Shown one piece after another: positions 1-64,000 of a stretch of DNA of 64,000 bases. The DNA is taken from contig JBMFWF010000001.1 in assembly GCA_049965555.1 (NCBI GenBank), positions 8,895 to 72,894 on the forward strand, in the 5' to 3' direction. The number at the start of each line of letters is the position of its first letter. Within the stretch, counting starts at the first letter, position 1. Below the pieces are notes generated by a model. The model was not told the origin of the DNA, did not search any database, and was given only the letters and a program-made list of their open reading frames with translations. Source of the stretch: Candidatus Parvarchaeum sp. Its GTDB lineage: Archaea; Nanobdellota; Nanobdellia; Parvarchaeales; Parvarchaeaceae. The position numbers and the translations under genes were made by a program.

Positions 1-57
1 GCCTGCCGGCCCAGAACCTATTATTATCAATTTTTCTACCATTTTTTTATATGTCAT
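1..57 (-). CDS. 5' end of an FAD/NAD(P)-binding oxidoreductase (thioredoxin-reductase-like); runs off the left edge
   Basis: Reverse complement of 1-57 reads MTYKKMVEKLIIIGSGPAG. A Rossmann GxGxxG motif follows the start directly. No stop before the window edge. Confidence 0.45.
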   Translation of the reverse strand, partial: MTYKKMVEKLIIIGSGPAG

Positions 58-118
58 ACGATATAAATAAAGCTTTCTGTTAAGATAGTTTTTTATTTAA
101 ATAGAAACTAATAAAGTA

Positions 119-1888
119 ATGGATAAGTTTCTCATAGAGGTTTCATTTGAGGCCGGCAATAAGGTCGGAGGCATATGGACGGTTTTAACTTCTAAGTCAT
201 CATACATAAAAAAACAATTTGGGGACAATTATTTGGCGATCGGTTTTTACAATCCAAATCAAGCGGCTGTTGAATTCATGGAAAGCCAGCCTCCACAATA
301 TATAAAAGATGCAATGGCAGACATAAAGCTTGATGGCGTAAAAGTATACTTTGGAAGATGGTCCTCCGCTAATGATGTAAACCTCATATTAATAGACGCA
401 AAGGAATTTGAAAACAAGCACGTTAATGAGATAAAAAAGGATTTCTGGGATAACTTCAAGATAGATTCTTTGAACTCGCCTGAAGATTACAATGAGCCTC
501 TTGCCTGGTCTTATGCGGCAGGTGCTGTAATAGAAGCACTGAGCAAAACGATCAAACAACAAGCAGTAGTACAAGTACACGAATGGCTTTCTGCTGGAGC
601 AATACTTTACTTAAAATACAAAAAAGTCAAGATACCTACGGTATTCACAGTACATGCAACTGTACTCGGAAGGGCTATTTCTTATTCTGGAGGGAATACA
701 AACGCATATGTGCTTGCAAACACAGGGATAACTCCTGACATGCCTTATAAATACGGGGTAGCAGCAAAGCATTTTACTGAAAAAGCAGGTGCTTTCAATG
801 CAACTATATTTACAGCAGTAAGCAGAGTAGTAGCAAAAGAAGCAAACATAATACTTGGAAAGAAACCAGATTTCATAACAATAAACGGGATAGACATCGA
901 TAACTTGCCGCAGGCAGATGAAATTACTGCGATGAGGGTAAACGCAAAGAAGAAGCTTGACAATTTCCTCAATGCATATTTCCTGCCTTATTATGACATT
1001 AATCCGAGTAATATAAGAGTATTCATAACTAGCGGCAGATATGAGTTTTATGACAAAGGCTACGATGTTTTCATAGATGCTCTTGGAAAACTTGATAAGA
1101 TGCTTACAGATGACAGCTATGTTATAGCTCTTATAGCTGTTCCATCAGGTACAATAGGAGTAAGAAACGACGTAGTAGCAAATTACCTTACTTATATGAG
1201 CATAAAATCCGCTTTGGATGAGGATGTTAAGAACTTTGATTCGGTAATCTCCTCCTCAATAGAAATGGAAGAAAATACTGTTGACAAAGCATACAGCAAG
1301 ATAATAAATGACTCAAAAAGGCTGCTCAAGCAGCTTAGGAGGCCAAAGCCTACGAATCCGCCATTAACTCCTTTCATACTTTCATATCCTGAAAACAATG
1401 ATGCAATAATAAACAAACTAAGGGAAAACGGCCTGGAAAATTCTGCTGAGAACCACGTCAAGGTTGTTTTTTATCCCAAATACCTTGCAGTCGGCGATGA
1501 GCTTCTTAATCTTACTTATTATGAGATGCTTGCTCTTTCAACTGCTGGATTCTTCTTATCTAAATATGAACCATTCGGTTACACGCCTTTAGAAGCAGCA
1601 GCTTATATGTCAATTTCGTTCACATCTGATTACAGCGGATTCGGTCAATACCTTTTAAATGATTATAAGGAGGGATACAAAGGAGTCTTCGTTGAAAAAA
1701 TGCTTGGCAGGAAAAGAGATGAATGCATAACGCAGATAGCCAAGGACATGCTTAAGATAGCGCTGATGGACGATGATGACCTTTTAAAACTGAAGATATC
1801 CGCAAACGATTTGGCTAATCAATTTGGCTGGGAAAAGTTTCTTCCGGTTTATCTTGAGGCTTATGACGCTGCTTTAAAAAGGCTTTAA
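119..1888 (+). CDS. Glycogen (starch) synthase, eukaryote-like GT3 type
   Basis: N-terminus EVSFEAGNKVGGIWTVLTSKS matches the GT3 glycogen synthase signature (E-V-x-W-E-V-A-N-K-V-G-G-I-Y-T-V). 589 aa. Adjacent to a GH57 gene. Confidence 0.8.
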   Translation: MDKFLIEVSFEAGNKVGGIWTVLTSKSSYIKKQFGDNYLAIGFYNPNQAAVEFMESQPPQYIKDAMADIKLDGVKVYFGRWSSANDVNLILIDAKEFENKHVNEIKKDFWDNFKIDSLNSPEDYNEPLAWSYAAGAVIEALSKTIKQQAVVQVHEWLSAGAILYLKYKKVKIPTVFTVHATVLGRAISYSGGNTNAYVLANTGITPDMPYKYGVAAKHFTEKAGAFNATIFTAVSRVVAKEANIILGKKPDFITINGIDIDNLPQADEITAMRVNAKKKLDNFLNAYFLPYYDINPSNIRVFITSGRYEFYDKGYDVFIDALGKLDKMLTDDSYVIALIAVPSGTIGVRNDVVANYLTYMSIKSALDEDVKNFDSVISSSIEMEENTVDKAYSKIINDSKRLLKQLRRPKPTNPPLTPFILSYPENNDAIINKLRENGLENSAENHVKVVFYPKYLAVGDELLNLTYYEMLALSTAGFFLSKYEPFGYTPLEAAAYMSISFTSDYSGFGQYLLNDYKEGYKGVFVEKMLGRKRDECITQIAKDMLKIALMDDDDLLKLKISANDLANQFGWEKFLPVYLEAYDAALKRL

Positions 1889-3035
1889 CCATAGAATCTA
1901 ACTGCGAAACAATATTCATATAATTCAAATAAGCTACATATGGAGAGGAATAAGCATTGAAGTACTTGTGTATGTCTCCGTCTGAAAACCACTTAGTACA
2001 CATGTAATAAAAGTTGTCGGAAGTCTGCAGTATTCTCCACCTTTTTATAAGCTCGCTATTCTCTGAAAGCAGCACTTCTTTCTGCATAGACTTAAGTTTA
2101 TTGAACGCCGCATCCTGCATTTGGTTGCCAAGCCATGCAGATAAGTCTCTGTCCATGTCTGCCCATGAAAGGTAATAAGGCACATCAACTATGCCAACGG
2201 CTTTCTGCTTAATTGCTTCTGAAACTTTATTAAAGCCCACGCCTTTACTTATAAGCTTGCCAGGTAAATCCCTCATGAAATCAAATATCCCGGTTTCTTT
2301 CCATTGGTGTTCACCAAAAGTTTCATAATCCATAAAAAGGTTCACAGTGCTTCCTTCATTGTTTGCTACCCAATTTGAGTATTTGTCAGCAGTCAATGGA
2401 AACTCGTTCCATGTTGGAGTTGAAAACCTGAAAGCTATGTCATCGCTAAGCTTGTAGTTTCTCAAAAGCACCTTTATCTTTTCACTAGGGTCTGTATAAA
2501 CATGATTTGGTGAGCGCCAACCTAATATTCTATCCCAACCTTCCGCAATTATGCCATTATAACCCATTTTAGCCACGGTCTCTGCTATGTCATTTGAATA
2601 CAGTGCCTCTGTGTTCCTGAATATTTTTGGATGGAATTTAAAGTAATGGTACATCAAAGACTTATGCTGCTTTACCTGTTCTATAAACTCTTCTTTATCT
2701 ATAAGATATGAAAGAGAATGATAATATGTTTCATCTAACAGTTCCATATTCCCGGTGTCAAACAGCTCCTGAAAAAGCTGTATTACCTCCGGTCTGAACA
2801 TCTCGGCCTGCTCCAGGAACACACCTGTTAAAGAGAAGTTTACCTTGAATTCAGGATACTCATTTACTAAATCTATAAGCAGTTTTGTCATCGGTATGTA
2901 ACATTTATCTGCAACCTTGTTGAATATCTCCCTGTTCTTTTCTACATCTATGAACTCCTTATTTTCTATGAAAGAGTATACTCTCTTTAATCTATAAGGC
3001 TGATGCACCTCAAAATAAAATGTTACGTTCGGCAT
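1815..3035 (-). CDS. Glycoside hydrolase family 57-like alpha-glucan-active enzyme
   Basis: N-terminal FYFEVHQPYRL motif and length fit GH57 catalytic domains. Convergent with the glycogen synthase. Confidence 0.6.
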   Translation of the reverse strand: MPNVTFYFEVHQPYRLKRVYSFIENKEFIDVEKNREIFNKVADKCYIPMTKLLIDLVNEYPEFKVNFSLTGVFLEQAEMFRPEVIQLFQELFDTGNMELLDETYYHSLSYLIDKEEFIEQVKQHKSLMYHYFKFHPKIFRNTEALYSNDIAETVAKMGYNGIIAEGWDRILGWRSPNHVYTDPSEKIKVLLRNYKLSDDIAFRFSTPTWNEFPLTADKYSNWVANNEGSTVNLFMDYETFGEHQWKETGIFDFMRDLPGKLISKGVGFNKVSEAIKQKAVGIVDVPYYLSWADMDRDLSAWLGNQMQDAAFNKLKSMQKEVLLSENSELIKRWRILQTSDNFYYMCTKWFSDGDIHKYFNAYSSPYVAYLNYMNIVSQLDSMVKAFLKQRHKPQDKPEETFPSQID

Positions 3036-3056
3036 ACCTATTTATACGCCCCAATC

Positions 3057-3071
3057 TTTAAATGTTTAAAT
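3057..3071 (+). promoter_or_regulatory. Candidate archaeal TATA box(es) for tRNA-Glu
   Basis: Two TTTAAAT motifs lie about 20-30 nt upstream of the tRNA 5' end at 3090. Confidence 0.35.
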
Positions 3072-3089
3072 GGTTTCTAAATAAAGTAT

Positions 3090-3162
3090 GCCCCGATAGT
3101 CTAGAGGCCAAGGACATCGCCCTTTCGAGGCGGAAACCCGGGTTCAAATCCCGGCCGGGGCA
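3090..3162 (+). tRNA. tRNA-Glu (anticodon UUC)
   Basis: Manual cloverleaf: acceptor GCCCCGA/CCGGGGC (A7-C66 mismatch), D-stem GTCT/GGAC, anticodon stem TCGCC/GGCGG, loop CTTTCGA, T-arm CCGGG-TTCAAAT-CCCGG. 73 nt, no encoded CCA. Confidence 0.88.
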
Positions 3163-3185
3163 CGCTTATAAATATTGAGAAATAT

Positions 3186-3923
3186 TTAATTTTTACCTAA
3201 GAATTTTTTAAAATCAGATATATCGCTTATTACCATATCCGGCTTATACCTACTAATCTCCTGCGATTGTATATAACCAGTAAAAAGAACTGCCTTCATT
3301 CCGGATTCTTTTGCGTTTTGTATGTCTAAATCTAATCTATCGCCTACCATTATTATGTCTTTAGTACTTAATCCCATAAGTTTTGCCGTCTCTATAAAAG
3401 GTTTAGCCCCATCCCTTGCCTTTGAAAAGGGTATTGTTTCTCCAGCTATCACTATTAGATCAAAATAAGTATGGAATGGTGTTCTACTTATCCTTTCAGC
3501 CTTTAAGCCATTTACTGAGTCTCTTTCGCTCAAAAGCGCCAGCTTTTTCCCTTCTTTTTTAAGTTCTTTTAGCAATCCTTCGGTTTTGCTTGAGAATTTC
3601 TGGTTGTTTAGAACGTATGAATAAAACATCTGCTTGTAATGCTCTTTTTCTTCTTCATTTAATTTTATTGATTCCTTCTCTACTATCAAAGGTATCCAGT
3701 CTGCGTGATCATAAGATGCCTTGGATTCAGCCAATTCCTTTATCTTTTCCTTCTGAAAAGAATCAGCATCCGAAATTAATTTATTTTTATCCAAATTGAA
3801 TTTTTCAGCGATATCAGAGAAAACCACTTTATATGCATTAGATATGGTTGTTTTTGTATCCACTAAAGTGTTATCAAAATCAAACACTACTCCTTTAAAA
3901 TCAATTCTGCTGTTAGTAAGCAT
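3186..3923 (-). CDS. HAD-superfamily hydrolase/phosphatase
   Basis: Motif I VVFDFDNTLVDT (DxDxT). C-terminal GDRLDLDIQNAKESGM (motif IV). Confidence 0.75.
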   Translation of the reverse strand: MLTNSRIDFKGVVFDFDNTLVDTKTTISNAYKVVFSDIAEKFNLDKNKLISDADSFQKEKIKELAESKASYDHADWIPLIVEKESIKLNEEEKEHYKQMFYSYVLNNQKFSSKTEGLLKELKKEGKKLALLSERDSVNGLKAERISRTPFHTYFDLIVIAGETIPFSKARDGAKPFIETAKLMGLSTKDIIMVGDRLDLDIQNAKESGMKAVLFTGYIQSQEISRYKPDMVISDISDFKKFLGKN

Positions 3924-3983
3924 TAATTATTTAAGAAAGAACCTCATTATTAAACCTTTCTATTGCAGTGATATAAAATAAGA

Positions 3984-5075
3984 CTACTTATAAAATGGTA
4001 TTATGATAAGGATTATCTCAATTACAAAGAGAAGGATTACTATCCATTCTAAAAAAGAGCTGGTGTCCTCGGATACTTGGCTCTGTATAAAACTCCGTAT
4101 ATTTACAAGCATATCGAACGTAGTCTCCAGCCTTTTTGCTAGATCGTTAAGCCGGAAGGCATCTGAAAGGAGTGAATAAAGTCTTGCTAGATACCATTCT
4201 CCAAAGCTCATGATTATTTGATTTATTCCTTCTACAAGATCTTTATACTCCGCATAGAAATCACTTATTTCCTTGCTTAGCTTTATAAGATTCCTCCTTG
4301 TGAATATTATGTAAAGAGGGTTCCTTTTCATGTTCAGAAAACGGTCATTTACAGTGTCTATCATCTTGTTGACTTCATTTTGGTATACTCTGTACTCCAA
4401 AAGCTGTATGTTTGCGGTATCAGCAACCATTATCTCATTTTCATAGTTGCTTGTATTTGAAACTAAAAACATAGCATCCCAGTCTACTATCACTGAATCA
4501 CAACCGTAGTAAGAAAGGCTTCTCTTTATAGTATTTGACACATATTCTTTTGAAAGTTCCTTGTAATTCTGTTCATCCAATAGAATGCCGGCTATAAGCT
4601 CTTTGTTTTTATCCACAAAGCTATCAGCACACTGCTCTAAGAAGTACGACCTATACATTTCAAATATCCTCTTCTCCTTTATTTGCATGCGCTTCGAAAG
4701 CGTTTTTTCAATCTTAAGTTTTGTTTCATCTGCAATTTCCTTAAACCTGTTTTCAAACCTTTTATCAAAGGTTATCTTTTCAAGTAAAGTTGTATTGAAA
4801 TTTGCAAAAGAAGAGCGTACTCTGACCGCCATTGCACCCACAGAATAGATTACACATTGGATATTCACTAAAATAGATATGCCGTCAAACTTTACGTCCT
4901 TTTTACCCGCGTTTACCACTATCGGAAGCTCAAACGGGTTTAGCCCTTCGGGAACGGCTTTTCCGTACTCATAAAACGAAAACTCTTCTGCCCCTTTGAA
5001 ATAGTTTTTTACTTCCTTCAGGTCTATTTCATCCGCAAAATCATAAAAATAGCTGTAGATTATCTCGCCTTTCAT
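3984..5075 (-). CDS. Hypothetical protein with one C-terminal transmembrane helix
   Basis: 363-aa ORF. The C-terminus WIVILLFVIEIILIIIPFY is hydrophobic. No motif recognised with confidence. Confidence 0.5.
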   Translation of the reverse strand: MKGEIIYSYFYDFADEIDLKEVKNYFKGAEEFSFYEYGKAVPEGLNPFELPIVVNAGKKDVKFDGISILVNIQCVIYSVGAMAVRVRSSFANFNTTLLEKITFDKRFENRFKEIADETKLKIEKTLSKRMQIKEKRIFEMYRSYFLEQCADSFVDKNKELIAGILLDEQNYKELSKEYVSNTIKRSLSYYGCDSVIVDWDAMFLVSNTSNYENEIMVADTANIQLLEYRVYQNEVNKMIDTVNDRFLNMKRNPLYIIFTRRNLIKLSKEISDFYAEYKDLVEGINQIIMSFGEWYLARLYSLLSDAFRLNDLAKRLETTFDMLVNIRSFIQSQVSEDTSSFLEWIVILLFVIEIILIIIPFYK

Positions 5076-5174
5076 AAAGGATGACTTAGTAAGCCATTAA
5101 TTATATACTTGTGTTATGTCTTATTAATCACTTGCAGATAAAGATTTTTATATTATTTAAAATCTAAAAAACAG

Positions 5175-5849
5175 ATGAGAAATAGCAGACTTAACAAATT
5201 ACTGAAAGACAACACGGAGTACAAGGGTTTTTTGTCCGAACAGCTTAATATAACAGAAGATTTCGAGATCGTAAAAAATGGTCTTCCTTATTATATTAGC
5301 AGTATGGCTTATTCTATAGGATACAAAAAGATATGGTTATCAAATGAGATTAAGAGGATCATTTACTTTATAGCAGAGAAAGATGAACTGGAAGAATTGA
5401 AAGAGGGGTGCAGGTTCATAATACAGCATGAATTAGGGCATTCCCATAGAGTGGAAGAAAAGAATAAAAATGTTACTGGCTATTTTAACAGATTACTGTA
5501 CATAAACAGCGGAAATTACATCATGGAATGCTTCCCGGAATCAGAAGCTACCAGATATGCAATCTCAAGGTCAAAAGATTATGTAGAGGCGCTTGCAGGG
5601 CTATCAGCAATTTCTAGCTTTTTATACAAAAGTGGCACAGAAAACAGCATAAATTCCTTTTCAGAGCATTTTTCGAACTCAAACGTAGAAGAAGGAAAAA
5701 GGGAGATTTTAAATGCTATCAGCAGTTTCAGGCTTTCGAATGAAAACTACGCAAAAATACTAAAGAAAGCGGAGACATACTTAAAAAAATTAAATGAAAA
5801 CCTGGAAAACAGCTTCCTGTACAAAGTAAAAGAAAAAACTAAATCTTAG
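5175..5849 (+). CDS. Putative zinc metallopeptidase (HExxH)
   Basis: IIQHELGHSH contains an HExxH motif. Otherwise unrecognised. Confidence 0.4.
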   Translation: MRNSRLNKLLKDNTEYKGFLSEQLNITEDFEIVKNGLPYYISSMAYSIGYKKIWLSNEIKRIIYFIAEKDELEELKEGCRFIIQHELGHSHRVEEKNKNVTGYFNRLLYINSGNYIMECFPESEATRYAISRSKDYVEALAGLSAISSFLYKSGTENSINSFSEHFSNSNVEEGKREILNAISSFRLSNENYAKILKKAETYLKKLNENLENSFLYKVKEKTKS

Positions 5850-6342
5850 CGTGTGAATAATGATCTATGAACACTTTGTAGCATTCATCGTTCGGGAGGA
5901 ATCTTCTTACTGCTTTTTCCCAGCCTTTGCTTCCTACCAAGCTCCTTACTAGACTGGAGCTTACTACTGATAGATCCTCCGGAGGTATCAAAAAAATTGT
6001 AGTTATGTCTTGATTCAATTTGCTGTTTATATACTGTATGCCTTTTTCATACTCTAAGTCTGTCTCTGTCCTTATGCCCCTTATTATGTGAGAGGCTTTT
6101 ATTCTCATTGCATAGTCAACCAGAAACTCTCCTTTGAACGAGTCTATTTTCACATTTTTATATTCTTTTATTACGGATGCAAGCATCCTTTCTTTTTCAT
6201 CCAATGAAAAATCCTCTTTTTTCTGCTGGTTTTCACCCACTGCAACTACTAATTCATCGAACAAAGACGCGGCTTTTTTAATTACCCATTCATGCCCTAT
6301 CGTTATAGGATCGAAACTGCCTGCATATACCGCTCTTTTCAT
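5839..6342 (-). CDS. coaD: Phosphopantetheine adenylyltransferase, bacterial CoaD type
   Basis: MKRAVYAGSFDPITIGHEWVI..IIRGIRTETDLEYE..VSSSLVRSL aligns along its length with bacterial CoaD (AVYPGSFDPxTxGH, RGLR..DFEYE, SSSxVKE). Start placed at the internal ATG 6342, not 6426. Confidence 0.85.
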   Translation of the reverse strand: MKRAVYAGSFDPITIGHEWVIKKAASLFDELVVAVGENQQKKEDFSLDEKERMLASVIKEYKNVKIDSFKGEFLVDYAMRIKASHIIRGIRTETDLEYEKGIQYINSKLNQDITTIFLIPPEDLSVVSSSLVRSLVGSKGWEKAVRRFLPNDECYKVFIDHYSHAKI

Positions 6343-6461
6343 ATGATAGTTAATACTAGTTATAATTAAAAACGTTAATCCCTTGCCACTTATTATTAAA
6401 GTTATCAGCAACTTTTCTTTAAACATTAAAAATACAAGAATACTATAAACTATAACCTTTT

Positions 6462-6490
6462 AAAAACAAAAAAAAAGAAAAAATAAAAAA
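6462..6490 (-). terminator. Oligo-T tract downstream of the pilin gene (candidate archaeal terminator)
   Basis: The plus-strand A-runs give T5-T9 runs on the minus strand, 14-42 nt past the stop at 6504. Confidence 0.4.
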
Positions 6491-6503
6491 TTCAAATCAT
6501 TTT

Positions 6504-6980
6504 TTAGCTGCCTGTTCCTGCTATTGCACCCGTTGCAGAATATGTTGCAGTGCCTGCTGCAGTTGTAACCTGGTAAGTTAAGTTACCGCTCGCAGAGAAA
6601 CCTACTCCTGAGTTACATGTATCCTTGCTAAATGTAACAGTAAATGAGCTACCAGATGTTACCGTCGACGACGAAAAATCTGTTGAAGAGGTATTACTGT
6701 CTGCAGTAAAGCCAGAAAACGAACTCAAGGTCATTCCCGTTAACTTCGCTGAAGTCGCTCCGTTTGGTAAGCCTCCTGTTGTGAAGGCCACTGTTAAATT
6801 ACTGCTACCACATACTGCTGCACTTGCTGCAAATGGGCTGAACCCACTGCTACTTGCGGTTACGCTTGCTCTAGGGTTAAAAATACCCATAGAGTACAGG
6901 ATTACAGCTACGATGACTATGATTAAGATTGCCCAACCATAGGTCATCATGTACTCTAATGCTGACTGTCCTTTTGCCAT
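6504..6980 (-). CDS. Archaeal type IV pilin-like protein (class III signal peptide)
   Basis: MAKG|QSALEYMMTYGWAILIIVIVAVILYSMGIFNP leader and helix. S/T/G-rich beta-type C-terminal domain with two Cys. Confidence 0.75.
   Translation of the reverse strand: MAKGQSALEYMMTYGWAILIIVIVAVILYSMGIFNPRASVTASSSGFSPFAASAAVCGSSNLTVAFTTGGLPNGATSAKLTGMTLSSFSGFTADSNTSSTDFSSSTVTSGSSFTVTFSKDTCNSGVGFSASGNLTYQVTTAAGTATYSATGAIAGTGS
6880..6975. repeat. 96-nt segment matching 7407-7502 at 95 of 96 positions (pilin leader and helix coding)
   Basis: Direct alignment by eye. The single mismatch is C/T at 6953/7480. Confidence 0.9.
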
Positions 6981-7033
6981 ACAGATATAAAATTTTTAAC
7001 CTATTTAAATCTTTATTTTTTATCAAATTTTTA

Positions 7034-7516
7034 TCAAGAAGCTATACCCGATATCGTCCCGGTAGTATTATATGTTTGATTTCCTATAGAAGGAACATTT
7101 TCTGTGTAAGTTAAAATTGAAGTTAAAGAAAACGTTACTCCATTAAGTTTGCAAATTACTTCTGGTAAATCTATAAGTTTGCTTGAACCCCTTATAATAA
7201 TTATTTTATTTAAAGAGTAACTTCCGGAAGTTATATTAGTACTAACTGCTGAGGTAAAATAAATTTTATCAACAAAACCATATCCAACAGATCCTGGAAA
7301 AGATGCATGCAGCATAAAATAAAGACCAGTTGAGTTACATATTGCGGCAGAAACCGAGAAAGGAGCAAAGCCTGTTGATGTCGGAGTTATAGCTCCTCTT
7401 GGATTGAAAATACCCATAGAGTACAGGATTACAGCTACGATGACTATGATTAAGATTGCCCAACCATAGGTCATCATGTATTCTAATGCTGACTGTCCTT
7501 TTTTGCTTGATGCCAT
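7034..7516 (-). CDS. Archaeal type IV pilin-like protein, paralog of 6504-6980
   Basis: MASSKKG|QSALEYMMTYGWAILIIVIVAVILYSMGIFNP. The 32 aa of the helix are identical to the neighbour. The C-terminal domain diverges and has two Cys. Confidence 0.75.
   Translation of the reverse strand: MASSKKGQSALEYMMTYGWAILIIVIVAVILYSMGIFNPRGAITPTSTGFAPFSVSAAICNSTGLYFMLHASFPGSVGYGFVDKIYFTSAVSTNITSGSYSLNKIIIIRGSSKLIDLPEVICKLNGVTFSLTSILTYTENVPSIGNQTYNTTGTISGIAS
7407..7502. repeat. Second copy of the 96-nt pilin leader/helix repeat
   Basis: See 6880-6975. Confidence 0.9.
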
Positions 7517-7607
7517 CGTTTATACACAAATAATTTCAATTTTATATTATTTATATTTACTTATAATGAAACTTTATAAAGAAAGTCTTTAATTTTGGAG
7601 ATAAATC

Positions 7608-8261
7608 TTACCCGATTGAGAAAGGCAAGTCAACGTAGATTTTTGGATTGCTAACGCTTGTTGCCACATAATTGTAAATGCCTGCTGGCAAAGCAATTGA
7701 TTTTGTATTGGCAAAGTAAGTAAACGGTGAATTCTGCTGTGTTAAAGTAACTGTAGTTCCATTTGCATAATATAATGATAAATTGACTTTTCCTGTAAAT
7801 CCCCCTACAAATATATAATTCGGAAGATTGTCAGAATAATTGGCATACTCGTATGCAAGTGCTATATTAGTAGAATTTGTGTACAAAGCAAGGTTTGACA
7901 GGCCAAAAGACTCGTTTTCAGTCAGCATTGTATTTGCACCGCATGACGTCAAATCCTGCCCAGCCAACAGCTTCCCGCCGTCTAAAGAACTCTCATATAT
8001 TATTATGACCCCATTAGAAACGTTTATCGTATAATTCTGAAAGGCTGTGAATTGAAGCAACGGAAGATACTGGATGGTTTGCATGCCATTGGAAGTGGCA
8101 ATTGAGTTTATTGAATCCGCTATTTCATAACATATTCCGTTCATTTTGGAAACTGTCGGATTGCCAGCGGAGATGTGTGTAAAGAAGACTGCTATAAATG
8201 CTATTAAGATCAAAACAAACGCAACATCGACTACAAATTCGAAGGAGAATTGTCCTTTCAT
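7608..8261 (-). CDS. Prepilin-like surface protein (class III signal peptide)
   Basis: MKG|QFSFEFVVDVAFVLILIAFIAVFF leader. Many N-x-S/T sequons. Third gene of the pilin cluster. Confidence 0.6.
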   Translation of the reverse strand: MKGQFSFEFVVDVAFVLILIAFIAVFFTHISAGNPTVSKMNGICYEIADSINSIATSNGMQTIQYLPLLQFTAFQNYTINVSNGVIIIYESSLDGGKLLAGQDLTSCGANTMLTENESFGLSNLALYTNSTNIALAYEYANYSDNLPNYIFVGGFTGKVNLSLYYANGTTVTLTQQNSPFTYFANTKSIALPAGIYNYVATSVSNPKIYVDLPFSIG

Positions 8262-8312
8262 ATTTAGATTAAAAGCAGAGGATATTTATACTATTTCCTG
8301 TCTAATTAAAGC

Positions 8313-9050
8313 GTGGTGGACAGAAAACTTGAAGAACTGCTTATAGAAAATACCATAGATAACAACCCATCGATTTTTCATAAATTGATGCAGGTTTCCA
8401 CGTTCTCTTACATAGAAAAAAGGAGGGAGATAGATTATTCTGACGCTGAGTTCCCTTTGTATATTTACAGGAAAAGGATGAATTACTCTGTAAATGAAAA
8501 TGAAAAGAAAAAGCTAAAGACGGAGAAATGGAATGCCGATCTTATTTTACTTTACAATGACAATGGCAAAAGGATATGCGAGATAGTAGAAGTAGAGACA
8601 ATAAAAGCCGATGAACTGCTTCATCATAGAAAGAAGAACATCTTGAAGAAGATAAGAACCATTGAGAGGGCATACAATGCAATCGAATTAAACGACATAT
8701 TAAAGGATGCTGATGAGATAAGATTTTCTCTTTCATTGAACGCCGCGCATTTAACTGAGAATGAAAGGTACAGGGTGGCAAAAAGAATAGGCAGCAAGAT
8801 AGCAGAGGAAAGAAATGCTGATTATAAGGATGAGAAGGTTAGCTTATACAAGATTTACATGCTGAAAGATAATATATGGGACTACTGCCCTGAAAGTCAG
8901 GAGAAGGAATTTTTGATTAACTACAACCTGGCAATGCGGAAGAATTCCTGGAAAAACCCCCTTAAAAAGGTCATGACACAGCTTTACTACAATCTAAAGG
9001 ACGACAGCAAAGTAAGGGCATTGTACGAAAGGCATTACTTTAAAAAATAG
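8313..9050 (+). CDS. Hypothetical protein, possible PD-(D/E)xK-like nuclease fold
   Basis: GTG start in the ORF track. ADLILLY..EIVEVETIK resembles a D...ExK arrangement. This is weak. Confidence 0.3.
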   Translation: MVDRKLEELLIENTIDNNPSIFHKLMQVSTFSYIEKRREIDYSDAEFPLYIYRKRMNYSVNENEKKKLKTEKWNADLILLYNDNGKRICEIVEVETIKADELLHHRKKNILKKIRTIERAYNAIELNDILKDADEIRFSLSLNAAHLTENERYRVAKRIGSKIAEERNADYKDEKVSLYKIYMLKDNIWDYCPESQEKEFLINYNLAMRKNSWKNPLKKVMTQLYYNLKDDSKVRALYERHYFKK

Positions 9051-9116
9051 TAACAAAAAGCCTTTAAAAGCCAAAATACGTTAAGAATTAATAAAATCAA
9101 AGGCTATGGATTCTTT

Positions 9117-10052
9117 ATGGGCATAAGAAACAAGGTAAGCAAAACTATAGACAATGTGGTTGAGTATTACCTAAAAAACTACAGGAAGATGGTGTTCATA
9201 CCCATAATATTCGTCATATTCTTCGCTTCTTTCATAGGTTACTACTACCATGTGCATGGTATGCCGGTTAACGAAGGAATATCGCTTGCAGGAGGGACAA
9301 ATATAGTTGTAAACACTAACCAGAGCATTTCACCTACATTGATAGCAAGTTCATTAGGAACTGACTTGAAGCAACCGGTAACGGTAAGCGTTGTAAAAGC
9401 GCCCTTCACAAACACCATAACAGGGTATTCGATAACTGTTGGGAAAAATGTGAACACTACTCTATTGGAAAGCAGCCTTTCAAGCATACTTAAAATGCCT
9501 ATAAACGGCAAGGACTCGAGCATCGATTTTGTAAGCGCGACTCTTGCACAGAGCTCGCTTTACAGCTCTTTCATCCTTCTCGGGATAGCTTTTGTACTTG
9601 TGGCTGCAGTTTCTTTATTTTATTTCAGAAGTATATGGCAGGCCTTTTCAAACGTAATAAGCATAATAAGCGACATAATAAACATAGTAGGGGTGCTTGA
9701 TATAATAGGCTTCAGTTTTTCGACGGCTTCAATAGCAGGCATACTTATGATAATGGGTTATTCAGCTGACAGGAACATAATACTGGCTACAAACATACTG
9801 AAAAGGGAGGAGGCCAGCATGCGCTACCGTCTTGTCAAGACAATAAAAACATCGCTTACAATGGATGCTGCTGCTTTAGTAACTTTCCTCATACTTTTCC
9901 TGGGAACAACGAACTCAACGCTGCATGAGATAGCGATAATCCTTATTATAGGAGTAATATTCGATGATTTCACTGTTTGGATATTGAACGGCTCAACACA
10001 GCTGTATGGCTTAAAATACAAAGAAGTAGAAAAGCAGACGGTAAAGGCGTAA
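9117..10052 (+). CDS. secF: Protein-export membrane protein SecF
   Basis: One N-terminal TM helix, a ~100-aa extracytoplasmic loop, then a C-terminal multi-TM bundle. Sits directly upstream of the SecD-like gene (1-nt spacer). Confidence 0.75.
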   Translation: MGIRNKVSKTIDNVVEYYLKNYRKMVFIPIIFVIFFASFIGYYYHVHGMPVNEGISLAGGTNIVVNTNQSISPTLIASSLGTDLKQPVTVSVVKAPFTNTITGYSITVGKNVNTTLLESSLSSILKMPINGKDSSIDFVSATLAQSSLYSSFILLGIAFVLVAAVSLFYFRSIWQAFSNVISIISDIINIVGVLDIIGFSFSTASIAGILMIMGYSADRNIILATNILKREEASMRYRLVKTIKTSLTMDAAALVTFLILFLGTTNSTLHEIAIILIIGVIFDDFTVWILNGSTQLYGLKYKEVEKQTVKA

Positions 10053-10053
10053 T

Positions 10054-11631
10054 ATGGCAAAATCAATATTTTATGACTGGAGGATAATACTGATGATTCT
10101 TTTAGTAGTTGTATCTTTCTTGGCGATACAGCCCAACATCACAAACGTTAATGGAGCGCAGGTAGTTTACATCCCTGTCAATTCTTATATTGGAAACCTA
10201 AGCTCAAGAGGGATCATTGGGCTGCAGGCCGGTTCCATAATAACTGCAGTAGACGGCGTACCAGTACATAACATACAGCAGTTTTATAGCCAATTAAACA
10301 AAAGTGCAATAGTTAACACCTCTCTAAGCTTGACGTATGAAAATGAGTTATTTCCATACATATACAAAAGCAATACAACAAAGATATTTGTTGAGCCTGG
10401 AGCTGTCTTTAATTCTTCAACCATACAGACACAAAACGTTCCTTACACGCACTTAAACTACGGTTTGGATATAATTGGAGGTACACAGATAGAGGTCGTT
10501 CCAAATTCTACAAACTATAACGCTTCTGTGCTTTCTGATTTAGAGACGACGCTTTCAAAAAGGCTTGATGTTTACGGCATAAGCGGCACTACAGTCAGCA
10601 CCGTCCAAGCCCTTTCAGGCAAGGCATTCATAATGGTCAGCATGCCTAACGTAGGAGAAAGCCAGGCCCTTTCATTGATCCAAAACCAAGGCAAGTTCTA
10701 TGCCACAATAGGCAACATAACTGTCTTCAACAGCAGCAATGCAAGCGAAAGCATACTCGATGTGTGTCTGTCTTCAGGCTGTCCTTTTGGGGTTTACCAA
10801 ACGCCAAGTGCGTCAAACGGCTATCAATTCCAGTTTGGGATACAGCTTGCTTCAGGAGCTGCAAAGAACTTTGAGAATGCTGTAAAAACGCTCAAGCCTT
10901 CCACAACAAATCCGGGGTATTTCAACAAGAGAATACATCTTTACTTAAACGGCGTGCAGCAAGGGCAGCCTCTTTTAATTTCGGAGAACATACTTACAAA
11001 CTTCAACGGTGCTATAACAATAGAAGGGGGAGGGGCAGACTTGCAGCAGTCAATGGCAGACATGAAAACCCTTCAGGCAGTGATGCAGTCTGGAAGTTTG
11101 CCGGTGCCATTGAAGATAATATCGATAAGCTCCATTTCTCCGACCGCAGGCAGCCAGTTCATAAGCCAGATATACATTTTACTGCTGCTAGCATTCGTAC
11201 TTGTAAGTATAGTTATATTCTTGAGATACAAAGATTACAAGATTTCTTCATTGATACTGCTTACAAGCATTACTGAGATATTCATAGTAATAGGGGTCGC
11301 GGCCGCAATACATTGGACATTAGATATACCAAGCATGGCTGGTATAATCGCAAGCATAGGTATATCGGTTGACGACCAGATAATAATAACGGATGAGATG
11401 AGAAGAGGGTCGTCACAGATGGAATATGCCGTTACAAAGAAAAGGATAAGCAGGGCATTCTTCATAATATTCGTTTCATTCTTTTCATTTGCAGCTATAA
11501 TGTTTCCTTTGTTGTTCTCTACCGCAAGCCTGTTTGCAGGGTTTGCACTTACAACAATACTGGCTTCTTTGATAGGTTTATTGGTCACAAGGCCTGCATA
11601 CGCCAGAATAATAGGAAAGCTTGAAGGATAA
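10054..11631 (+). CDS. secD: Protein-export membrane protein SecD
   Basis: 525 aa. N-terminal TM helix, a large extracytoplasmic domain, then a C-terminal 5-TM bundle (GIIASIGISVDDQIII). Confidence 0.75.
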   Translation: MAKSIFYDWRIILMILLVVVSFLAIQPNITNVNGAQVVYIPVNSYIGNLSSRGIIGLQAGSIITAVDGVPVHNIQQFYSQLNKSAIVNTSLSLTYENELFPYIYKSNTTKIFVEPGAVFNSSTIQTQNVPYTHLNYGLDIIGGTQIEVVPNSTNYNASVLSDLETTLSKRLDVYGISGTTVSTVQALSGKAFIMVSMPNVGESQALSLIQNQGKFYATIGNITVFNSSNASESILDVCLSSGCPFGVYQTPSASNGYQFQFGIQLASGAAKNFENAVKTLKPSTTNPGYFNKRIHLYLNGVQQGQPLLISENILTNFNGAITIEGGGADLQQSMADMKTLQAVMQSGSLPVPLKIISISSISPTAGSQFISQIYILLLLAFVLVSIVIFLRYKDYKISSLILLTSITEIFIVIGVAAAIHWTLDIPSMAGIIASIGISVDDQIIITDEMRRGSSQMEYAVTKKRISRAFFIIFVSFFSFAAIMFPLLFSTASLFAGFALTTILASLIGLLVTRPAYARIIGKLEG

Positions 11632-11632
11632 A

Positions 11633-12430
11633 ATGGAAGAATTTAGATTGGATCCGATAGACCTAACCTTTGACTTGATAAGCAATGAGAAAACGGGCTG
11701 TAGAGAATGCTTGCCTGTGGAAAACGCAGTAAAATCAATAGAATTTAGGGGGAGTTACTTAAGAGTATACGAGATAAAGGACAGAGTACAGCCTTCAAGA
11801 TACCAGCTTGATGGAAAGTTTTTCAAGCGTTCAAATGCACACGGGTATGAGGAATTGATCGTGGAAAACGAAAAACACTCCGCCAACTTTGCAAATTATT
11901 CTGCGGATGACATTGAAAAGCTACTCCTGGTTATAAGCGATAGACTTAATGAACTTAAATCCTATGACATAGGAAAGAACATATCAGTAAGCAGATATGT
12001 CAACGGACACGATTATTGGGATCTTGTTATTCTGCCGATACCAATGCACAGCACGCAAAAATGCCATGTATGCGAAAGCCTGAATTACACTGGCAATAGA
12101 GAAGTATACAAGACAGAGAACATAATTGCATATGTGCCTTTTTCGCCAAAAAAGAATGAAATTATGAGGATAACGACGCTTAAGCACACTACCATAGAGG
12201 GATTGGACAGCGTTATTGCATTTGACTTGGCAAATCTTATCATAAAGATAATAAACAAATTTACAAAGGAAATAACCTTCAACATTAAGCAGTCTGGAGC
12301 GGAACATTTTGAGATAGTAGTGCTTGCAGGAGAGAATGACCCTATAGATGCACTGGGAATAAACAGAATAAATTACTTTCCAGAGGAGACTGCAAAAAAA
12401 ATCAGCGAAAAGTTAAATGATGGAAAATAA
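11633..12430 (+). CDS. GalT/HIT-superfamily-like protein with a degenerate active site
   Basis: Collinear resemblance to the GalT-like protein at 36231-37211 (Cys-containing N-terminus, ELIVENEKHS, ..ILPIP). The HxHxQ position reads GHDYWDL. Start moved to ATG 11633. Confidence 0.35.
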   Translation: MEEFRLDPIDLTFDLISNEKTGCRECLPVENAVKSIEFRGSYLRVYEIKDRVQPSRYQLDGKFFKRSNAHGYEELIVENEKHSANFANYSADDIEKLLLVISDRLNELKSYDIGKNISVSRYVNGHDYWDLVILPIPMHSTQKCHVCESLNYTGNREVYKTENIIAYVPFSPKKNEIMRITTLKHTTIEGLDSVIAFDLANLIIKIINKFTKEITFNIKQSGAEHFEIVVLAGENDPIDALGINRINYFPEETAKKISEKLNDGK

Positions 12431-13313
12431 TGCAACAATGAAGGCGTTGCTTGTGACTGTGATTTTACTTGCGGCATTTACCGCGATACTCTACGTTTAT
12501 CCCCTTAAACCAATAGCAGTAAATAACCAACAGAATGTCACAAACAGCATAAAACTGGAAGATTTCCTTTCTAGTTACAAAATAAATTTGAGCAGGCTGT
12601 ATGACAAAGACCTATATTATTTTTACGGCGGCTTGTCAAACAATTCTGTAATATTCGGCTGCAATTATGAGATGGAGCCTGCCTTTCCTTCCGTACCGTT
12701 AAACTCTACTGTCCTTCAGAATGAATACAATAATGTTATAAAGAACATGGCTCTTATTTCAATGTGCAGCGTGGAGAACATAACAAACTGCAGCAATGCA
12801 GAAGAACAGCTTTACAATTTCATAAATGAAAGCATGACAAAAACACAGATAAAACAGATGTTTAACCTATCTCGTTCAGAAGTTGAAAGCTATTACGCGG
12901 AGATTGTTGATTCTGGATTCCAGAACTATTCTATTGTTGATCCTTTAAAATATGACTTAAAACTCTTCAATGAAAGCACAAATATAAGCAGCATGATAAA
13001 AACAGTATTAATGATGAAGCAGATGCCAGTAAATATAGTATTCAATGGAAATGGAAAGATATTGGACTATGAAAACGAAACGGCGGTATACAGCCCATTC
13101 CAGTTCCAAGTTTACAGGCTTATAAATGCAACCAAATGCAGTTACTCAAAGATATTCAATGTAGTTGTAGATCCTGGTTACTTTTCATCCCCAAGCTACG
13201 CTTACATGTACAAAAGTCTTGGGAACTACACAAACATATGCATAATCAACAGCAAGAACAGCTGCAATGCCAGCGAGATGAAAAATTTAAACATGTCGTT
13301 CTATGCTAACTAA
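12417..13313 (+). CDS. Membrane-anchored extracellular protein, rich in N-glycosylation sequons
   Basis: N-terminal hydrophobic anchor (KALLVTVILLAAFTAILYV). More than 15 N-x-S/T sequons. Several Cys. Confidence 0.5.
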   Translation: MMENNATMKALLVTVILLAAFTAILYVYPLKPIAVNNQQNVTNSIKLEDFLSSYKINLSRLYDKDLYYFYGGLSNNSVIFGCNYEMEPAFPSVPLNSTVLQNEYNNVIKNMALISMCSVENITNCSNAEEQLYNFINESMTKTQIKQMFNLSRSEVESYYAEIVDSGFQNYSIVDPLKYDLKLFNESTNISSMIKTVLMMKQMPVNIVFNGNGKILDYENETAVYSPFQFQVYRLINATKCSYSKIFNVVVDPGYFSSPSYAYMYKSLGNYTNICIINSKNSCNASEMKNLNMSFYAN

Positions 13314-13809
13314 GTCAAGATATTATATTTATTCTGCCATAATATTCGTCCTTGTAATGCTTGCAGTTTTCTTCTATTATCAGACTTACTCCTTAAACAA
13401 CCTTTATGCCTTCCACAAAACGGATTTGAACATGTCTGGATTATGTTCTCCAAACCTGCCATCATTTGTTATTTATTATGCAGATAATTGCAGGACATGC
13501 GATTCCACTCTTAATTCTTTCCAGAATGTAACCTCTCTTTTTGGGTTATGGGGCAATAAAACATTCTACAGCGGGTATTTCTGCGCGTGGGAATTCAACA
13601 TATCCGCATACAACAACAATATAACAAGCGACATGCCCGATTCTGCTGTTTCAGTTTTCAACCAGATAGGCGTTAACAGGGTTCCTCTTATAGTCTTCAA
13701 TGGGAAGTATTATAAAGTTGGAGGGTTTGCAAATAACCAGACTGCATACAATGAAATATTGAAGTACATCTGCCTTTCAGTCAACGAATCTCTTCCGCAG
13801 TGTAGCTGA
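13303..13809 (+). CDS. Membrane-anchored thioredoxin-fold protein (CxxC)
   Basis: N-terminal TM helix, then YYADNCRTCDS (CxxC) and a later NRVPLIVFNGKYYKVGG, typical of thioredoxin/glutaredoxin folds. Confidence 0.5.
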   Translation: MLTKSRYYIYSAIIFVLVMLAVFFYYQTYSLNNLYAFHKTDLNMSGLCSPNLPSFVIYYADNCRTCDSTLNSFQNVTSLFGLWGNKTFYSGYFCAWEFNISAYNNNITSDMPDSAVSVFNQIGVNRVPLIVFNGKYYKVGGFANNQTAYNEILKYICLSVNESLPQCS

Positions 13810-13811
13810 AA

Positions 13812-14057
13812 ATGGTAAAAAAAATAGACAAGGAACTAATGGAATCGGTGCTTTCCTCTCTATCAAATGGAGAAAAGACAGGCTATGAAATATACAAAGA
13901 AATAAAAAAAGAAGGCAGGAAAGTATCAAGCAGGATAGTTTATCATTATCTTTACCTTGCATTGAAAGAAGGAAAAGTGACTGTGGAGAACAAAAATGAA
14001 CTTGGGAACTTCAGCTGGGGAAATACTGTAAGAAAGAGGTATTACAGGCTTAGATGA
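13812..14057 (+). CDS. Small winged-helix transcription regulator (PadR-like)
   Basis: 81 aa. GEKTGYEIYKEIKK...VYHYLYLALKEGKV resembles a PadR-type wHTH. Confidence 0.45.
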   Translation: MVKKIDKELMESVLSSLSNGEKTGYEIYKEIKKEGRKVSSRIVYHYLYLALKEGKVTVENKNELGNFSWGNTVRKRYYRLR

Positions 14058-14574
14058 TTCCCAATTCAATGCCTGCCTTAACAAGAGATATCATTCCGCC
14101 GGGCCTCCGCTCCTCTATTTCTGTCAAAAACTTCAGTACTTTTTCATCTTTCTCATTTCTTTTTACACCTGCCAGTATTTTCTTCTTCAGTCTAAAAAAG
14201 CTGATTATCTCATTCTCTGATACGTTAAAAAGCGGGCTGAAGCCATCCTTTTCCTTTATCTTCTTGTCAGTTGGCTCATGGAAAAGAAAGAACTTCATCA
14301 CAGAGATGGCAAAGTCCTCCAACGTGTAGGAATAAAGCTTATCTCCTCCTTTTCCTTGCATATCTTTAAACATAAATTCAAGGAAGGACCTGCCGCAATA
14401 ATTATTATTTCCCAAAACGAAAAGTCGGCTTCTTGATTTATTTGCATTGATGTTTGACTTGACTCTTTTCAACAGCATTCTCTCGAAGTGTTTTTTGCAA
14501 AGCTCCTGCTTTAAGTAGGGAGAATAAAAAACAGCCTTCCTGCCGCATATGGCGCAGTTTTTGTTGGTATCCAT
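14050..14574 (-). CDS. TtuA/NcsA-like protein (N-terminal zinc finger) lacking a PP-loop
   Basis: CAICGRKAVFY..LCKKHF N-terminus and PLFNVSENEIISF..IEERRPGG C-terminal region resemble tRNA 2-thiolation PP-loop ATPases. The SGGxDS position reads LGNNNY. Confidence 0.35.
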   Translation of the reverse strand: MDTNKNCAICGRKAVFYSPYLKQELCKKHFERMLLKRVKSNINANKSRSRLFVLGNNNYCGRSFLEFMFKDMQGKGGDKLYSYTLEDFAISVMKFFLFHEPTDKKIKEKDGFSPLFNVSENEIISFFRLKKKILAGVKRNEKDEKVLKFLTEIEERRPGGMISLVKAGIELGII

Positions 14575-14606
14575 AAATATTAATTAGTCTATCTTTTATT
14601 ATTTAT

Positions 14607-15326
14607 ATGCCAGCTAGCATTATTGTGGTGATGAGTCCAAAAGGAGGTGTAGGAAAAACAACTACTGCCGTAAATATTGCCACTGCAATTTCTAATCTGG
14701 GCAAAAAAACGCTTTTAATAGATGCAAATCTTGAAACGCCGCATGTTGCGGTTTACTACGGCTTTGTGGGGTTCAAATATTCCTTAGAGGATGTATTGAA
14801 TGAAAGAACAAGGATAGAAGAAGCAATATACACGGGAGATAATCCAAACTTCCACCTTTTGCCATCAAGAGTCGCAAAGAACGGAGGAGATAAATCTGCG
14901 CACAAACTAATAAACATCAATCTTTATTTAAACAAACTAAGGGATAAATATGATTTTATAGTGATAGACTCTAAGCCTTCCTATGATATCGAATTCATAA
15001 AACTCATAAAAGAAGCAAAAAGCCTTATCATATCAAACCCTGATATAACCTCAATAATCGAGGCTAAAAAACTTAAGCAGGAGTTAGAAGACGCGGGAAT
15101 AAAGATACTGGGCTTAATCGTGAACAAAGTAAACACGAGAATAAAAGAGCAGATGACAAAGAAAGAAATAGGAGAGTTAACAAAGATAAACAACATCTGG
15201 GAAATAAGAGAGGACAACAAGGTTTACAATGCCCTTAAAGTCGGCATCCCTCTAGTAATATCATCGCCTAAAAGCTTTGCGGCAAGGGACATAAATAACA
15301 TAGCGAAGCAGATAATTAAGATATGA
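14607..15326 (+). CDS. MinD/ParA-family P-loop ATPase
   Basis: Deviant Walker A SPKGGVGKTTTAVNIA. Walker B FIVIDS. Confidence 0.8.
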   Translation: MPASIIVVMSPKGGVGKTTTAVNIATAISNLGKKTLLIDANLETPHVAVYYGFVGFKYSLEDVLNERTRIEEAIYTGDNPNFHLLPSRVAKNGGDKSAHKLININLYLNKLRDKYDFIVIDSKPSYDIEFIKLIKEAKSLIISNPDITSIIEAKKLKQELEDAGIKILGLIVNKVNTRIKEQMTKKEIGELTKINNIWEIREDNKVYNALKVGIPLVISSPKSFAARDINNIAKQIIKI

Positions 15327-15508
15327 CGGTTTACAGAATTGTTAAATGCCCAAACTGCGGCAAGTACAGGAAAACATCATCTGTTAAAACCGTAAAGTGT
15401 TTTTATTGCGGTAAGGCTTTCACGGTAATGAACCATATTGTAAGCGAAGAAAATTACAAAAAAGATATGGGCAAGAAAAAGGTTGGATTCGAAATATTTA
15501 AGGCTTAG
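15323..15508 (+). CDS. Small zinc-ribbon protein
   Basis: CPNCGK...CFYCGK gives two CxxC pairs. The start overlaps the MinD stop (ATGA). Confidence 0.55.
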   Translation: MTVYRIVKCPNCGKYRKTSSVKTVKCFYCGKAFTVMNHIVSEENYKKDMGKKKVGFEIFKA

Positions 15509-16010
15509 ATTTGTATATCCTTGAAACTCTGTCCCCCAAATGGTATACATAAGTATCCTTCTTGGTGTTGTTTTCCTGATATGGGGAATATCCTTCTTTT
15601 GGTGATTTTTCTGCCTTAACTAAAAAGGCTATTTTTGACTTTGGCTCTGTTTCATTTCTGTATATAGACACAAAGTATACTTCCTTTCCTTCTGCTTCCT
15701 TATCACTGTCTATTTTTTTAAACTTTCCATCCTCAAACGAAAAAACATGCGATCTGTAGATTGAACGATCATATGCTGCCTCTTCGATAAAGTGTGCGTA
15801 TGCCCATTCGCTTTTAATATCATATAGTTTTTCAAGCTTCGACTTCGTTTTTGAATCCAATTCGCTGTAAGGCGGTATGAAAACATTCAAATTGAATTCG
15901 TCTTCTTTTCCGGTGTATTTAGTTCTTATTACCTTGTTATCCTGATATCTATATTTAGACCCTCTCTCTGTTTCAAATCCAATTATTCTTTCTAATCCGT
16001 TATTTTCCAC
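15498..16010 (-). CDS. Hypothetical protein
   Basis: 170-aa ORF with a GTG start. No recognisable motif. Confidence 0.4.
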   Translation of the reverse strand: MENNGLERIIGFETERGSKYRYQDNKVIRTKYTGKEDEFNLNVFIPPYSELDSKTKSKLEKLYDIKSEWAYAHFIEEAAYDRSIYRSHVFSFEDGKFKKIDSDKEAEGKEVYFVSIYRNETEPKSKIAFLVKAEKSPKEGYSPYQENNTKKDTYVYHLGDRVSRIYKSKP

Positions 16011-16095
16011 TCTTTTATATGAATAAAAATAGTATTTATAATTTACTATTCTATAGTGAATATATAATATAACAAATTTATAATGTAATAAATAC

Positions 16096-16105
16096 TTTTA
16101 TTATA
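16096..16105 (+). promoter_or_regulatory. Candidate TATA box for tRNA-Thr(CGU)
   Basis: TTTTATTATA is centred about 27 nt upstream of the tRNA 5' end. Confidence 0.45.
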
Positions 16106-16127
16106 GAAGTTAAATTCTTAGTATTAT

Positions 16128-16199
16128 GCCTTGGTAGCTCAACGGCAGAGCATCTGCTTCGTAAGCAGGAGGTTGTGGGTTCGAAACCCACCCAAGGCT
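16128..16199 (+). tRNA. tRNA-Thr (anticodon CGU)
   Basis: Cloverleaf: GCCTTGG/CCAAGGC acceptor, GCTC/GAGC D-stem, TCTGC-TTCGTAA-GCAGG anticodon arm, GTGGG-TTCGAAA-CCCAC T-arm. 72 nt. Confidence 0.9.
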
Positions 16200-16319
16200 T
16201 AGTTTATAATTAAAATAAGCTTGTAAGAATTTTTTCATTATAGATTATACTCTATCTGCTATTGCATCGGCATTACTTTACAAAATCATACTTATATTTT
16301 AAAAATTCATAAAAAAGAT

Positions 16320-16757
16320 ATGAAAGGACAGGAATCCTTGGAGATGATAATAATATACAGTTTGGCTATAGCAGTAATAGGATCAATATTTTATATAATA
16401 TTCACGTTTTTCCCGAGTTTAACAGGCGCGACAACTCAACCCAGCTACTCTGGGTTTCCAGGATTCAGAATAATACAGCAGGGTTACATCTCATCAAAAT
16501 CCCTTTTCTACATAAAATTCCAGAACCTGCTGAATGAAAACGTTAAAATAGACGGTTTATCCATCTTAATTTCAGGTGTAAACTATACCAACTTTGTTTG
16601 CTCAAAAACTTATCTCCCCGCTTTGGAATACAGCGAATGCAATTTAACGTCTGTATCACTTGGCAGTTCATTCAGCGGAAACGGTTATATATATTATACT
16701 CCTACAAACATATCTTCCTCCCCGATCATAGTATCTATGGGGAACATAATCAATTAA
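16320..16757 (+). CDS. Prepilin-like protein (class III signal peptide)
   Basis: MKG|QESLEMIIIYSLAIAVIGSIFYIIF leader. N-x-S/T sequons. Confidence 0.6.
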   Translation: MKGQESLEMIIIYSLAIAVIGSIFYIIFTFFPSLTGATTQPSYSGFPGFRIIQQGYISSKSLFYIKFQNLLNENVKIDGLSILISGVNYTNFVCSKTYLPALEYSECNLTSVSLGSSFSGNGYIYYTPTNISSSPIIVSMGNIIN

Positions 16758-16803
16758 GGGTTAGAGTTAGATATTTATACTTACAGATTTTAATTTATCC
16801 CTT

Positions 16804-17211
16804 ATGGGATCATATAAATACATACATGCGAATGAAATGGCTTTGTATAAGAATGAAAATAGGAAAAAAGAGATCTTGCAGGAAGTAAGAAACCAGCCAA
16901 TAATACAAAGAATAGAGAAACCTACAAAACCTGCAAAGGCTAAAACAATAGGGTACAAAGCTAAACAAGGATACATAGTGGTAAGGGTGAGAGTGAGCAA
17001 GGGAGATTTCAGAAGGCCGAGACCAAACCACGCAAGAAGGCCGAGTAAAAGCGGATTATACTACAAACTAGAGGTCAGCAAAGAAGACATAGCAAGAAAC
17101 AGGGCCTTAAGAGTATACAAGAACATGAAAGTCATAGGCTCGTATTTTCTGATAGAAGACGGAAAGAACAAATGGTTTGAGATAGTAATGGCAGACAGAG
17201 GAAAACTGTAA
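16804..17211 (+). CDS. rpl15e: 50S ribosomal protein L15e (short form)
   Basis: MGSYKYI...IEKPTKPAKAKTIGYKAKQGYIVVRVRV..RRP...YKNMKVIGSYFLIEDGKNKWFEIVM matches the L15e core. Only 135 aa. Confidence 0.8.
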   Translation: MGSYKYIHANEMALYKNENRKKEILQEVRNQPIIQRIEKPTKPAKAKTIGYKAKQGYIVVRVRVSKGDFRRPRPNHARRPSKSGLYYKLEVSKEDIARNRALRVYKNMKVIGSYFLIEDGKNKWFEIVMADRGKL

Positions 17212-17326
17212 ATTAACGCTATTCGATTAATTTTATGCTGCTTTGATTTGAATGCAATAAGTTTTAATTTATTGTACTTATAGGCATTCATAAAAACAAT
17301 TTAAATTAACAAAGGCTAAAAATCTA

Positions 17327-17836
17327 ATGGATGTTGAACAGTTTCTTTTCTTTGAAGTACTCATTGGCATAGTAATAGCGCTTACGATGTTTTTCCTTTT
17401 CTACAATAATTATTCATCTATTTTTCCAGTAGGTTGCGATTCAGCGACAGCTCTCCTGCAGAACCAATTTACAAGCGCAGAATACGGCTATGCTAACAGG
17501 ATGGAAGGCACCCCTTTGTTTAGATGCTATGATGAAAATGCTTGTTACAATGCAGCAACGGCTCAGCAAACGTGCATAAGGCATTGGTGTTACTATGATC
17601 TTTGGAAAAACGGGCAGGGGAGCGATTCTGCTGTACAAGCATGCATTGATAGCCCTCCTGCAAGTATAAACAAGTCATGCAGCGTTGTATCTCCTACAAA
17701 TACTGCAGATTTATTCAGCTGTTCAGAGAGCACTATAGTTGCTAATAACGCCACTGACATACAGAACTGCGCAATAAATGTCACAGCATGCATATCGGGG
17801 GACGGGCCTTACTGCCCTGCATGTGTAGCTCAATGA
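17327..17836 (+). CDS. Cysteine-rich extracellular protein with N-terminal hydrophobic helix
   Basis: MDVEQFLFFEVLIGIVIALTMFFLF anchor. 12 Cys in about 135 remaining residues. First gene of a coupled operon. Confidence 0.55.
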   Translation: MDVEQFLFFEVLIGIVIALTMFFLFYNNYSSIFPVGCDSATALLQNQFTSAEYGYANRMEGTPLFRCYDENACYNAATAQQTCIRHWCYYDLWKNGQGSDSAVQACIDSPPASINKSCSVVSPTNTADLFSCSESTIVANNATDIQNCAINVTACISGDGPYCPACVAQ

Positions 17837-17837
17837 T

Positions 17838-17999
17838 ATGGATAAAAAAGGAAGCGTAGAATGGCGTCTTATATGGATAATGCTGGTAATAATAACCGCT
17901 ATCGCGATTATAGGGCTTATTGTAATACTTTTTTACGCAGGATCGCACAGTAGCTCTCCCTTCTCATATTTCGGAAATCTCCTGGGAGGGGGGTCATAA
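17838..17999 (+). CDS. 53-aa mini-pilin-like single-helix protein (absent from the ORF track)
   Basis: Hand translation: MDKKG|SVEWRLIWIMLVIITAIAIIGLIVILFYAGSHSSSPFSYFGNLLGGGS. Starts 1 nt after the upstream stop. Its stop abuts the next ATG (TAAATG). Confidence 0.5.
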   Translation: MDKKGSVEWRLIWIMLVIITAIAIIGLIVILFYAGSHSSSPFSYFGNLLGGGS

Positions 18000-18890
18000 A
18001 TGGAAGAGGGCATTCTATTGACGATAGTTTTTGTTATATTTGTCATAATAGCAGGAATAATTCTTTCAGTCGTTTCCTTTTCTATAATAACCTCATTTGG
18101 CACACTAAACTTCGGATTAAGCTGCTTTACCGCATTTACCCAGTATAAGATAGTGAACAGCTTTTTAGCTCCATTTACAGGCATAACATCTTTCTTCGGC
18201 TTTTCAAATATAGTTATAAGCCCAACGCAATCTGCACAGGTGCAAAGAGACTGCTTGCAGACTGCGAATGTAAATGAAAAGAGCACTGCAAGTTTTGCAT
18301 CCTCGTTTTATACAGAAGCGTCGTCATGCTTTAGTTTATTTTCCGGAGGAAATGCAGTAATAGGTTCGCAGATTCTTTCTGCTAAAAACATAAACCAGAT
18401 ATTCAACTGTTACAAAGGATCATTGATTAGTCAAAGCAATGACGTAAATTATTCAGCAATAATAAGTTATATTGACAGCAATTATAACGGGAGCTATCCA
18501 CTGCAGATAGTTTTCATAACGAATGGAAGCAATGGCAATGCAACATACATAACTCCATCTGACAAGCTTTCAAATTCAAGCTATACAGTAACTTACTTTG
18601 GCTATCCTTCTGGAGGGATCAAAAACTGCCAGGTGAGCTTCAAAGACCAGTGTGAGTACACAGCCAGATTCCAGCAGCCAATAATAAACGACCTATCGGT
18701 ATGCGCTTATTCGAATGAGACTACGAATCAAAGCAGGGAGACAGTAAGCTCTCTTAGCGACGGCAACCCCTCTCTAAATATAATAAATGAGAATAGTGGC
18801 TGTGATTACTATGTGCCTTTATGTGGAAAGCTCAGCAACTATATGGTGTATAGTCAAAGCAGGGTATTTGTATGCATACCCGGCCAATGA
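18000..18890 (+). CDS. N-terminally anchored extracellular protein (Cys- and sequon-containing)
   Basis: MEEG|ILLTIVFVIFVIIAGIILSVV helix. 11 Cys. N-x-S/T sequons. Confidence 0.5.
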   Translation: MEEGILLTIVFVIFVIIAGIILSVVSFSIITSFGTLNFGLSCFTAFTQYKIVNSFLAPFTGITSFFGFSNIVISPTQSAQVQRDCLQTANVNEKSTASFASSFYTEASSCFSLFSGGNAVIGSQILSAKNINQIFNCYKGSLISQSNDVNYSAIISYIDSNYNGSYPLQIVFITNGSNGNATYITPSDKLSNSSYTVTYFGYPSGGIKNCQVSFKDQCEYTARFQQPIINDLSVCAYSNETTNQSRETVSSLSDGNPSLNIINENSGCDYYVPLCGKLSNYMVYSQSRVFVCIPGQ

Positions 18891-18949
18891 TATTTTGCCT
18901 CAAATATGAATTGGATATTAATTTATTGCATAAAAACACTACTTAATTA

Positions 18950-20425
18950 ATGGCAGAGACACCGGGAGAGAGCTTCATATTCATAGTTTTGGCGGTGATA
19001 TTTATAATAGTTATAGTAGCGATTGCCGGCTATCTTTTATTGGTTGGAGTAAACTTATCAAACAGCAGCATCTGCTACGTAAGCTCTGAATTCACCAACT
19101 TTTACTATAATGGTCTGTGTGTATCGAATTTCTTTTGCCTTAGCAGCACTCTTAAAGCCATAGGGATAGGGCCACCACTTTTCGGCTGCACGACATCAAC
19201 AGCGGGATACGGCCCGGGCTCGAAACCATCTCAGGTATTTTCAACAGTAGCAACTGACCTGACAAGCTGCTGGAACCAATATGGTGCAAACCAAGGACTT
19301 ACGGTTTTAACTAATTCGCCAGCAATCTGCTCCGTAGTAGATGTAAATATAAACCAGAACATAACGATAAATAACCTTACCAATTACCTTGGAAAAAACG
19401 CGTATACGACGGAGGTTAGCTGTCTTAACCACACGCCTGTTCAATCCTGCTCTGATCCCTTGACAAGCTCTAATCCTAATGGATACTCATGTGATTTAAA
19501 TGATCCTAGTTTGTGTGTTTCCCAATCATCTAATTATTTCAATTGCAAAAGTCAATCCGGTTACAACCCCTTTACACAAGGTTACACAACAAAATACATA
19601 CCTTTAAATGGATCAAAACCGCCAACTGCTGCGATGAACCTTTCAGGTTATCTCTGCGAAGAATCCCAGGGCTGTTCTTTTAACACGACACTAGGAACTT
19701 GTTCGACTCCGAATGGAACTACTTCTTCATGCACAGATTTGTACACTAACTTCTGCAATGGCAATAACTGCACTGTTGGCTATGATTCTATAACAGATTC
19801 TTATGAAGCTCCTTCTTCCTGTGTATTGACAGAACCAGTGAAAAGCACTTCAATAATAAATGAATCATATGCAGATTACTTAAAACCAGGAGATAATTTA
19901 ATATTCAGCTATAAAAATGTTAGTAACCCGAGCCAAAGCGGGTTTGTGCCTCCAAACAGCAGCAGATCAATAAACAAAGCGCAGATATATATAGTTTACC
20001 TAAATTCTTTGGTAGGGACAAGGTTTCCCCCAAGCTCAATAAGCTTGCCGAGCGAATGCGAGCCGGCAACATTCCTTAACAATTATCCAACAGCTGGAAT
20101 AGAATATGAATGCTCAAGAGCAATTGCATCAGGAGTAGGTGCAAAGGTTCTTTCGCCTTCAAACCCTGGACTAATAGCTGGAGCTGCACTTGCGGGATTT
20201 GGAGCTTCGGAATGTTTTAATAACACAATATGCAAAGATGACATCGCACCGAATGTGCTTACTTACACAGGAAAACTTGCTTATTCGGCCTTGTATGCTA
20301 CTGGATTGGAGCAATGTGCACAGTCTTTGTTCTACTTCTTTGCTTCCTTGCCGCAAGAAATAGGCATATCAAAGCCAAACTTTTTAGGGAGGAATTTAAT
20401 TTACATATGCGCAGTAACGAAGTAA
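18950..20425 (+). CDS. Large cysteine-rich extracellular protein with N-terminal hydrophobic helix
   Basis: MAETPG|ESFIFIVLAVIFIIVIVAIAGYLLLV. About 30 Cys spread over 491 aa. Many sequons. Confidence 0.55.
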   Translation: MAETPGESFIFIVLAVIFIIVIVAIAGYLLLVGVNLSNSSICYVSSEFTNFYYNGLCVSNFFCLSSTLKAIGIGPPLFGCTTSTAGYGPGSKPSQVFSTVATDLTSCWNQYGANQGLTVLTNSPAICSVVDVNINQNITINNLTNYLGKNAYTTEVSCLNHTPVQSCSDPLTSSNPNGYSCDLNDPSLCVSQSSNYFNCKSQSGYNPFTQGYTTKYIPLNGSKPPTAAMNLSGYLCEESQGCSFNTTLGTCSTPNGTTSSCTDLYTNFCNGNNCTVGYDSITDSYEAPSSCVLTEPVKSTSIINESYADYLKPGDNLIFSYKNVSNPSQSGFVPPNSSRSINKAQIYIVYLNSLVGTRFPPSSISLPSECEPATFLNNYPTAGIEYECSRAIASGVGAKVLSPSNPGLIAGAALAGFGASECFNNTICKDDIAPNVLTYTGKLAYSALYATGLEQCAQSLFYFFASLPQEIGISKPNFLGRNLIYICAVTK

Positions 20426-20874
20426 AGGGCGCAAGTGCAGTGGAGTATTTCATAGTTGTTATACTTCTTATTGCATTTTTAGTCATAGGGGTTGTGATAG
20501 CCAGTTCAGTCTTCCATTTTGCTATATTCCCATCAGGTGTAATAACAAGCGGAAGCGGCTCTCCTGTAGCATGCTCCGTAAATGTTACTAACATAAGCAC
20601 TCCGTCAAAACAGAACACATTCAAGATAACAGTATCGGAAGGCAGCCCTGGATTAATTTACAAAGTTTTCGCAAGCAATACTGCTAAAAGTGCATCCCTT
20701 TCAATAATAGGAAATTACACTGCGGGGATAAGCTCCTTTTCGACAGATTTAACCATTGCAAACCCTAGCATAAACACAGTTATCATAGGTAACACATCAG
20801 GCAGCAATGTTTCAATAGATGGTATCAAGTACTCTCCGGGCGGAACGTGTGAAACTGAGATATTCGGCAGTTAG
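20407..20874 (+). CDS. Archaeal pilin-like protein (class III signal peptide)
   Basis: Start taken at the internal ATG: MRSNEVKG|ASAVEYFIVVILLIAFLVIGVVIA. S/T/N-rich beta-type domain bracketed by two Cys. Overlaps the upstream gene by 19 nt. Confidence 0.65.
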   Translation: MRSNEVKGASAVEYFIVVILLIAFLVIGVVIASSVFHFAIFPSGVITSGSGSPVACSVNVTNISTPSKQNTFKITVSEGSPGLIYKVFASNTAKSASLSIIGNYTAGISSFSTDLTIANPSINTVIIGNTSGSNVSIDGIKYSPGGTCETEIFGS

Positions 20875-22397
20875 ATGAAAGGATGGAGTGTGCCATCCTG
20901 CTTTATTGTATCCGGGTTATCTTTTATGTTTTTTATTATCTTCTTCATGCTCTTCTCCCTTCTTTTTGAAAGCCAATAGTAGCCCTCGTCATTTGTCCCT
21001 CTTGTAATAAGTATGAATATCCTGCCTGCAGAGAACCTGCCGACTCTGCCTCTGCGCTGTATGTTTCTTATTGCACTAGGTATGGTCTCATAAAATACCG
21101 CAAGATCAACCCCTTTTATGGACATTCCCTCTTCGCTGACACTTGTTGAAACAAGCACATTGTACATGCCTGATTCAAAATCTCGTATTATGTTCACTTG
21201 CTCCTTCTGTGATAAACCTCCCTTTCCCTGGCCGATGAACCTTATAGGCCTTACCCCCGGTATCTTTGATATGCTGTTGTATATGACATCTACAGTGTCC
21301 CTGTATTGTGCAAACACTATCGCCTTTTTTGACTCATTAAAGTTGTTTGTAAATATAATTTGAAGCTGCTTGAGCTTTGGATGCTCAATCCCTTTCTCCA
21401 ATAATTCTACAGTTCTTTCCTTTATTTCAATGAACTTCTTGTTTGAAGAAAGGTCCTTATCTGTCTTTGCTTTCCCATTTTTTATTTTCTCCAAAAAATT
21501 TGAAAACGCTAAAAGGCTCTGTGTCGACAAAAGATTGTAAGCGTGATATAGCTTCAAAATCTTTGAAGTCAGGATTATCCCTCTGATAAGATAATACGTC
21601 CTTTTTCCGCTGAACATCTGCTTTTGAAGGCTCTTCTGAAGCATAAGGATGGTTACTTTGTTTATCCTTGCTTTCTGGACGTTTTTAAGAAGGCCGATTT
21701 CCTGCAGCTCATTTATTGATTCGCTTATGAGCAGCTTTAGGCTGTTGGCAAGTTCAAGCATCTCCTGTGGAAGATCAACCTTTATCTCTTCTATGTATTT
21801 TTTCTGTATGTACGGTACGACGTCAGGATCGTCCTCTGATCTTATTTCAACATTGCTTATCTGCAGATTGCTGCATATTGTCTTTATCTTTTCCCTTTCG
21901 GACGCAGGAGAAGCTGTAAGCCCAAGGATTAGAGGATGAAAAGACTGCTCTGAGTATGTTTTTGCTATCTTGACATATGAGTAATTACCGATTGTATGAT
22001 GCGCCTCATCTACTATAAGCAGGCTAAAATTCGAGAAGTCTATGATATTTTTGGACATGTCATTCTCTATTGTCTGAGGGGTAGCAAATATGAGCTGGGA
22101 TTCCTCATAGATTTTGCTCCTTTTGCTGCTTGATATGGAGCCGCTGGCTATGCCTTGACTTACTGCAAGCAATGAAGAAAATGTCTTATAATGCTGGTTT
22201 GCAAGAGGCTTTGTGGGCGCCAGGAAAAGAACCTTTGAAGAAGGATATTTCTCCAGCCTATAATCAACAAGCATCGCACTTATTATAGTTTTTCCAAGGC
22301 CTGTTGGCAGTACTACAAGGGTGTTGCCCGTTTTTGCAGTCTCAAATATCCTGTTCTGGTATTCTCTGTTTTCTATTTTTTCCTTAAAAAGTGTCAT
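20871..22397 (-). CDS. hef: Hef/FANCM-family SF2 helicase (helicase part only)
   Basis: REYQ..VVLPTGLGKT (motif I), LLIVDEAHH (motif II), TASP, QRRGRVGR (motif VI). 508 aa with no ERCC4 nuclease region. Confidence 0.7.
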   Translation of the reverse strand: MTLFKEKIENREYQNRIFETAKTGNTLVVLPTGLGKTIISAMLVDYRLEKYPSSKVLFLAPTKPLANQHYKTFSSLLAVSQGIASGSISSSKRSKIYEESQLIFATPQTIENDMSKNIIDFSNFSLLIVDEAHHTIGNYSYVKIAKTYSEQSFHPLILGLTASPASEREKIKTICSNLQISNVEIRSEDDPDVVPYIQKKYIEEIKVDLPQEMLELANSLKLLISESINELQEIGLLKNVQKARINKVTILMLQKSLQKQMFSGKRTYYLIRGIILTSKILKLYHAYNLLSTQSLLAFSNFLEKIKNGKAKTDKDLSSNKKFIEIKERTVELLEKGIEHPKLKQLQIIFTNNFNESKKAIVFAQYRDTVDVIYNSISKIPGVRPIRFIGQGKGGLSQKEQVNIIRDFESGMYNVLVSTSVSEEGMSIKGVDLAVFYETIPSAIRNIQRRGRVGRFSAGRIFILITRGTNDEGYYWLSKRREKSMKKIIKNIKDNPDTIKQDGTLHPFI

Positions 22398-22973
22398 TTA
22401 CACACTCTCAGCTTTTCCGCTCTTTATAAGTATCTGCGCTACATCTTTGTCTATTTCAATTACATTTGGAAAACTGAAAGGCCCGTAAGATTTGTCGTTT
22501 CTCCAAACGAATTTTGGTATGTCTGACAATATCTTTATGACTACCTTCTCGCTTTCGCTATCGTTGCTCTCCACTTTCTGCAGCTTCTTTGGCTCTATTG
22601 ACTTTACTTCAGTTATTACTCCTGATTTATACTGCTTGGAGAGATTAAGAAGGTTGTCAAAAAATATTATCTCCTTGGAAAGCATGTTCGCCTTTGCCTG
22701 CTCGCTGTCGGCATCAAGTATGGCCATTGATGCGATTTTAAGCATCCTCAGGTTTATTATCTGCTCCAGCGTTGAGATTGCGTTCTTTATCTGTGTTGAT
22801 ATCTCCTCCAACTTCTTTTCATCATTCATTTTCTTTGCCTCTTCTAATGAGTTTTTGTTTATGGCTATGTATTCCTTCATCTCTTCAAGGAGCTCATCAT
22901 TGAACTTTGTCAGAGTCCGATTATCTTCCTGCTCCTGCCTCCTTATTCTTAAAAATTCACTGTAAGTAATCAT
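22398..22973 (-). CDS. GINS subunit (Gins51-like)
   Basis: Size (191 aa), helical N-terminal domain (YSEFLRIRRQE...LTKFNDELLEEMKEYI) and small C-terminal domain (GPFSFPNVIEIDKDVAQILIKSGKAE) fit archaeal Gins51. Stop-to-start adjacent to hef. Confidence 0.5.
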   Translation of the reverse strand: MITYSEFLRIRRQEQEDNRTLTKFNDELLEEMKEYIAINKNSLEEAKKMNDEKKLEEISTQIKNAISTLEQIINLRMLKIASMAILDADSEQAKANMLSKEIIFFDNLLNLSKQYKSGVITEVKSIEPKKLQKVESNDSESEKVVIKILSDIPKFVWRNDKSYGPFSFPNVIEIDKDVAQILIKSGKAESV

Positions 22974-23005
22974 AATCCCTAATAGCTTCCGAAAGTATAA
23001 AAATG

Positions 23006-23167
23006 TTAATATGCATTCTTAAAGCCTGCCATTATTGAAGAGCTTATTCCAGAAAAAAACCCGGAAATATCTTTAGACAGCGCAGACGGGCCTACTAAAA
23101 ACAAATAGACTAAAAGGAGCGTTATTCCCAAGATGACGGCTATGACATAAAACCAGACGGATTCCAT
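23006..23167 (-). CDS. 53-aa single-TM protein (small ORF D, absent from the ORF track)
   Basis: Hand translation: MESVWFYVIAVILGITLLLVYLFLVGPSALSKDISGFFSGISSSIMAGFKNAY. The ATG is 1 nt after the stop of ORF C. Confidence 0.4.
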   Translation of the reverse strand: MESVWFYVIAVILGITLLLVYLFLVGPSALSKDISGFFSGISSSIMAGFKNAY

Positions 23168-23168
23168 G

Positions 23169-23309
23169 CTATATGTTTGGAACTGTCGGTATGAGTTTAT
23201 GTATTGTGGCTGGCGAGAACAAGAAGAGGTAGAACACTATCAATAGTATGAGAACTATCAGCGTTATTATTATAAGCAGTATATAGCTTTCTACCCCTTT
23301 ATTATTCAT
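23169..23309 (-). CDS. 46-aa mini-pilin-like protein (small ORF C, absent from the ORF track)
   Basis: MNNKG|VESYILLIIITLIVLILLIVFYLFLFSPATIHKLIPTVPNI. The start overlaps the end of ORF B by 8 nt. Confidence 0.45.
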   Translation of the reverse strand: MNNKGVESYILLIIITLIVLILLIVFYLFLFSPATIHKLIPTVPNI

Positions 23310-23472
23310 AACCGCTCACATTTAGACTATTTGACTTCGATATAAATACTTTAAAGAGATTCGTAAATTTGTACGGCGTAAAAAGCTCTAAAAATATAAC
23401 TATAAGCAGTATCCCGATTATTATCAAAATTATGTACAGAAAAACCCCGCTTACAACACCTTTGTCATTCAT
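23302..23472 (-). CDS. 56-aa mini-pilin-like protein (small ORF B, absent from the ORF track)
   Basis: MNDKG|VVSGVFLYIILIIIGILLIVIFLELFTPYKFTNLFKVFISKSNSLNVSGYE. ATGA start/stop overlap with ORF A. Confidence 0.45.
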   Translation of the reverse strand: MNDKGVVSGVFLYIILIIIGILLIVIFLELFTPYKFTNLFKVFISKSNSLNVSGYE

Positions 23473-23642
23473 ATGCCCTTGCCGTAAAGCCAGCTAAATG
23501 AGAAAACGCTCGTCATATCCTTTGCGATCGTTGAACCGGCTCCTGTAAATATTAAACCTATTATTATACCTGCAAACAAAACTATAATTGCCAGTATTAT
23601 AGCAATTATCTCGGTTATAGGCATCTGTCCTTTGTTGTTCAT
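23469..23642 (-). CDS. 57-aa mini-pilin-like protein (small ORF A, absent from the ORF track)
   Basis: MNNKG|QMPITEIIAIILAIIVLFAGIIIGLIFTGAGSTIAKDMTSVFSFSWLYGKGI. The ATG is 2 nt after the stop of the 575-aa gene. Confidence 0.5.
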   Translation of the reverse strand: MNNKGQMPITEIIAIILAIIVLFAGIIIGLIFTGAGSTIAKDMTSVFSFSWLYGKGI

Positions 23643-23644
23643 AA

Positions 23645-25372
23645 TCAATTCACCGAAAAAGGAGGCTTCCAGTTCAAAAGGCCAACTCTCTTCTTTAACT
23701 CATCATATATATATGCGGCATCTTTATCGGCAATAAACAAACCAAGCTCAAGTGCTCTTTTAATATCGGATTGTGTAAAACGCTTTGAATTGACAAGCAT
23801 TTCATATATCTCTGCCTGCTCTGCAGAAAAACTTGCCTTGTGTTTTTCGGCAGAGGATATTGTAGAAAATGACTTTGAAATGCCTGAAAAGTCGTCCTTA
23901 AATGCCCTATAAATGTCCATAAAAGCGTATTCCTTCTGAGGCTTCTTCTCTTTTTTCTTCTTTTCTTCTTCATCAGCTTCCTTAACGTATTTGTCAATAT
24001 CGGCCTGTATAACGCTGAGAGAACGAAAAATTGCCTGATCGACGGCCGCAAACACAGTTTTCTGTATATTTGCGATGTGCGCCTTCTTATAAAGGTAGTA
24101 CTCTTCTGGTGTAAAGCAGTATGGAAACATGTTGAAGTATATCGTTCCTTCATAAGGAGGCTGAAGAGCTTCCTTGCTTGGCTTTTCCTTAAAGTCCATC
24201 TTCAATTTTATTGCCATTATTACAAGCGGCCCGTATTTTTTTATCCTGTCATAAATGAATGATCTTTTATTCTCTTCATATCCTCTTGAAATTAGGTTGC
24301 TGGCTATGCTTTTAGGCTCTGCCTTTATTGGTATTTCTGGGCCCTTGTTTTTAAACAGCCTAACGTACTCTGCATCGTACTCTTTTGCATATATCGGCTT
24401 GCTTCCGACAGCAGTTACAGAAAAACTTTCATTCTCGAATATATCTGGCTTGCTTGCGCCCTCTACGTATCTTTCTGCATTTTTAGATGTTTTAAAGCCC
24501 ATCTTCGCAAGGAGCGAAAGATAAGTTGAGCACCAATCGACATATAAGTTGAATGAGCCCATCTGGCTCTTAAGATATTGCAGAAGCATGCTTTTCCTGT
24601 TTCTAAGGTCATTACCATTTATTTCTTTCCATTTTTCATACTCAATGTACCTATTTTTCAGTATATTTTTATACTGCTCATTTCTATCGATATTCTGCAC
24701 ATCTTTCAAACTTTTAACCTGGTAAAAAACCGACATTATATCTATAAATCCTGGCCCCCCCTGACTTTGAGTTGGAGACCTGGAAAGCGCAGAAAGACTT
24801 GCTCCGCCCTTTCTTGAATCAACATTGTCCAAAAACACCCTTTTTAATGCGAGTTCCGCTGCCTCTGCTTTTTCTTTGTCCGTATCCTTTAATTCATCAT
24901 ATAAGTATAGGTTCCTTTCAAGCTCCTTAAGTTCGTAGATTATAGCTATAATAGATTTAAGAACAGTGTTTATATTCCCAAGAAGCTGCATTACTCTGTC
25001 TTCCAAGTTCTTCCTTTTCTCAAAAACCATGTTCATTAAACTAGACAAGGAAGAAGGATCAACCGATTCTGCAGTTCTTATGGATCTATAACCCAATGCT
25101 CCAAACATCTGCATAACAGAGTAGTACTCAGGCTGAAAATGGTATCTTTTGTATATATCCTTTGTGAACTTATAGCCTTCCGGGTTGCCAACAAACCCTG
25201 GGTTTGGTATTTCTTCCCCGGAGGCGTACCTGAAATCAATCTCGCCCCTGTAGTGAGAATCGCTGCTGGAAGCCCTTGCTTCTAATTCGCTTATCCATTT
25301 TTGTATGTAGTTAACATCTGTTTTTGGGTCATTGAACTTCTTTGCTATCTCGCTTATCTCCCGTATGTTCAT
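23645..25372 (-). CDS. Orphan 575-aa soluble, coiled-coil-rich protein of unknown function
   Basis: Long uninterrupted ORF with no TM segment, no P-loop and no motif I recognise. Has an internal K/E-rich linker (EADEEEKKKKEKKPQKE). First gene of an operon with the small ORFs A-D. Confidence 0.6.
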   Translation of the reverse strand: MNIREISEIAKKFNDPKTDVNYIQKWISELEARASSSDSHYRGEIDFRYASGEEIPNPGFVGNPEGYKFTKDIYKRYHFQPEYYSVMQMFGALGYRSIRTAESVDPSSLSSLMNMVFEKRKNLEDRVMQLLGNINTVLKSIIAIIYELKELERNLYLYDELKDTDKEKAEAAELALKRVFLDNVDSRKGGASLSALSRSPTQSQGGPGFIDIMSVFYQVKSLKDVQNIDRNEQYKNILKNRYIEYEKWKEINGNDLRNRKSMLLQYLKSQMGSFNLYVDWCSTYLSLLAKMGFKTSKNAERYVEGASKPDIFENESFSVTAVGSKPIYAKEYDAEYVRLFKNKGPEIPIKAEPKSIASNLISRGYEENKRSFIYDRIKKYGPLVIMAIKLKMDFKEKPSKEALQPPYEGTIYFNMFPYCFTPEEYYLYKKAHIANIQKTVFAAVDQAIFRSLSVIQADIDKYVKEADEEEKKKKEKKPQKEYAFMDIYRAFKDDFSGISKSFSTISSAEKHKASFSAEQAEIYEMLVNSKRFTQSDIKRALELGLFIADKDAAYIYDELKKRVGLLNWKPPFSVN

Positions 25373-25522
25373 AAATCTTATTAGATACTCTTAATTTAAA
25401 TAATGTTATATACAAATGCGCATATTAGAGGGCTTATCATTTTATACAAAAAACTAGCAAAATGAAAAAATTAGCAAAGACTTATAAATAATCAGAGTCA
25501 TAATCACATAAATGGAGGTATT

Positions 25523-26608
25523 ATGCATCAAACAGAGAACATAAATCCGATAGAAGCGACTTTAAACAAGCTTTTTTCGACAATAGACGCACTGTCGTCA
25601 AAAATAGATGAACTTAATGAAAGAGTAGATTATATGGGCTCGTTTATAGGTCTAGAAATTGGGGAAGGTGAAAACGCTGAATCAGTTGAACCGCCAGGAC
25701 AGCTTGCGGGCTTATCATTTGACATATTAAATAAGGTTCTCCCATCTAAGGATGCAAACTCAATAAGAGCGTATTTCCTAAGGGTTTTAAGCCTTTTCAG
25801 AAGATATATAAAATCGATAGTTATATTCGGCAGCTCGAAGACAAAGACTGGCATGACAAGCACTTCTGATATAGACGTCGCATTCATAGTTGATGATACA
25901 GACATACAAAAATTCACTCTTGAACAACTTAGGGATAGGTTGTTCGCGAAAATGGCCGAGATAGCAAGGGATTTCTCTGACAAAATACATGCACAGGCAT
26001 ACCCTCTTTCTGAATTCTGGGGTTCAATAATAAAGCCTAATCCTGTCATACTTACTTTGTTAAGAGACGGTGTAGCAGTCTACGATACCGGTTTCTTTGT
26101 CCCTATACAGATGCTTTACAAAACTGGAAATATAATACCGACAGTAGAGTCTATAAACGCAAATGTGGAAAATGCAGAGGGCCTTATAATGCTTGCTGAA
26201 AATGTATTGACTACGAAACTGAGTTTGGACCTATACAATTCAGTGGTTGCAGCTGGCCAGGCCCTATTGATGGAATATGGATATCTGCCGCCAGTACCAA
26301 AACAGGTTGCTAAAGAATTAGAGGACATAGCTGTAGCAAAGGAAAAAGTGCTTACACATGAGGATGTAGAAAAGGTGGATGAGATAGTGAAATGGTTTAA
26401 GAGGATAGATCATGGGGAAGTCAAAGAAATAACTGGTGAGGAGTTCGACAAAAAGCTAAAAGACAGCAAGTACATTGTAGAAAAGATAACTTCTATAATA
26501 GAAAAACTAAGGGAGAAGAAAGGAGAAGCGAAACCTATAATAGACAAAGATTTATTAAAGCAAACTGACAAAGAAATAAAGGATAAATACCTGCAAAAGG
26601 AGGAATGA
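25523..26608 (+). CDS. Pol-beta-superfamily nucleotidyltransferase domain protein with helical C-terminal domain
   Basis: IVIFGSSKTKTG..SDIDVAFIVDD is a GS...DxD minimal nucleotidyltransferase motif. GGAGG lies 6 nt upstream of the ATG. Confidence 0.6.
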   Translation: MHQTENINPIEATLNKLFSTIDALSSKIDELNERVDYMGSFIGLEIGEGENAESVEPPGQLAGLSFDILNKVLPSKDANSIRAYFLRVLSLFRRYIKSIVIFGSSKTKTGMTSTSDIDVAFIVDDTDIQKFTLEQLRDRLFAKMAEIARDFSDKIHAQAYPLSEFWGSIIKPNPVILTLLRDGVAVYDTGFFVPIQMLYKTGNIIPTVESINANVENAEGLIMLAENVLTTKLSLDLYNSVVAAGQALLMEYGYLPPVPKQVAKELEDIAVAKEKVLTHEDVEKVDEIVKWFKRIDHGEVKEITGEEFDKKLKDSKYIVEKITSIIEKLREKKGEAKPIIDKDLLKQTDKEIKDKYLQKEE

Positions 26609-26609
26609 T

Positions 26610-26861
26610 ATGGCAAAACTTTTATCGTATAGAAGGGGAAGGAAAACTCAAAAAGTCAATCAAGCAATAGCAAAAATAGACAAGGTCGACAGCAGAGAAG
26701 AGGCAAAAAAATTTATAGGGAAAAAGGTTGAGATCGCATTCTCCAAGTCATCAATAAAAGGCGTTATAGTTAAAGCCCATGGCGGAAAGGGCAGGGTAGT
26801 AATAAGGTTCAGAAGAGGCCTTCCAGGCCAGGCGATGAACCAAGAGATAAAGCTTTCTTAG
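26610..26861 (+). CDS. rpl35ae: 50S ribosomal protein L35Ae
   Basis: YRRGRKTQKVNQ...REEAKKFIGKKV...GVIVKAHGGKGRVVIRFRRGLPGQAMNQ matches the L35Ae pattern. Confidence 0.8.
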   Translation: MAKLLSYRRGRKTQKVNQAIAKIDKVDSREEAKKFIGKKVEIAFSKSSIKGVIVKAHGGKGRVVIRFRRGLPGQAMNQEIKLS

Positions 26862-26863
26862 TT

Positions 26864-27934
26864 TTATTTCAAACGCACCGTATTTAAAAGATCTTGGAAA
26901 CTACCGGCTGTTCTAAAGCCCTTTGGAGATAAGACCGTTCTGTCTTTGAAGCTTGACATAGGCAGTTCTGGCTGTTTCAGAAATGAAGAAATCTCGCTTG
27001 TAGTGTAGTACGAGAAAACATCCAATTCCTTTAAAACGGCTGTAAGATACTTTGACAATTTTGCAATTGAATCTTTAGAAAGGTTTGCTTTGTTTTCCTT
27101 TATACTAGAAAGCATAATGTTTACATCTTTTCTGCTGTATAAAGGCCCAAGCCATAACTTTCCAATCTTATGCATTTTAGAGCCGCAATAACTGCATTTG
27201 ATTGCAGCGGCAGTCTGCCTTGACGGGCACTTGCTGCATTGATACGCATATCCAATGCTTCCTTTCAATTTAGAATTAGTCGACTTGAAATATACTCTTA
27301 TAAAATTGCCTTCAAAATTGAAAATGATGGGCAGAAGAGTGATAGAGTGCATCTTAGCGGCTTCTAATACCTTTTTTATAAGTATTCTTATCGCAAGCTC
27401 GTTGCTGTATGAAGTTTTAAGTGAAACTGAGTTGTACTTCCGCAAGCATGCTTTCTTTGCACTGCCCATTAAAGCGGCCGTATCAGTTGCACTTACGGCG
27501 AGAATTCCTCCCTTTCTAAGAAATTCAAGCGAAGAATCGAGATAAAAAACAGGTGAGCCGAAAGGATCAATGTCTATGTAATCGTATTTTTTACTTGATT
27601 TAAAGGAAGCTGCATCCATGCTTGTTACAATTTTATCTGTTTTTAAAAGCTTCCTCTTGTTTATTTCTATATTGCGTTCTATTATTTCCCTTGATTTTAT
27701 GTCATTGAAATCAAAAGCAGAAAACTTTCCTGTTTCAATGCACAGCCTCAAAGCCCTAATGCCACTGCCGGAAAAAAGCTCCAAACCCGTAGAATTTTCG
27801 CGCATTAAAGAAGAAACTAGGAGTACATTGAGGTCTCTGTCAAATTTTCTTTTTGGATTGAAGAATACTTCCGCCTTTTTAAGCTGTTTGTCTTCTGCAA
27901 AAAACCTGACTTTGCCTTCACTAAAAAAATCCAT
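26864..27934 (-). CDS. trm1: tRNA (guanine26-N2)-dimethyltransferase Trm1
   Basis: FFNPKRKFDRDLNV, SAM-binding LELFSGSGIRALR, DIDPFGSP, and a C-terminal Cys cluster (CSKCPS..CSYCGS). Confidence 0.8.
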   Translation of the reverse strand: MDFFSEGKVRFFAEDKQLKKAEVFFNPKRKFDRDLNVLLVSSLMRENSTGLELFSGSGIRALRLCIETGKFSAFDFNDIKSREIIERNIEINKRKLLKTDKIVTSMDAASFKSSKKYDYIDIDPFGSPVFYLDSSLEFLRKGGILAVSATDTAALMGSAKKACLRKYNSVSLKTSYSNELAIRILIKKVLEAAKMHSITLLPIIFNFEGNFIRVYFKSTNSKLKGSIGYAYQCSKCPSRQTAAAIKCSYCGSKMHKIGKLWLGPLYSRKDVNIMLSSIKENKANLSKDSIAKLSKYLTAVLKELDVFSYYTTSEISSFLKQPELPMSSFKDRTVLSPKGFRTAGSFQDLLNTVRLK

Positions 27935-27985
27935 AATAATAAAAAGGCATGTAGGTCTTTAATAAGATTTTTTTGACACTGCAGT

Positions 27986-28909
27986 TTAATCGTCTATCTT
28001 AAACCTTTCCTTAAGGTTTAAGACCCTGTAAAGCTCTTTGTACCTGTTTCTTATCGTGACTTCAGTTATTCCTGCAGCTTTTGCAGCATCTCTTTGTGTC
28101 TTCTTCTCTTTGTTTATCAAAGTTGCAACATAAAGCACTGCCGCTGCTATGCCCATCGGGCCCTTTCCACTGGTAAGTCCTTTTTCCTCTGCCTCTTTAA
28201 GCAGTTTCACTGCATCTGAAACAGTCTTATTCGAAACTCCTAATTCAGAAGCGAATTTATAGATGTAATCACTTGGCGATGTTGGAAGTATTTTTATACC
28301 AAGCTCCCTGCAAAGCAGCCTGTAGGCCTTTCCGACTTCTTTTCTTTCAACTTCAAACGTATCTGAAATCTCATCCAATGTAATAGGCCTGTTGTGTTTC
28401 CTTGCAGCAGCGTAAAGAGCACCCGCAATGACGCTTTCCATTGACCTGCCCCTTACTAATCTCCTTGTTATAGCCTCTCTGTACATTTTAGCCGCTTCTT
28501 CTTGTATTATATTTGAAACATGTAAACGATTACTTGCATGCCTTAACTCCGTAAGTGCAAACTTTAAATTCCTTTCATAAGCAGTGGATATCCTTGGCTG
28601 CCATTTTCTTAATTTATAGAATGTTCTTCTGTTAGCATTTGAAAGCTTTATAGATTCGCTTGCCTTTCCTATAACAGTGCTTGTGCCCTTGTCATATTTT
28701 GCATAGCTTAATGGAGAACCCATTCTTCCTTTTCCTTCATCTCTCTCGTCTTCGAAAGAACGCCATTCTCTGCCATAGTCTATGGTATCGCTCTCTATTA
28801 CATATCCACAGTTCTGGCAGACTAACTCTCCAGTTGTTTTATCGTAGATAACTTCATCACTTCCACAGGAAGGACATTTAACATTGTATTTGCTTGTAAC
28901 GACTTTCAT
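27986..28909 (-). CDS. tfb: Transcription initiation factor IIB (TFB)
   Basis: N-terminal zinc ribbon CPSCGS...CQNCGYV, followed by two cyclin-fold repeats. 307 aa. Confidence 0.9.
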   Translation of the reverse strand: MKVVTSKYNVKCPSCGSDEVIYDKTTGELVCQNCGYVIESDTIDYGREWRSFEDERDEGKGRMGSPLSYAKYDKGTSTVIGKASESIKLSNANRRTFYKLRKWQPRISTAYERNLKFALTELRHASNRLHVSNIIQEEAAKMYREAITRRLVRGRSMESVIAGALYAAARKHNRPITLDEISDTFEVERKEVGKAYRLLCRELGIKILPTSPSDYIYKFASELGVSNKTVSDAVKLLKEAEEKGLTSGKGPMGIAAAVLYVATLINKEKKTQRDAAKAAGITEVTIRNRYKELYRVLNLKERFKIDD

Positions 28910-29024
28910 AAGATTTATATAGTATGATACTAGCTAGTATTTAAAGCTTTCGTTTTATGCTATTTTATCAGCTTATTGTTCAAATCTTTTATTTTTAAAT
29001 ACCTTAAACGGAGCATTTATATTA

Positions 29025-30731
29025 TTAAGAAACACTGCCAAAAGAAACCGATGGCATAACTCCGTTTGGAGGAGCTGATGGTGAGTAATACGTAACAGGA
29101 TTATTGCTCCACAAAGCTGTATAAGCGCCCCCTCCATCTTCATAGTAATCTAGCTCTAGTCTTACTGAGCCAACAGTAGAGATAGTTCCTGAGTAAGTAG
29201 TGAAACCTTGAGTATGCCAAGCAGAAATTACATTATCTGGAACTGTCGTGCCACCTAGCCAATAAGCACCATTAGAGCTAGAAGCGGAAGTAGAATAACT
29301 TAGAGCAATACCATCGTCAGTTCCTTCGTAGAAGGTTGTAGAGGAATTAATTATTGCCCAGCCTATTGCTTTTATAATCCAGCTATAGTCATTTTCACTT
29401 ACTCCTGCAGAATCTGGATTAGAAATAGGAGGATTTGGATATGGAGCTCCACCTGAATAACCATATTGATAGTTCATAACTACATAATTCTCTGTAGTGC
29501 CATCAACGTTTTGAGAAGTTCCTTCTGCTGGAGTGTAGAAGGGATTTGTTGAAGAAGTAAAGGTTGCACAAGATTGAATGCTTACACCATTATTCAAAGT
29601 AGCAGCGTATACATTGTTTTGGTACCCATTAGAATCGCAAGTTGAGGTTGGATAAACGTAAATTTGGTATTCTAATCCTGGATTCATTACACTAGCTATA
29701 TCATTATATTCATAATAAGTAGGACTTAGCTGAGGCGCCTCCCCTGTGTTTACTGTGTTTAAAACATTACTGCTTTCTGGGAAAAAATCCATATAAACAG
29801 TTGTGGATGTAAAACTGCCTAATTTAAGCCAATATGCAACTATCTGTGTGCTTGATGTGCCATTTTCCCTCCAACTTGGGATTACTGTCCCATTAGGGTA
29901 TAAAAATTCTATATTTTGGAGATTCGAAGCCGCATAAGAGCTGTAATCATTCATGTTTACTGTAACTTCTTGTTGAAATGGATTTGAAGTAGCAGAAGAA
30001 GATGTTATAGTTAGTGGGACATAAGCTACTGGTTGCTGAGAAGAAACGCATTGAGATGCATAATCCCCTGAGTTTGAGGGAGTAACCTCGATAACGTACT
30101 CTGAATGGTAAGCAGAAGCTACAACGCTTCCAGAAGCCGTACTTGGTGATGACGAAGAAGTTGAGCTAATTGAACTTCCAAGGTAAACTCCATTCGTTGA
30201 AAAAACGCTGATATTAAATGTAACTGGAGAATTCGTAGGCAGAAATGAAGAATTATAAAATTCTAAATTGTATGATATTGTGGTACCCGAAGCTGTATAT
30301 GATTGAGAAATATAAGAAATAGCGAATCTCAAACCTAAAATAGCACTGCCGTTAACTGTCTTTACAAATGCATCAAAAGTTCCTCCCGACAAAGGCAGCA
30401 TTCCTGATACATTTTCTGCTGGTTTTGACACGCCCAGTTCAGTAGTAGTTTGTAACTTTATTATATTTCCACAAAAGAAAGAGTATTGTGGTTCAAGCAA
30501 AGGCACAGTAATCGGAAAAGTCTGCATTGATCCTGGGCCCTGGGAAGCCACATAATTAACTTCATTTGCAAGGTTGTTTGCAGCGGTGGTTATCTGGCTG
30601 GCGGAAGAGCTTAAAGCAAATGAACCGTAAAAAAGCATTACATATACTACAAATGCAGCAATAATGCTTATGCCAATACCTATTACTATTACATATTCTG
30701 CTGAGTACTGGCCTTTTTTAAGATACGACAT
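29025..30731 (-). CDS. Prepilin-signal surface protein with a DUF2341-like middle region and a PA14-like C-terminal domain (putative adhesin)
   Basis: MSYLKKG|QYSAEYVIVIGIGISIIAAFVVYV leader. Middle region NIEFLYPNGTVIPSWRENG..AYWLKLG..TVYMDF. C-terminal ..FYEGTDDGIALSY...VRLELDYYEDGGGAYTALWS matches the PA14 pattern. Confidence 0.6.
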   Translation of the reverse strand: MSYLKKGQYSAEYVIVIGIGISIIAAFVVYVMLFYGSFALSSSASQITTAANNLANEVNYVASQGPGSMQTFPITVPLLEPQYSFFCGNIIKLQTTTELGVSKPAENVSGMLPLSGGTFDAFVKTVNGSAILGLRFAISYISQSYTASGTTISYNLEFYNSSFLPTNSPVTFNISVFSTNGVYLGSSISSTSSSSPSTASGSVVASAYHSEYVIEVTPSNSGDYASQCVSSQQPVAYVPLTITSSSATSNPFQQEVTVNMNDYSSYAASNLQNIEFLYPNGTVIPSWRENGTSSTQIVAYWLKLGSFTSTTVYMDFFPESSNVLNTVNTGEAPQLSPTYYEYNDIASVMNPGLEYQIYVYPTSTCDSNGYQNNVYAATLNNGVSIQSCATFTSSTNPFYTPAEGTSQNVDGTTENYVVMNYQYGYSGGAPYPNPPISNPDSAGVSENDYSWIIKAIGWAIINSSTTFYEGTDDGIALSYSTSASSSNGAYWLGGTTVPDNVISAWHTQGFTTYSGTISTVGSVRLELDYYEDGGGAYTALWSNNPVTYYSPSAPPNGVMPSVSFGSVS

Positions 30732-30768
30732 AAATATTAATATTTGTCATTTAAGTATTAAATATTGA

Positions 30769-31917
30769 ATGGTATCTGACAATAAAATAAAAATAGCAAT
30801 ATTTGTCCCTTGGATAAAAAGCAAGGGAGGGGTTGAAAGGGCGATTCTAAAAGTTTTGGAGGACAAAAAATACGAAAGTGATGTTTTTACTTTTTTTTAT
30901 GACAAAGAAAATACATTCGATGACTTCAAAAAATACAATGTTAAGGTACTTGGAAATGCGGATCCAGAAGGCTTCCTAAAAAGGGGATTTAACCTTTTCA
31001 AAGCGCTAATACTTACAAAGATACCTAACTTAGAAGATTATGACATCTTCATGATTTCAACTGCGGGGATAGCTGAATTCATAACATTTAGAAATAGGCA
31101 TAATAAAACGGTTGCAATGTGCCATACCCCTTTAAGGGTTGCACACACGATGTATAGTTATTACAGAATGCAAAACTTGAAAAATAAGATCTCTTTACCG
31201 ATTATAGTTTCATTCTATAAGCTCTTAGAAAAGGCTGCATGGAGAAGGATAGATTATGCGCTTGTTTTCAGCAATGAAGTTAAGGAAAGACTAGTCAACT
31301 ATAAACTGATGAACAAAGAAAGAATATTCAACCTTGGCCCGCATGTAAATTATTCCAAGATAAAAAAAGGAGGTAAAACTGAGAAAATAATCTTTTATCC
31401 TAGCAGGTTCATAAGATACAAAAGACAAGAACTTGCAATAAAAGCGTTCAATCTTTCTAATATGCCTAAAAAGGGCTTTAAATTGGTTTTAGGCGGCTTC
31501 GTAGAGGACAGGGAATACTTTGAAAGCTTGAAAAGACTTGAAAGCAAACATATAATAGTAAAGGAGAACCTGTCAGAAAAAGAACTTACAGACCTTTACA
31601 GGAAATGTTATATAACATTATTCTTAGCAATAAACGAGGATACGGGACTTACTCCACTAGAATCACTTGCGTATGGAAAGCCAGTTATTTCAGTAAATGA
31701 AGGGGGCCCTAAAGAATTTATAAAAAATGAAGTGAATGGCCTGCTTGTAAATGCGGATGAAAGAAGCGTAGCTGATGCCCTTGACAAGGTACTTGATAAA
31801 AAGCTATATGCAAAATTGGTAGATGGTGCAAAGAAATCAATAAGATACGATGAAAAAAGGTTTATGAAAAATCTGGAAAGCGCAATATCTTCAATCCTAG
31901 AAAAAGCTTATAAATAA
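30769..31917 (+). CDS. Glycosyltransferase, GT4 (group 1) family
   Basis: C-terminal EDTGLTPLESLAYGKPVISVNEGGPKEFI is the GT4 E-x7-E region. Confidence 0.75.
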   Translation: MVSDNKIKIAIFVPWIKSKGGVERAILKVLEDKKYESDVFTFFYDKENTFDDFKKYNVKVLGNADPEGFLKRGFNLFKALILTKIPNLEDYDIFMISTAGIAEFITFRNRHNKTVAMCHTPLRVAHTMYSYYRMQNLKNKISLPIIVSFYKLLEKAAWRRIDYALVFSNEVKERLVNYKLMNKERIFNLGPHVNYSKIKKGGKTEKIIFYPSRFIRYKRQELAIKAFNLSNMPKKGFKLVLGGFVEDREYFESLKRLESKHIIVKENLSEKELTDLYRKCYITLFLAINEDTGLTPLESLAYGKPVISVNEGGPKEFIKNEVNGLLVNADERSVADALDKVLDKKLYAKLVDGAKKSIRYDEKRFMKNLESAISSILEKAYK

Positions 31918-31935
31918 TACAAAGTAATACTTTGT

Positions 31936-32757
31936 ATGAAGAAAAGAATAACTATAACTATAAATGAAAAGACACTTGAAAAAATAGACAAAACAATTGA
32001 CGGAATAAATATACCAAACAGATCGATAGCAATAGAACGCTTAATAAAAGAGCATTTTGAACCAAATAAAAACAAAATGGCCCTTATATTGGCAGGTGGT
32101 TCAGGCACTAGGCTAAGGCCACTTACATATGAAATACCCAAGCCAATGATGCCTGTCAATGGCAGGCCCATACTGGAACACATAATAGAGCAGCTTAAAA
32201 AAGCTGAGTTTATAGATATAATAATTTCAATAGGATACCTTGGCAGCAAGATCAAAGAATACTTTGGAGACGGCAGCAAATTCGGTGTGAGGATAAGGTA
32301 TTCAGAGGAGACTACCCCGATGGGCACAGGGGGTGCAATAAAAAAGAACCAAAATATCTTTCATGATGATTTCATTGTTCTTAATGGAGATAACCTTTTT
32401 GATTTTGATCTAAACAAGATGTATGATTTCCACAAGAAAGACAAGGCTATGGCAACCATCGCATTGGTCTCGCAGGATGACGTTTCTCAATTTGGTGTGG
32501 TTGAAATGGAAGGAAACAAAATAGTAAAATTTATAGAAAAGCCGAAAACAGAACAGGTGTCTCACCTAGTAAATGCAGGAATATATGTCATCAATCCAGC
32601 GTTTCTAAATTTCATACCGCAGGGAGAATCAAATATATCAAAAATATTTGAACAAGTGGCTGAAAAAAGGATAATCGATGGGTTTATTTATGCTGGTAAA
32701 TGGTTGCCCTGTGATAGCATGGATCTGTATGAGAAAGCAATTAAGAACTGGCCTTAA
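31936..32757 (+). CDS. Ribbon-helix-helix domain fused to a sugar-1-phosphate nucleotidyltransferase
   Basis: Residues 1-45, KRITITINEKTLEKIDKTI..NRSIAIERLIKEHF, look like a CopG/Arc-type RHH. From M48, MALILAGGSGTRLRPLTYEIPKPMMPV is a canonical NTP-transferase N-terminus. No stop lies between them. Confidence 0.65.
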   Translation: MKKRITITINEKTLEKIDKTIDGINIPNRSIAIERLIKEHFEPNKNKMALILAGGSGTRLRPLTYEIPKPMMPVNGRPILEHIIEQLKKAEFIDIIISIGYLGSKIKEYFGDGSKFGVRIRYSEETTPMGTGGAIKKNQNIFHDDFIVLNGDNLFDFDLNKMYDFHKKDKAMATIALVSQDDVSQFGVVEMEGNKIVKFIEKPKTEQVSHLVNAGIYVINPAFLNFIPQGESNISKIFEQVAEKRIIDGFIYAGKWLPCDSMDLYEKAIKNWP

Positions 32758-34469
32758 ATCCCTTTTATTTTCCTAATCTCGGATAGTGCTTCCTTATAGT
32801 CATCTGTAAGTTCTGCAGATATGTCATCAAACTTCATTACGTCTGGCATGCTTATGTCAGTATAGAGGATATCACCGTCTATTATGCTCCTACCGTAAAC
32901 AGCATCATCTATGCTTATTGCAACCTTGTCTCCCTTTACTGCTTTGCTAAGCTTCATTTTATCAGATTCTATCTCCAAGATCTTGCCTATTCGTTCACCT
33001 TTTGAATTTATAACCGGGTAATTAGGCCGTATCTCGCCTGCCAGCACTTCTACCCCAAAAACGCAGGGATTGGAACGGCGGAATATGTTCCCCTTTATAA
33101 AAACAAATTTAGAAGGAAGTTTTAGTCTTTCCAGCTTTTTCTCAAGGTTCATGTTGTTTAGCTCCTTCTTAAACTCATTGTAGCTATCAAATAGGGTGTA
33201 GATAGAATTCGCGCTTATGATCTTTACACTGTATTCTTCTGCTATGCTTTCTGTCTGCCTTGAGATGGGAACATTAAAGCACATCACTGCGCCGCCGTTT
33301 ATACTTGCAGTCATTATGTCGGTCTTTGATGGTTCCCCTATCTTTGTTTTTCCTACTTCTATTCCAAATGAGTTTGCTATATTTTTAATCGCATCTATGC
33401 TTCCAAGAGAATCTGCACATACTACCAAGCCCTTTGTTTCATCGTTGTTTTGTCCAAAGTTTTCTGCATTTATATCCTCTATTATTTTCTTCTTCTCTTC
33501 TTCTGATGAAAAGACTATTATCGATGTGCCGATCATTGCATTTGGCTCACGCAGAATAAGCCTTATTGGGGCAGTTGCCTCAATTGAAGAAAGGCTTTCG
33601 TACTTGCCAAAGTTCTCGCGGCTTTCTTCCAAGGGGATAAGACGCATAATACCCTTTATCTTGTTTTCAGCAGGCCCATCCATAGTTTGCACTATTACCG
33701 AATCCCCTACAGATATCTTTCCAGAATAGACAATTGCGTCGTATACCTTCCCTAATCCCTTTATGTTCTTTTCCTCCAGTATTGCTGCACTGTTAGATTC
33801 CTGCTTTTCAAGTTCCAAGTACCTTTGACTTAGACCTATTATCATTACTATGAGATCTTTTATCCCTATTCCATTGACAGATGACAAAGGGATAACTGCC
33901 ACTTCTTTTGTAAAATCTTTAACTCTGTCATACCTCTCCGCCTGAAAACCGTAATTTGAAAAGTCAGATACAATGCCGTACACTTTCTCGTCAAGTTTCT
34001 GTGCATAATCCTGATTCTGTTTTGATATGAAATCAAGGAAGGAGCTGTTCTCCATCTTGTAGAACCCTCTTATCGTATCTATCTTAGTAAGGGCTATCAA
34101 AAAAGGCGTCTTGTATGACTTCAGTATCTCAATTGATTCTATTGTCTGATTTTGTATGCCTTCTGTTATGTCTACTGTCAATATTGCTATATCCGCGATA
34201 GATGCTCCTCTTCTTCTTAATGTGACAAAGGCTTCGTGGCCTGGAGAGTCTATGAATATTATGCTTGGAACCTTTATGCTTATATTGAACTTAGAAAGAA
34301 GATCGCTTGCTATTTCTTTTATCCTATCAGTAGGTACTTCAGTTGAACCTATATTTTGAGTTAGACCGCCGCTTTCTTTATATGCGTTCATTGTATCCCT
34401 TATAGCATCCATTATACTGGTTTTGCCTGCATCTACATGTCCTAAAAAAGCGCATATTGGTGATCTCAT
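32754..34469 (-). CDS. infB: Translation initiation factor aIF5B (IF-2 family GTPase)
   Basis: RSPICAFLGHVDAGKTSIMDAIR (G1), DSPGHEAF (G3), TKID (G4). 571 aa. Confidence 0.88.
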   Translation of the reverse strand: MRSPICAFLGHVDAGKTSIMDAIRDTMNAYKESGGLTQNIGSTEVPTDRIKEIASDLLSKFNISIKVPSIIFIDSPGHEAFVTLRRRGASIADIAILTVDITEGIQNQTIESIEILKSYKTPFLIALTKIDTIRGFYKMENSSFLDFISKQNQDYAQKLDEKVYGIVSDFSNYGFQAERYDRVKDFTKEVAVIPLSSVNGIGIKDLIVMIIGLSQRYLELEKQESNSAAILEEKNIKGLGKVYDAIVYSGKISVGDSVIVQTMDGPAENKIKGIMRLIPLEESRENFGKYESLSSIEATAPIRLILREPNAMIGTSIIVFSSEEEKKKIIEDINAENFGQNNDETKGLVVCADSLGSIDAIKNIANSFGIEVGKTKIGEPSKTDIMTASINGGAVMCFNVPISRQTESIAEEYSVKIISANSIYTLFDSYNEFKKELNNMNLEKKLERLKLPSKFVFIKGNIFRRSNPCVFGVEVLAGEIRPNYPVINSKGERIGKILEIESDKMKLSKAVKGDKVAISIDDAVYGRSIIDGDILYTDISMPDVMKFDDISAELTDDYKEALSEIRKIKGI

Positions 34470-34599
34470 AGCTCAAACCTCTAGATAATGGTATTAAATA
34501 TGTTGTTATCACTAATAAAGTTAACTAATTTTATGCTTTCTGTCACTAAACTCAGAAGTGTAATATAAGATATTTATATTATAACCGGTTAATAAAAAA

Positions 34600-35247
34600 A
34601 TGGAAGAGATGCTTATACTGCTTAAACCAGATGGAATGGTAAGAAGATATGCTGGTGCAAGGGCATTGAAAAATATATTAGATCTCGGAGTTGGTATAAA
34701 ATTTTTCCAAGTATTAAAACCTAAGAAAGAATTCCTTGCAGACAGACATTATGGTGAACACAAAGGAAAATTCTTCTATAACAATTTGGTAAATTTCATG
34801 TCAGCGACCGAACTAGCTGTGATAATAGCTAGCGGTGAGAATGTAGTCGATAATGTAAGAAATTTATTGGGAAAAACGATGTGCGAGAAAGCAGATCCAT
34901 TATCAATAAGGGGTAGATACGGAACAACGAAGGGGATTAACTTAGTTCATGCATCTGATAGCAAGGAGAGCGCTGAAAAAGAAGTCAAGCTCTGGAAAGA
35001 AATTATAAACATTGAAGAGAAGGACTACAAAAAAGAGATGGAGGCCTATATAAAGGCGTATGAAAACTTCCCAATGATAGACTCAGTAAGATACAGAGAG
35101 ATAAGTAAGGACTTAAGCGATGGGAAAATTTCAAAAGAAGAGGCTGAAAAAATAATAAACGAACTCTTAACTAAGGAAACTGATTTTGAGCAGGAAACAG
35201 TAAACAAACTTCCCGCTTTGATAACAGAGAACATTCTATTAGGTTGA
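34600..35247 (+). CDS. ndk: Nucleoside diphosphate kinase with a ~65-aa C-terminal extension
   Basis: LILLKPDGMVRR, SIRGRYG and NLVHASDS are the NDK motifs including the catalytic His. Extra K/E-rich tail. Confidence 0.75.
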   Translation: MEEMLILLKPDGMVRRYAGARALKNILDLGVGIKFFQVLKPKKEFLADRHYGEHKGKFFYNNLVNFMSATELAVIIASGENVVDNVRNLLGKTMCEKADPLSIRGRYGTTKGINLVHASDSKESAEKEVKLWKEIINIEEKDYKKEMEAYIKAYENFPMIDSVRYREISKDLSDGKISKEEAEKIINELLTKETDFEQETVNKLPALITENILLG

Positions 35248-35300
35248 TGAATTAAAATTTAAAGTATTAATATAAGTTTATTTCATCTAGCTTTTATATT

Positions 35301-36239
35301 ATGGCGGATGAAAAAATAGGCAAAGCCGTAATTCTAGCTGCCGGAAATGGCAGTCATCTTCGCCCATTTAGCAACTACATACCAAAGCCTTTTCTTCCTT
35401 ATGCAGACAAACCAATAATATATCACCATATTAAAAATCTGGCAGAAGCAGGCATAAAGGAAATTGTTATAGTAACTAGGAGAGATGAGGATAATAACGG
35501 ATCCTTTAAGCTTCAAAATCAATACTTGAAAGACTTGAAAAAAGACCCTGAATTGAAGGGAATAAACTTAGAGATTGTGTATCAAGCAGAGGACCCTGTA
35601 ACAAAAAAACCAAGAGGCACCGCTGACGCAATACTGGCTGCAGAAGAACAACTGAAAGGTCAGAACTACATAGTTCTATTAGGCGATTTAATAATAGAAA
35701 GCAACAACGGAAATAATTACATAAAGGACATAATAAATCATTTCAATGGCAGACCAATGTTTTCTGCTGATAAAGTTAAGAGAGAAGATGCGAAGAAAGG
35801 AGGATTTGTAAGAGGCAAGAAACTTGATAATATACTTCTCGAGATGGATGAAGCAGTAGAAAAGCCAGATGATTACATTTTGGACACGGCAATAAACAAT
35901 GATGGTAATTATAATGTAATGTGGGGAGGGACGTATATTTTAAATAAGGACAGCATTAAATACCTAAAAGAAGTTGAGAAAGGAAAAGACAATGAACTGA
36001 ATATAACGGATGCTATATCCCTTCAATGCAAAAAAGAAAATAAGAAAGCATACGGTTTCTTTATAGACGCAAAAACTTACAAATGTAGAGATTTTGGCAG
36101 AATAGAGCACTGGATAGAGAATAACCTTGAAGATAAAAACATAGAAAAATTCAAGGATTCGCTTAAATTTTACACAAAAGAATTCACAGATCTTGTATAT
36201 AAATATGTAAAAGAAAATTACAACTTGGACCTACTTTAA
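35301..36239 (+). CDS. Sugar-1-phosphate nucleotidyltransferase (GalU-like)
   Basis: AVILAAGNGSHLRPFSNYIPKPFLPYADKPII..AGIKEIVIVT is an NTP-transferase N-terminal fold. Confidence 0.65.
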   Translation: MADEKIGKAVILAAGNGSHLRPFSNYIPKPFLPYADKPIIYHHIKNLAEAGIKEIVIVTRRDEDNNGSFKLQNQYLKDLKKDPELKGINLEIVYQAEDPVTKKPRGTADAILAAEEQLKGQNYIVLLGDLIIESNNGNNYIKDIINHFNGRPMFSADKVKREDAKKGGFVRGKKLDNILLEMDEAVEKPDDYILDTAINNDGNYNVMWGGTYILNKDSIKYLKEVEKGKDNELNITDAISLQCKKENKKAYGFFIDAKTYKCRDFGRIEHWIENNLEDKNIEKFKDSLKFYTKEFTDLVYKYVKENYNLDLL

Positions 36240-37211
36240 AGCCCCTCTAAACATCTCGGCGTATTTCTCAGGGAACAATTGATTCGTATTAAAGCCTGCA
36301 AATTCTACTGCCGCAAATGTGATGACTCTTGGGTATATCTCAACATGAAAATGAAAGTTGCTGTCTGACTTTAGTTCATGGAACAACAAATTGTATGAAA
36401 GCTTGCCAAAAAGAACTTCGTTTGTCTTTACAACCTTTGAAATAAGGTCTACAAAATCAGATTTTTCCTGATCTGATAGAAGACCAACATAGTTTACGTG
36501 TCTTTTCGGCATTATGACTGATTCGGAGCTCATCTTTGATCCAAATGGGGCAAAAGCTATAAAACTTTCATTTTCGGCTAGCAGCCTTTCTTTTTCATAT
36601 TTAATAGCATGCTCATATAAGCACTCTTTATTTTTATCGTAAAATTCTCTTATCTTCTCTTGTTCTTCTTTAATTGTTTTTGGGATTTCCTCAAAGGCCA
36701 TTATCTGGCTGTGGGCATGGGACAGACTTGCGCCGCTTCTTGGGCCTTCATTTTTGAATGTATACACGTATTTTATCCTATCTCTGGAGTATAATGCCTT
36801 TTCCCTCTCTATTACCGCATCTATCCAACGCAGATAATCCTCTTTCTGTAATTGCGAAAACCTTACATTATGAGTAGGTGTTTCAAATATGACCTCACAG
36901 TAGCCAAAAGCAGGTTCCTCTCTAAGAAAGCCATCCTCTGGAGTAAAATCAAATTTCGGAGAAAGCATTGGAAATTTGTTCTCGATTATCTTCAATTTCC
37001 AGGAATGTTCATCTCCTCCTACAAGTTCTATCGTCTTGTTAAGACTTTCTTTTCCGTATTCAAAAGGACACCTGGAAACATCTGATTCCCACTTATCTTC
37101 CGAGAGATTATAAAAATCAGCAGGCTTGTTGTTTCTTACACTGGAGAAAAGGATTTTTGTTCCTGTCCTATAATCAACTCTTATTTCATCTTCTCTAACT
37201 GTATTTTGCAT
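36231..37211 (-). CDS. galT: Galactose-1-phosphate uridylyltransferase family protein (HIT superfamily)
   Basis: FKNEGPRSGASLSHAHSQIMAF carries the HxHxQ active-site motif. CPF near the N-terminus. 326 aa. Confidence 0.7.
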   Translation of the reverse strand: MQNTVREDEIRVDYRTGTKILFSSVRNNKPADFYNLSEDKWESDVSRCPFEYGKESLNKTIELVGGDEHSWKLKIIENKFPMLSPKFDFTPEDGFLREEPAFGYCEVIFETPTHNVRFSQLQKEDYLRWIDAVIEREKALYSRDRIKYVYTFKNEGPRSGASLSHAHSQIMAFEEIPKTIKEEQEKIREFYDKNKECLYEHAIKYEKERLLAENESFIAFAPFGSKMSSESVIMPKRHVNYVGLLSDQEKSDFVDLISKVVKTNEVLFGKLSYNLLFHELKSDSNFHFHVEIYPRVITFAAVEFAGFNTNQLFPEKYAEMFRGALK

Positions 37212-37242
37212 AAAATAAGTAGTTGCTAAGAGATTATAAAAT

Positions 37243-38271
37243 TTACATTACTTTAGTCTTACCAACAACCCTCAGAAATCTTATAGGAAGATCCTTGTTT
37301 ATAAGTATCATTTTGTCGTTTTCATCAAAGCAAAAATTCTTATCTGCAATGAAATGAGCATTTAACTTGTTGTTTTCGCGCTTCACGCTGCTTAAGGTCA
37401 CAACAATGTTCTGCCAGTTCAATATTAGATTAAGCTTTACATCGTCTTTTATTTCCTGCTTGTATAATGGGCTTACATCGACAGTTAGCTCCCCTTCCTT
37501 GATATCCTTAAAGCTACCTTTCTTTCTTATTTCAACTCCCCTTGGCAGGTCCCAGGGCCACACTCCTTTTATCGCAACCCCTACTCTATCACCTGCTTCT
37601 GCTGACTGCACATCTTCTTGGTTTATTTGAATGGAATTTATAGAGATCTCTTTTGTAAAAGGTGTTGGTGCAATAACTCCTTCTGAGTGTATGCCGATCT
37701 TTCCAGTTGGCATAGTCCCGACTGCAATCGACATGCCCTTTGACTCGAAGGCATGGTCTATCAATATTTTAAAAGGCTTCTGGATATTTTCTGGATCATA
37801 GGAAAAACTTGAGACCTTTGCCCGTATATCAGCCATGCTTTGATCATTATTTATGTCCACTACCATTATCTCAAAGTTTTCCATCGAAGTTCCTTTTATT
37901 ATGGCTGACAGCTGCTTCTCTAGCTTTTCTATGTCTGCGGCAGTAGAGATATCTGCCTTTGTTATGCATATTAAGCCTTGTTTTATGCCTATTGAACTTG
38001 CCATTATTATCTGTTCTCCGACTTGAAGATTCACTCCGTTTTCAGGAGAAACACAGAATATTATCGCATCCGAGAGAGTTAGAACTGAAGCTAATGTAGT
38101 AGGGTTGTCCATGTCTCCAGGGGTATCTATTAAAGTAACATTCTTTCCACCATATTTGAAGAAAAAGAAAGAAACATCTTCCTCTGCGCCTTTCCTTTGC
38201 TGCAGCTTGTTTACAAGAGTTGACTTTCCGGACCTGTACGGACCTATAACACTTACTGTTAACGAATTCAT
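37243..38271 (-). CDS. EF-Tu/SelB-like GTPase (G domain plus beta-barrel domain II)
   Basis: GPYRSGKST (G1), DTPGD (G3), TKAD (G4). Domain-II-like AEAGDRVGVAIKGV. Confidence 0.55.
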   Translation of the reverse strand: MNSLTVSVIGPYRSGKSTLVNKLQQRKGAEEDVSFFFFKYGGKNVTLIDTPGDMDNPTTLASVLTLSDAIIFCVSPENGVNLQVGEQIIMASSIGIKQGLICITKADISTAADIEKLEKQLSAIIKGTSMENFEIMVVDINNDQSMADIRAKVSSFSYDPENIQKPFKILIDHAFESKGMSIAVGTMPTGKIGIHSEGVIAPTPFTKEISINSIQINQEDVQSAEAGDRVGVAIKGVWPWDLPRGVEIRKKGSFKDIKEGELTVDVSPLYKQEIKDDVKLNLILNWQNIVVTLSSVKRENNKLNAHFIADKNFCFDENDKMILINKDLPIRFLRVVGKTKVM

Positions 38272-38500
38272 ATCTTTTGTATAAAGAATGGTAAATTTAA
38301 ATAAGTTTCTATTATTATTGGATTATGCGATACAAAGTAGGTTATAAATCTGTATTGAGATGAATTCTTATTTTTATAGACATAACTAATTGGAGAGATG
38401 TTCTTTCGCCTCTTTAGTAGAAACGAAGCCAAAATAATTGATATGTCTCAACTCGTACTTATATATAAATTTTTGAGGACCGATAATTAATTTAATTAAA

Positions 38501-40216
38501 TCAACAAGAGCTTCCTATTGGGCCGTAGCTTATACCACAAGGAGAAACGGGATTAGTGATTATATCTGAAACAACTTGGTTTGTAGCTGTAGATACAACT
38601 ATAACAGATCCAGAAGGCTGAGATGTAGAAAGATTATCAATGTAAGCATAATTACCATTTGGAGTTATAGCAATTCCTTCAGAAGTAACAACAGAACCAA
38701 GTTTTATATTTGCAACTACAGTGTTAGTTGCAGTCGAGATTACTGAAACGTTATAACCTTGACCTGTAACATAAACATATTTGCCATTAGGAGTAATTGC
38801 AAGATTTTTAGAGTTTCCTATTAAGGTAGGGATTCTTGCAACTACAGTGTTAGTTGCAGTCGAGATTACTGAAACATTGTCATTAAGGGATCCTCCTGCA
38901 TCTGCTGCATAAACAAACTGCCCATTAGGCGAAACCGCGACACCCCAAGGATCTGATTCAGAAGGAGGTATAATATCAATTACGCTGTTAGTAGCAGTTG
39001 AAATTACTATTAATCCTCCACCATTATCGCCAATGTAAACATATTTACCATTAGGAGTAATTGCAACTCCTGCCACATATCCATCAGTAGGAAGAGGTAT
39101 TGTTGCAACTACAGTGTTAGTTGCAGTCGAGATTACTGAAACATAAGGAGAGCCTGCATCGGCGATGTAAATAAATTTGCCATCGGGAGTAATTGCAAGT
39201 CCTAAAGAAGGGTTATTCAAGTCTATATTATTAAGAACATTATAATTTGAAACAGATACTTCGGTAACATTATTACTAAGCCAGTTAGTAAAATAAGTAT
39301 CCTGCCCATTTAAAGTTTCAATTATGCTTCTAGCATATGGGCCAGTATCTAAAAGAACTCCGCCTGTTGAATTTTTAGCAAGAGTATTATTATTGTAATA
39401 TATCATAGATATACCCTTATTAAAATCAGAAACCCAAAGATTCCTGAGAGGGATGAAATCTACTTCTAGATTGTATGATGTTGATATGTTTATTCCTCCT
39501 GCATATATTGGGTAATATGTCACTCCGTTGACTGTGACTGGGTAAATCTTCCAGGTGCTGTTGTACTTTGAATTTATGATCATAGAAGCAGAGGTAGATG
39601 TGTAGTTAACCCCACTGTATTGAACTGTCCATTGTGCATTTGCCGGAAGATTATACTCCGTAAAGCTGTTTACTGACGCAGAGGCTGTTCCCGCAACTGT
39701 ACCGCTAGTATTTATAACAACCTTGCCTGCTGTTGTTGAATAGCCATACTGGATATTGCCAGAAAAAGAGTACTTTACTCCGCCTGAATTACATGCTACA
39801 TTGGGTATGACTAAAACTGCTGTCTGCCCTGGTGTCAATGTTAATGGATTTGTTAACGTGTAACTTGCTGCTGTTGTGTTTGCCCCTGTCGCTGATGAAA
39901 GGAATACTTTGGTCAATGTTATCGAATTTGCACCCGAAGGCATCGGACCTGCTATTACTCCCAACTTAAGACCTATTGAATTGCATATCGTTGAAGATAT
40001 TGTAAATGGACTGAAACCGCTGCTTGTGAAAGTTACACTGGAACTTGGGTTGAAGATTCCCATGCTGTATAATATTACGGCTACAATGACTATTATCAGA
40101 ATTGCCCAGCCGTAGGTCATCATGTATTCTAGAGCTGACTGAGAACGCCTGCTTTTGCTTAAAAAAGATAATTTAGAGTTATACTCTGGAGATTTGAGAA
40201 ATATTTTATAAGACAT
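38501..40216 (-). CDS. Pilin-helix / YVTN beta-propeller fusion protein (putative filament-borne adhesin)
   Basis: Residues 26-57, QSALEYMMTYGWAILIIVIVAVILYSMGIFNP, are identical to the pilins at 6504 and 7034. The C-terminal half has repeated ..ITPNGKYVY...VSVISTATNTVVA.. units (40-residue YVTN repeat pattern). Confidence 0.7.
   Translation of the reverse strand: MSYKIFLKSPEYNSKLSFLSKSRRSQSALEYMMTYGWAILIIVIVAVILYSMGIFNPSSSVTFTSSGFSPFTISSTICNSIGLKLGVIAGPMPSGANSITLTKVFLSSATGANTTAASYTLTNPLTLTPGQTAVLVIPNVACNSGGVKYSFSGNIQYGYSTTAGKVVINTSGTVAGTASASVNSFTEYNLPANAQWTVQYSGVNYTSTSASMIINSKYNSTWKIYPVTVNGVTYYPIYAGGINISTSYNLEVDFIPLRNLWVSDFNKGISMIYYNNNTLAKNSTGGVLLDTGPYARSIIETLNGQDTYFTNWLSNNVTEVSVSNYNVLNNIDLNNPSLGLAITPDGKFIYIADAGSPYVSVISTATNTVVATIPLPTDGYVAGVAITPNGKYVYIGDNGGGLIVISTATNSVIDIIPPSESDPWGVAVSPNGQFVYAADAGGSLNDNVSVISTATNTVVARIPTLIGNSKNLAITPNGKYVYVTGQGYNVSVISTATNTVVANIKLGSVVTSEGIAITPNGNYAYIDNLSTSQPSGSVIVVSTATNQVVSDIITNPVSPCGISYGPIGSSC
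38712..39142. repeat. Three perfect 38-nt in-frame copies inside the beta-propeller gene
   Basis: GCAACTACAGTGTTAGTTGCAGTCGAGATTACTGAAAC occurs at 38712-38749, 38838-38875 and 39105-39142. Spacings are 126 and 267 nt, both multiples of 3. Confidence 0.85.
40046..40141. repeat. Third, nucleotide-diverged copy of the pilin helix-coding segment
   Basis: Encodes the same 32 aa as 6873-6968 and 7400-7495, with many synonymous differences. Confidence 0.8.
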
Positions 40217-40278
40217 ATAATTTATTAAAAGATAATGGCATATAAATATTTGTTAATTTTTAATTATTACCCAATTTT

Positions 40279-41193
40279 TCATAGTACGAACCTATCAAAA
40301 TCATCTGGAAAAGAATATTTAAAACTGCATTTCATTTTTGAGTAGAGGGATGCGGCGCTTTTAGCCATTGAATCATCGTTTTCGTATCGTTGACTCGTAT
40401 GCACAAAATAGACTTCCTTGGCGCCAGAACTCTTCGCAAGAAACATTGCCTCTTTTATGTTTAAGTGGAAGAAATCGTATGATTTCTGGAATTCTTCTCC
40501 AAAAGTGCTTTCTATTATCAACGTATCAACTCCTTTTATAAAGGGGATTACTCTGCGGTTATATCTTAAATCAGTAACATATGCTAAGGATTTTCCTTTC
40601 TTTAGGTAAGTAAGCTCCTTGTATTTTAGTTTAATTCCGTTATAAACAATATCCTTTCCTTCCTTAAGCTTGCTTAAAAATTTGCCTGGTTTTATCCCCT
40701 TCTCAGCAAGTTTTTCAACTGAGATATTGCGCACATCCTTTTCCTTTATCTTATAGGCAAGGCATTTAACGGAATGCTCTACATTTATAGCCGAAATAAT
40801 GTAATTATCTCTTTCAATTATTGTCTTTTCATTCGGTGCATTCACTGACTTTGCTTTTATGTCTAACTGATTATAGAATTTATATGTCATTAATATGTTT
40901 TTTATGCCCTTCTCAGTACCACTAGGACCGAATATTTGCAGCTTCTTATCGCTTTTCATCATGTTAAGGCTTTGTATTATGCCGCCTAATCCGAGAGAAT
41001 GATCTCCATGCCAATGTGTTATAAAAATATAATCTATAGAGGGGCTTAAACCGGCTTTTCGAATCTGTCTTTGGGTTCCTTCCCCGCAGTCAAATAGCAT
41101 TCTTTCTCCGTTAATCATAAGATAAACTGATGGATGGTTTCTCTTTGCTGTAGGGAATGCCGAACTTGTTCCGAGAAATGCGCCTTCAATCAT
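40279..41193 (-). CDS. rnz: Ribonuclease Z (tRNA 3' endonuclease, metallo-beta-lactamase fold)
   Basis: FITHWHGDHSLGLGG (HxHxDH). About 300 aa. Start taken at the internal ATG 41193 (MIEGAFLGT). Confidence 0.75.
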   Translation of the reverse strand: MIEGAFLGTSSAFPTAKRNHPSVYLMINGERMLFDCGEGTQRQIRKAGLSPSIDYIFITHWHGDHSLGLGGIIQSLNMMKSDKKLQIFGPSGTEKGIKNILMTYKFYNQLDIKAKSVNAPNEKTIIERDNYIISAINVEHSVKCLAYKIKEKDVRNISVEKLAEKGIKPGKFLSKLKEGKDIVYNGIKLKYKELTYLKKGKSLAYVTDLRYNRRVIPFIKGVDTLIIESTFGEEFQKSYDFFHLNIKEAMFLAKSSGAKEVYFVHTSQRYENDDSMAKSAASLYSKMKCSFKYSFPDDFDRFVL

Positions 41194-41995
41194 AAAACAC
41201 CCTGACAAAATTTTTATAAACAATTTCCTTTATGTTATCTGCTTCCATCTTTTTTATACTAGATATGTAATTTAATAGTTTAGGTATATTCAAAGGAGTA
41301 TTTATTTTCTCATCTGGGCTTAATGCTGGGGAATCAGTCTCTGTAAACATCTTATTGATATCCACATTCTTTATTATATTTTCCTTTTTGAATTTCATAA
41401 ACCCAGTTGAGATGCTTATGTTGATTCCCAGATCCTGTGCTCTATCAAGGTTCCTTAGGTTGCCTTCAAAATTATGTATTACTGCCTTTACATTGAAACT
41501 TGAAACTGCATCAAAAATATCTTCTATCGCTTTTCTACTGTGGATTATGCAGACTTTTTTGTTTTTTTCTGCCAGTTCCAATATCCTGTAAAAGAATTCT
41601 TTCTCCTGCTCCATCTGATAAATATCCTTGCTTTTATAATCTAATCCAACTTCTGAAACGGCGAAAAAACTGCTTATATTGCTTGAAAAAAATTCGAACT
41701 CAGTTTCTGCATTTTGATATGAATTGCGAGCTATTTCATTGGGATGCAGGCCTATACAAGGAAGCAGAAACGAGTATTTCTTGCTGTCCTTAAGTATTCT
41801 TTCGCTGTCGTCTTTGTTCTCTCCCGCATTTAATATTAAATAAGAATCAGAGATTTCTCCAAGAAAATTATCTCTCACTTTCTCCAACGACTTGTCAGAT
41901 ATATGTGCGTGAACATCTATGAATTTAGCTTCCATATAAAGATTACAAGGCAGCAGGATTAATTCTTTAGCAAGCTGCGATAAAATGACATTCAC
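41186..41995 (-). CDS. TatD-family metal-dependent hydrolase
   Basis: FIDVHAHI near the N-terminus, later GLHP, IIHSR and TETDSP are characteristic TatD motifs. Confidence 0.7.
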   Translation of the reverse strand: MNVILSQLAKELILLPCNLYMEAKFIDVHAHISDKSLEKVRDNFLGEISDSYLILNAGENKDDSERILKDSKKYSFLLPCIGLHPNEIARNSYQNAETEFEFFSSNISSFFAVSEVGLDYKSKDIYQMEQEKEFFYRILELAEKNKKVCIIHSRKAIEDIFDAVSSFNVKAVIHNFEGNLRNLDRAQDLGINISISTGFMKFKKENIIKNVDINKMFTETDSPALSPDEKINTPLNIPKLLNYISSIKKMEADNIKEIVYKNFVRVFYD

Positions 41996-42612
41996 TGCTT
42001 AGTTTCCCTTATCTCCTTCAGTGCTTTCTCGTCCTTTGAATAAAAATAAGGAGCGAGGTCCAAATCTGAGGGTGTCTTCTCGGCTTTGGACATGTAAACC
42101 TCATGTAAATTCTTATTGACTTCTTTACAGTAATCATCCCAATTTATGCCTAAAGATTCGACATACTCTCTCTCGATTTTAGTTGCGATCTCATGTGCAT
42201 ACGCATATTCATATGCATCATCTATTAGCCATTTCTCCGTAACTTCATGATGCCTGTCAATGCTTTCAACAGTATCAACTGTCTTCCCATCAACAACAAT
42301 ATTCTTTGGAAAATGCTCATCCAAGTATACCTTTTTTCCGTCGACAGAATATCCGCCAGTGTACTTTATGTCATACCTTGTGTCTATCTTTATATCGCTT
42401 GCCTTCTTTATTTCCTTTATCTGACCTATCTTTTTTTGGCTAAAAAAGACATCATTATTTTCTACTTCGATCTTATCTCCAACTTTAAAATCCATGGCGC
42501 TTTCAAACTTTATATAAGTAGGCTCTTTGTAATTTATTGCGACTATGATAAAATTGTTGTCTGCAGCCTTTGGCCCAGACTTAAGATGCTCTATTACCTC
42601 ATATTCTTCCAT
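41992..42612 (-). CDS. Hypothetical protein
   Basis: Start taken at MEEYEVIEH (42612). The longer ORF from 42681 would begin 10 nt from the divergent tRNA. No recognised motif. Confidence 0.4.
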   Translation of the reverse strand: MEEYEVIEHLKSGPKAADNNFIIVAINYKEPTYIKFESAMDFKVGDKIEVENNDVFFSQKKIGQIKEIKKASDIKIDTRYDIKYTGGYSVDGKKVYLDEHFPKNIVVDGKTVDTVESIDRHHEVTEKWLIDDAYEYAYAHEIATKIEREYVESLGINWDDYCKEVNKNLHEVYMSKAEKTPSDLDLAPYFYSKDEKALKEIRETKQ

Positions 42613-42690
42613 ACTCAACAATAGATTAAACGCTAAACATAAAATATATAAGTTTACTTTAATGTAATAGACTATCGGCACCTACATTGA

Positions 42691-42762
42691 GCCTCCGTAG
42701 CTCAGCGGTAGAGCGTCTGCCTTGTAAGCAGAAGGTCGCGGGGCCAGCACCCGTCGGAGGCT
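42691..42762 (+). tRNA. tRNA-Thr (anticodon UGU) with a non-canonical T-loop
   Basis: GCCTCCG/CGGAGGC acceptor, GCTC-AGCGGTA-GAGC D-arm, TCTGC-CTTGTAA-GCAGA anticodon arm, T-arm GCGGG-GCCAGCA-CCCGT. 72 nt. Confidence 0.75.
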
Positions 42763-42864
42763 TATCCTATAATATGAAAATAAAGGGAATAATATTCGAT
42801 TGATAATACTTTAATAAACTCTTCAAAAACAATAGGCGATGCTAATAAATCGGTTTTAAGAAAG

Positions 42865-43050
42865 ATGCAAGAAGACTTTGAAGCAATGGATTTGAAAACA
42901 TTTGAAACTATAATTAAAAAAGTGCAAAAAAAGTTTGATAGCTTGGATTATACGAAAAGATACAAAAGGCTTTTCTATGAACTTTTCGCTGAAGAAAGCG
43001 GCCTAAACATTGACTCTGAAAAAATAGATGTTTACTCGGAGATAATTTGA
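42865..43050 (+). CDS. Small hypothetical protein (61 aa)
   Basis: ORF only. Acidic/basic helical composition. Confidence 0.3.
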   Translation: MQEDFEAMDLKTFETIIKKVQKKFDSLDYTKRYKRLFYELFAEESGLNIDSEKIDVYSEII

Positions 43051-43062
43051 GAGCCATCTAGA

Positions 43063-43995
43063 TCAAGAATTAGCCTGAGATATCTTCTCCTTTATCTTGT
43101 CTATAACATTCTGCACGTTTTCCTGGCCCCCGAGAGAAGCAAGTGCAGTCGTTGAAAGGCCAGCCATGCCCCCAAGCATGCTTCCTGCGTTTTGCATGAA
43201 CTGCATAGGAAGAACTATCTTGGAAGAGCTTGATTCCCCTATCTGTTTAAGTGCCTGAAGATAAAGATACATAATTGAGCGGTCATCAAGAGATTTGCTG
43301 CCTTCCCCTATTGCTTCCATGACTATTTTCTGTGCCTCTGCTTTAAACCTCTGTGCCTGCAACAAATTGGCAGCAATCTCTGGCTGCTGCATAGCCTGTA
43401 TAACTTCATTGGACGGCGAAACAGACCTTAATTGCACAGAGGGGACGTCTATCCCCCATTTCCAAGTCATGTGCCTTATTGCGTCTGCAAGTATATCATT
43501 TAATCTGTCAAGGCTTCCAAAAACCTGCCTCATTGTTAATGACGCTATTGCATTCCTAACCGCGGACTGAACTAAATTGGATAGTCCTTGCCCGTAATTA
43601 TCTATCTGCAAAGTTGCTTTCTCGGGATCTACAATCTGATAATATATTGTACCATCAAGCGAGATCTTTAGGTCATCGGCTGTAAATATGTCAGAAGAAG
43701 TTATATCCATCATTTTTACCCTTACATCTACCTTCTTGTATTCCTCTTCAAAAAATGGCACAACAATAGCCCACCCGGGACCCGCTATGCGATTAAACTT
43801 GCCAAGTCTGAATATTATCCCTCTTTCAAACTGGCTGTATTTCTTTACAAAAGTTATAAAGAAGATAACAATAAGCAATGCAATGAAGATTATTAGGAAT
43901 GCATAAAACAAACTGGGCACAAAGATACTTAAGAGAAAAAGAGCAACCAAAGCTATTATCCCTATAACGAAAACCCAAAATTCCCCTGGACTCAT
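43063..43995 (-). CDS. SPFH/band-7 (stomatin/prohibitin-like) membrane protein
   Basis: N-terminal TM region, then YSQFERGIIFRLGKFNRIAGPGWAIVVPFFE and a downstream SPFH core. Confidence 0.8.
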   Translation of the reverse strand: MSPGEFWVFVIGIIALVALFLLSIFVPSLFYAFLIIFIALLIVIFFITFVKKYSQFERGIIFRLGKFNRIAGPGWAIVVPFFEEEYKKVDVRVKMMDITSSDIFTADDLKISLDGTIYYQIVDPEKATLQIDNYGQGLSNLVQSAVRNAIASLTMRQVFGSLDRLNDILADAIRHMTWKWGIDVPSVQLRSVSPSNEVIQAMQQPEIAANLLQAQRFKAEAQKIVMEAIGEGSKSLDDRSIMYLYLQALKQIGESSSSKIVLPMQFMQNAGSMLGGMAGLSTTALASLGGQENVQNVIDKIKEKISQANS

Positions 43996-44035
43996 ATTAT
44001 TTATAAGAAGATTTTTAATTTATAACCATTCCTTT

Positions 44036-44731
44036 TCAGAATACTACGAGATCTAAGGTCATCCTGCTGTCTATTTCAGCGTATCTCATTATCCCTTTAT
44101 TACTTATTTCAGTAGAACTTCCTATGTAGGGATTGAATTTTGGCACGATTATTCCCTTCTTCAATTTAGAATCCGGATACCTGTCCTTTGGAAGTTTTAT
44201 CTTAAGCATGAAAAAACAGTCCTCTTTATATGAAACGCCGTTCGAATCCTTGAAGTTAAAGGAAGGATGAACATGACTAATGCACAATGTTTCCGCTTCT
44301 CTTGACATCTGAACAGAGGGAAGAGAATGCCCGTGCATAAATCCTATTTTATCGTATACAAATTCATTTTTAACAGATACATTGCTGAATCTGCCTGTTA
44401 TCTTCTCTATACCTCCATCATGATTTCCCTTCGTCAGTATTATTTCATCAAAATTATCAGACAGCCTTGAAAAAAACTTTACCAGCACGCCGCCTTCCTT
44501 TGGCTTTATCTCCGTGTATTCCTTCCTTATGTCACCAAGCAAAATAAGCTTTCTAGAACCCAAGTTGATTATCTTTTCTGTTAATTCATCGGTTTTTTCC
44601 CAGATATTGTATCCATTGCTGTTTATGTCCTCTTCAAAGCCAAGATGAACATCGCCAACAACAGCGTACTCACCTACAAAAATCGCCCTTGAGCCCTTTT
44701 TAAACCTTATATTAAAGTCTTCTATACCCAT
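44036..44731 (-). CDS. Calcineurin-like metallophosphoesterase
   Basis: GDVHLG, LLGDI, KGNHD, MHGH and SHVHP are metallophosphoesterase motifs I-V. Confidence 0.7.
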   Translation of the reverse strand: MGIEDFNIRFKKGSRAIFVGEYAVVGDVHLGFEEDINSNGYNIWEKTDELTEKIINLGSRKLILLGDIRKEYTEIKPKEGGVLVKFFSRLSDNFDEIILTKGNHDGGIEKITGRFSNVSVKNEFVYDKIGFMHGHSLPSVQMSREAETLCISHVHPSFNFKDSNGVSYKEDCFFMLKIKLPKDRYPDSKLKKGIIVPKFNPYIGSSTEISNKGIMRYAEIDSRMTLDLVVF

Positions 44732-44851
44732 TGCAACCTTAAAAACTACTAATCAATTTTTACCCCGACATTTTAATTATGTAAAAACAAGCTTTTAAGC
44801 ATATTCAATCTAACCTGCAGCCACATGTAATTTTAGGTGTAAATAAGAAAA

Positions 44852-46219
44852 TCATGCAAATATTATGCCGATGAACAAAGCCAAGGTAAGTATTATTAGT
44901 ATGGATTCCTTTATCCTCTGCTCTTTTTTGATAGGCATTTGTTTTTTATTGCTTATTATCCTGTCAACAACATGCATTTCTGACAGTATGCTGAAGTAAT
45001 AAAAAGTAGAAACCAAAAGCGCGAAAAATGCAAGTATGACAAGCGCGAAGTATCCGCTGCTGAATAAAGCATAGAATATTAGAAGCTTTCCAAAGAACCC
45101 TATAGTAGGAGGGAAACCTGCAAGAGATAGTATACCTATGAAGAAAGCTACTGCCCCTACTCTTGAGACCTGTGTCATCGAACTGACTTCCTTCTTGTAA
45201 ATGACTTTTCTGTTCTCAAACATATCATATGCTAGAAACACTATTGCATCTGCGACAGCGAATGCAAAAATGTAGAAAATTGCTGCGTTTATCCCTTTTG
45301 TAGTAAGAACTGCTATGCTTATGAATGCAAACCCTGCCTGTGAAATACTTGAATAAGCAAGTATCCTCTTTATTCTATCCTGAACGGATGCAAGGAATGA
45401 GCTCAGAAATATAGTTATAATGGCTATCGAAAGGAAAAGCGCAGTAACAAACAATGATGAAACTGGAAGAGCGAAAAAGAAAATCCTTATCATTGCAATT
45501 AGTCCTGCGGCCTTGGATACGGATGAGATAAAGGCAGTTACAGAGCTTTTTGAAGCTTCATACGTGTCAGGCGCCCACATATGAAATGGAACAAGGGTTG
45601 ACTTGAAGCCCAGCCCAGCTATTACTACAGCGACGCCCGCAATGAAAGGAAGGTATGAAATCATATGCAAAGAAGAAAATGAGAGTGTGCCTGCACCTGC
45701 ATATATAAGGGAAATACCGAATATCAAGATTACCATAGAGATTATGCCGGTTGAAAGATATTTTAACGCGCCTTCGAGTGCATTTCCCGATTTATACATG
45801 TAAACTAGAGCATAAGTAGATATGGAAAGCATTTCTATAGAGATAAACAACGAGATAAGATTGCTTGATAAAACAACAAGGGTTGAACCAAGAACTGCAG
45901 AAAGGTATGATATATCGATTGCAACGCTGTGTTCATTTTTATCTGCTATTATGAAAAGGTATATGAAAAATGAGAGAAACAGCATGAACCCCGTCACAAA
46001 CTGGGAATACTGCACTTCAGAGAACAAATTTATGTTCATGTTTCCATATATGACATCAAAAATGAGCGCTAGGCCCAGGAAAGCGGCTGTTATGTAGTGC
46101 AAAAAGGCCTTTTTGCTGCTATTTAAACTATGCCTTAGAAAATCTAATAAGATAATAAGCAATATGCCGGAAAACAAGATGTATTGTGAATTTAGGTATT
46201 CCATTTTATAGCCCTCCAA
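44852..46219 (-). CDS. nuoN: NADH-quinone oxidoreductase subunit N
   Basis: About 14-TM antiporter-like protein, last in the J-K-L-M-N order. The alternative start MEYLN is at 46204. Confidence 0.7.
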   Translation of the reverse strand: MEGYKMEYLNSQYILFSGILLIILLDFLRHSLNSSKKAFLHYITAAFLGLALIFDVIYGNMNINLFSEVQYSQFVTGFMLFLSFFIYLFIIADKNEHSVAIDISYLSAVLGSTLVVLSSNLISLFISIEMLSISTYALVYMYKSGNALEGALKYLSTGIISMVILIFGISLIYAGAGTLSFSSLHMISYLPFIAGVAVVIAGLGFKSTLVPFHMWAPDTYEASKSSVTAFISSVSKAAGLIAMIRIFFFALPVSSLFVTALFLSIAIITIFLSSFLASVQDRIKRILAYSSISQAGFAFISIAVLTTKGINAAIFYIFAFAVADAIVFLAYDMFENRKVIYKKEVSSMTQVSRVGAVAFFIGILSLAGFPPTIGFFGKLLIFYALFSSGYFALVILAFFALLVSTFYYFSILSEMHVVDRIISNKKQMPIKKEQRIKESILIILTLALFIGIIFA

Positions 46220-47618
46220 GTGTACTTAAAAGCAATGAAGGGAATAGCCCTATCAAAAGAATGAAAAAAGAAAGGAAGAGCATGAAAAACAGCTCGTTTC
46301 TTGAAAGGTCTGTCAAGCCTGCAAAGGTCTTCTTCAACTGTCCAAATAAAGACTGCTTTATTACCCTCAGATAATAATTCGTAGACAGCATTATTCCGAA
46401 TATTGCTAAAAGCGATATACCGACAACCCCATAAGACCCTAAGAAAATGAGAAATTCTCCGGGAAAATTAGATAAACCCGGTACACCAAGACTTGCAAAT
46501 ATGCCAAAAACAAGAAAGAAGGAAAGCAGGGGCATCTTTGACATTAACCCCCCCATTCTTTCTGTCTCATTAGTGCCTGTCTTTTGCATAAGTATGTAAG
46601 AGATTCCAAACAGCATAGTTATTATGAATCCATGGCTTACCATTAAAAGAACCGATCCTGCGACTGCTAAATTTATGCCCGATGAAACACCAATAAAGAC
46701 CAAAGACATATAGAACATGCTCGAATACGAGAGAAGCTTTTTCAGATCTTTCTGGCCTGAAGCAGTAAATGCAATATAGATTGCAGTGAAAACGCCCAAA
46801 CCTATCAAAGGCAGCCTAAAGTCAAAAATCAAATTCCTGAAAAGTCCAAAGCCAAACAAAATAAACGCAAAACCTCCGAGTTTGGAAAGCATGCTAGACA
46901 AAAGCATTGTTCCTGAAGAAGGAGAATAATAATAAGAATCAAGAAGCCAGCCGTGAAGTGGGAAGATAGGCATCTTTATCATTACTGTTATTAATAAAAG
47001 GAAAAAGGACAGGTATTCTATGTAAGATGGCAAAAATGACATCCGGGATGCAATAACAAAAAAGTTGAAACTACCAGTGTAAAGGAAAAGAAGTATGAAG
47101 ACGGCTAATAATGTAAGGCTCCCAAATTGTGTGAACACCAGGAATTTCATCGCCGCTTTTCTGCCATTCTCACCGTTGCCCCATAGCCCGGTAATGAAGA
47201 AAAGTGAAAGAACTGCTGCTTCCCAGAAGATGAAGAACACTATCAAATTGGAAGAAACAAAAACAGATATAACAGAGATATACACTAGAAGATAAAAGAG
47301 ATAAAAGATGCTTTTGCTCTGCTTTATTTCCTTTGATGAAAAAAGAAGTATTGCGATAGGGATTGTTACTGCTATTAGAAGAAACGGTATGGTTATGAAA
47401 TTTTCCTGCAGTGAAAATGAAAAACTTATGCTGGGATTTATGTTTACATTGAAACTTGAAAAGCCAAAGATAAGGCCAACGACAAATACTACAGCATTAA
47501 CTAACATTGTCGAAAGAACTATTGTCTCGGATGAAGGCAGATTCCGGTAGAATCTTTTTAGTATGAGAAGCAATATACCTATTGCCGGCACCAAAAGAAG
47601 AAAAATTAAGTTTATCAT
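46206..47618 (-). CDS. nuoM: NADH-quinone oxidoreductase subunit M
   Basis: Antiporter-like multi-TM protein (..PLHGWLLDSY..) between the L-like and N-like genes. Confidence 0.7.
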   Translation of the reverse strand: MINLIFLLLVPAIGILLLILKRFYRNLPSSETIVLSTMLVNAVVFVVGLIFGFSSFNVNINPSISFSFSLQENFITIPFLLIAVTIPIAILLFSSKEIKQSKSIFYLFYLLVYISVISVFVSSNLIVFFIFWEAAVLSLFFITGLWGNGENGRKAAMKFLVFTQFGSLTLLAVFILLFLYTGSFNFFVIASRMSFLPSYIEYLSFFLLLITVMIKMPIFPLHGWLLDSYYYSPSSGTMLLSSMLSKLGGFAFILFGFGLFRNLIFDFRLPLIGLGVFTAIYIAFTASGQKDLKKLLSYSSMFYMSLVFIGVSSGINLAVAGSVLLMVSHGFIITMLFGISYILMQKTGTNETERMGGLMSKMPLLSFFLVFGIFASLGVPGLSNFPGEFLIFLGSYGVVGISLLAIFGIMLSTNYYLRVIKQSLFGQLKKTFAGLTDLSRNELFFMLFLSFFILLIGLFPSLLLSTLGGL

Positions 47619-49363
47619 ACGAAAATCACCGCTAAAAGGATAACCGCAGTAAGCCCTATTATTACTGCTGTTAAGTACCTAAATGCATCTCCATTTTGTA
47701 TCTCCCTTGTTTTTGAGGATAAAATAAAAGTTGATTCGGCAATTCTAGACATTGCATTTGAAAACATGAAATCAAACTTACCGACATAGAAACCAAAGGC
47801 AGAAATTGCATTACCTAATGCAATTATGAATTTCTCGTACCCATAATTTGCAACCCCTTCAGATATAGCTTTCATCATTTCCTTGAATTTTCTTGTTTTT
47901 CCTACATAAAAAATTTCATATGAGAAGAAGATACCTAGCAAAGAAGCTGCGAGAGCTATAAATGAAAACGCATCAAAAGAATATGCTATTTGTATTATGT
48001 TTTTGAAAAAGTAGAGGAAAACTCCGCCAACTGTGGATATTATTGAAAGCAGGATTATAGGCAAGAAAAGATTGAATTCCTTCTTAAGAGGTTTTCTTGT
48101 CTTGCTGCCGAATATTACAAAAAAGGCCCTAAAAGAAAAAAGAGCTGTTAAAAAGGCAACAAAAACAAATGCTATGTTTTCTAATAAATTAAAATTGTGG
48201 GTAAGTGCTGAATGCGCAAAAAAGCTCATAAAGGGAGGTATGGCAGAGATTGAGGCAAAGCCTATTAATGCAGGCACAGTAAACCAAGTGCCCCTTAATT
48301 TCTTTTTATTTAGCTGGTATATATCATAGGTACCAAAAACAATTGCAAGCCCTCCGCTTATGAAGAAAAGCATGGATTTGAAAACTGCATGCGTAAACAG
48401 GTAAAAAATAGCACCGCCGGCATTTAAAGTTCCTATCGCAAGGAACATGAAGGCAAGGCTTTCTATAGTTGAATATGCAAGTATCTTCTTGAAATGCCTT
48501 TCCTTTAAACCAAGCAGGGCGCTTGTAAAAGCAGTAATGAATCCTAAAATAACTATCAAGTTAAGAAGCCCTGCCGTGGATACCAATGGAAGAAGCCTTA
48601 CAAGAAGGTACGCTCCTGCTGCAACCATTGTTGCAGAATGAAGAAGGGAACTTACAGGGGTAGGGCCCTCCATTGCATCTATAAGCCAAGTATAGAATGG
48701 GAACTGCGCTGCCTTTGAAAGCCCTGCAATCGTAAAAAGGGAACCTGCAATTACTAATGCTGTTAAGGGAATGGAATGAATGGAATTCAAAATAGAAGAT
48801 ATTGAAAATGTCTTAAGCGCTGAAAAAATTACAATCAAACCTGCGAGGAAGGCAAGATCCCCTACCCTTGTTATTATAAGAGCCTTCTTGCTTGAAACGG
48901 CGGGGCCGTCTCTATCATACCAAAAGCCTATCAGAAGGTAGGAAGTTATGCCAACAAATTCCCAGAATATGAAGAATAGAAGCAGACTGTTCGACATAAC
49001 CAAACCTAGCATGGAGAATATGAAAAATGACATCTCTGCATAAAACCTTGCATGTCTCTCTTCTTTCATGTAAACTCCTGCAAACATCAAAACCATGATT
49101 GATATGAACGAAACAAGCAATGCCATAAAAAGGGTCAGGTTGTTTCCTATGAATGAAAGAGAGAAGGAGAAACTACTGAAAGAAAACCAAGTATAACTTT
49201 CTATTGTATTCTTATTGAAATATATAATAAAGAAGAAAATTGAAAGAACAAAAGAGATTACAGCGGCTGACAAAGAAATCAGCCAGCTTAAGTTCTTTCT
49301 TTCTCCCAATAATGGGATTAAAATTGCAGAGATTAAAAGCGGCAGGAGAATTAGATACAGCAT
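47615..49363 (-). CDS. nuoL: NADH-quinone oxidoreductase subunit L
   Basis: 582 aa. FIFWEFVGITSYLLIGFW and FPFYTWLIDAMEGPTPVSSLLHSATMV are NuoL/ND5 signatures. Confidence 0.8.
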   Translation of the reverse strand: MLYLILLPLLISAILIPLLGERKNLSWLISLSAAVISFVLSIFFFIIYFNKNTIESYTWFSFSSFSFSLSFIGNNLTLFMALLVSFISIMVLMFAGVYMKEERHARFYAEMSFFIFSMLGLVMSNSLLLFFIFWEFVGITSYLLIGFWYDRDGPAVSSKKALIITRVGDLAFLAGLIVIFSALKTFSISSILNSIHSIPLTALVIAGSLFTIAGLSKAAQFPFYTWLIDAMEGPTPVSSLLHSATMVAAGAYLLVRLLPLVSTAGLLNLIVILGFITAFTSALLGLKERHFKKILAYSTIESLAFMFLAIGTLNAGGAIFYLFTHAVFKSMLFFISGGLAIVFGTYDIYQLNKKKLRGTWFTVPALIGFASISAIPPFMSFFAHSALTHNFNLLENIAFVFVAFLTALFSFRAFFVIFGSKTRKPLKKEFNLFLPIILLSIISTVGGVFLYFFKNIIQIAYSFDAFSFIALAASLLGIFFSYEIFYVGKTRKFKEMMKAISEGVANYGYEKFIIALGNAISAFGFYVGKFDFMFSNAMSRIAESTFILSSKTREIQNGDAFRYLTAVIIGLTAVILLAVIFV

Positions 49364-49364
49364 A

Positions 49365-49667
49365 TCAACCTCTGTACCTCCCTAACTTTGATATAGAAAG
49401 CGAGCCCGTCCTTCTTGAAAAGACTACCATCAATGCTATGAAAACCACTGTTTCAAATACTATCATTATCAGAGTTATTAAGGCATAGCTTACTCCATTT
49501 AGGGCCGAATAAAAATTGGCAGCTGATATGAAATTTATTATGGCCGCATTGACTATTATCTCTGAGGATATGATTATGGAGATTCCCTCTCTCCTTGAAA
49601 GTATTCCATATATCCCTATAACGAAAAGTATGCTAGTAAGCAGCAGGAAATAATTCTCAGGTATCAT
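49365..49667 (-). CDS. nuoK: NADH-quinone oxidoreductase subunit K
   Basis: 100-aa 3-TM protein directly upstream of nuoL. Confidence 0.7.
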   Translation of the reverse strand: MIPENYFLLLTSILFVIGIYGILSRREGISIIISSEIIVNAAIINFISAANFYSALNGVSYALITLIMIVFETVVFIALMVVFSRRTGSLSISKLGRYRG

Positions 49668-50140
49668 ATCTTCTCACCTCTACTTATTATGTATATTGTC
49701 GAAAATATGCTGGCGATTGCAGTGAATGCCAGTACGAATAGGAGGCCGGAATAATTTTGGAAGAAATAAGCTCCAAAATTAGCATAGTTTAAGGCATTGG
49801 GATATTGTGAAGACGGCATTTTAAGCAACAGAAATGAGGTTACTGCCAGTATTATTATTGGAAGAGAGAATGCGAGCTTTGAGTTTATCTTTTTAACTGC
49901 CCCCTCCGGCATTGAGCTTATCCCTATTGCAAGCAAAAGCACTATACCTCCGTTGTATATTATAAGCTCTGCTATTCCAAGAAATACTGCATTTAAGTAA
50001 AGTATCATTGCAGTTACAGATATAACAAACATGAACATGTAGAGAAGAGAATGTATTAGATTCTTTGTAGAAACCATAAGGATTGCAGTAACTATAAGCA
50101 ATCCAGAGATTATCAAAAATCCAATGCTTCCCAAATCCAT
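49664..50140 (-). CDS. nuoJ: NADH-quinone oxidoreductase subunit J
   Basis: About 158-aa 5-TM protein upstream of nuoK (4-nt overlap). Start taken at MDLGSIGF (50140). Confidence 0.6.
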   Translation of the reverse strand: MDLGSIGFLIISGLLIVTAILMVSTKNLIHSLLYMFMFVISVTAMILYLNAVFLGIAELIIYNGGIVLLLAIGISSMPEGAVKKINSKLAFSLPIIILAVTSFLLLKMPSSQYPNALNYANFGAYFFQNYSGLLFVLAFTAIASIFSTIYIISRGEKI

Positions 50141-50232
50141 TAAAGTAGATAAGAGTTTTATAAATAAATAAGTGGTTTTTGGGTGTAAACAAAAAAACAC
50201 TCAAAAACTGCAAATAATACTTATTTATTTAA

Positions 50233-51117
50233 ATGAAATCATATATTTTTATGATTGGATTCAGCATAAAGAACTACGAGAAAGAGTTCGATACTCAGGA
50301 ATTGGAAAAAAAGCATGTGTTCTATGACCTTTATATAAAAAGCGATGATCCACAGGTACTTAGGAACCAAGTATCAGAGTACATGACTGACATGGACTAT
50401 AAGATACTGCTCAATGAACTTGCGAAATTCGATGATAATGAACTTGAAGAGACCTTTAGAGGAGGAAATGTCAAACCCATAAGGGCGCTTATTAAAAGCG
50501 CAAAGGACAATAAGAAAGGCTCGAAATACCCGATAGCATGGAAGACCTGCCTTATACTTGGAATAATCTTACTGGTAGTTCTCCTTGTTTCTTATAGGTC
50601 AAATATATACACAAATATAACTCATTTCAGTTATTCTGCTTCTGCACTTGTCCTTTATGGGATGATAGCATTTTTTGTATTATCACTTATGTTCTTTGAA
50701 ATAAAGAAGATAGTGCCGATATTTCTTTGGGCAAAGATAATAGGAGTCTATGATCCAACTGAGGAATCGGCCAATGTAAGAGTAGTTTTAGCAGGAGACT
50801 GCAAATTCAAGGATAAAGATTCATATTCTAAACTTGAAGGAGATATGACAGAGATGTATAGCGAACTTTCTAGAAAATACGGCAATAAATTGGACAAAAG
50901 ACAGCTTGCAAACAGCGTTTCAAGCAGCCTTTCTATGGGTCCGCAGGGTTCCACAAAACTAAACAATAAATTAAGGGATATAGAAAAGGAATCGGCAGAC
51001 TTGGAGAGAAATTTCGTTGCAGGCAAGATAAGTGAGGATGAATACAAGAAAATGAAAGCCCAAATAGAGGCTAAAAGACAACAGCTTGATACACTATTTG
51101 ACTTAATAAACGGTTGA
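50233..51117 (+). CDS. Membrane protein with a SHOCT-like C-terminal helix
   Basis: Two central TM helices. C-terminal GKISEDEYKKMKAQIEAKRQQL resembles the SHOCT motif. Confidence 0.4.
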   Translation: MKSYIFMIGFSIKNYEKEFDTQELEKKHVFYDLYIKSDDPQVLRNQVSEYMTDMDYKILLNELAKFDDNELEETFRGGNVKPIRALIKSAKDNKKGSKYPIAWKTCLILGIILLVVLLVSYRSNIYTNITHFSYSASALVLYGMIAFFVLSLMFFEIKKIVPIFLWAKIIGVYDPTEESANVRVVLAGDCKFKDKDSYSKLEGDMTEMYSELSRKYGNKLDKRQLANSVSSSLSMGPQGSTKLNNKLRDIEKESADLERNFVAGKISEDEYKKMKAQIEAKRQQLDTLFDLING

Positions 51118-51188
51118 AGGCATTCCCTTTAAAACGGTTTTTGACAGCGGCTTATTTTTTAGATAATTAATGATTAATATCTAGATTT

Positions 51189-51359
51189 TCACTTCTTAGA
51201 GGATGATAACTCTTTCTTCCTAAGCTCATTCTTCAGCTGAGCGACTTTCTTCTTCAAATGCCTGTACTTACCAGCATCAGCTGGCTGGAGCCCCTGCGTC
51301 TTCTTTATGTTCATTTTCAGAAGTTCCATTTCCAAGTCCTTCAGATTCTCTTCCATCAT
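51189..51359 (-). CDS. rpl29: 50S ribosomal protein L29 (short; absent from the ORF track)
   Basis: Hand translation: MMEENLKDLEMELLKMNIKKTQGLQPADAGKYRHLKKKVAQLKNELRKKELSSSKK. L29-like two-helix pattern in the conserved position after S3. Overlaps the S3 3' end by 83 nt in another frame. Confidence 0.6.
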   Translation of the reverse strand: MMEENLKDLEMELLKMNIKKTQGLQPADAGKYRHLKKKVAQLKNELRKKELSSSKK

Positions 51360-51948
51360 TTATTTTCACTCCTCCTATGTTTTCAGTAGGCACGACAATT
51401 GTAACTTTTATACCTATCGAGCCCCTTTTTAGCACTAACTGTTTTTTTGCGCTTCTAACCCCGAAAAACTCGACCTGTCCGGTCTTTGGCATGACGCTAC
51501 CTGTAGGCCTAAACTTAAAATGCGCTGCCCTCTCCTTTATAACCCCTCCTATCTCTATTTCTACTCCTTTCGCACCTGCAGCCATTATGCTATCCATCGC
51601 CTTGTGAGCAACTACTTTGTATTTCATTGGACCGTACTTGGCTATCTTAAAAGCTATTGAATCAGCGACTATTGCAGGGTCCAGATTCGGATTCTGTGAA
51701 CCTTCAACCTCTATTCTAGGGGATTCCTGATTGAAATATTCTCCAAGCTCCTTCGAGCTTTCCCTCAGTATCTGATTAGCTCTTGTTATTATTGCGCCTG
51801 GCTTTGGCGTTTTTATAACTATTTTCATGCCCAGAGGCGTTTTTTCTATCCTTATATCACTTATTCCAAATCTATTGAATTTCTTGAACAGGTATTCCCT
51901 AGCAGTCTCATCATTCACTTTGTTTGCGATTATCTTTTTTGGTAACAT
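51277..51948 (-). CDS. rps3: 30S ribosomal protein S3
   Basis: KH-domain N-terminus (GISDIRIEKTPLGMKIVIKTPKPG) and position after L22. Confidence 0.85.
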   Translation of the reverse strand: MLPKKIIANKVNDETAREYLFKKFNRFGISDIRIEKTPLGMKIVIKTPKPGAIITRANQILRESSKELGEYFNQESPRIEVEGSQNPNLDPAIVADSIAFKIAKYGPMKYKVVAHKAMDSIMAAGAKGVEIEIGGVIKERAAHFKFRPTGSVMPKTGQVEFFGVRSAKKQLVLKRGSIGIKVTIVVPTENIGGVKINDGRESEGLGNGTSENEHKEDAGAPAS

Positions 51949-51949
51949 A

Positions 51950-52534
51950 TCATTGCTCCGCCTTTAAATCATTGCTTTCTGTGCTTTTATTACTTTCTTG
52001 CTTTGATTCTTCTTCTTTTTTCTCTTCTGCAGGCTTTTGCGCCTTTTTGTCTACAGCATCTTTTACAGATTCTTCGGCAGCAGAGCTCTCGACTTTGTTG
52101 TCTGTACTGGCCTGCTTCTTCTCTGGTGCCTTCCTTTCCTGATCGACTAAGGAATAAATAGTTAGATTTGTGCGTTTCCCGTGTCTATAAACGGTTCCGC
52201 TTGAAAACCTTGGATATCCTCCCCTTCCAAGAGAGTAACTACTTATCACTATCTTTGATTCATCTAACCCCATATTCTTTGCATTCGCTTTTAATTCTTC
52301 AAGCATTGAAATAACCTGCTTAGTTGCTTTCTGAGGGTAACCGGCTGGCACACCATGTTTGTGCCCTTTGCTTGGATATTTTCTGAATGGTATATAAGCC
52401 TCCTTTGCCAATACTTTTTTAAGTAGAGAGTTTGCCTTTGAAATCTGTTTGCCCTTAACTGCCTCCATTATCTCATGTGTATGCTTCAATGAGATAGGCA
52501 TTCCTTCCCTTTTGACCTGTACTTTAGTTACCAT
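51950..52534 (-). CDS. rpl22: 50S ribosomal protein L22 with a K/E/S-rich C-terminal tail
   Basis: Core ..HTHEIMEAVKGK...IPFRKY.KGHKHG.... About 45 extra low-complexity residues. Confidence 0.85.
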   Translation of the reverse strand: MVTKVQVKREGMPISLKHTHEIMEAVKGKQISKANSLLKKVLAKEAYIPFRKYPSKGHKHGVPAGYPQKATKQVISMLEELKANAKNMGLDESKIVISSYSLGRGGYPRFSSGTVYRHGKRTNLTIYSLVDQERKAPEKKQASTDNKVESSAAEESVKDAVDKKAQKPAEEKKEEESKQESNKSTESNDLKAEQ

Positions 52535-52536
52535 AT

Positions 52537-52923
52537 TTACTTAATAGGAACAAATCCGCTTGAACGTGTAGCTTTCATACCTGGCGAACCGTGCTTCACT
52601 TGTTTTGTTGTGAGAGCGAACTCTCCCAAACGATGAAAAACCATCGATGGTTTTATTTCCACCGGCACAAACTCCTTACCGTTGTGCACATGTATTGTAA
52701 GTCCGACAAAGTCCGGAAGTATGAACATCTCTCTCATGTGTGTCTTAATCGCTTTTGACTTTGCTGCCTTCTTTTTCATGTTAGCTAGAAATGCCTTCTC
52801 TTCAGGCGAGAAACCCCTTTTCATTGCCCTTCTAAAATCGGCATTTGCTATTTTTACAAGGTCTTCGCTTGACATCTTTTTAAGCTCTTCTATGCTTTTT
52901 CCTCTAAATTTATACTCTTCCAT
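52537..52923 (-). CDS. rps19: 30S ribosomal protein S19
   Basis: ..[34 protein letters not shown]. The start overlaps the L2 stop (TAATG). Confidence 0.9.
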
Positions 52924-53624
52924 TATCTTACACCTGTCCTCTTAGGGGCAATCGCTCCCACTTTTGCTCCTGGAGGAGAATTCCTAGCGGAGCTTTTAGA
53001 CTTATGCTGTGTACTCCTTCTCTTTCCTCCGAATTTATGCTCATAAGCATTCATTGCAACAGCAGCATTCATAGGCCAGTATCTGCTTCTGGCTTTTATA
53101 AGATGATACTTATTTCCTGCCTTATAAAACGGCTTTTCTTTTCTCCCGGCATTAGCTATCTTGCCTACAATTGCTCGGCAGTCCTGCTTTAATCGAAGAA
53201 TCTTTCCGCTTGAAAGCGAAATAGCAACTTCCTCTCCAGTGTTTTCCATTATCCTTGCACTGTTTCCGCCCGCTCTTATAAGTTTTCCCCCATCTCCTGC
53301 CTTCAATTCAATGTTGTAAACATTTGTTCCCGTTGGGATGTCGCCAAGCCTCAAAACTGAACCGTCTTTTATGCTATCTGTTTTCATGTAAGGGATTATA
53401 AGGCCTTCGTATGCACCAACAAAAGCAGGCAAAAAAGATTTTGAGCCATTCTCAAATTTTATTTCCATTAAAGGTGCAGTCCTGTATGGATCATGGATAA
53501 GCTTTGTTACCCTCGCATTCATTGGCTCAAGCGAGTTAGGAAGCTTTACCTTTCCTATAGCCTTGAAATCGTTGACTCTGAAAACTCTGCTCTTTCCCCT
53601 TCTTCTCGACCTTGGTACTTTCAT
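52923..53624 (-). CDS. rpl2: 50S ribosomal protein L2
   Basis: ..[10 protein letters not shown].., [22 protein letters not shown] and [11 protein letters not shown] are L2 signatures. Confidence 0.9.
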
Positions 53625-53729
53625 AATTTCGAAATTATACTCTTTACTTATGTTTTTTACCTTTATATATATTTTTATGCCGGATAAAAACGAAATATAA
53701 TAAAAGGTAAGGTGTTTTATTCTTTAATA

Positions 53730-54383
53730 ATGAAAAATAATGCATTAAAGCTTTTCGGAAGCGAGATAATCCAAGAATCTAAAGGATTTGCAAGCCTTTG
53801 CAAAACTGGAAGAAGGTGGGAAGGAAAAGCGATTTTAGTAGTTCTCGATGCTTGCCTTGATAGCACGGGTCTAAACTATTTTACAGTAGTTGTGCCAAAA
53901 GTAAATTATTTTCGGGAAAAGTATGTAAAAACAGGCATCGTATCAAAATGCAGAGATTTTAAAAAGATGGACGAAAAAGAGTTGCTGTCTATCTTTAGGA
54001 ATAAAAGAGTATGGGGTGCAATGAAAGCGATATGCGAATTTATAGCGGAAAGAAGCGGATCTGGAAATGAAATGATAACGCTTAAAAAATGGGCTGAGAA
54101 TGCCGATCCTTTTAACTTTAAAAAAGACGAAATAGGCAGTGTAAAAGGCGTTGGCATAAACACGTTCCAATATCTAAGAATTCAGAGCGGGGTAGATGCT
54201 ATAATGCCAGATAAGATAATAATGAAATGGATAAGCAGTAACTTTAGAACCGTTAAAACGCCATATGAATGCATATCAGAAGGGGAAAGGATAAGCGAGG
54301 CCCTGGGCATGAGTAGAACGGAGCTATGCTGGGCCATCTGGATAAAGGAAAGCGGCGAATTAAAGCGCATAAAAGTAGAATAA
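53730..54383 (+). CDS. Hypothetical protein with a helix-hairpin-helix-like motif
   Basis: IGSVKGVGINTFQYL is HhH GhG-type. Start taken at ATG 53730 rather than GTG 53712. Confidence 0.35.
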   Translation: MKNNALKLFGSEIIQESKGFASLCKTGRRWEGKAILVVLDACLDSTGLNYFTVVVPKVNYFREKYVKTGIVSKCRDFKKMDEKELLSIFRNKRVWGAMKAICEFIAERSGSGNEMITLKKWAENADPFNFKKDEIGSVKGVGINTFQYLRIQSGVDAIMPDKIIMKWISSNFRTVKTPYECISEGERISEALGMSRTELCWAIWIKESGELKRIKVE

Positions 54384-54417
54384 AAACGTATATAAAACAG
54401 CAAAAACTTTTTCTCTT

Positions 54418-54696
54418 ATGGACATAAATAAGGTGAATTTCATAAAAAAATCGTTTATAAACTTTGAAGGCAAAACCGAGAAACTCCTAATATATAGAGA
54501 GAGCGGTGAAAGCAATTTCCATTTCGTTTTCAAATGTCCAAAATGTGGAAAAGAAAATGATTTTGAATCAGAATTAAAAACAGAGAAAGTAAGAGAAGAT
54601 GGAAAAATGAAAGAGAAATATGTTTTTAATTGCAGCAAATGCGGACAGGCTTATTCTGTAGAAAGGTTGAAGCCTCCACGCGTGCGCTCAAAATAA
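54418..54696 (+). CDS. Small zinc-ribbon protein
   Basis: CPKCGK...CSKCGQ. Confidence 0.5.
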   Translation: MDINKVNFIKKSFINFEGKTEKLLIYRESGESNFHFVFKCPKCGKENDFESELKTEKVREDGKMKEKYVFNCSKCGQAYSVERLKPPRVRSK

Positions 54697-54697
54697 T

Positions 54698-55489
54698 ATG
54701 AGCCAACTAAGAGATACAATAATCAAGCTTGTCGATGATTATAAAATAAAAAGCAGCAACGAAAACGGGCAGAATTTTCTTGTAGATGATGAAGTGCTAA
54801 ATGAGGAAGTAAAGCAGGGAGAATTAAAGCCTTCTGATGTTGTTTTAGACATAGGTGCTGGTTTCGGAAGCATAGAAACGCTAGTAAGCAAAAAATGCAG
54901 AATCATAGCAATAGAGAAGGAGATAAAATGCTATTCTTATTTAATTGATAAATATGAGATAGACCCAAATGTGCAGATAATAAATGCAGACGCCTTGGAA
55001 ATAATATACCCTAAGTTCAATAAAGTGATATCAAACCCCCCTTATAATATTTCAGACAGGATTCTTAACAAACTTTCTTTCTACGATTTTGAATTTGGTG
55101 TCATGATACTTCCAAACACAATAGCAAAACAGCTTTTATCAAAAGAAAGCAGCACGAAATTCTCTGCAATACAAAAGATCTTTTTTGAATTTAATGAAAT
55201 AAAGGAAGTAAAAAAAGAAGCATTTTACCCGGTTCCGAGGGTAACAAGCAGGATGGTAAAGATTACAAAAAAGCAAAACGACATTTTTCAGGAGATATTC
55301 AGAAGGAAAGAGATGCTGCTGAAAAATGCTTTTATTAACGGAAAGATAGCACTTGATTACAAGACAAAGAGAGAAAGTAAGCAGGAATTCCAGGAATTAC
55401 CGGATAAAATTAAATCGCTCGGGAACAAACAAGTAAATGAAATGACTTTGAATGAAATAAATGAATTGATAAGATACCTAAATCATTGA
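54698..55489 (+). CDS. rsmA: 16S rRNA (adenine-N6,N6)-dimethyltransferase KsgA/Dim1
   Basis: GQNFLVDDEVL, VLDIGAGFGSIE (SAM motif), VISNPPYNIS. Confidence 0.85.
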   Translation: MSQLRDTIIKLVDDYKIKSSNENGQNFLVDDEVLNEEVKQGELKPSDVVLDIGAGFGSIETLVSKKCRIIAIEKEIKCYSYLIDKYEIDPNVQIINADALEIIYPKFNKVISNPPYNISDRILNKLSFYDFEFGVMILPNTIAKQLLSKESSTKFSAIQKIFFEFNEIKEVKKEAFYPVPRVTSRMVKITKKQNDIFQEIFRRKEMLLKNAFINGKIALDYKTKRESKQEFQELPDKIKSLGNKQVNEMTLNEINELIRYLNH

Positions 55490-58400
55490 GCCTTCTGCTC
55501 CGGCATCTTTACGCTAACTACCCTGCTTATGCCTTCATCATTCATTGTAACGCCGTAGATTACATCTGCATTTATAAGAGTAGTTTCGTTGTGGGATATT
55601 ATTATGAACTGAGAGGATGCGGAATAAGCCTTTACCAAAGCTGAGAAATTTCCAGCGTTTATTGCATCCAAAGCCGCATCGACTTCATCCAAAACATAGA
55701 AAACTGCTTCCGTATACTTTGAAAGAGCCATTATTAATGAAATCGCAAGAACTGAAAGTTCTCCGCCGCTTAATCCCCTTATATTTCTAACCCTCTTGTT
55801 GGGAAGTTCCACAGATATGTCTAATCCTGATGAAAAAACATTGTTTGGATCCTCGGGTACAAGCTCTGCCTTTCCTTTTGTTATTGAATTGAAGACCTTT
55901 GTAAAAATAGAATTTATGTCAGACAGTGTCTTCATGAAAGACTCCAGTTTCTTTTGTTCTATTTCTGAAATTACAGACAGTATTCTGTTTCTTTCATCGT
56001 TCAATTTCTCAAGCTTGACATTGAACTCCTCATATTGCTGTTGAGTCTCCATAAATGTCTTGAGTGCAAGCTCGTTTATTGGGCCAAAGGAGTTTATCTT
56101 AGAATTTAAAGAGTTTATTTCCTTAGTTATCTTCTCCAGAGTTTCTCCTTCTTCTATCTTAACCCCCTCTATCCTGTATTTTTTGTATTCTTCCTCTGCT
56201 GTTTCGAATTTTACCCTGGATCCTGCCTCTTTAACTTTCAAAGCATTTATCTCCTCTGCGATTTTCTGTGAACTGCTGTATATCGCTTCCCTTTGCTTCT
56301 GAAGACTGCTAAGTTCATTCAAAAGCTCACTTCTTCTCTTTCTAAGCATGCTCAGACTATTTGACTTATTGGAAAGTTCTTTTCTAGCTTTATCATAATT
56401 TTCCTGCGTGTCCTTTATTGCATTCTCTACATCTTCTATCTCCTTTTCAAACCTTTCTCTCTCCTTGTTAAGCTGGGAAAACCTCTTTTCTAGATTGTTT
56501 ATCTCCGACATAAGAACTGCTGACAACTTATTTCCTGAAGTAGCAACTTTTACTTGCAAGTCATTGACTTCCCTCTCAAGTGCCTCTATTTCTTTTCTGT
56601 GGTCTACTATCTCTGGTTTGTTCTTATCCAACTCCTCTAGCTTTGATTTCAAGTCCAAATTTTCATTCTCAAGCAAACGTATGCTTTCTGAGATATCAGA
56701 TTCTGTGCCAGTGAATTTTGACTTTTCCTGGAGTATCTTAGATATCTTACCTTTTGTTTCATCCAATGTTTTCTGCCTTATTTTTATCTCAGTCATTAGA
56801 GAATTCAAAGTGGATTCTTTCTCTATTAATTCCTCGTCATACTTTTCCTTAAGTTTTGAATGCTCATTTATTTGGGTGTTTATTTCAGCGATCTTCTTAT
56901 TGACGTTTAATATATTCGGCATGTCAAAATGCCCGCCTGATACTGTTCCAGTTTTTTCGAATACGGTGCCGTCCGGCAAGACCATTCTGTACTGGTGCAT
57001 AAGCTGCTTTGCTGAATCAAAGTCTTTTACTAACACTGTGTCGCCGAAGACAAATTTCATTGCTGGCTCCAAATTTTGATTGAAATTGACAAGGTTTATT
57101 ATGTAATCTATTATCCTTGAATCATTAAGCTTGCCGAAGCTGTATCCGCTTTTAACAGTGGTTAAAGGTATGAAAGTGTAGAAACCCAGTTTTTCAGTTT
57201 TAAGCTTCTCTATGCACTGCCTTGCAGTTTCCTCATCCTCAACTACTATGAAGTCGCTTCTTCTCCCTATTGACCTTAGAACAGGGGTGGAGTACTCTTC
57301 ATTTTTCAGTGAAAAAAGCTCTGACACTAATCCATAGATTCCCTTTATTTCCTTCTTCAGCCTGTTGACTACTTCAACGGCTCTGTTCTGCGAAGACAAA
57401 GAATTTCTCTGGTTAAGCAGATTCTCCCTCAATAGGTATATTGAATCGGCCTCTCTTTTAGATTGGGCCTTCAACTTGTCGATTTCCGGTTTTAATGACG
57501 AGAAAGACAGCGTCATCTCCTTTATGGCCTTTTCAAGGTCATTTTTAGTTGAATCCAAGCTAGAAAGCTCTTCCTGAAGCTCTGCAATTTTAGGATAGTT
57601 TGCCAGAGCGACTTTCTGTTCATATATCTTTTTGTCTATGTCATATATCTTTTTTTCAAGCGATTCTTTTGTTTTAAGATAACTCTGCGTCTTAGATTCG
57701 CTTTCTATAAGGGAAAGCTTTCTTGAATTCAAAGCAGCGATTCTTTCCTCAAGTTTTTTCTTTTCTTCCTCCTCCTCTTTTATCTGCTTTTTTAGTTCTT
57801 CCTGCGACTTTGAAAGCTCTTCTATTGACAAAACAATGTTGTTTAACTGTTCATTGTCATTCTTAAGCACTGCGGCCAGCCTTGCAAGCTCAGAATCAAA
57901 TTCCTTTGTCTTTTTTTCTGCCTCCAGTATCTCCTTTTCCCCTTCTGCTTCAGCCTTAGTGTTTATAGCTTCAACTTCCTCGTTTATCTTTTTTACTTTA
58001 TCATTCAATTCCGAAATCTTGGCAGAAAGTTCTTCATTCCCTTTCTCTGCTTCCTTAAGTTTTCCAAGTATTTCCTGTAATTCTGAATCTGCCGCGTCTC
58101 TTTTGATCATTGACTGCTTTGAAAGAAGAGTGGCATATCTGCTTTTAAGCTCCTGAAACTCCACTGCTCTGCTCTTTTCTTTTTCCAGTTGAGCCATCAA
58201 TTTTCGCTTTTCATTCAATACTGTTTCTATTTTTGATATGTTATCTTCTACTTTCTTCATCTCGTTCATTGCCTTGCTTTTTTTGTCTTCAAATACACTT
58301 ATGCCTGATATGTCGTTTATCAGGCTTAGCCTGTCTTCATTTGAAGTACCGACGACCTCCAGTATCCTCCCCTGTGGGATTATATTAAATCCATCTTGTC

Positions 58401-58806
58401 TGAATTTTACAAGCGCAAGAACGTTTAGTACTTCTTCTCTTGTAGATGCCTTTCCATTTATCCTGTAAATGCTCTTCCCATTCTTGTCTACCTTTCTGCT
58501 AATTGACACCTCGCTCTCTTCTATTCCGCGGAACTCCTTCTTTGAATTATCCAGTATTACATTTACTTTTGCATGCTCTGCTTGCCTTCCATTTTTTCCT
58601 CCATTAAATATAAGATCTGTAAGAAGATCAGAACGCATTTCTTTCTTTGATGACCCGCCAAAAACGAAAAGAAGTGCATCGATTATATTGCTTTTTCCGG
58701 AGCCGTTAGCGCCTGCTATGGCATTAAAACCATTTACAAAATCGAACTTGACATGTCCAGCAAACGATTTAAAATTATCGAGTTCTACTTCTTTTATATA
58801 AGTCAT
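55483..58806 (-). CDS. smc: Chromosome segregation ATPase SMC
   Basis: FKSF...IAGANGSGKSNIIDAL Walker A, long coiled coils around a hinge, C-terminal LSGGE signature and VLDEVDAALD Walker B. 1107 aa. Confidence 0.9.
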   Translation of the reverse strand: MTYIKEVELDNFKSFAGHVKFDFVNGFNAIAGANGSGKSNIIDALLFVFGGSSKKEMRSDLLTDLIFNGGKNGRQAEHAKVNVILDNSKKEFRGIEESEVSISRKVDKNGKSIYRINGKASTREEVLNVLALVKFRQDGFNIIPQGRILEVVGTSNEDRLSLINDISGISVFEDKKSKAMNEMKKVEDNISKIETVLNEKRKLMAQLEKEKSRAVEFQELKSRYATLLSKQSMIKRDAADSELQEILGKLKEAEKGNEELSAKISELNDKVKKINEEVEAINTKAEAEGEKEILEAEKKTKEFDSELARLAAVLKNDNEQLNNIVLSIEELSKSQEELKKQIKEEEEEKKKLEERIAALNSRKLSLIESESKTQSYLKTKESLEKKIYDIDKKIYEQKVALANYPKIAELQEELSSLDSTKNDLEKAIKEMTLSFSSLKPEIDKLKAQSKREADSIYLLRENLLNQRNSLSSQNRAVEVVNRLKKEIKGIYGLVSELFSLKNEEYSTPVLRSIGRRSDFIVVEDEETARQCIEKLKTEKLGFYTFIPLTTVKSGYSFGKLNDSRIIDYIINLVNFNQNLEPAMKFVFGDTVLVKDFDSAKQLMHQYRMVLPDGTVFEKTGTVSGGHFDMPNILNVNKKIAEINTQINEHSKLKEKYDEELIEKESTLNSLMTEIKIRQKTLDETKGKISKILQEKSKFTGTESDISESIRLLENENLDLKSKLEELDKNKPEIVDHRKEIEALEREVNDLQVKVATSGNKLSAVLMSEINNLEKRFSQLNKERERFEKEIEDVENAIKDTQENYDKARKELSNKSNSLSMLRKRRSELLNELSSLQKQREAIYSSSQKIAEEINALKVKEAGSRVKFETAEEEYKKYRIEGVKIEEGETLEKITKEINSLNSKINSFGPINELALKTFMETQQQYEEFNVKLEKLNDERNRILSVISEIEQKKLESFMKTLSDINSIFTKVFNSITKGKAELVPEDPNNVFSSGLDISVELPNKRVRNIRGLSGGELSVLAISLIMALSKYTEAVFYVLDEVDAALDAINAGNFSALVKAYSASSQFIIISHNETTLINADVIYGVTMNDEGISRVVSVKMPEQKAQ

Positions 58807-58864
58807 ATTTAACTATCTAAAAAAAGTTTTAATATTAAATGCTAACTATTTTTAAGCGGCAGGA

Positions 58865-59668
58865 TCAACCTACTACATGTGAGGATACCAATTTTTTGAT
58901 CTTTTCTGGCAAGTATTTGCCCTTTATATGAAGCACTACCTCATTGCTTGGATGCGTCTCGCTCTCGTTTTCAGTGAATATGAATATTTCATTCCCGTCT
59001 ACTATAACGAACCTACCTATATCTAAATCCGTCTTGTTCAGTTTCCCAAACTGCTTTATCTCGTTTAACAGTGTTTCATTAACGTCCTTCACAGGTGCAT
59101 AAACATGTACAGTTACATTATTGGCTTTTGCCTTCTTAAGCGCTCTGCCTAAAGCATTTATCTTCTTTTCTAGAGACTGTTCAGTTGTTATCAATACTAT
59201 TTCTCCCTTGGCCGAGCCTATGCTTTTCTTTATCCTAAAGTAGATATTATCCAATCCTTGATAGGAATTTGCAACCTTCCCTTCATCTACATACTTTATC
59301 CCCTTATTATAAAGATTTTGAAGATCATTTAACATTGTACTGTCTTTCAATTTGTTTAGCTTATCTAGCTTTTGATTCAGCGATTCCTTTGCCTTCTCTT
59401 CCAGCTTTTCTATTAGCTCATTCGGAGGAATAGCCCTGTAGCTTATGGGTTTACTTAAGTCCCTTACTATAAACCCGCCATTTTCCAGCGAAACGAGGAT
59501 ATCGTAAGCTCTAGATTTTGGAATGTTAGCTATCTCGCTTAGTTTACCGGATGTGGACTTGCCCTGCGAAAGCAAGGCTAGCCATACTTTTGCCTCGTAT
59601 AGATTTAATCCGAACATTCTTCTTATTTTAGCTATATAATCTTCACTGAAAGACAACGCCATAATCAA
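58865..59668 (-). CDS. TrmB-family transcription regulator
   Basis: LNLYEAKVWLALLSQGKSTSGKLSEIANIPKSRAYDILVSLENGGFI is a TrmB-type wHTH, followed by a C-terminal effector-like domain. Confidence 0.7.
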   Translation of the reverse strand: MIMALSFSEDYIAKIRRMFGLNLYEAKVWLALLSQGKSTSGKLSEIANIPKSRAYDILVSLENGGFIVRDLSKPISYRAIPPNELIEKLEEKAKESLNQKLDKLNKLKDSTMLNDLQNLYNKGIKYVDEGKVANSYQGLDNIYFRIKKSIGSAKGEIVLITTEQSLEKKINALGRALKKAKANNVTVHVYAPVKDVNETLLNEIKQFGKLNKTDLDIGRFVIVDGNEIFIFTENESETHPSNEVVLHIKGKYLPEKIKKLVSSHVVG

Positions 59669-59760
59669 TCACCTACACAATACTTAGCAATAAACAAGTA
59701 TATAAATCTTTCTTTTTCACCAAAAATAAAAGTAAAAAATAAAAAAATTTAAAATAATCC

Positions 59761-60021
59761 TTATACTTTTACCCTAAATACCCACATCGAAAAGGAGAAT
59801 ACAATTATTCCAAGTATTACTTCGAATAACGGGTATATATAAGCCGATGGAGGCGTTGTAACGGTCTTATAGAAATATCCGCTAAGAACCGCTGACGAAA
59901 GGATAGACGTCAAACCAAGTACTATCAGGACCAATCCAAATCCGAATAGAATCAGTCCTATGGCTGCATCCACCGCTCTTTTCTCCTCGTCGACAAACTT
60001 TAAATTGTCTTTTGCTTTCAT
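59761..60021 (-). CDS. Small two-TM membrane protein
   Basis: 86 aa with two hydrophobic helices. A T-rich tract follows the stop on the coding strand. Confidence 0.4.
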   Translation of the reverse strand: MKAKDNLKFVDEEKRAVDAAIGLILFGFGLVLIVLGLTSILSSAVLSGYFYKTVTTPPSAYIYPLFEVILGIIVFSFSMWVFRVKV

Positions 60022-60114
60022 AATAGGTTAAAGTTTTTGTCATTTAAAAGCTTTTTTTAATAAAGAAGGAGGAATATTACTTAACAATAAATACTTTAAG
60101 AGCATAATAAAAGT

Positions 60115-60657
60115 ATGGATGAGGAAAAATGCATATTCTGCATGATTACAAGCAAAAAGGTGCCTGCCAAAGTAGTTTATGAGGACCCTATGATAATGGG
60201 GGTTTTAGACATTAACCCTGCTTCAAAGGGCCATGTGATAATGATACCAAAAAAGCACTATAACAATATATATGAGATACCTCAGGAAGAGTTTTTACAG
60301 TATATGAGTGTCGCGAGGGCCGTTGGATACGCAATACTGCTGTCGCTTGCCCCAAACAACGTAGAAATGCTTTACACGAAAGAGCTGACAAAAGGAAGCG
60401 TCACCCCTCATGCCCTTATACACTTGATACCTCGATATAACGAGGATACCATAAATCATGTATGGCAGCCCCAGAAAATGGACGAAAGCGATTTTACTGC
60501 CGTAGAGAATGCTATAAAATCGGCAATAGAAAAGGTAAAGTCTGCAGAAGCTCCAAAACCTGCTAAGCCTGCCGTGGAAGAGCAGAAAAAACCGGAAAAT
60601 GCAGTTAAGGAGAACAAACCGCAGATAAACATACAAAGAAAAGTAGTGGTATTTTAA
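60115..60657 (+). CDS. HIT-family protein with a degenerate histidine triad and a K/P/E-rich tail
   Basis: CIFCMI..VVYEDPMIMGVLDINPASKGHVIMIPKKHY is typical HIT. The triad region reads PHALIHLIPR (H-x-L-x-H instead of H-x-H-x-H). Confidence 0.65.
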   Translation: MDEEKCIFCMITSKKVPAKVVYEDPMIMGVLDINPASKGHVIMIPKKHYNNIYEIPQEEFLQYMSVARAVGYAILLSLAPNNVEMLYTKELTKGSVTPHALIHLIPRYNEDTINHVWQPQKMDESDFTAVENAIKSAIEKVKSAEAPKPAKPAVEEQKKPENAVKENKPQINIQRKVVVF

Positions 60658-61187
60658 TTTCCTTTGTACTCGACTGTTTTATTGTCTTCCTTCTTTATTT
60701 CTTCCTGTATTGTTTCCTTTATTTCCTTAAATTCCTTTTTGTCCACATCAAAATAATCATAAAAAGAAGGAGTGATTTTTATTACTTTTTTGCCATCTTC
60801 GATAGCGGTTGAAACCAGGCCTCTGGACTGCAGCTCCTTGACATGCTGATATGATATGCTGCCCCTCCTTTTAACCAAATCTGCCTGTTTTATTTTTCCA
60901 TTTAAAACTATCAAACTTAATGTCATCAAAACCCCTCTGCTCATGTCAGTTCTCAAATTATCCTGCACAAGATAAAGAAGATCGCTTCTAAGCCTCATTC
61001 GATATAAGTTGCCTTCAGTCAATATGTAAAAAGCGCTCTTTCTTTCAGAATACTGCTTATTAAGGTCATTTACCGCCTTTTTTACCATTATTGGATCTGA
61101 CTTAGTACGTTTTACTATCTCCTCTAAGCTTATGCCATCGCCAAAAGAGAATATAAGCGCTTCAACATATTCATTTATCTTTGCCAT
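60654..61187 (-). CDS. scpB: Segregation and condensation protein B (ScpB)
   Basis: VEALIFSFGDGISLEEI N-terminus and tandem winged-helix layout. Adjacent to scpA. Confidence 0.7.
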   Translation of the reverse strand: MAKINEYVEALIFSFGDGISLEEIVKRTKSDPIMVKKAVNDLNKQYSERKSAFYILTEGNLYRMRLRSDLLYLVQDNLRTDMSRGVLMTLSLIVLNGKIKQADLVKRRGSISYQHVKELQSRGLVSTAIEDGKKVIKITPSFYDYFDVDKKEFKEIKETIQEEIKKEDNKTVEYKGN

Positions 61188-61235
61188 ACTGCCAATATAG
61201 TTATAATCACATTCATTGATTTTAAAAGTTCACAG

Positions 61236-61898
61236 TCACTTTACCCTGCTCTTTATGTATATCTCCTGAAAGGGCTCATTTTGTGAGATCTCAACTTTGT
61301 TCATGTTTGATATAAACAAAAGTGGAAGCAAAGTATAGATTATTTCTTTTCTGTCGTTCTTTTTTGAAATCAGTTCGGAGAAAAGGACTGTTTCTTTTAT
61401 TCCGAATAGCTTTCCCAGTTTTTCAACAAGCGACCTTATCCTGTCCTCTATTTTTACTTCCTTCAACTTTAGTTCAAAGTTTATCCTCTGCTTTGTATTG
61501 TAACGCATTGCTTCTCTTATTGTGTTTATCAGCTCCGTAAGTGTTATCTTCCTGCTTCTGAAAATCGGCAGCTTCGACGTCACTGCTATGTCGAAAGGCA
61601 CGGCTTTTATATACCTTTGCTGGCTTTCCCTTTCTTTTTTCACGTTGAGCTCAAGCATCTCTTCTACAACTGTATCAGATTTCATTTTCAGTAGGATGGC
61701 AGCAGTATAGACAAATTTGCCGCCGAACCTAAAGTCTATCTGATTTATCTTGGAGATAAGTGCAGCGAACCTATCGGCTATTTTAATAAGGTCTATATCC
61801 ATGGGATCCATCCCTTCTTCCCTTATTATTGTAGTTATAAGATGCTCCCACCCTAGCTCGTCATTCAGTATAAGCTTGTATATTTCTTCGTGATCCAT
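61236..61898 (-). CDS. scpA: Segregation and condensation protein A (ScpA kleisin)
   Basis: LGWEHLITTIIREEGMDPMDIDLIKIADRFAALI.. is a typical ScpA N-terminus. 220 aa. Confidence 0.7.
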   Translation of the reverse strand: MDHEEIYKLILNDELGWEHLITTIIREEGMDPMDIDLIKIADRFAALISKINQIDFRFGGKFVYTAAILLKMKSDTVVEEMLELNVKKERESQQRYIKAVPFDIAVTSKLPIFRSRKITLTELINTIREAMRYNTKQRINFELKLKEVKIEDRIRSLVEKLGKLFGIKETVLFSELISKKNDRKEIIYTLLPLLFISNMNKVEISQNEPFQEIYIKSRVK

Positions 61899-61899
61899 C

Positions 61900-64000
61900 T
61901 CAACCGAAGTAATTAAGCTCCTTCGCCTTTTCCTTTTTACTATAAAGTTTCTTAGCCATCTCTTCGTACTTCTTTGCCTCCTCGGGAGTCAAGCTGGGCC
62001 TTACTAAATCTAGAGCTTTTTCAAAGTCCTCTCTGGTTACTTTGCTTGCGGAAATGCTGTTCCTCAAGGCATTCATGCCTGCTTCTTTTGCAAGCCTTTC
62101 TATGTCTGATCCAACGTAACCCTCTGTTTTTTTGGTAAGAAATTCGATTAGTTCATCTTTATCCCCTTCTATAGGCATTTTGTTCAGGTATACTTTAAGT
62201 ATCTCCTTTCTGCCATTCTCATCAGGAGGCGGCACAAAGACTATGTTGTCAAACCTTCCTGTCCTAAGTATTGCTGGATCAACCTTATCAACCCTGTTTG
62301 TAGCACCTATTACAATCACGTTCTTAAGCGGTTCTATACCATCTAATTCCGTAAGCAATTGATTCACCACCTGTTCTGTTGCATTGTTTCCTTCGTAGTT
62401 AGACCTGGATGAGGCTATACTGTCCAGCTCATCTATGAATATTATAGATGGAGAAACCTGCCTTGCCTTGTCGAATATCTCCCTTATCCTTTTTTCGCTT
62501 TCGCCAACGTACTTGTTGTATATCTCCGGTCCCTTGATTGCAATGAAATTTGATTCTGTTTCATGGGCCACAGCCCTTGCAAGCAAGGTCTTACCTGTTC
62601 CAGGCGGACCGTAAAGAAGTATGCCTTTTGGAGGAGTTATTCCTATCTTTCTAAATGAATCAGGATGCTTCAAAGGCCATTCTATTGCCTCTTTAAGCTG
62701 AGCTTTAACCTGATCCAAACCGCCGACATCTTCCCATCCAACGCTAGGTCTTTCAACTAAAACCTCACGCATTGCACTGGGCCTTACGAACCTTAATGCT
62801 TCCCTGAAATCATCCATGGTAACTATCAATTTTTCAAGAACTGTTTTTGGAATGTTTTCTCCCTCTTTAACATTTAATTCGTTTATGTTTCTTCTAATAA
62901 CATTCATAGCAGCTTCCTTTATCAGTGATTCTATATCTGCACCGACAAAACCGTGTGTTATCTTTGATATATATGTAAGGTCAACACTCTTGTCTAACGG
63001 CATGTTTCTTGTGTGTATGTTCAGTATCTCCAACCTTCCCTTTTCATTCGGCACACCAAACATTATTTCTCTGTCAAACCTTCCAGGTCTACGCAATGCA
63101 GGATCTATTGCATTTGGCCGATTCGTAGCGGCTATAACTATTACTTTGCCTCTGCTCTTCAAACCGTCCATTAAAGTAAGCAGCTGTGAAACAACTCTAT
63201 GTTCTACTTCCCCTATGCTTTCTTCTCTCTTTGTAGCTATTGCGTCTATCTCATCTATGAATATTATTGAAGGCGCATTCTTCTCGGCCTCATCGAATAT
63301 TTCTCTTAGCTTCTTTTCAGCGTCACCAACCCACTTGCTCATTACCTCTGGCCCATTTATAGTTATAAAGTGGGCATCGCTTTCATCAGCTACAGCCCTT
63401 GCAAGCAAGGTCTTACCTGTTCCAGGCGGACCGTAAAGCAAAACACCTCTTGGCGGAGTTATCCCCAATCGCATGAATATCTCAGGGTGTTTCAATGGCA
63501 TCTCTACCATTTCCCTTATTTTTGAAACTTCATCTGATAAGCCGCCTACGTCTTCGTAACTAACATGCTTCACCCTTGATTCTTCGGAAAGCTTCACTGG
63601 CTCCGGAGATATGTTTATATCAGTGTTTTCTGTTATTACTACAAATCCTTTCGGCGAAGTCGAAGTAACAAGAAAACGTAGCTCTGAAAAGCCAAACTGA
63701 AAGGACGGAAAAGCGGTATTTTCAAAGATACTCATTATGTCATCACCAAAAAATGAAGCAAATGAACTTCTTCCGCCACTACCCAATGTTATTATATCTC
63801 CTTTAGATATTGCTCTGTCAAGAAGCAGCCTTCCTATCACATTTTCGGCTCCTCTTATTGATATTGTAGACAATGGAGAAAGGTTGACTATATCAGCCTC
63901 ATAAACCTCTGCCTTTCTAACTATCACATTTTCCCCTATTGCCGCTTTTGCATTCTTTCTTGTCGTACCATCCATTCTTATTATGTTCAAACCTAAATCG
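61900..64000 (-). CDS. cdc48: CDC48/VCP-like AAA+ ATPase (VAT homolog), N-terminus beyond the window edge
   Basis: Two AAA modules, each with [15 protein letters not shown] Walker A and IIFIDE(I/L)D Walker B. The N-domain segment [25 protein letters not shown] aligns about 60 residues into VAT. The frame stays open to position 64000. Confidence 0.9.

Follow-up and report, generated by a model that had tools for sequence, protein, structure and literature searches.

The four small ORFs (A to D) that follow a 575-aa gene on the minus strand of the 64,000-nt stretch of DNA analysed here (the window), which comes from a Parvarchaeales (ARMAN-type DPANN) archaeon, are real, strongly conserved genes. 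Judged from their sequences, their products and that of a fifth small gene nearby (m53) most likely are headless type IV pilin-like subunits. We give an about even chance to the fuller account, in which A-D and m53 encode such subunits and the 575-aa protein is an independent neighbour, the whole not forming one machine. The string of five minus-strand ORFs has the sizes, coordinates and four junctions reported for it in an earlier note on this DNA (Table 1). Read from the sequence, the 575-A junction is TGA-tt-ATG (2 nt), A and B share an ATGA overlap, B and C overlap by 8 nt and C and D are separated by 1 nt; a TTG start would lengthen ORF A to 59 aa. Downstream, a 32-nt spacer separates D from the gene for a GINS51 homologue, which runs into the hef gene with no spacer, while on the other side the 361-aa nucleotidyltransferase (NTase)-like gene adjoins the 575-aa gene in all Parvarchaeales loci.

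Table 1. Features of the locus, in window positions; arrows mark predicted cleavage sites.
Feature	Positions	Strand	Description
p145	16320-16757	plus	Class III-type pilin-like, MKG↓QESLEMIIIY...; ribosomal protein L15e lies between p145 and the cluster
p169, (m53), p296, p491	17327-20425	plus	Tightly packed; putative large pilin-like/adhesin subunits
m53	17838-17999	plus	Fifth mini pilin-like gene; 53 aa, MDKKG↓SVEWR..., conserved SPF.(Y/F)F tail; dN/dS 0.081
p155	20407-20874	plus	Class III-type pilin-like, MRSNEVKG↓ASAVEYFIVV...; convergent with hef
Hef-type helicase	20871-22397	minus	Pfam ResIII, DEAD, Helicase_C; context, housekeeping
GINS51 homologue	22398-22973	minus	Pfam Gins51_C, E 4e-9; context, housekeeping
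TATA-like box TTTTTATAC	22995-23003	minus	Between D and GINS (32-nt spacer); box centre ~26 nt upstream of the GINS start codon
ORF D	23006-23167	minus	53 aa, MESVWFYV..., B/C architecture, without leader in the window's clade
ORF C	23169-23309	minus	46 aa, MNNKG↓VESY..., helix end FYL..(F/Y)(S/A)P, Pro-rich tail; mini pilin-like
ORF B	23302-23472	minus	56 aa, MNDKG↓VVSG..., conserved LE(L/F/I)FTPYK ends helix; mini pilin-like
ORF A	23469-23642	minus	57 aa, MNNKG↓QMPITE..., hydrophobic helix, conserved C-terminal SFSWL(F/Y)G; mini pilin-like
575-aa gene (P575)	23645-25372	minus	Soluble alpha/beta protein; first gene in the string
GGTGA Shine-Dalgarno-like motif	23650-23654	minus	Within the final part of the 575-aa gene, 7 nt upstream of the ORF A start codon
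A/T-rich TATA-like elements TGTATATAA, ATTATTTAAATTAA	25391-25416	minus	20-40 nt upstream of the 575-aa start
361-aa nucleotidyltransferase-like protein	25523-26608	plus	Weak Polbeta and MntA matches; divergent from the 575-aa gene

Orthologues of A-D occur in unchanged order in about 20 species-level Parvarchaeales genomes, each keeping all four, and the overlapping start/stop geometry is conserved among relatives. Pairwise dN/dS across nine close genomes is housekeeping-like (A 0.045, B 0.097, C 0.087, D 0.073), with synonymous sites near saturation in this comparison. Relative to its orthologue in genome L008, ORF A shows 19 synonymous changes and 1 non-synonymous change, and residues P8, E11, S48, F49, W51, L52 and G54 are invariant in 15 ORF A orthologues. 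Gene order, length and family-specific motifs persist where the neighbouring large protein is only 44% identical. Chance reading frames in an A/T-rich spacer, coding for nothing, might also be short and hydrophobic, as these ORFs are, and antisense ORFs of similar length overlie some of them, but this reading is refuted by the orthologue conservation and by dN/dS values of 0.05-0.10, leaving it a negligible chance. The small ORFs are thus genuine and tightly packed, as proposed in the earlier note, but not hidden, as it also had it: public NCBI MAG annotations already carry them as hypothetical proteins (ORF A, for example, as MCL4362814.1).

Each of A-D has one strongly hydrophobic stretch (maximum Kyte-Doolittle 19-residue mean 2.9-3.5), and in the window the helix of A, B, C and m53 (KD19 3.3-3.5) is preceded by a 5-residue leader. 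These four show the layout of class III signal substrates, a short polar or basic leader ending in Gly or Ala followed by some 20 or more hydrophobic residues. Across the A-D and m53 families the leaders are polar and 3-8 residues long, and every A, B, C, D or m53 orthologue that has a leader carries G or A at -1, which strengthens the earlier proposal of a prepilin-type signal on headless, Flp-sized subunits. Almost all A, C and m53 orthologues have K or R at -2, while B lacks this residue in several genomes (MNESG, MTDNG, MEKQG, MDKHG). Type IV pilins have a conserved acidic residue near the mature N-terminus, which in bacteria and Epd-type pilins is Glu at +5. The predicted mature ends here carry E without exception at +6 (A) or E or D at +2 or +3 (C, D, m53 and part of B), with none at +5. 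Predicted mature sizes are 52 (A), 51 (B), 41 (C), 53 (D) and 48 (m53) residues, and past the helix each family retains its own motif.

By its sequence, ORF D belongs to the same family as the other mini pilin-like proteins. The helix-ending Pro of B, C and D falls in a single alignment column, and hhalign links B to C at 97% over 41 columns and B to D at 93%. D is leaderless in 13 of 20 genomes, starting in the window's clade about one residue past the predicted cut site; the other 7, which are deeper genomes, encode a leader, ..(K/R)G↓(V/I/M)(T/S)E.., that reads KKG or KRG. We know of no precedent for a leaderless pilin, which counts against the pilin reading; the leadered and leaderless forms of D offer a natural experiment on the need for leader cleavage in such subunits.

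Family models and assembly genes gave no matches in the searches made. The Pfam and NCBIfam pilin models (PF04021, PF07790, PF04964, TIGR-type) returned zero matches to any of the five mini families; PF04021 matched none of the window proteins or 32 orthologues at E values up to 1, and the PF04964 Flp_Fap profile was likewise negative, with no tad-like genes nearby. Among those larger ORFs of the 64-kb window that were scanned, Pfam identified no A24 (prepilin) peptidase, T4P ATPase or platform protein, and marker and ORF inspection revealed no T4P assembly genes in the ~10-kb flanks of relatives. For a Parvarchaeales/Jingweiarchaeales MAG set, flaHIJ and pilin genes have been reported (PMC10134863).

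These negative results would suit a different, somewhat unlikely reading, namely that A-D and m53 are unprocessed single-pass (N-in) membrane peptides, such as small accessory or organising components of a membrane complex. N-in signal-anchor proteins in general begin with a short basic segment ahead of a TM helix, and 'MNxKG' would then express the positive-inside rule; the irregular -2 K/R of B is compatible with this, as are the short tails, whose family-specific motifs could be interaction sites. However, the positive-inside rule does not require the G or A that precedes the helix invariably in five paralogous families and about 20 genomes, nor does this reading sit well with the conserved acidic residue near the predicted mature end. 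Were the leader a topology signal, leadered and leaderless D would have opposite charge bias. Furthermore, canonical class III pilin-like genes (e.g. p155, G↓ASAVEY) lie clustered with them, and processed pilins as small as those of Methanococcus provide a direct precedent (PMC3875500).

The closest known case is that of the Methanococcus maripaludis Epd pilins (MMP1685, the major pilin, and MMP0528, MMP0903 and MMP1283; DUF361/PF04021; arCOG06620). After processing these have 54-63 residues, against a predicted 41-53 here, and their genes occupy several loci distant from those for ATPase and platform (PMC3875500); the Epd-specific pilin is without a globular domain, and TFF system 1 occurs in DPANN (bioRxiv 10.64898/2026.04.22.720090). 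The mini proteins resemble them in being very small and headless, in a leader of few residues ending in Gly, in the several paralogues per genome and in the scattering of the pilin genes, at loci presumably remote from those for ATPase and platform. Epd pilins have Gln at +1 and a nearby Glu, and ORF A has Q or E at +1 and its invariant E at +6. Unlike Epd pilins, the mini proteins have no detectable match to PF04021 with its N-terminal QxSxExxxL motif, their E lies at +6 or at +2/+3 rather than +5, and +1 Q is confined to A; the peptides are also ~10 residues shorter, paralogue D is leaderless in most genomes and no dedicated EppA-like peptidase gene was seen near the mini genes. The assertion in the earlier note that the arrangement matches no archaeal filament locus is not supported, given the tiny, scattered, headless Epd pilins (PMC3875500; bioRxiv 10.64898/2026.04.22.720090) and the presence, within 7 kb, of m53 and five larger pilin-like genes.

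For Tad pili, descent from Epd-like systems of archaea is assumed (bioRxiv 10.64898/2026.04.22.720090). The mini proteins share with bacterial Flp/Tad pilins (PF04964) a mature length of ~40-55 residues and an all-helix, headless build, but the latter are bacterial, carry a Flp motif of their own and come with a CpaA/TadV peptidase and a neighbouring tad operon. Some sets of four core minor pilins or pseudopilins (e.g. FimU-PilVWX, GspHIJK) prime type IV filaments, their globular domains forming a tip complex. A-D resemble these sets as a run of four pilin-like genes, probably coupled in translation and each with a conserved sequence of its own; unlike them, A-D extend only 15-25 residues past the helix.

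Most likely A-D are part of a larger pilus-gene cluster that is split. Past GINS-hef, m53 (~5 kb away), p145, p155, p169, p296 and p491 all lie within 7 kb of A-D, and the window contains at least 13 pilin-like genes in total. The p169, p296 and p491 proteins, to which Pfam gave zero matches, have short acidic N-termini and one N-terminal TM helix followed by Cys-rich, sequon-rich extracellular parts, and with m53 they have orthologues in all Parvarchaeales loci. The AF2 model of p155 (pLDDT 78) consists of a helix (11-39) and an Ig/FN3-like β-sandwich, for which a fold search returned generic FN3-type matches only. In one Parvarchaeales lineage (L001 and L023) an inversion with its breakpoint exactly between the 575-aa gene and A has moved A-D directly behind p296-p491-p155 on one strand, leaving the 575-aa gene alone.

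The 575-aa protein belongs to a DPANN-wide, uncharacterised family with an unmatched fold. It had been labelled an orphan, but it has 86 close homologues and its family extends to at least 229 GTDB species genomes (DPANN) and 852 50%-identity clusters; a second profile search recovered no members beyond those already obtained. As described earlier, it contains a K/E linker and has no TM segment and no P-loop (no TM-grade stretch, Kyte-Doolittle maximum 1.56; no Walker A motif). Searches against Pfam, NCBIfam, PDB sequences, PADLOC and PHROGs produced zero matches, and Foldseek with the AF2 model (pLDDT 78, pTM 0.69), a check suggested with the original observation, yielded no convincing fold match (best PDB E-value 0.04, TM ≤0.2). 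Compared with FlaH/KaiC-like, PilM-like and FlaI accessory proteins, it showed no P-loop or actin-like ATPase fold and no profile match. Outside the Parvarchaeales the 575-aa gene is followed by genes for a ~160-aa K/E-rich protein, a ~600-aa TIM-barrel-like protein and an NTase. This NTase, a paralogue of the 361-aa NTase, is the DPANN-wide neighbour of the family; in at least 33 of 58 distant loci an NTase is encoded on the same strand, 3-4.5 kb downstream.

In this genome the small ORFs are likely co-transcribed and translationally coupled with the 575-aa gene. Of the 19 genomes compared in which the 575-aa gene and A adjoin, 18 have a spacer of 1-9 nt between them, and identity to the window's 575-aa protein ranges from 44 to 94% among Parvarchaeales-type loci; the exception, ARMAN-5 (L015), has an 81-nt spacer and a split match that may reflect a frameshift. 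The GGTGA motif, present in most close relatives, is a candidate Shine-Dalgarno sequence for ORF A. The A/T-rich elements upstream of the 575-aa gene form a candidate promoter of the string, and the box before GINS is a candidate separate promoter of GINS-hef, comparable boxes (GTTTATATTT, ACTTATATTC, GGTTAATATC) being present in the spacers of most relatives. Because a TATA-like box is kept in this spacer, 575-A-B-C-D looks like a discrete operon. In L021 and L028 the block is intact while GINS-hef and the large pilin cluster lie elsewhere.

This architecture, with its near-constant spacer, Shine-Dalgarno-like motif, marked end and joint survival of rearrangement, would fit a reading in which the 575-aa protein and the four peptides form one module, the large, soluble and coiled-coil-rich protein serving as a cytoplasmic chaperone, targeting factor or base/regulatory component made in fixed stoichiometry from one mRNA. 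The nearest precedent is arCOG07564, an intracellular, soluble coiled-coil protein encoded in a pilus locus, reported as a component of one halobacterial T4P subsystem and presumed regulatory (PMC4858521; Makarova, Koonin and Albers 2016). We consider such a module unlikely. The 575-aa protein differs from arCOG07564 in having β-domains too and in a spread that does not follow pilin genes, and no sequence or structural similarity to any T4P accessory protein was found. The whole 12-kb region, including housekeeping genes, is collinear across the order, so that adjacency of the 575-aa gene and A alone says little. Its family is also far wider than the peptides: mini ORFs never follow the 575-aa gene among the distant loci compared, and a scan of a metagenome contig collection recovered the ORF A family at three loci only, all of Parvarchaeales type. 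The absence of mini ORFs behind the large gene outside the Parvarchaeales and the inversion in L001 and L023 speak against the single machine envisaged in the earlier note.

If A-D and m53 are instead headless pilin-like subunits with an independent 575-aa neighbour, the reading we prefer, a class III signal peptidase would remove the leader on the cytoplasmic face, leaving a 41-53-residue peptide in which a short tail, specific to each family, follows one hydrophobic helix. Such peptides would build into, or prime, a thin type IV-like filament, with assembly ATPase and platform presumably encoded elsewhere in the genome, and would act with the larger pilin- or adhesin-like p145, p155, p169, p296 and p491. 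ORF D, a paralogue, would have lost the leader in the window's clade and be synthesised directly in the 'mature' form. The 575-aa protein would be cytoplasmic, with its MNT-like nucleotidyltransferase neighbour across Nanoarchaeota-type orders; in the Parvarchaeales its gene would head the compact, translationally coupled unit 575-A-B-C-D, a packing that would mainly reflect a reduced genome and not shared function. A bolder and quite improbable version makes 575-A-B-C-D an operon, specific to the Parvarchaeales, that encodes a new minimal filament system, the 575-aa protein having been recruited as dedicated chaperone or base for 41-53-residue headless pilins. In that version D, having no leader peptide, would need no prepilin peptidase and would be the first known case of a type IV pilin-like subunit synthesised 'mature'.

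The Parvarchaeales (ARMAN), like other DPANN archaea, are ultrasmall and reliant on physical host contact, and pili are suspected contact organelles. Five strongly constrained families of headless pilin-like peptides, not named before, emerge from this locus along with large Cys-rich partners; in an uncultivated lineage they offer concrete candidates for the filament or contact apparatus.

The 575-aa family, which these results do not tie to pili, merits study in its own right for its confidently modelled, unmatched fold and constant nucleotidyltransferase partner. In being largely helical, without a known domain and DPANN-restricted it resembles the DPANN-specific family cls.004340 (NEQ484-like, α-helical), and its setting among housekeeping genes with a constant MNT-like nucleotidyltransferase neighbour recalls the context of that family. 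The two may be the same (NEQ484/NEQ050), a lead drawn from likeness of description and not of sequence. In our searches the 575-aa family was confined to DPANN save for one locus (L047) labelled Paceibacterota, an assignment that is probably a binning label.

The four small ORFs directly 3' of the 575-aa gene (ORFs A-D, see the table) are real protein-coding genes, as judged from their ordered orthologues, their low dN/dS and existing gene calls. Reading of the DNA confirmed both the ORF coordinates and the junctions described in the earlier note: the 575-aa gene and ORF A are separated by a spacer of 2 nt (TGA-tt-ATG), with a Shine-Dalgarno-like GGTGA 7 nt upstream of the ORF A ATG, A and B overlap as ATGA, B and C overlap by 8 nt, and C and D are 1 nt apart, while in the window D lies 32 nt from the GINS51 homologue, which is followed by hef with a gap of 0 nt. 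Each small ORF encodes one very hydrophobic helix. The window derives from an ARMAN-type DPANN archaeon of the Parvarchaeales, the closest relatives of its proteins being annotated as Candidatus Parvarchaeota or Parvarchaeum. When regions flanking homologues of the large protein were collected from 80 species-level genomes and several contigs, with 16 window marker proteins mapped onto them, all four small ORFs were present with their order kept in ~20 distinct Parvarchaeales-type genomes, including those where identity of the large protein falls as low as 44%. The small ORFs show dN/dS of 0.045-0.097; between ORF A and the L008 orthologue, for instance, 19 changes are synonymous and 1 is non-synonymous. 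The ORFs had been called hidden, which they were only to the first-stage ORF track; they are already called as genes in public records, labeled 'hypothetical protein' by NCBI.

Features of the window (dN/dS is the mean of pairwise values among nine closer genomes; ↓, predicted cleavage site)
Feature	Position	Strand	dN/dS	Remarks
Second pilin cluster	6504-8261	-		three genes, no Pfam match
p169-m53-p296-p491-p155 string	17327-20874	+		packed, beyond hef
p169, p296, p491	17327-20425	+		single N-terminal TM helix
m53	17838-17999	+	0.081	MDKKG↓SVEWR...SPF.YF; ~5 kb from A-D
Hef-type helicase	20871-22397	-		next after GINS51
GINS51 homologue	22398-22973	-	0.033	next after D
D-GINS spacer	22974-23005			TATA-like box ~26 nt upstream of GINS ATG
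ORF D	23006-23167	-	0.073	53 aa, MESVWFYV...
ORF C	23169-23309	-	0.087	46 aa, MNNKGV...
ORF B	23302-23472	-	0.097	56 aa, MNDKGV...
ORF A	23469-23642	-	0.045	57 aa, MNNKGQ...
575-aa gene	23645-25372	-	0.053	575 aa
MNT-like nucleotidyltransferase	25523-26608			
568-aa protein	29025-30731	-		adjoins TFB gene, no Pfam match
SPFH/Band 7 protein	43063-43995			
A-type ATP synthase operon (probable)	44852-50200			judged on gene size alone
Weak CdvA-like coiled-coil match	50233-51117			
SMC	55483-58806			
Cdc48	61900-63990			
Ribosomal proteins			0.05	

Together with m53, a fifth mini pilin-like gene, ORFs A-D define five paralogous families of 46-57 residues that have a leader, a G or A and a hydrophobic helix in succession, are under strong constraint and are clustered with larger pilin-like genes. 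G or A immediately precedes the helix in the leader-bearing sequences with no exceptions, and an acidic residue lies near the predicted mature end. Almost every A, C and m53 sequence has K or R at position -2, where B leaders can have S, N, Q or H; two B orthologues (L010 11891-12070, MNESG, and L011 9208-9378, MTDNG) have leaders lacking any basic residue and keep the pre-helix Gly. Beyond the helix each of the A-D families has a distinct conserved signature (A: (K/R)(G/A)↓(Q/E)MP(I/V)(T/S)E ... SF(S/N)WL(F/Y)G; B: ...G↓... LE(L/F/I)FTPYK; C: ...G↓V.(E/D)(Y/F) ... FYL..(F/Y)(S/A)P ... (I/L)P..P; D: ...(V/A/I)GP... and a tail rich in Gly, Ser and Phe). The helix-ending Pro of B, C and D falls in a common alignment column, and profile-profile comparison, with scores inflated by TM composition, pairs B with C (97%), B with D (93%) and A with D (92%), which supports paralogy. 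Pfam and NCBIfam pilin models gave no match to 32 mini proteins, only scattered TM-type noise. Since the sequence tests against PF04021 and PF04964 failed, the five appear to be new families of the known headless-pilin kind, outside both. A FlaFind-type regular expression would presumably not be fully satisfied by A-C, a point we gave no weight.

The most telling case is ORF D, which occurs in two forms (loci compared include L019, L021, L023, L025-L028 and L089). In 13 of 20 genomes, the window included, it is leaderless and begins ME(S/A/E)(V/I)W(F/Y)Y..., and in the other seven, which are deeper-branching, it carries a leader (...(K/R)G↓(V/I/M)(T/S)E(A/T)(T/L)I(F/Y)Y...). From comparison of the two sequences, the leaderless form starts one residue past the predicted cleavage site of the leadered form, as expected if the leader were a removable class III signal rather than a portion of the mature protein that sets its topology. 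A single loss of the leader, in the window's clade, appears to account for the two forms. The main rival explanation for the peptides, that they are unprocessed single-pass membrane proteins, retains some weight and is doubtful. ORF D, which had been set apart as a fourth TM peptide, is shown by this to be one more member of the same set as A-C.

A motif scan of the window identified many class III-type genes. The plus-strand string beyond hef is preceded by L15e and the pilin-like p145, and the arrangement of this pilin cluster is conserved across the order. With ORFs A-D on the far side of hef and GINS, the pilin-like genes most likely form one split cluster. The last gene, p155, starts MRSNEVKG↓ASAVEYFIVV... 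and is modeled as a 29-residue N-terminal helix followed by an Ig/FN3-like sandwich. Archaeal pilins are generally built in this way. With the p155 model, Foldseek returned no solved archaeal pilin and only generic FN3/Ig matches (E >=6e-3), so the predicted architecture is compatible with a pilin, not diagnostic of one. The neighboring p169, p296 and p491 have Cys-rich extracellular parts with many N-x-S/T sequons, and their TM helix follows short acidic, not basic, N-termini (MDVEQF.., MEEG.., MAETPGE..) that are kept in orthologues (e.g. MAETAGE, MAETGGE).

Pfam scans of the larger window ORFs yielded no type IV pilus (T4P) ATPase, no platform protein and no prepilin peptidase. MMP1685, the major pilin of Methanococcus maripaludis, has 62 residues after processing, three further pilin-like proteins have 54-63, all are encoded at separate loci, and the ATPase and platform genes lie elsewhere again (PMC3875500); by analogy, the absence of assembly genes near the window pilins would not be unusual. 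A 2026 survey describes the Epd-specific pilin as having no globular domain, like bacterial Tad pilins, and reports this 'system 1' from DPANN (bioRxiv 10.64898/2026.04.22.720090), and flaHIJ and pilin genes are reported for a Parvarchaeales/Jingweiarchaeales MAG set (PMC10134863). Given these reports, the view that no archaeal filament locus resembles this one does not hold. The mini peptides would work most like Epd-type and Flp-type headless pilins, and have no sequence membership in PF04021 or PF04964. Unusual by comparison are their length, ~10 residues shorter than Methanococcus pilins, the leaderless paralogue D, and leaders that are not basic, as in certain B orthologues and the large Cys-rich neighbors. 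Overall this is a genuine finding that deserves a note in DPANN cell-surface biology. It does not amount to the categorically new filament system that had been suspected.

The 575-aa protein had been described as an orphan, which it is not. A word-indexed search returned 86 relatives; of the genomes scanned, one for each GTDB species, 229 encode a relative; and 852 clusters (E <=1e-3) came from a full HMM search across 1.84 billion representatives. Members have 480-600 aa and range over Parvarchaeales, Pacearchaeales and Woesearchaeales (GTDB 'Nanoarchaeota'). It belongs to a large, already noticed, uncharacterised DPANN family. As the earlier note had it, the protein lacks a P-loop and TM segment: it contains neither a Walker A motif nor a hydrophobic stretch of TM grade. 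Searches with the single sequence and 75 family members gave no match in Pfam, NCBIfam, PADLOC, PHROGs or PDB sequences, and a PilN match to one member (E 0.008) is regarded as chance. A second profile search, aimed at Nanoarchaeum equitans NEQ484, returned the same 83 proteins. The AlphaFold2 model built from a 75-sequence alignment is fairly confident (pLDDT 78, pTM 0.69) and has an N-terminal beta-alpha-beta unit, very long helices (111-161, 166-191, 232-290), a long-strand sheet (315-420), a helical region, a disordered K/E linker and two C-terminal helices. Searching with this model, Foldseek gave no convincing match in the PDB (best E 0.04, TM <=0.2) or in BFVD (best E 5e-4, TM 0.2); because TM is <=0.24, the long-helix matches (Tc toxins, TolC and STAT in the PDB; phage internal head and maturation proteins in BFVD) were set aside.

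A direct functional link between the 575-aa protein and the peptides is improbable, and so is the rival reading of it as their dedicated chaperone or base. Where the 575-aa gene and ORF A adjoin, 1-9 nt separate them in 18 of 19 compared genomes; the sole exception, ARMAN-5 (L015), has 81 nt, and its large-gene match is split into two overlapping pieces (scaffold GG745550.1, 11574-11602), possibly through a frameshift or sequencing error near the 3' end. In relatives the D-GINS spacer measures 31-77 nt and keeps a TATA-like box ~22-28 nt upstream of the GINS ATG, so that GINS-hef probably has its own promoter, suggesting a leaderless transcript, and 575-A-B-C-D looks like a discrete unit. In L021 and L028 this unit is intact with GINS-hef and the large pilin genes elsewhere. 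However, the whole 12-kb region, housekeeping genes too, is collinear across the order, making kept adjacency weak evidence, and one of the few rearrangements seen has its breakpoint right at the junction of the large gene with ORF A. In L001 and L023 the A-B-C-D-GINS-hef segment is inverted, giving p296-p491-p155-A-B-C-D-GINS-hef on one strand and leaving the 575-aa gene alone and convergent with hef. Moreover, the 575-aa family ranges far more widely than the peptides, family A being found in a metagenome contig collection at three loci only, all Parvarchaeales-type with identical synteny, and the protein has no sequence or structural likeness to known pilus accessory proteins. As to the peptides, readings of them as chance ORFs, toxin-like peptides or Sec/OST-type small subunits were rejected on three grounds: purifying selection, the leader-G/A design that the five paralogues share, and restriction to one order.

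For the 575-aa family, gene context carries the informative signal. In Parvarchaeales the MNT-like nucleotidyltransferase is always divergently adjacent to the 575-aa gene. Outside them the family forms a conserved four-gene module: of 58 Pacearchaeales/Woesearchaeales loci, at least 38 have behind the large gene those for a K/E-rich protein of ~160 aa, a TIM-barrel-like protein of ~600 aa with a faint AP_endonuc_2 match, and a nucleotidyltransferase of the same family as the Parvarchaeales neighbor (examples besides the window gene: L002 7515-11066, L004 7691-10866). Mini ORFs never follow the homologue in these 58 loci. Makarova, Wolf and Koonin (2019) list among four top DPANN-specific unknowns an 'MNT fused to HEPN ... 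in house-keeping context' (NEQ050), a description that the 575-aa/nucleotidyltransferase pair fits; a relation to the N. equitans proteins NEQ484 (cls.004340) and NEQ050 is a lead only. About 20 of the 58 loci (within L031-L086) also encode, on the opposite strand of the same syntenic block and 2-6 kb upstream of the homologue, a ~150-aa class III pilin (M..K(R/K)G↓(L/V/I)S(D/Q)V(V/I)TT(V/I)L...). Because housekeeping genes separate the two, this is probably synteny, not shared function.

With the peptides read as headless pilins, they would insert in the membrane N-in, a class III signal peptidase encoded elsewhere would remove the 3-8 residue leader, and a T4P-type ATPase and platform would extract and polymerise them into a thin headless filament; alternatively, they could act as 'minor' subunits priming a filament that also has p155 and the Cys-rich proteins as adhesins. 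D would join the same pathway without cleavage. The 575-aa protein and the nucleotidyltransferase would serve a separate, DPANN-wide cytoplasmic process, the 575-aa gene sharing a compact mRNA with A-D in Parvarchaeales.

Further pilin-like genes occur in the window and its relatives. The second pilin cluster comprises two paralogues of 158 and 160 aa (M..KG↓QSALEYMMTYGW) and a 217-aa protein (MKG↓QFSFEF), and the 568-aa protein has a class III-like start (MSYLKKG↓QYSAEYVIV). The window's housekeeping genes include those for the SPFH/Band 7 protein, SMC and Cdc48. Beyond ORF D in L021 (12788-16753, minus strand), and similarly in L028, the genes differ: they form a convergent cluster for a class III pilin of 124 aa, two unknown proteins, a KaiC-like protein, a KaiC-like/small-GTPase fusion and a Roadblock/LC7 protein, and may be a pilus-regulating module.
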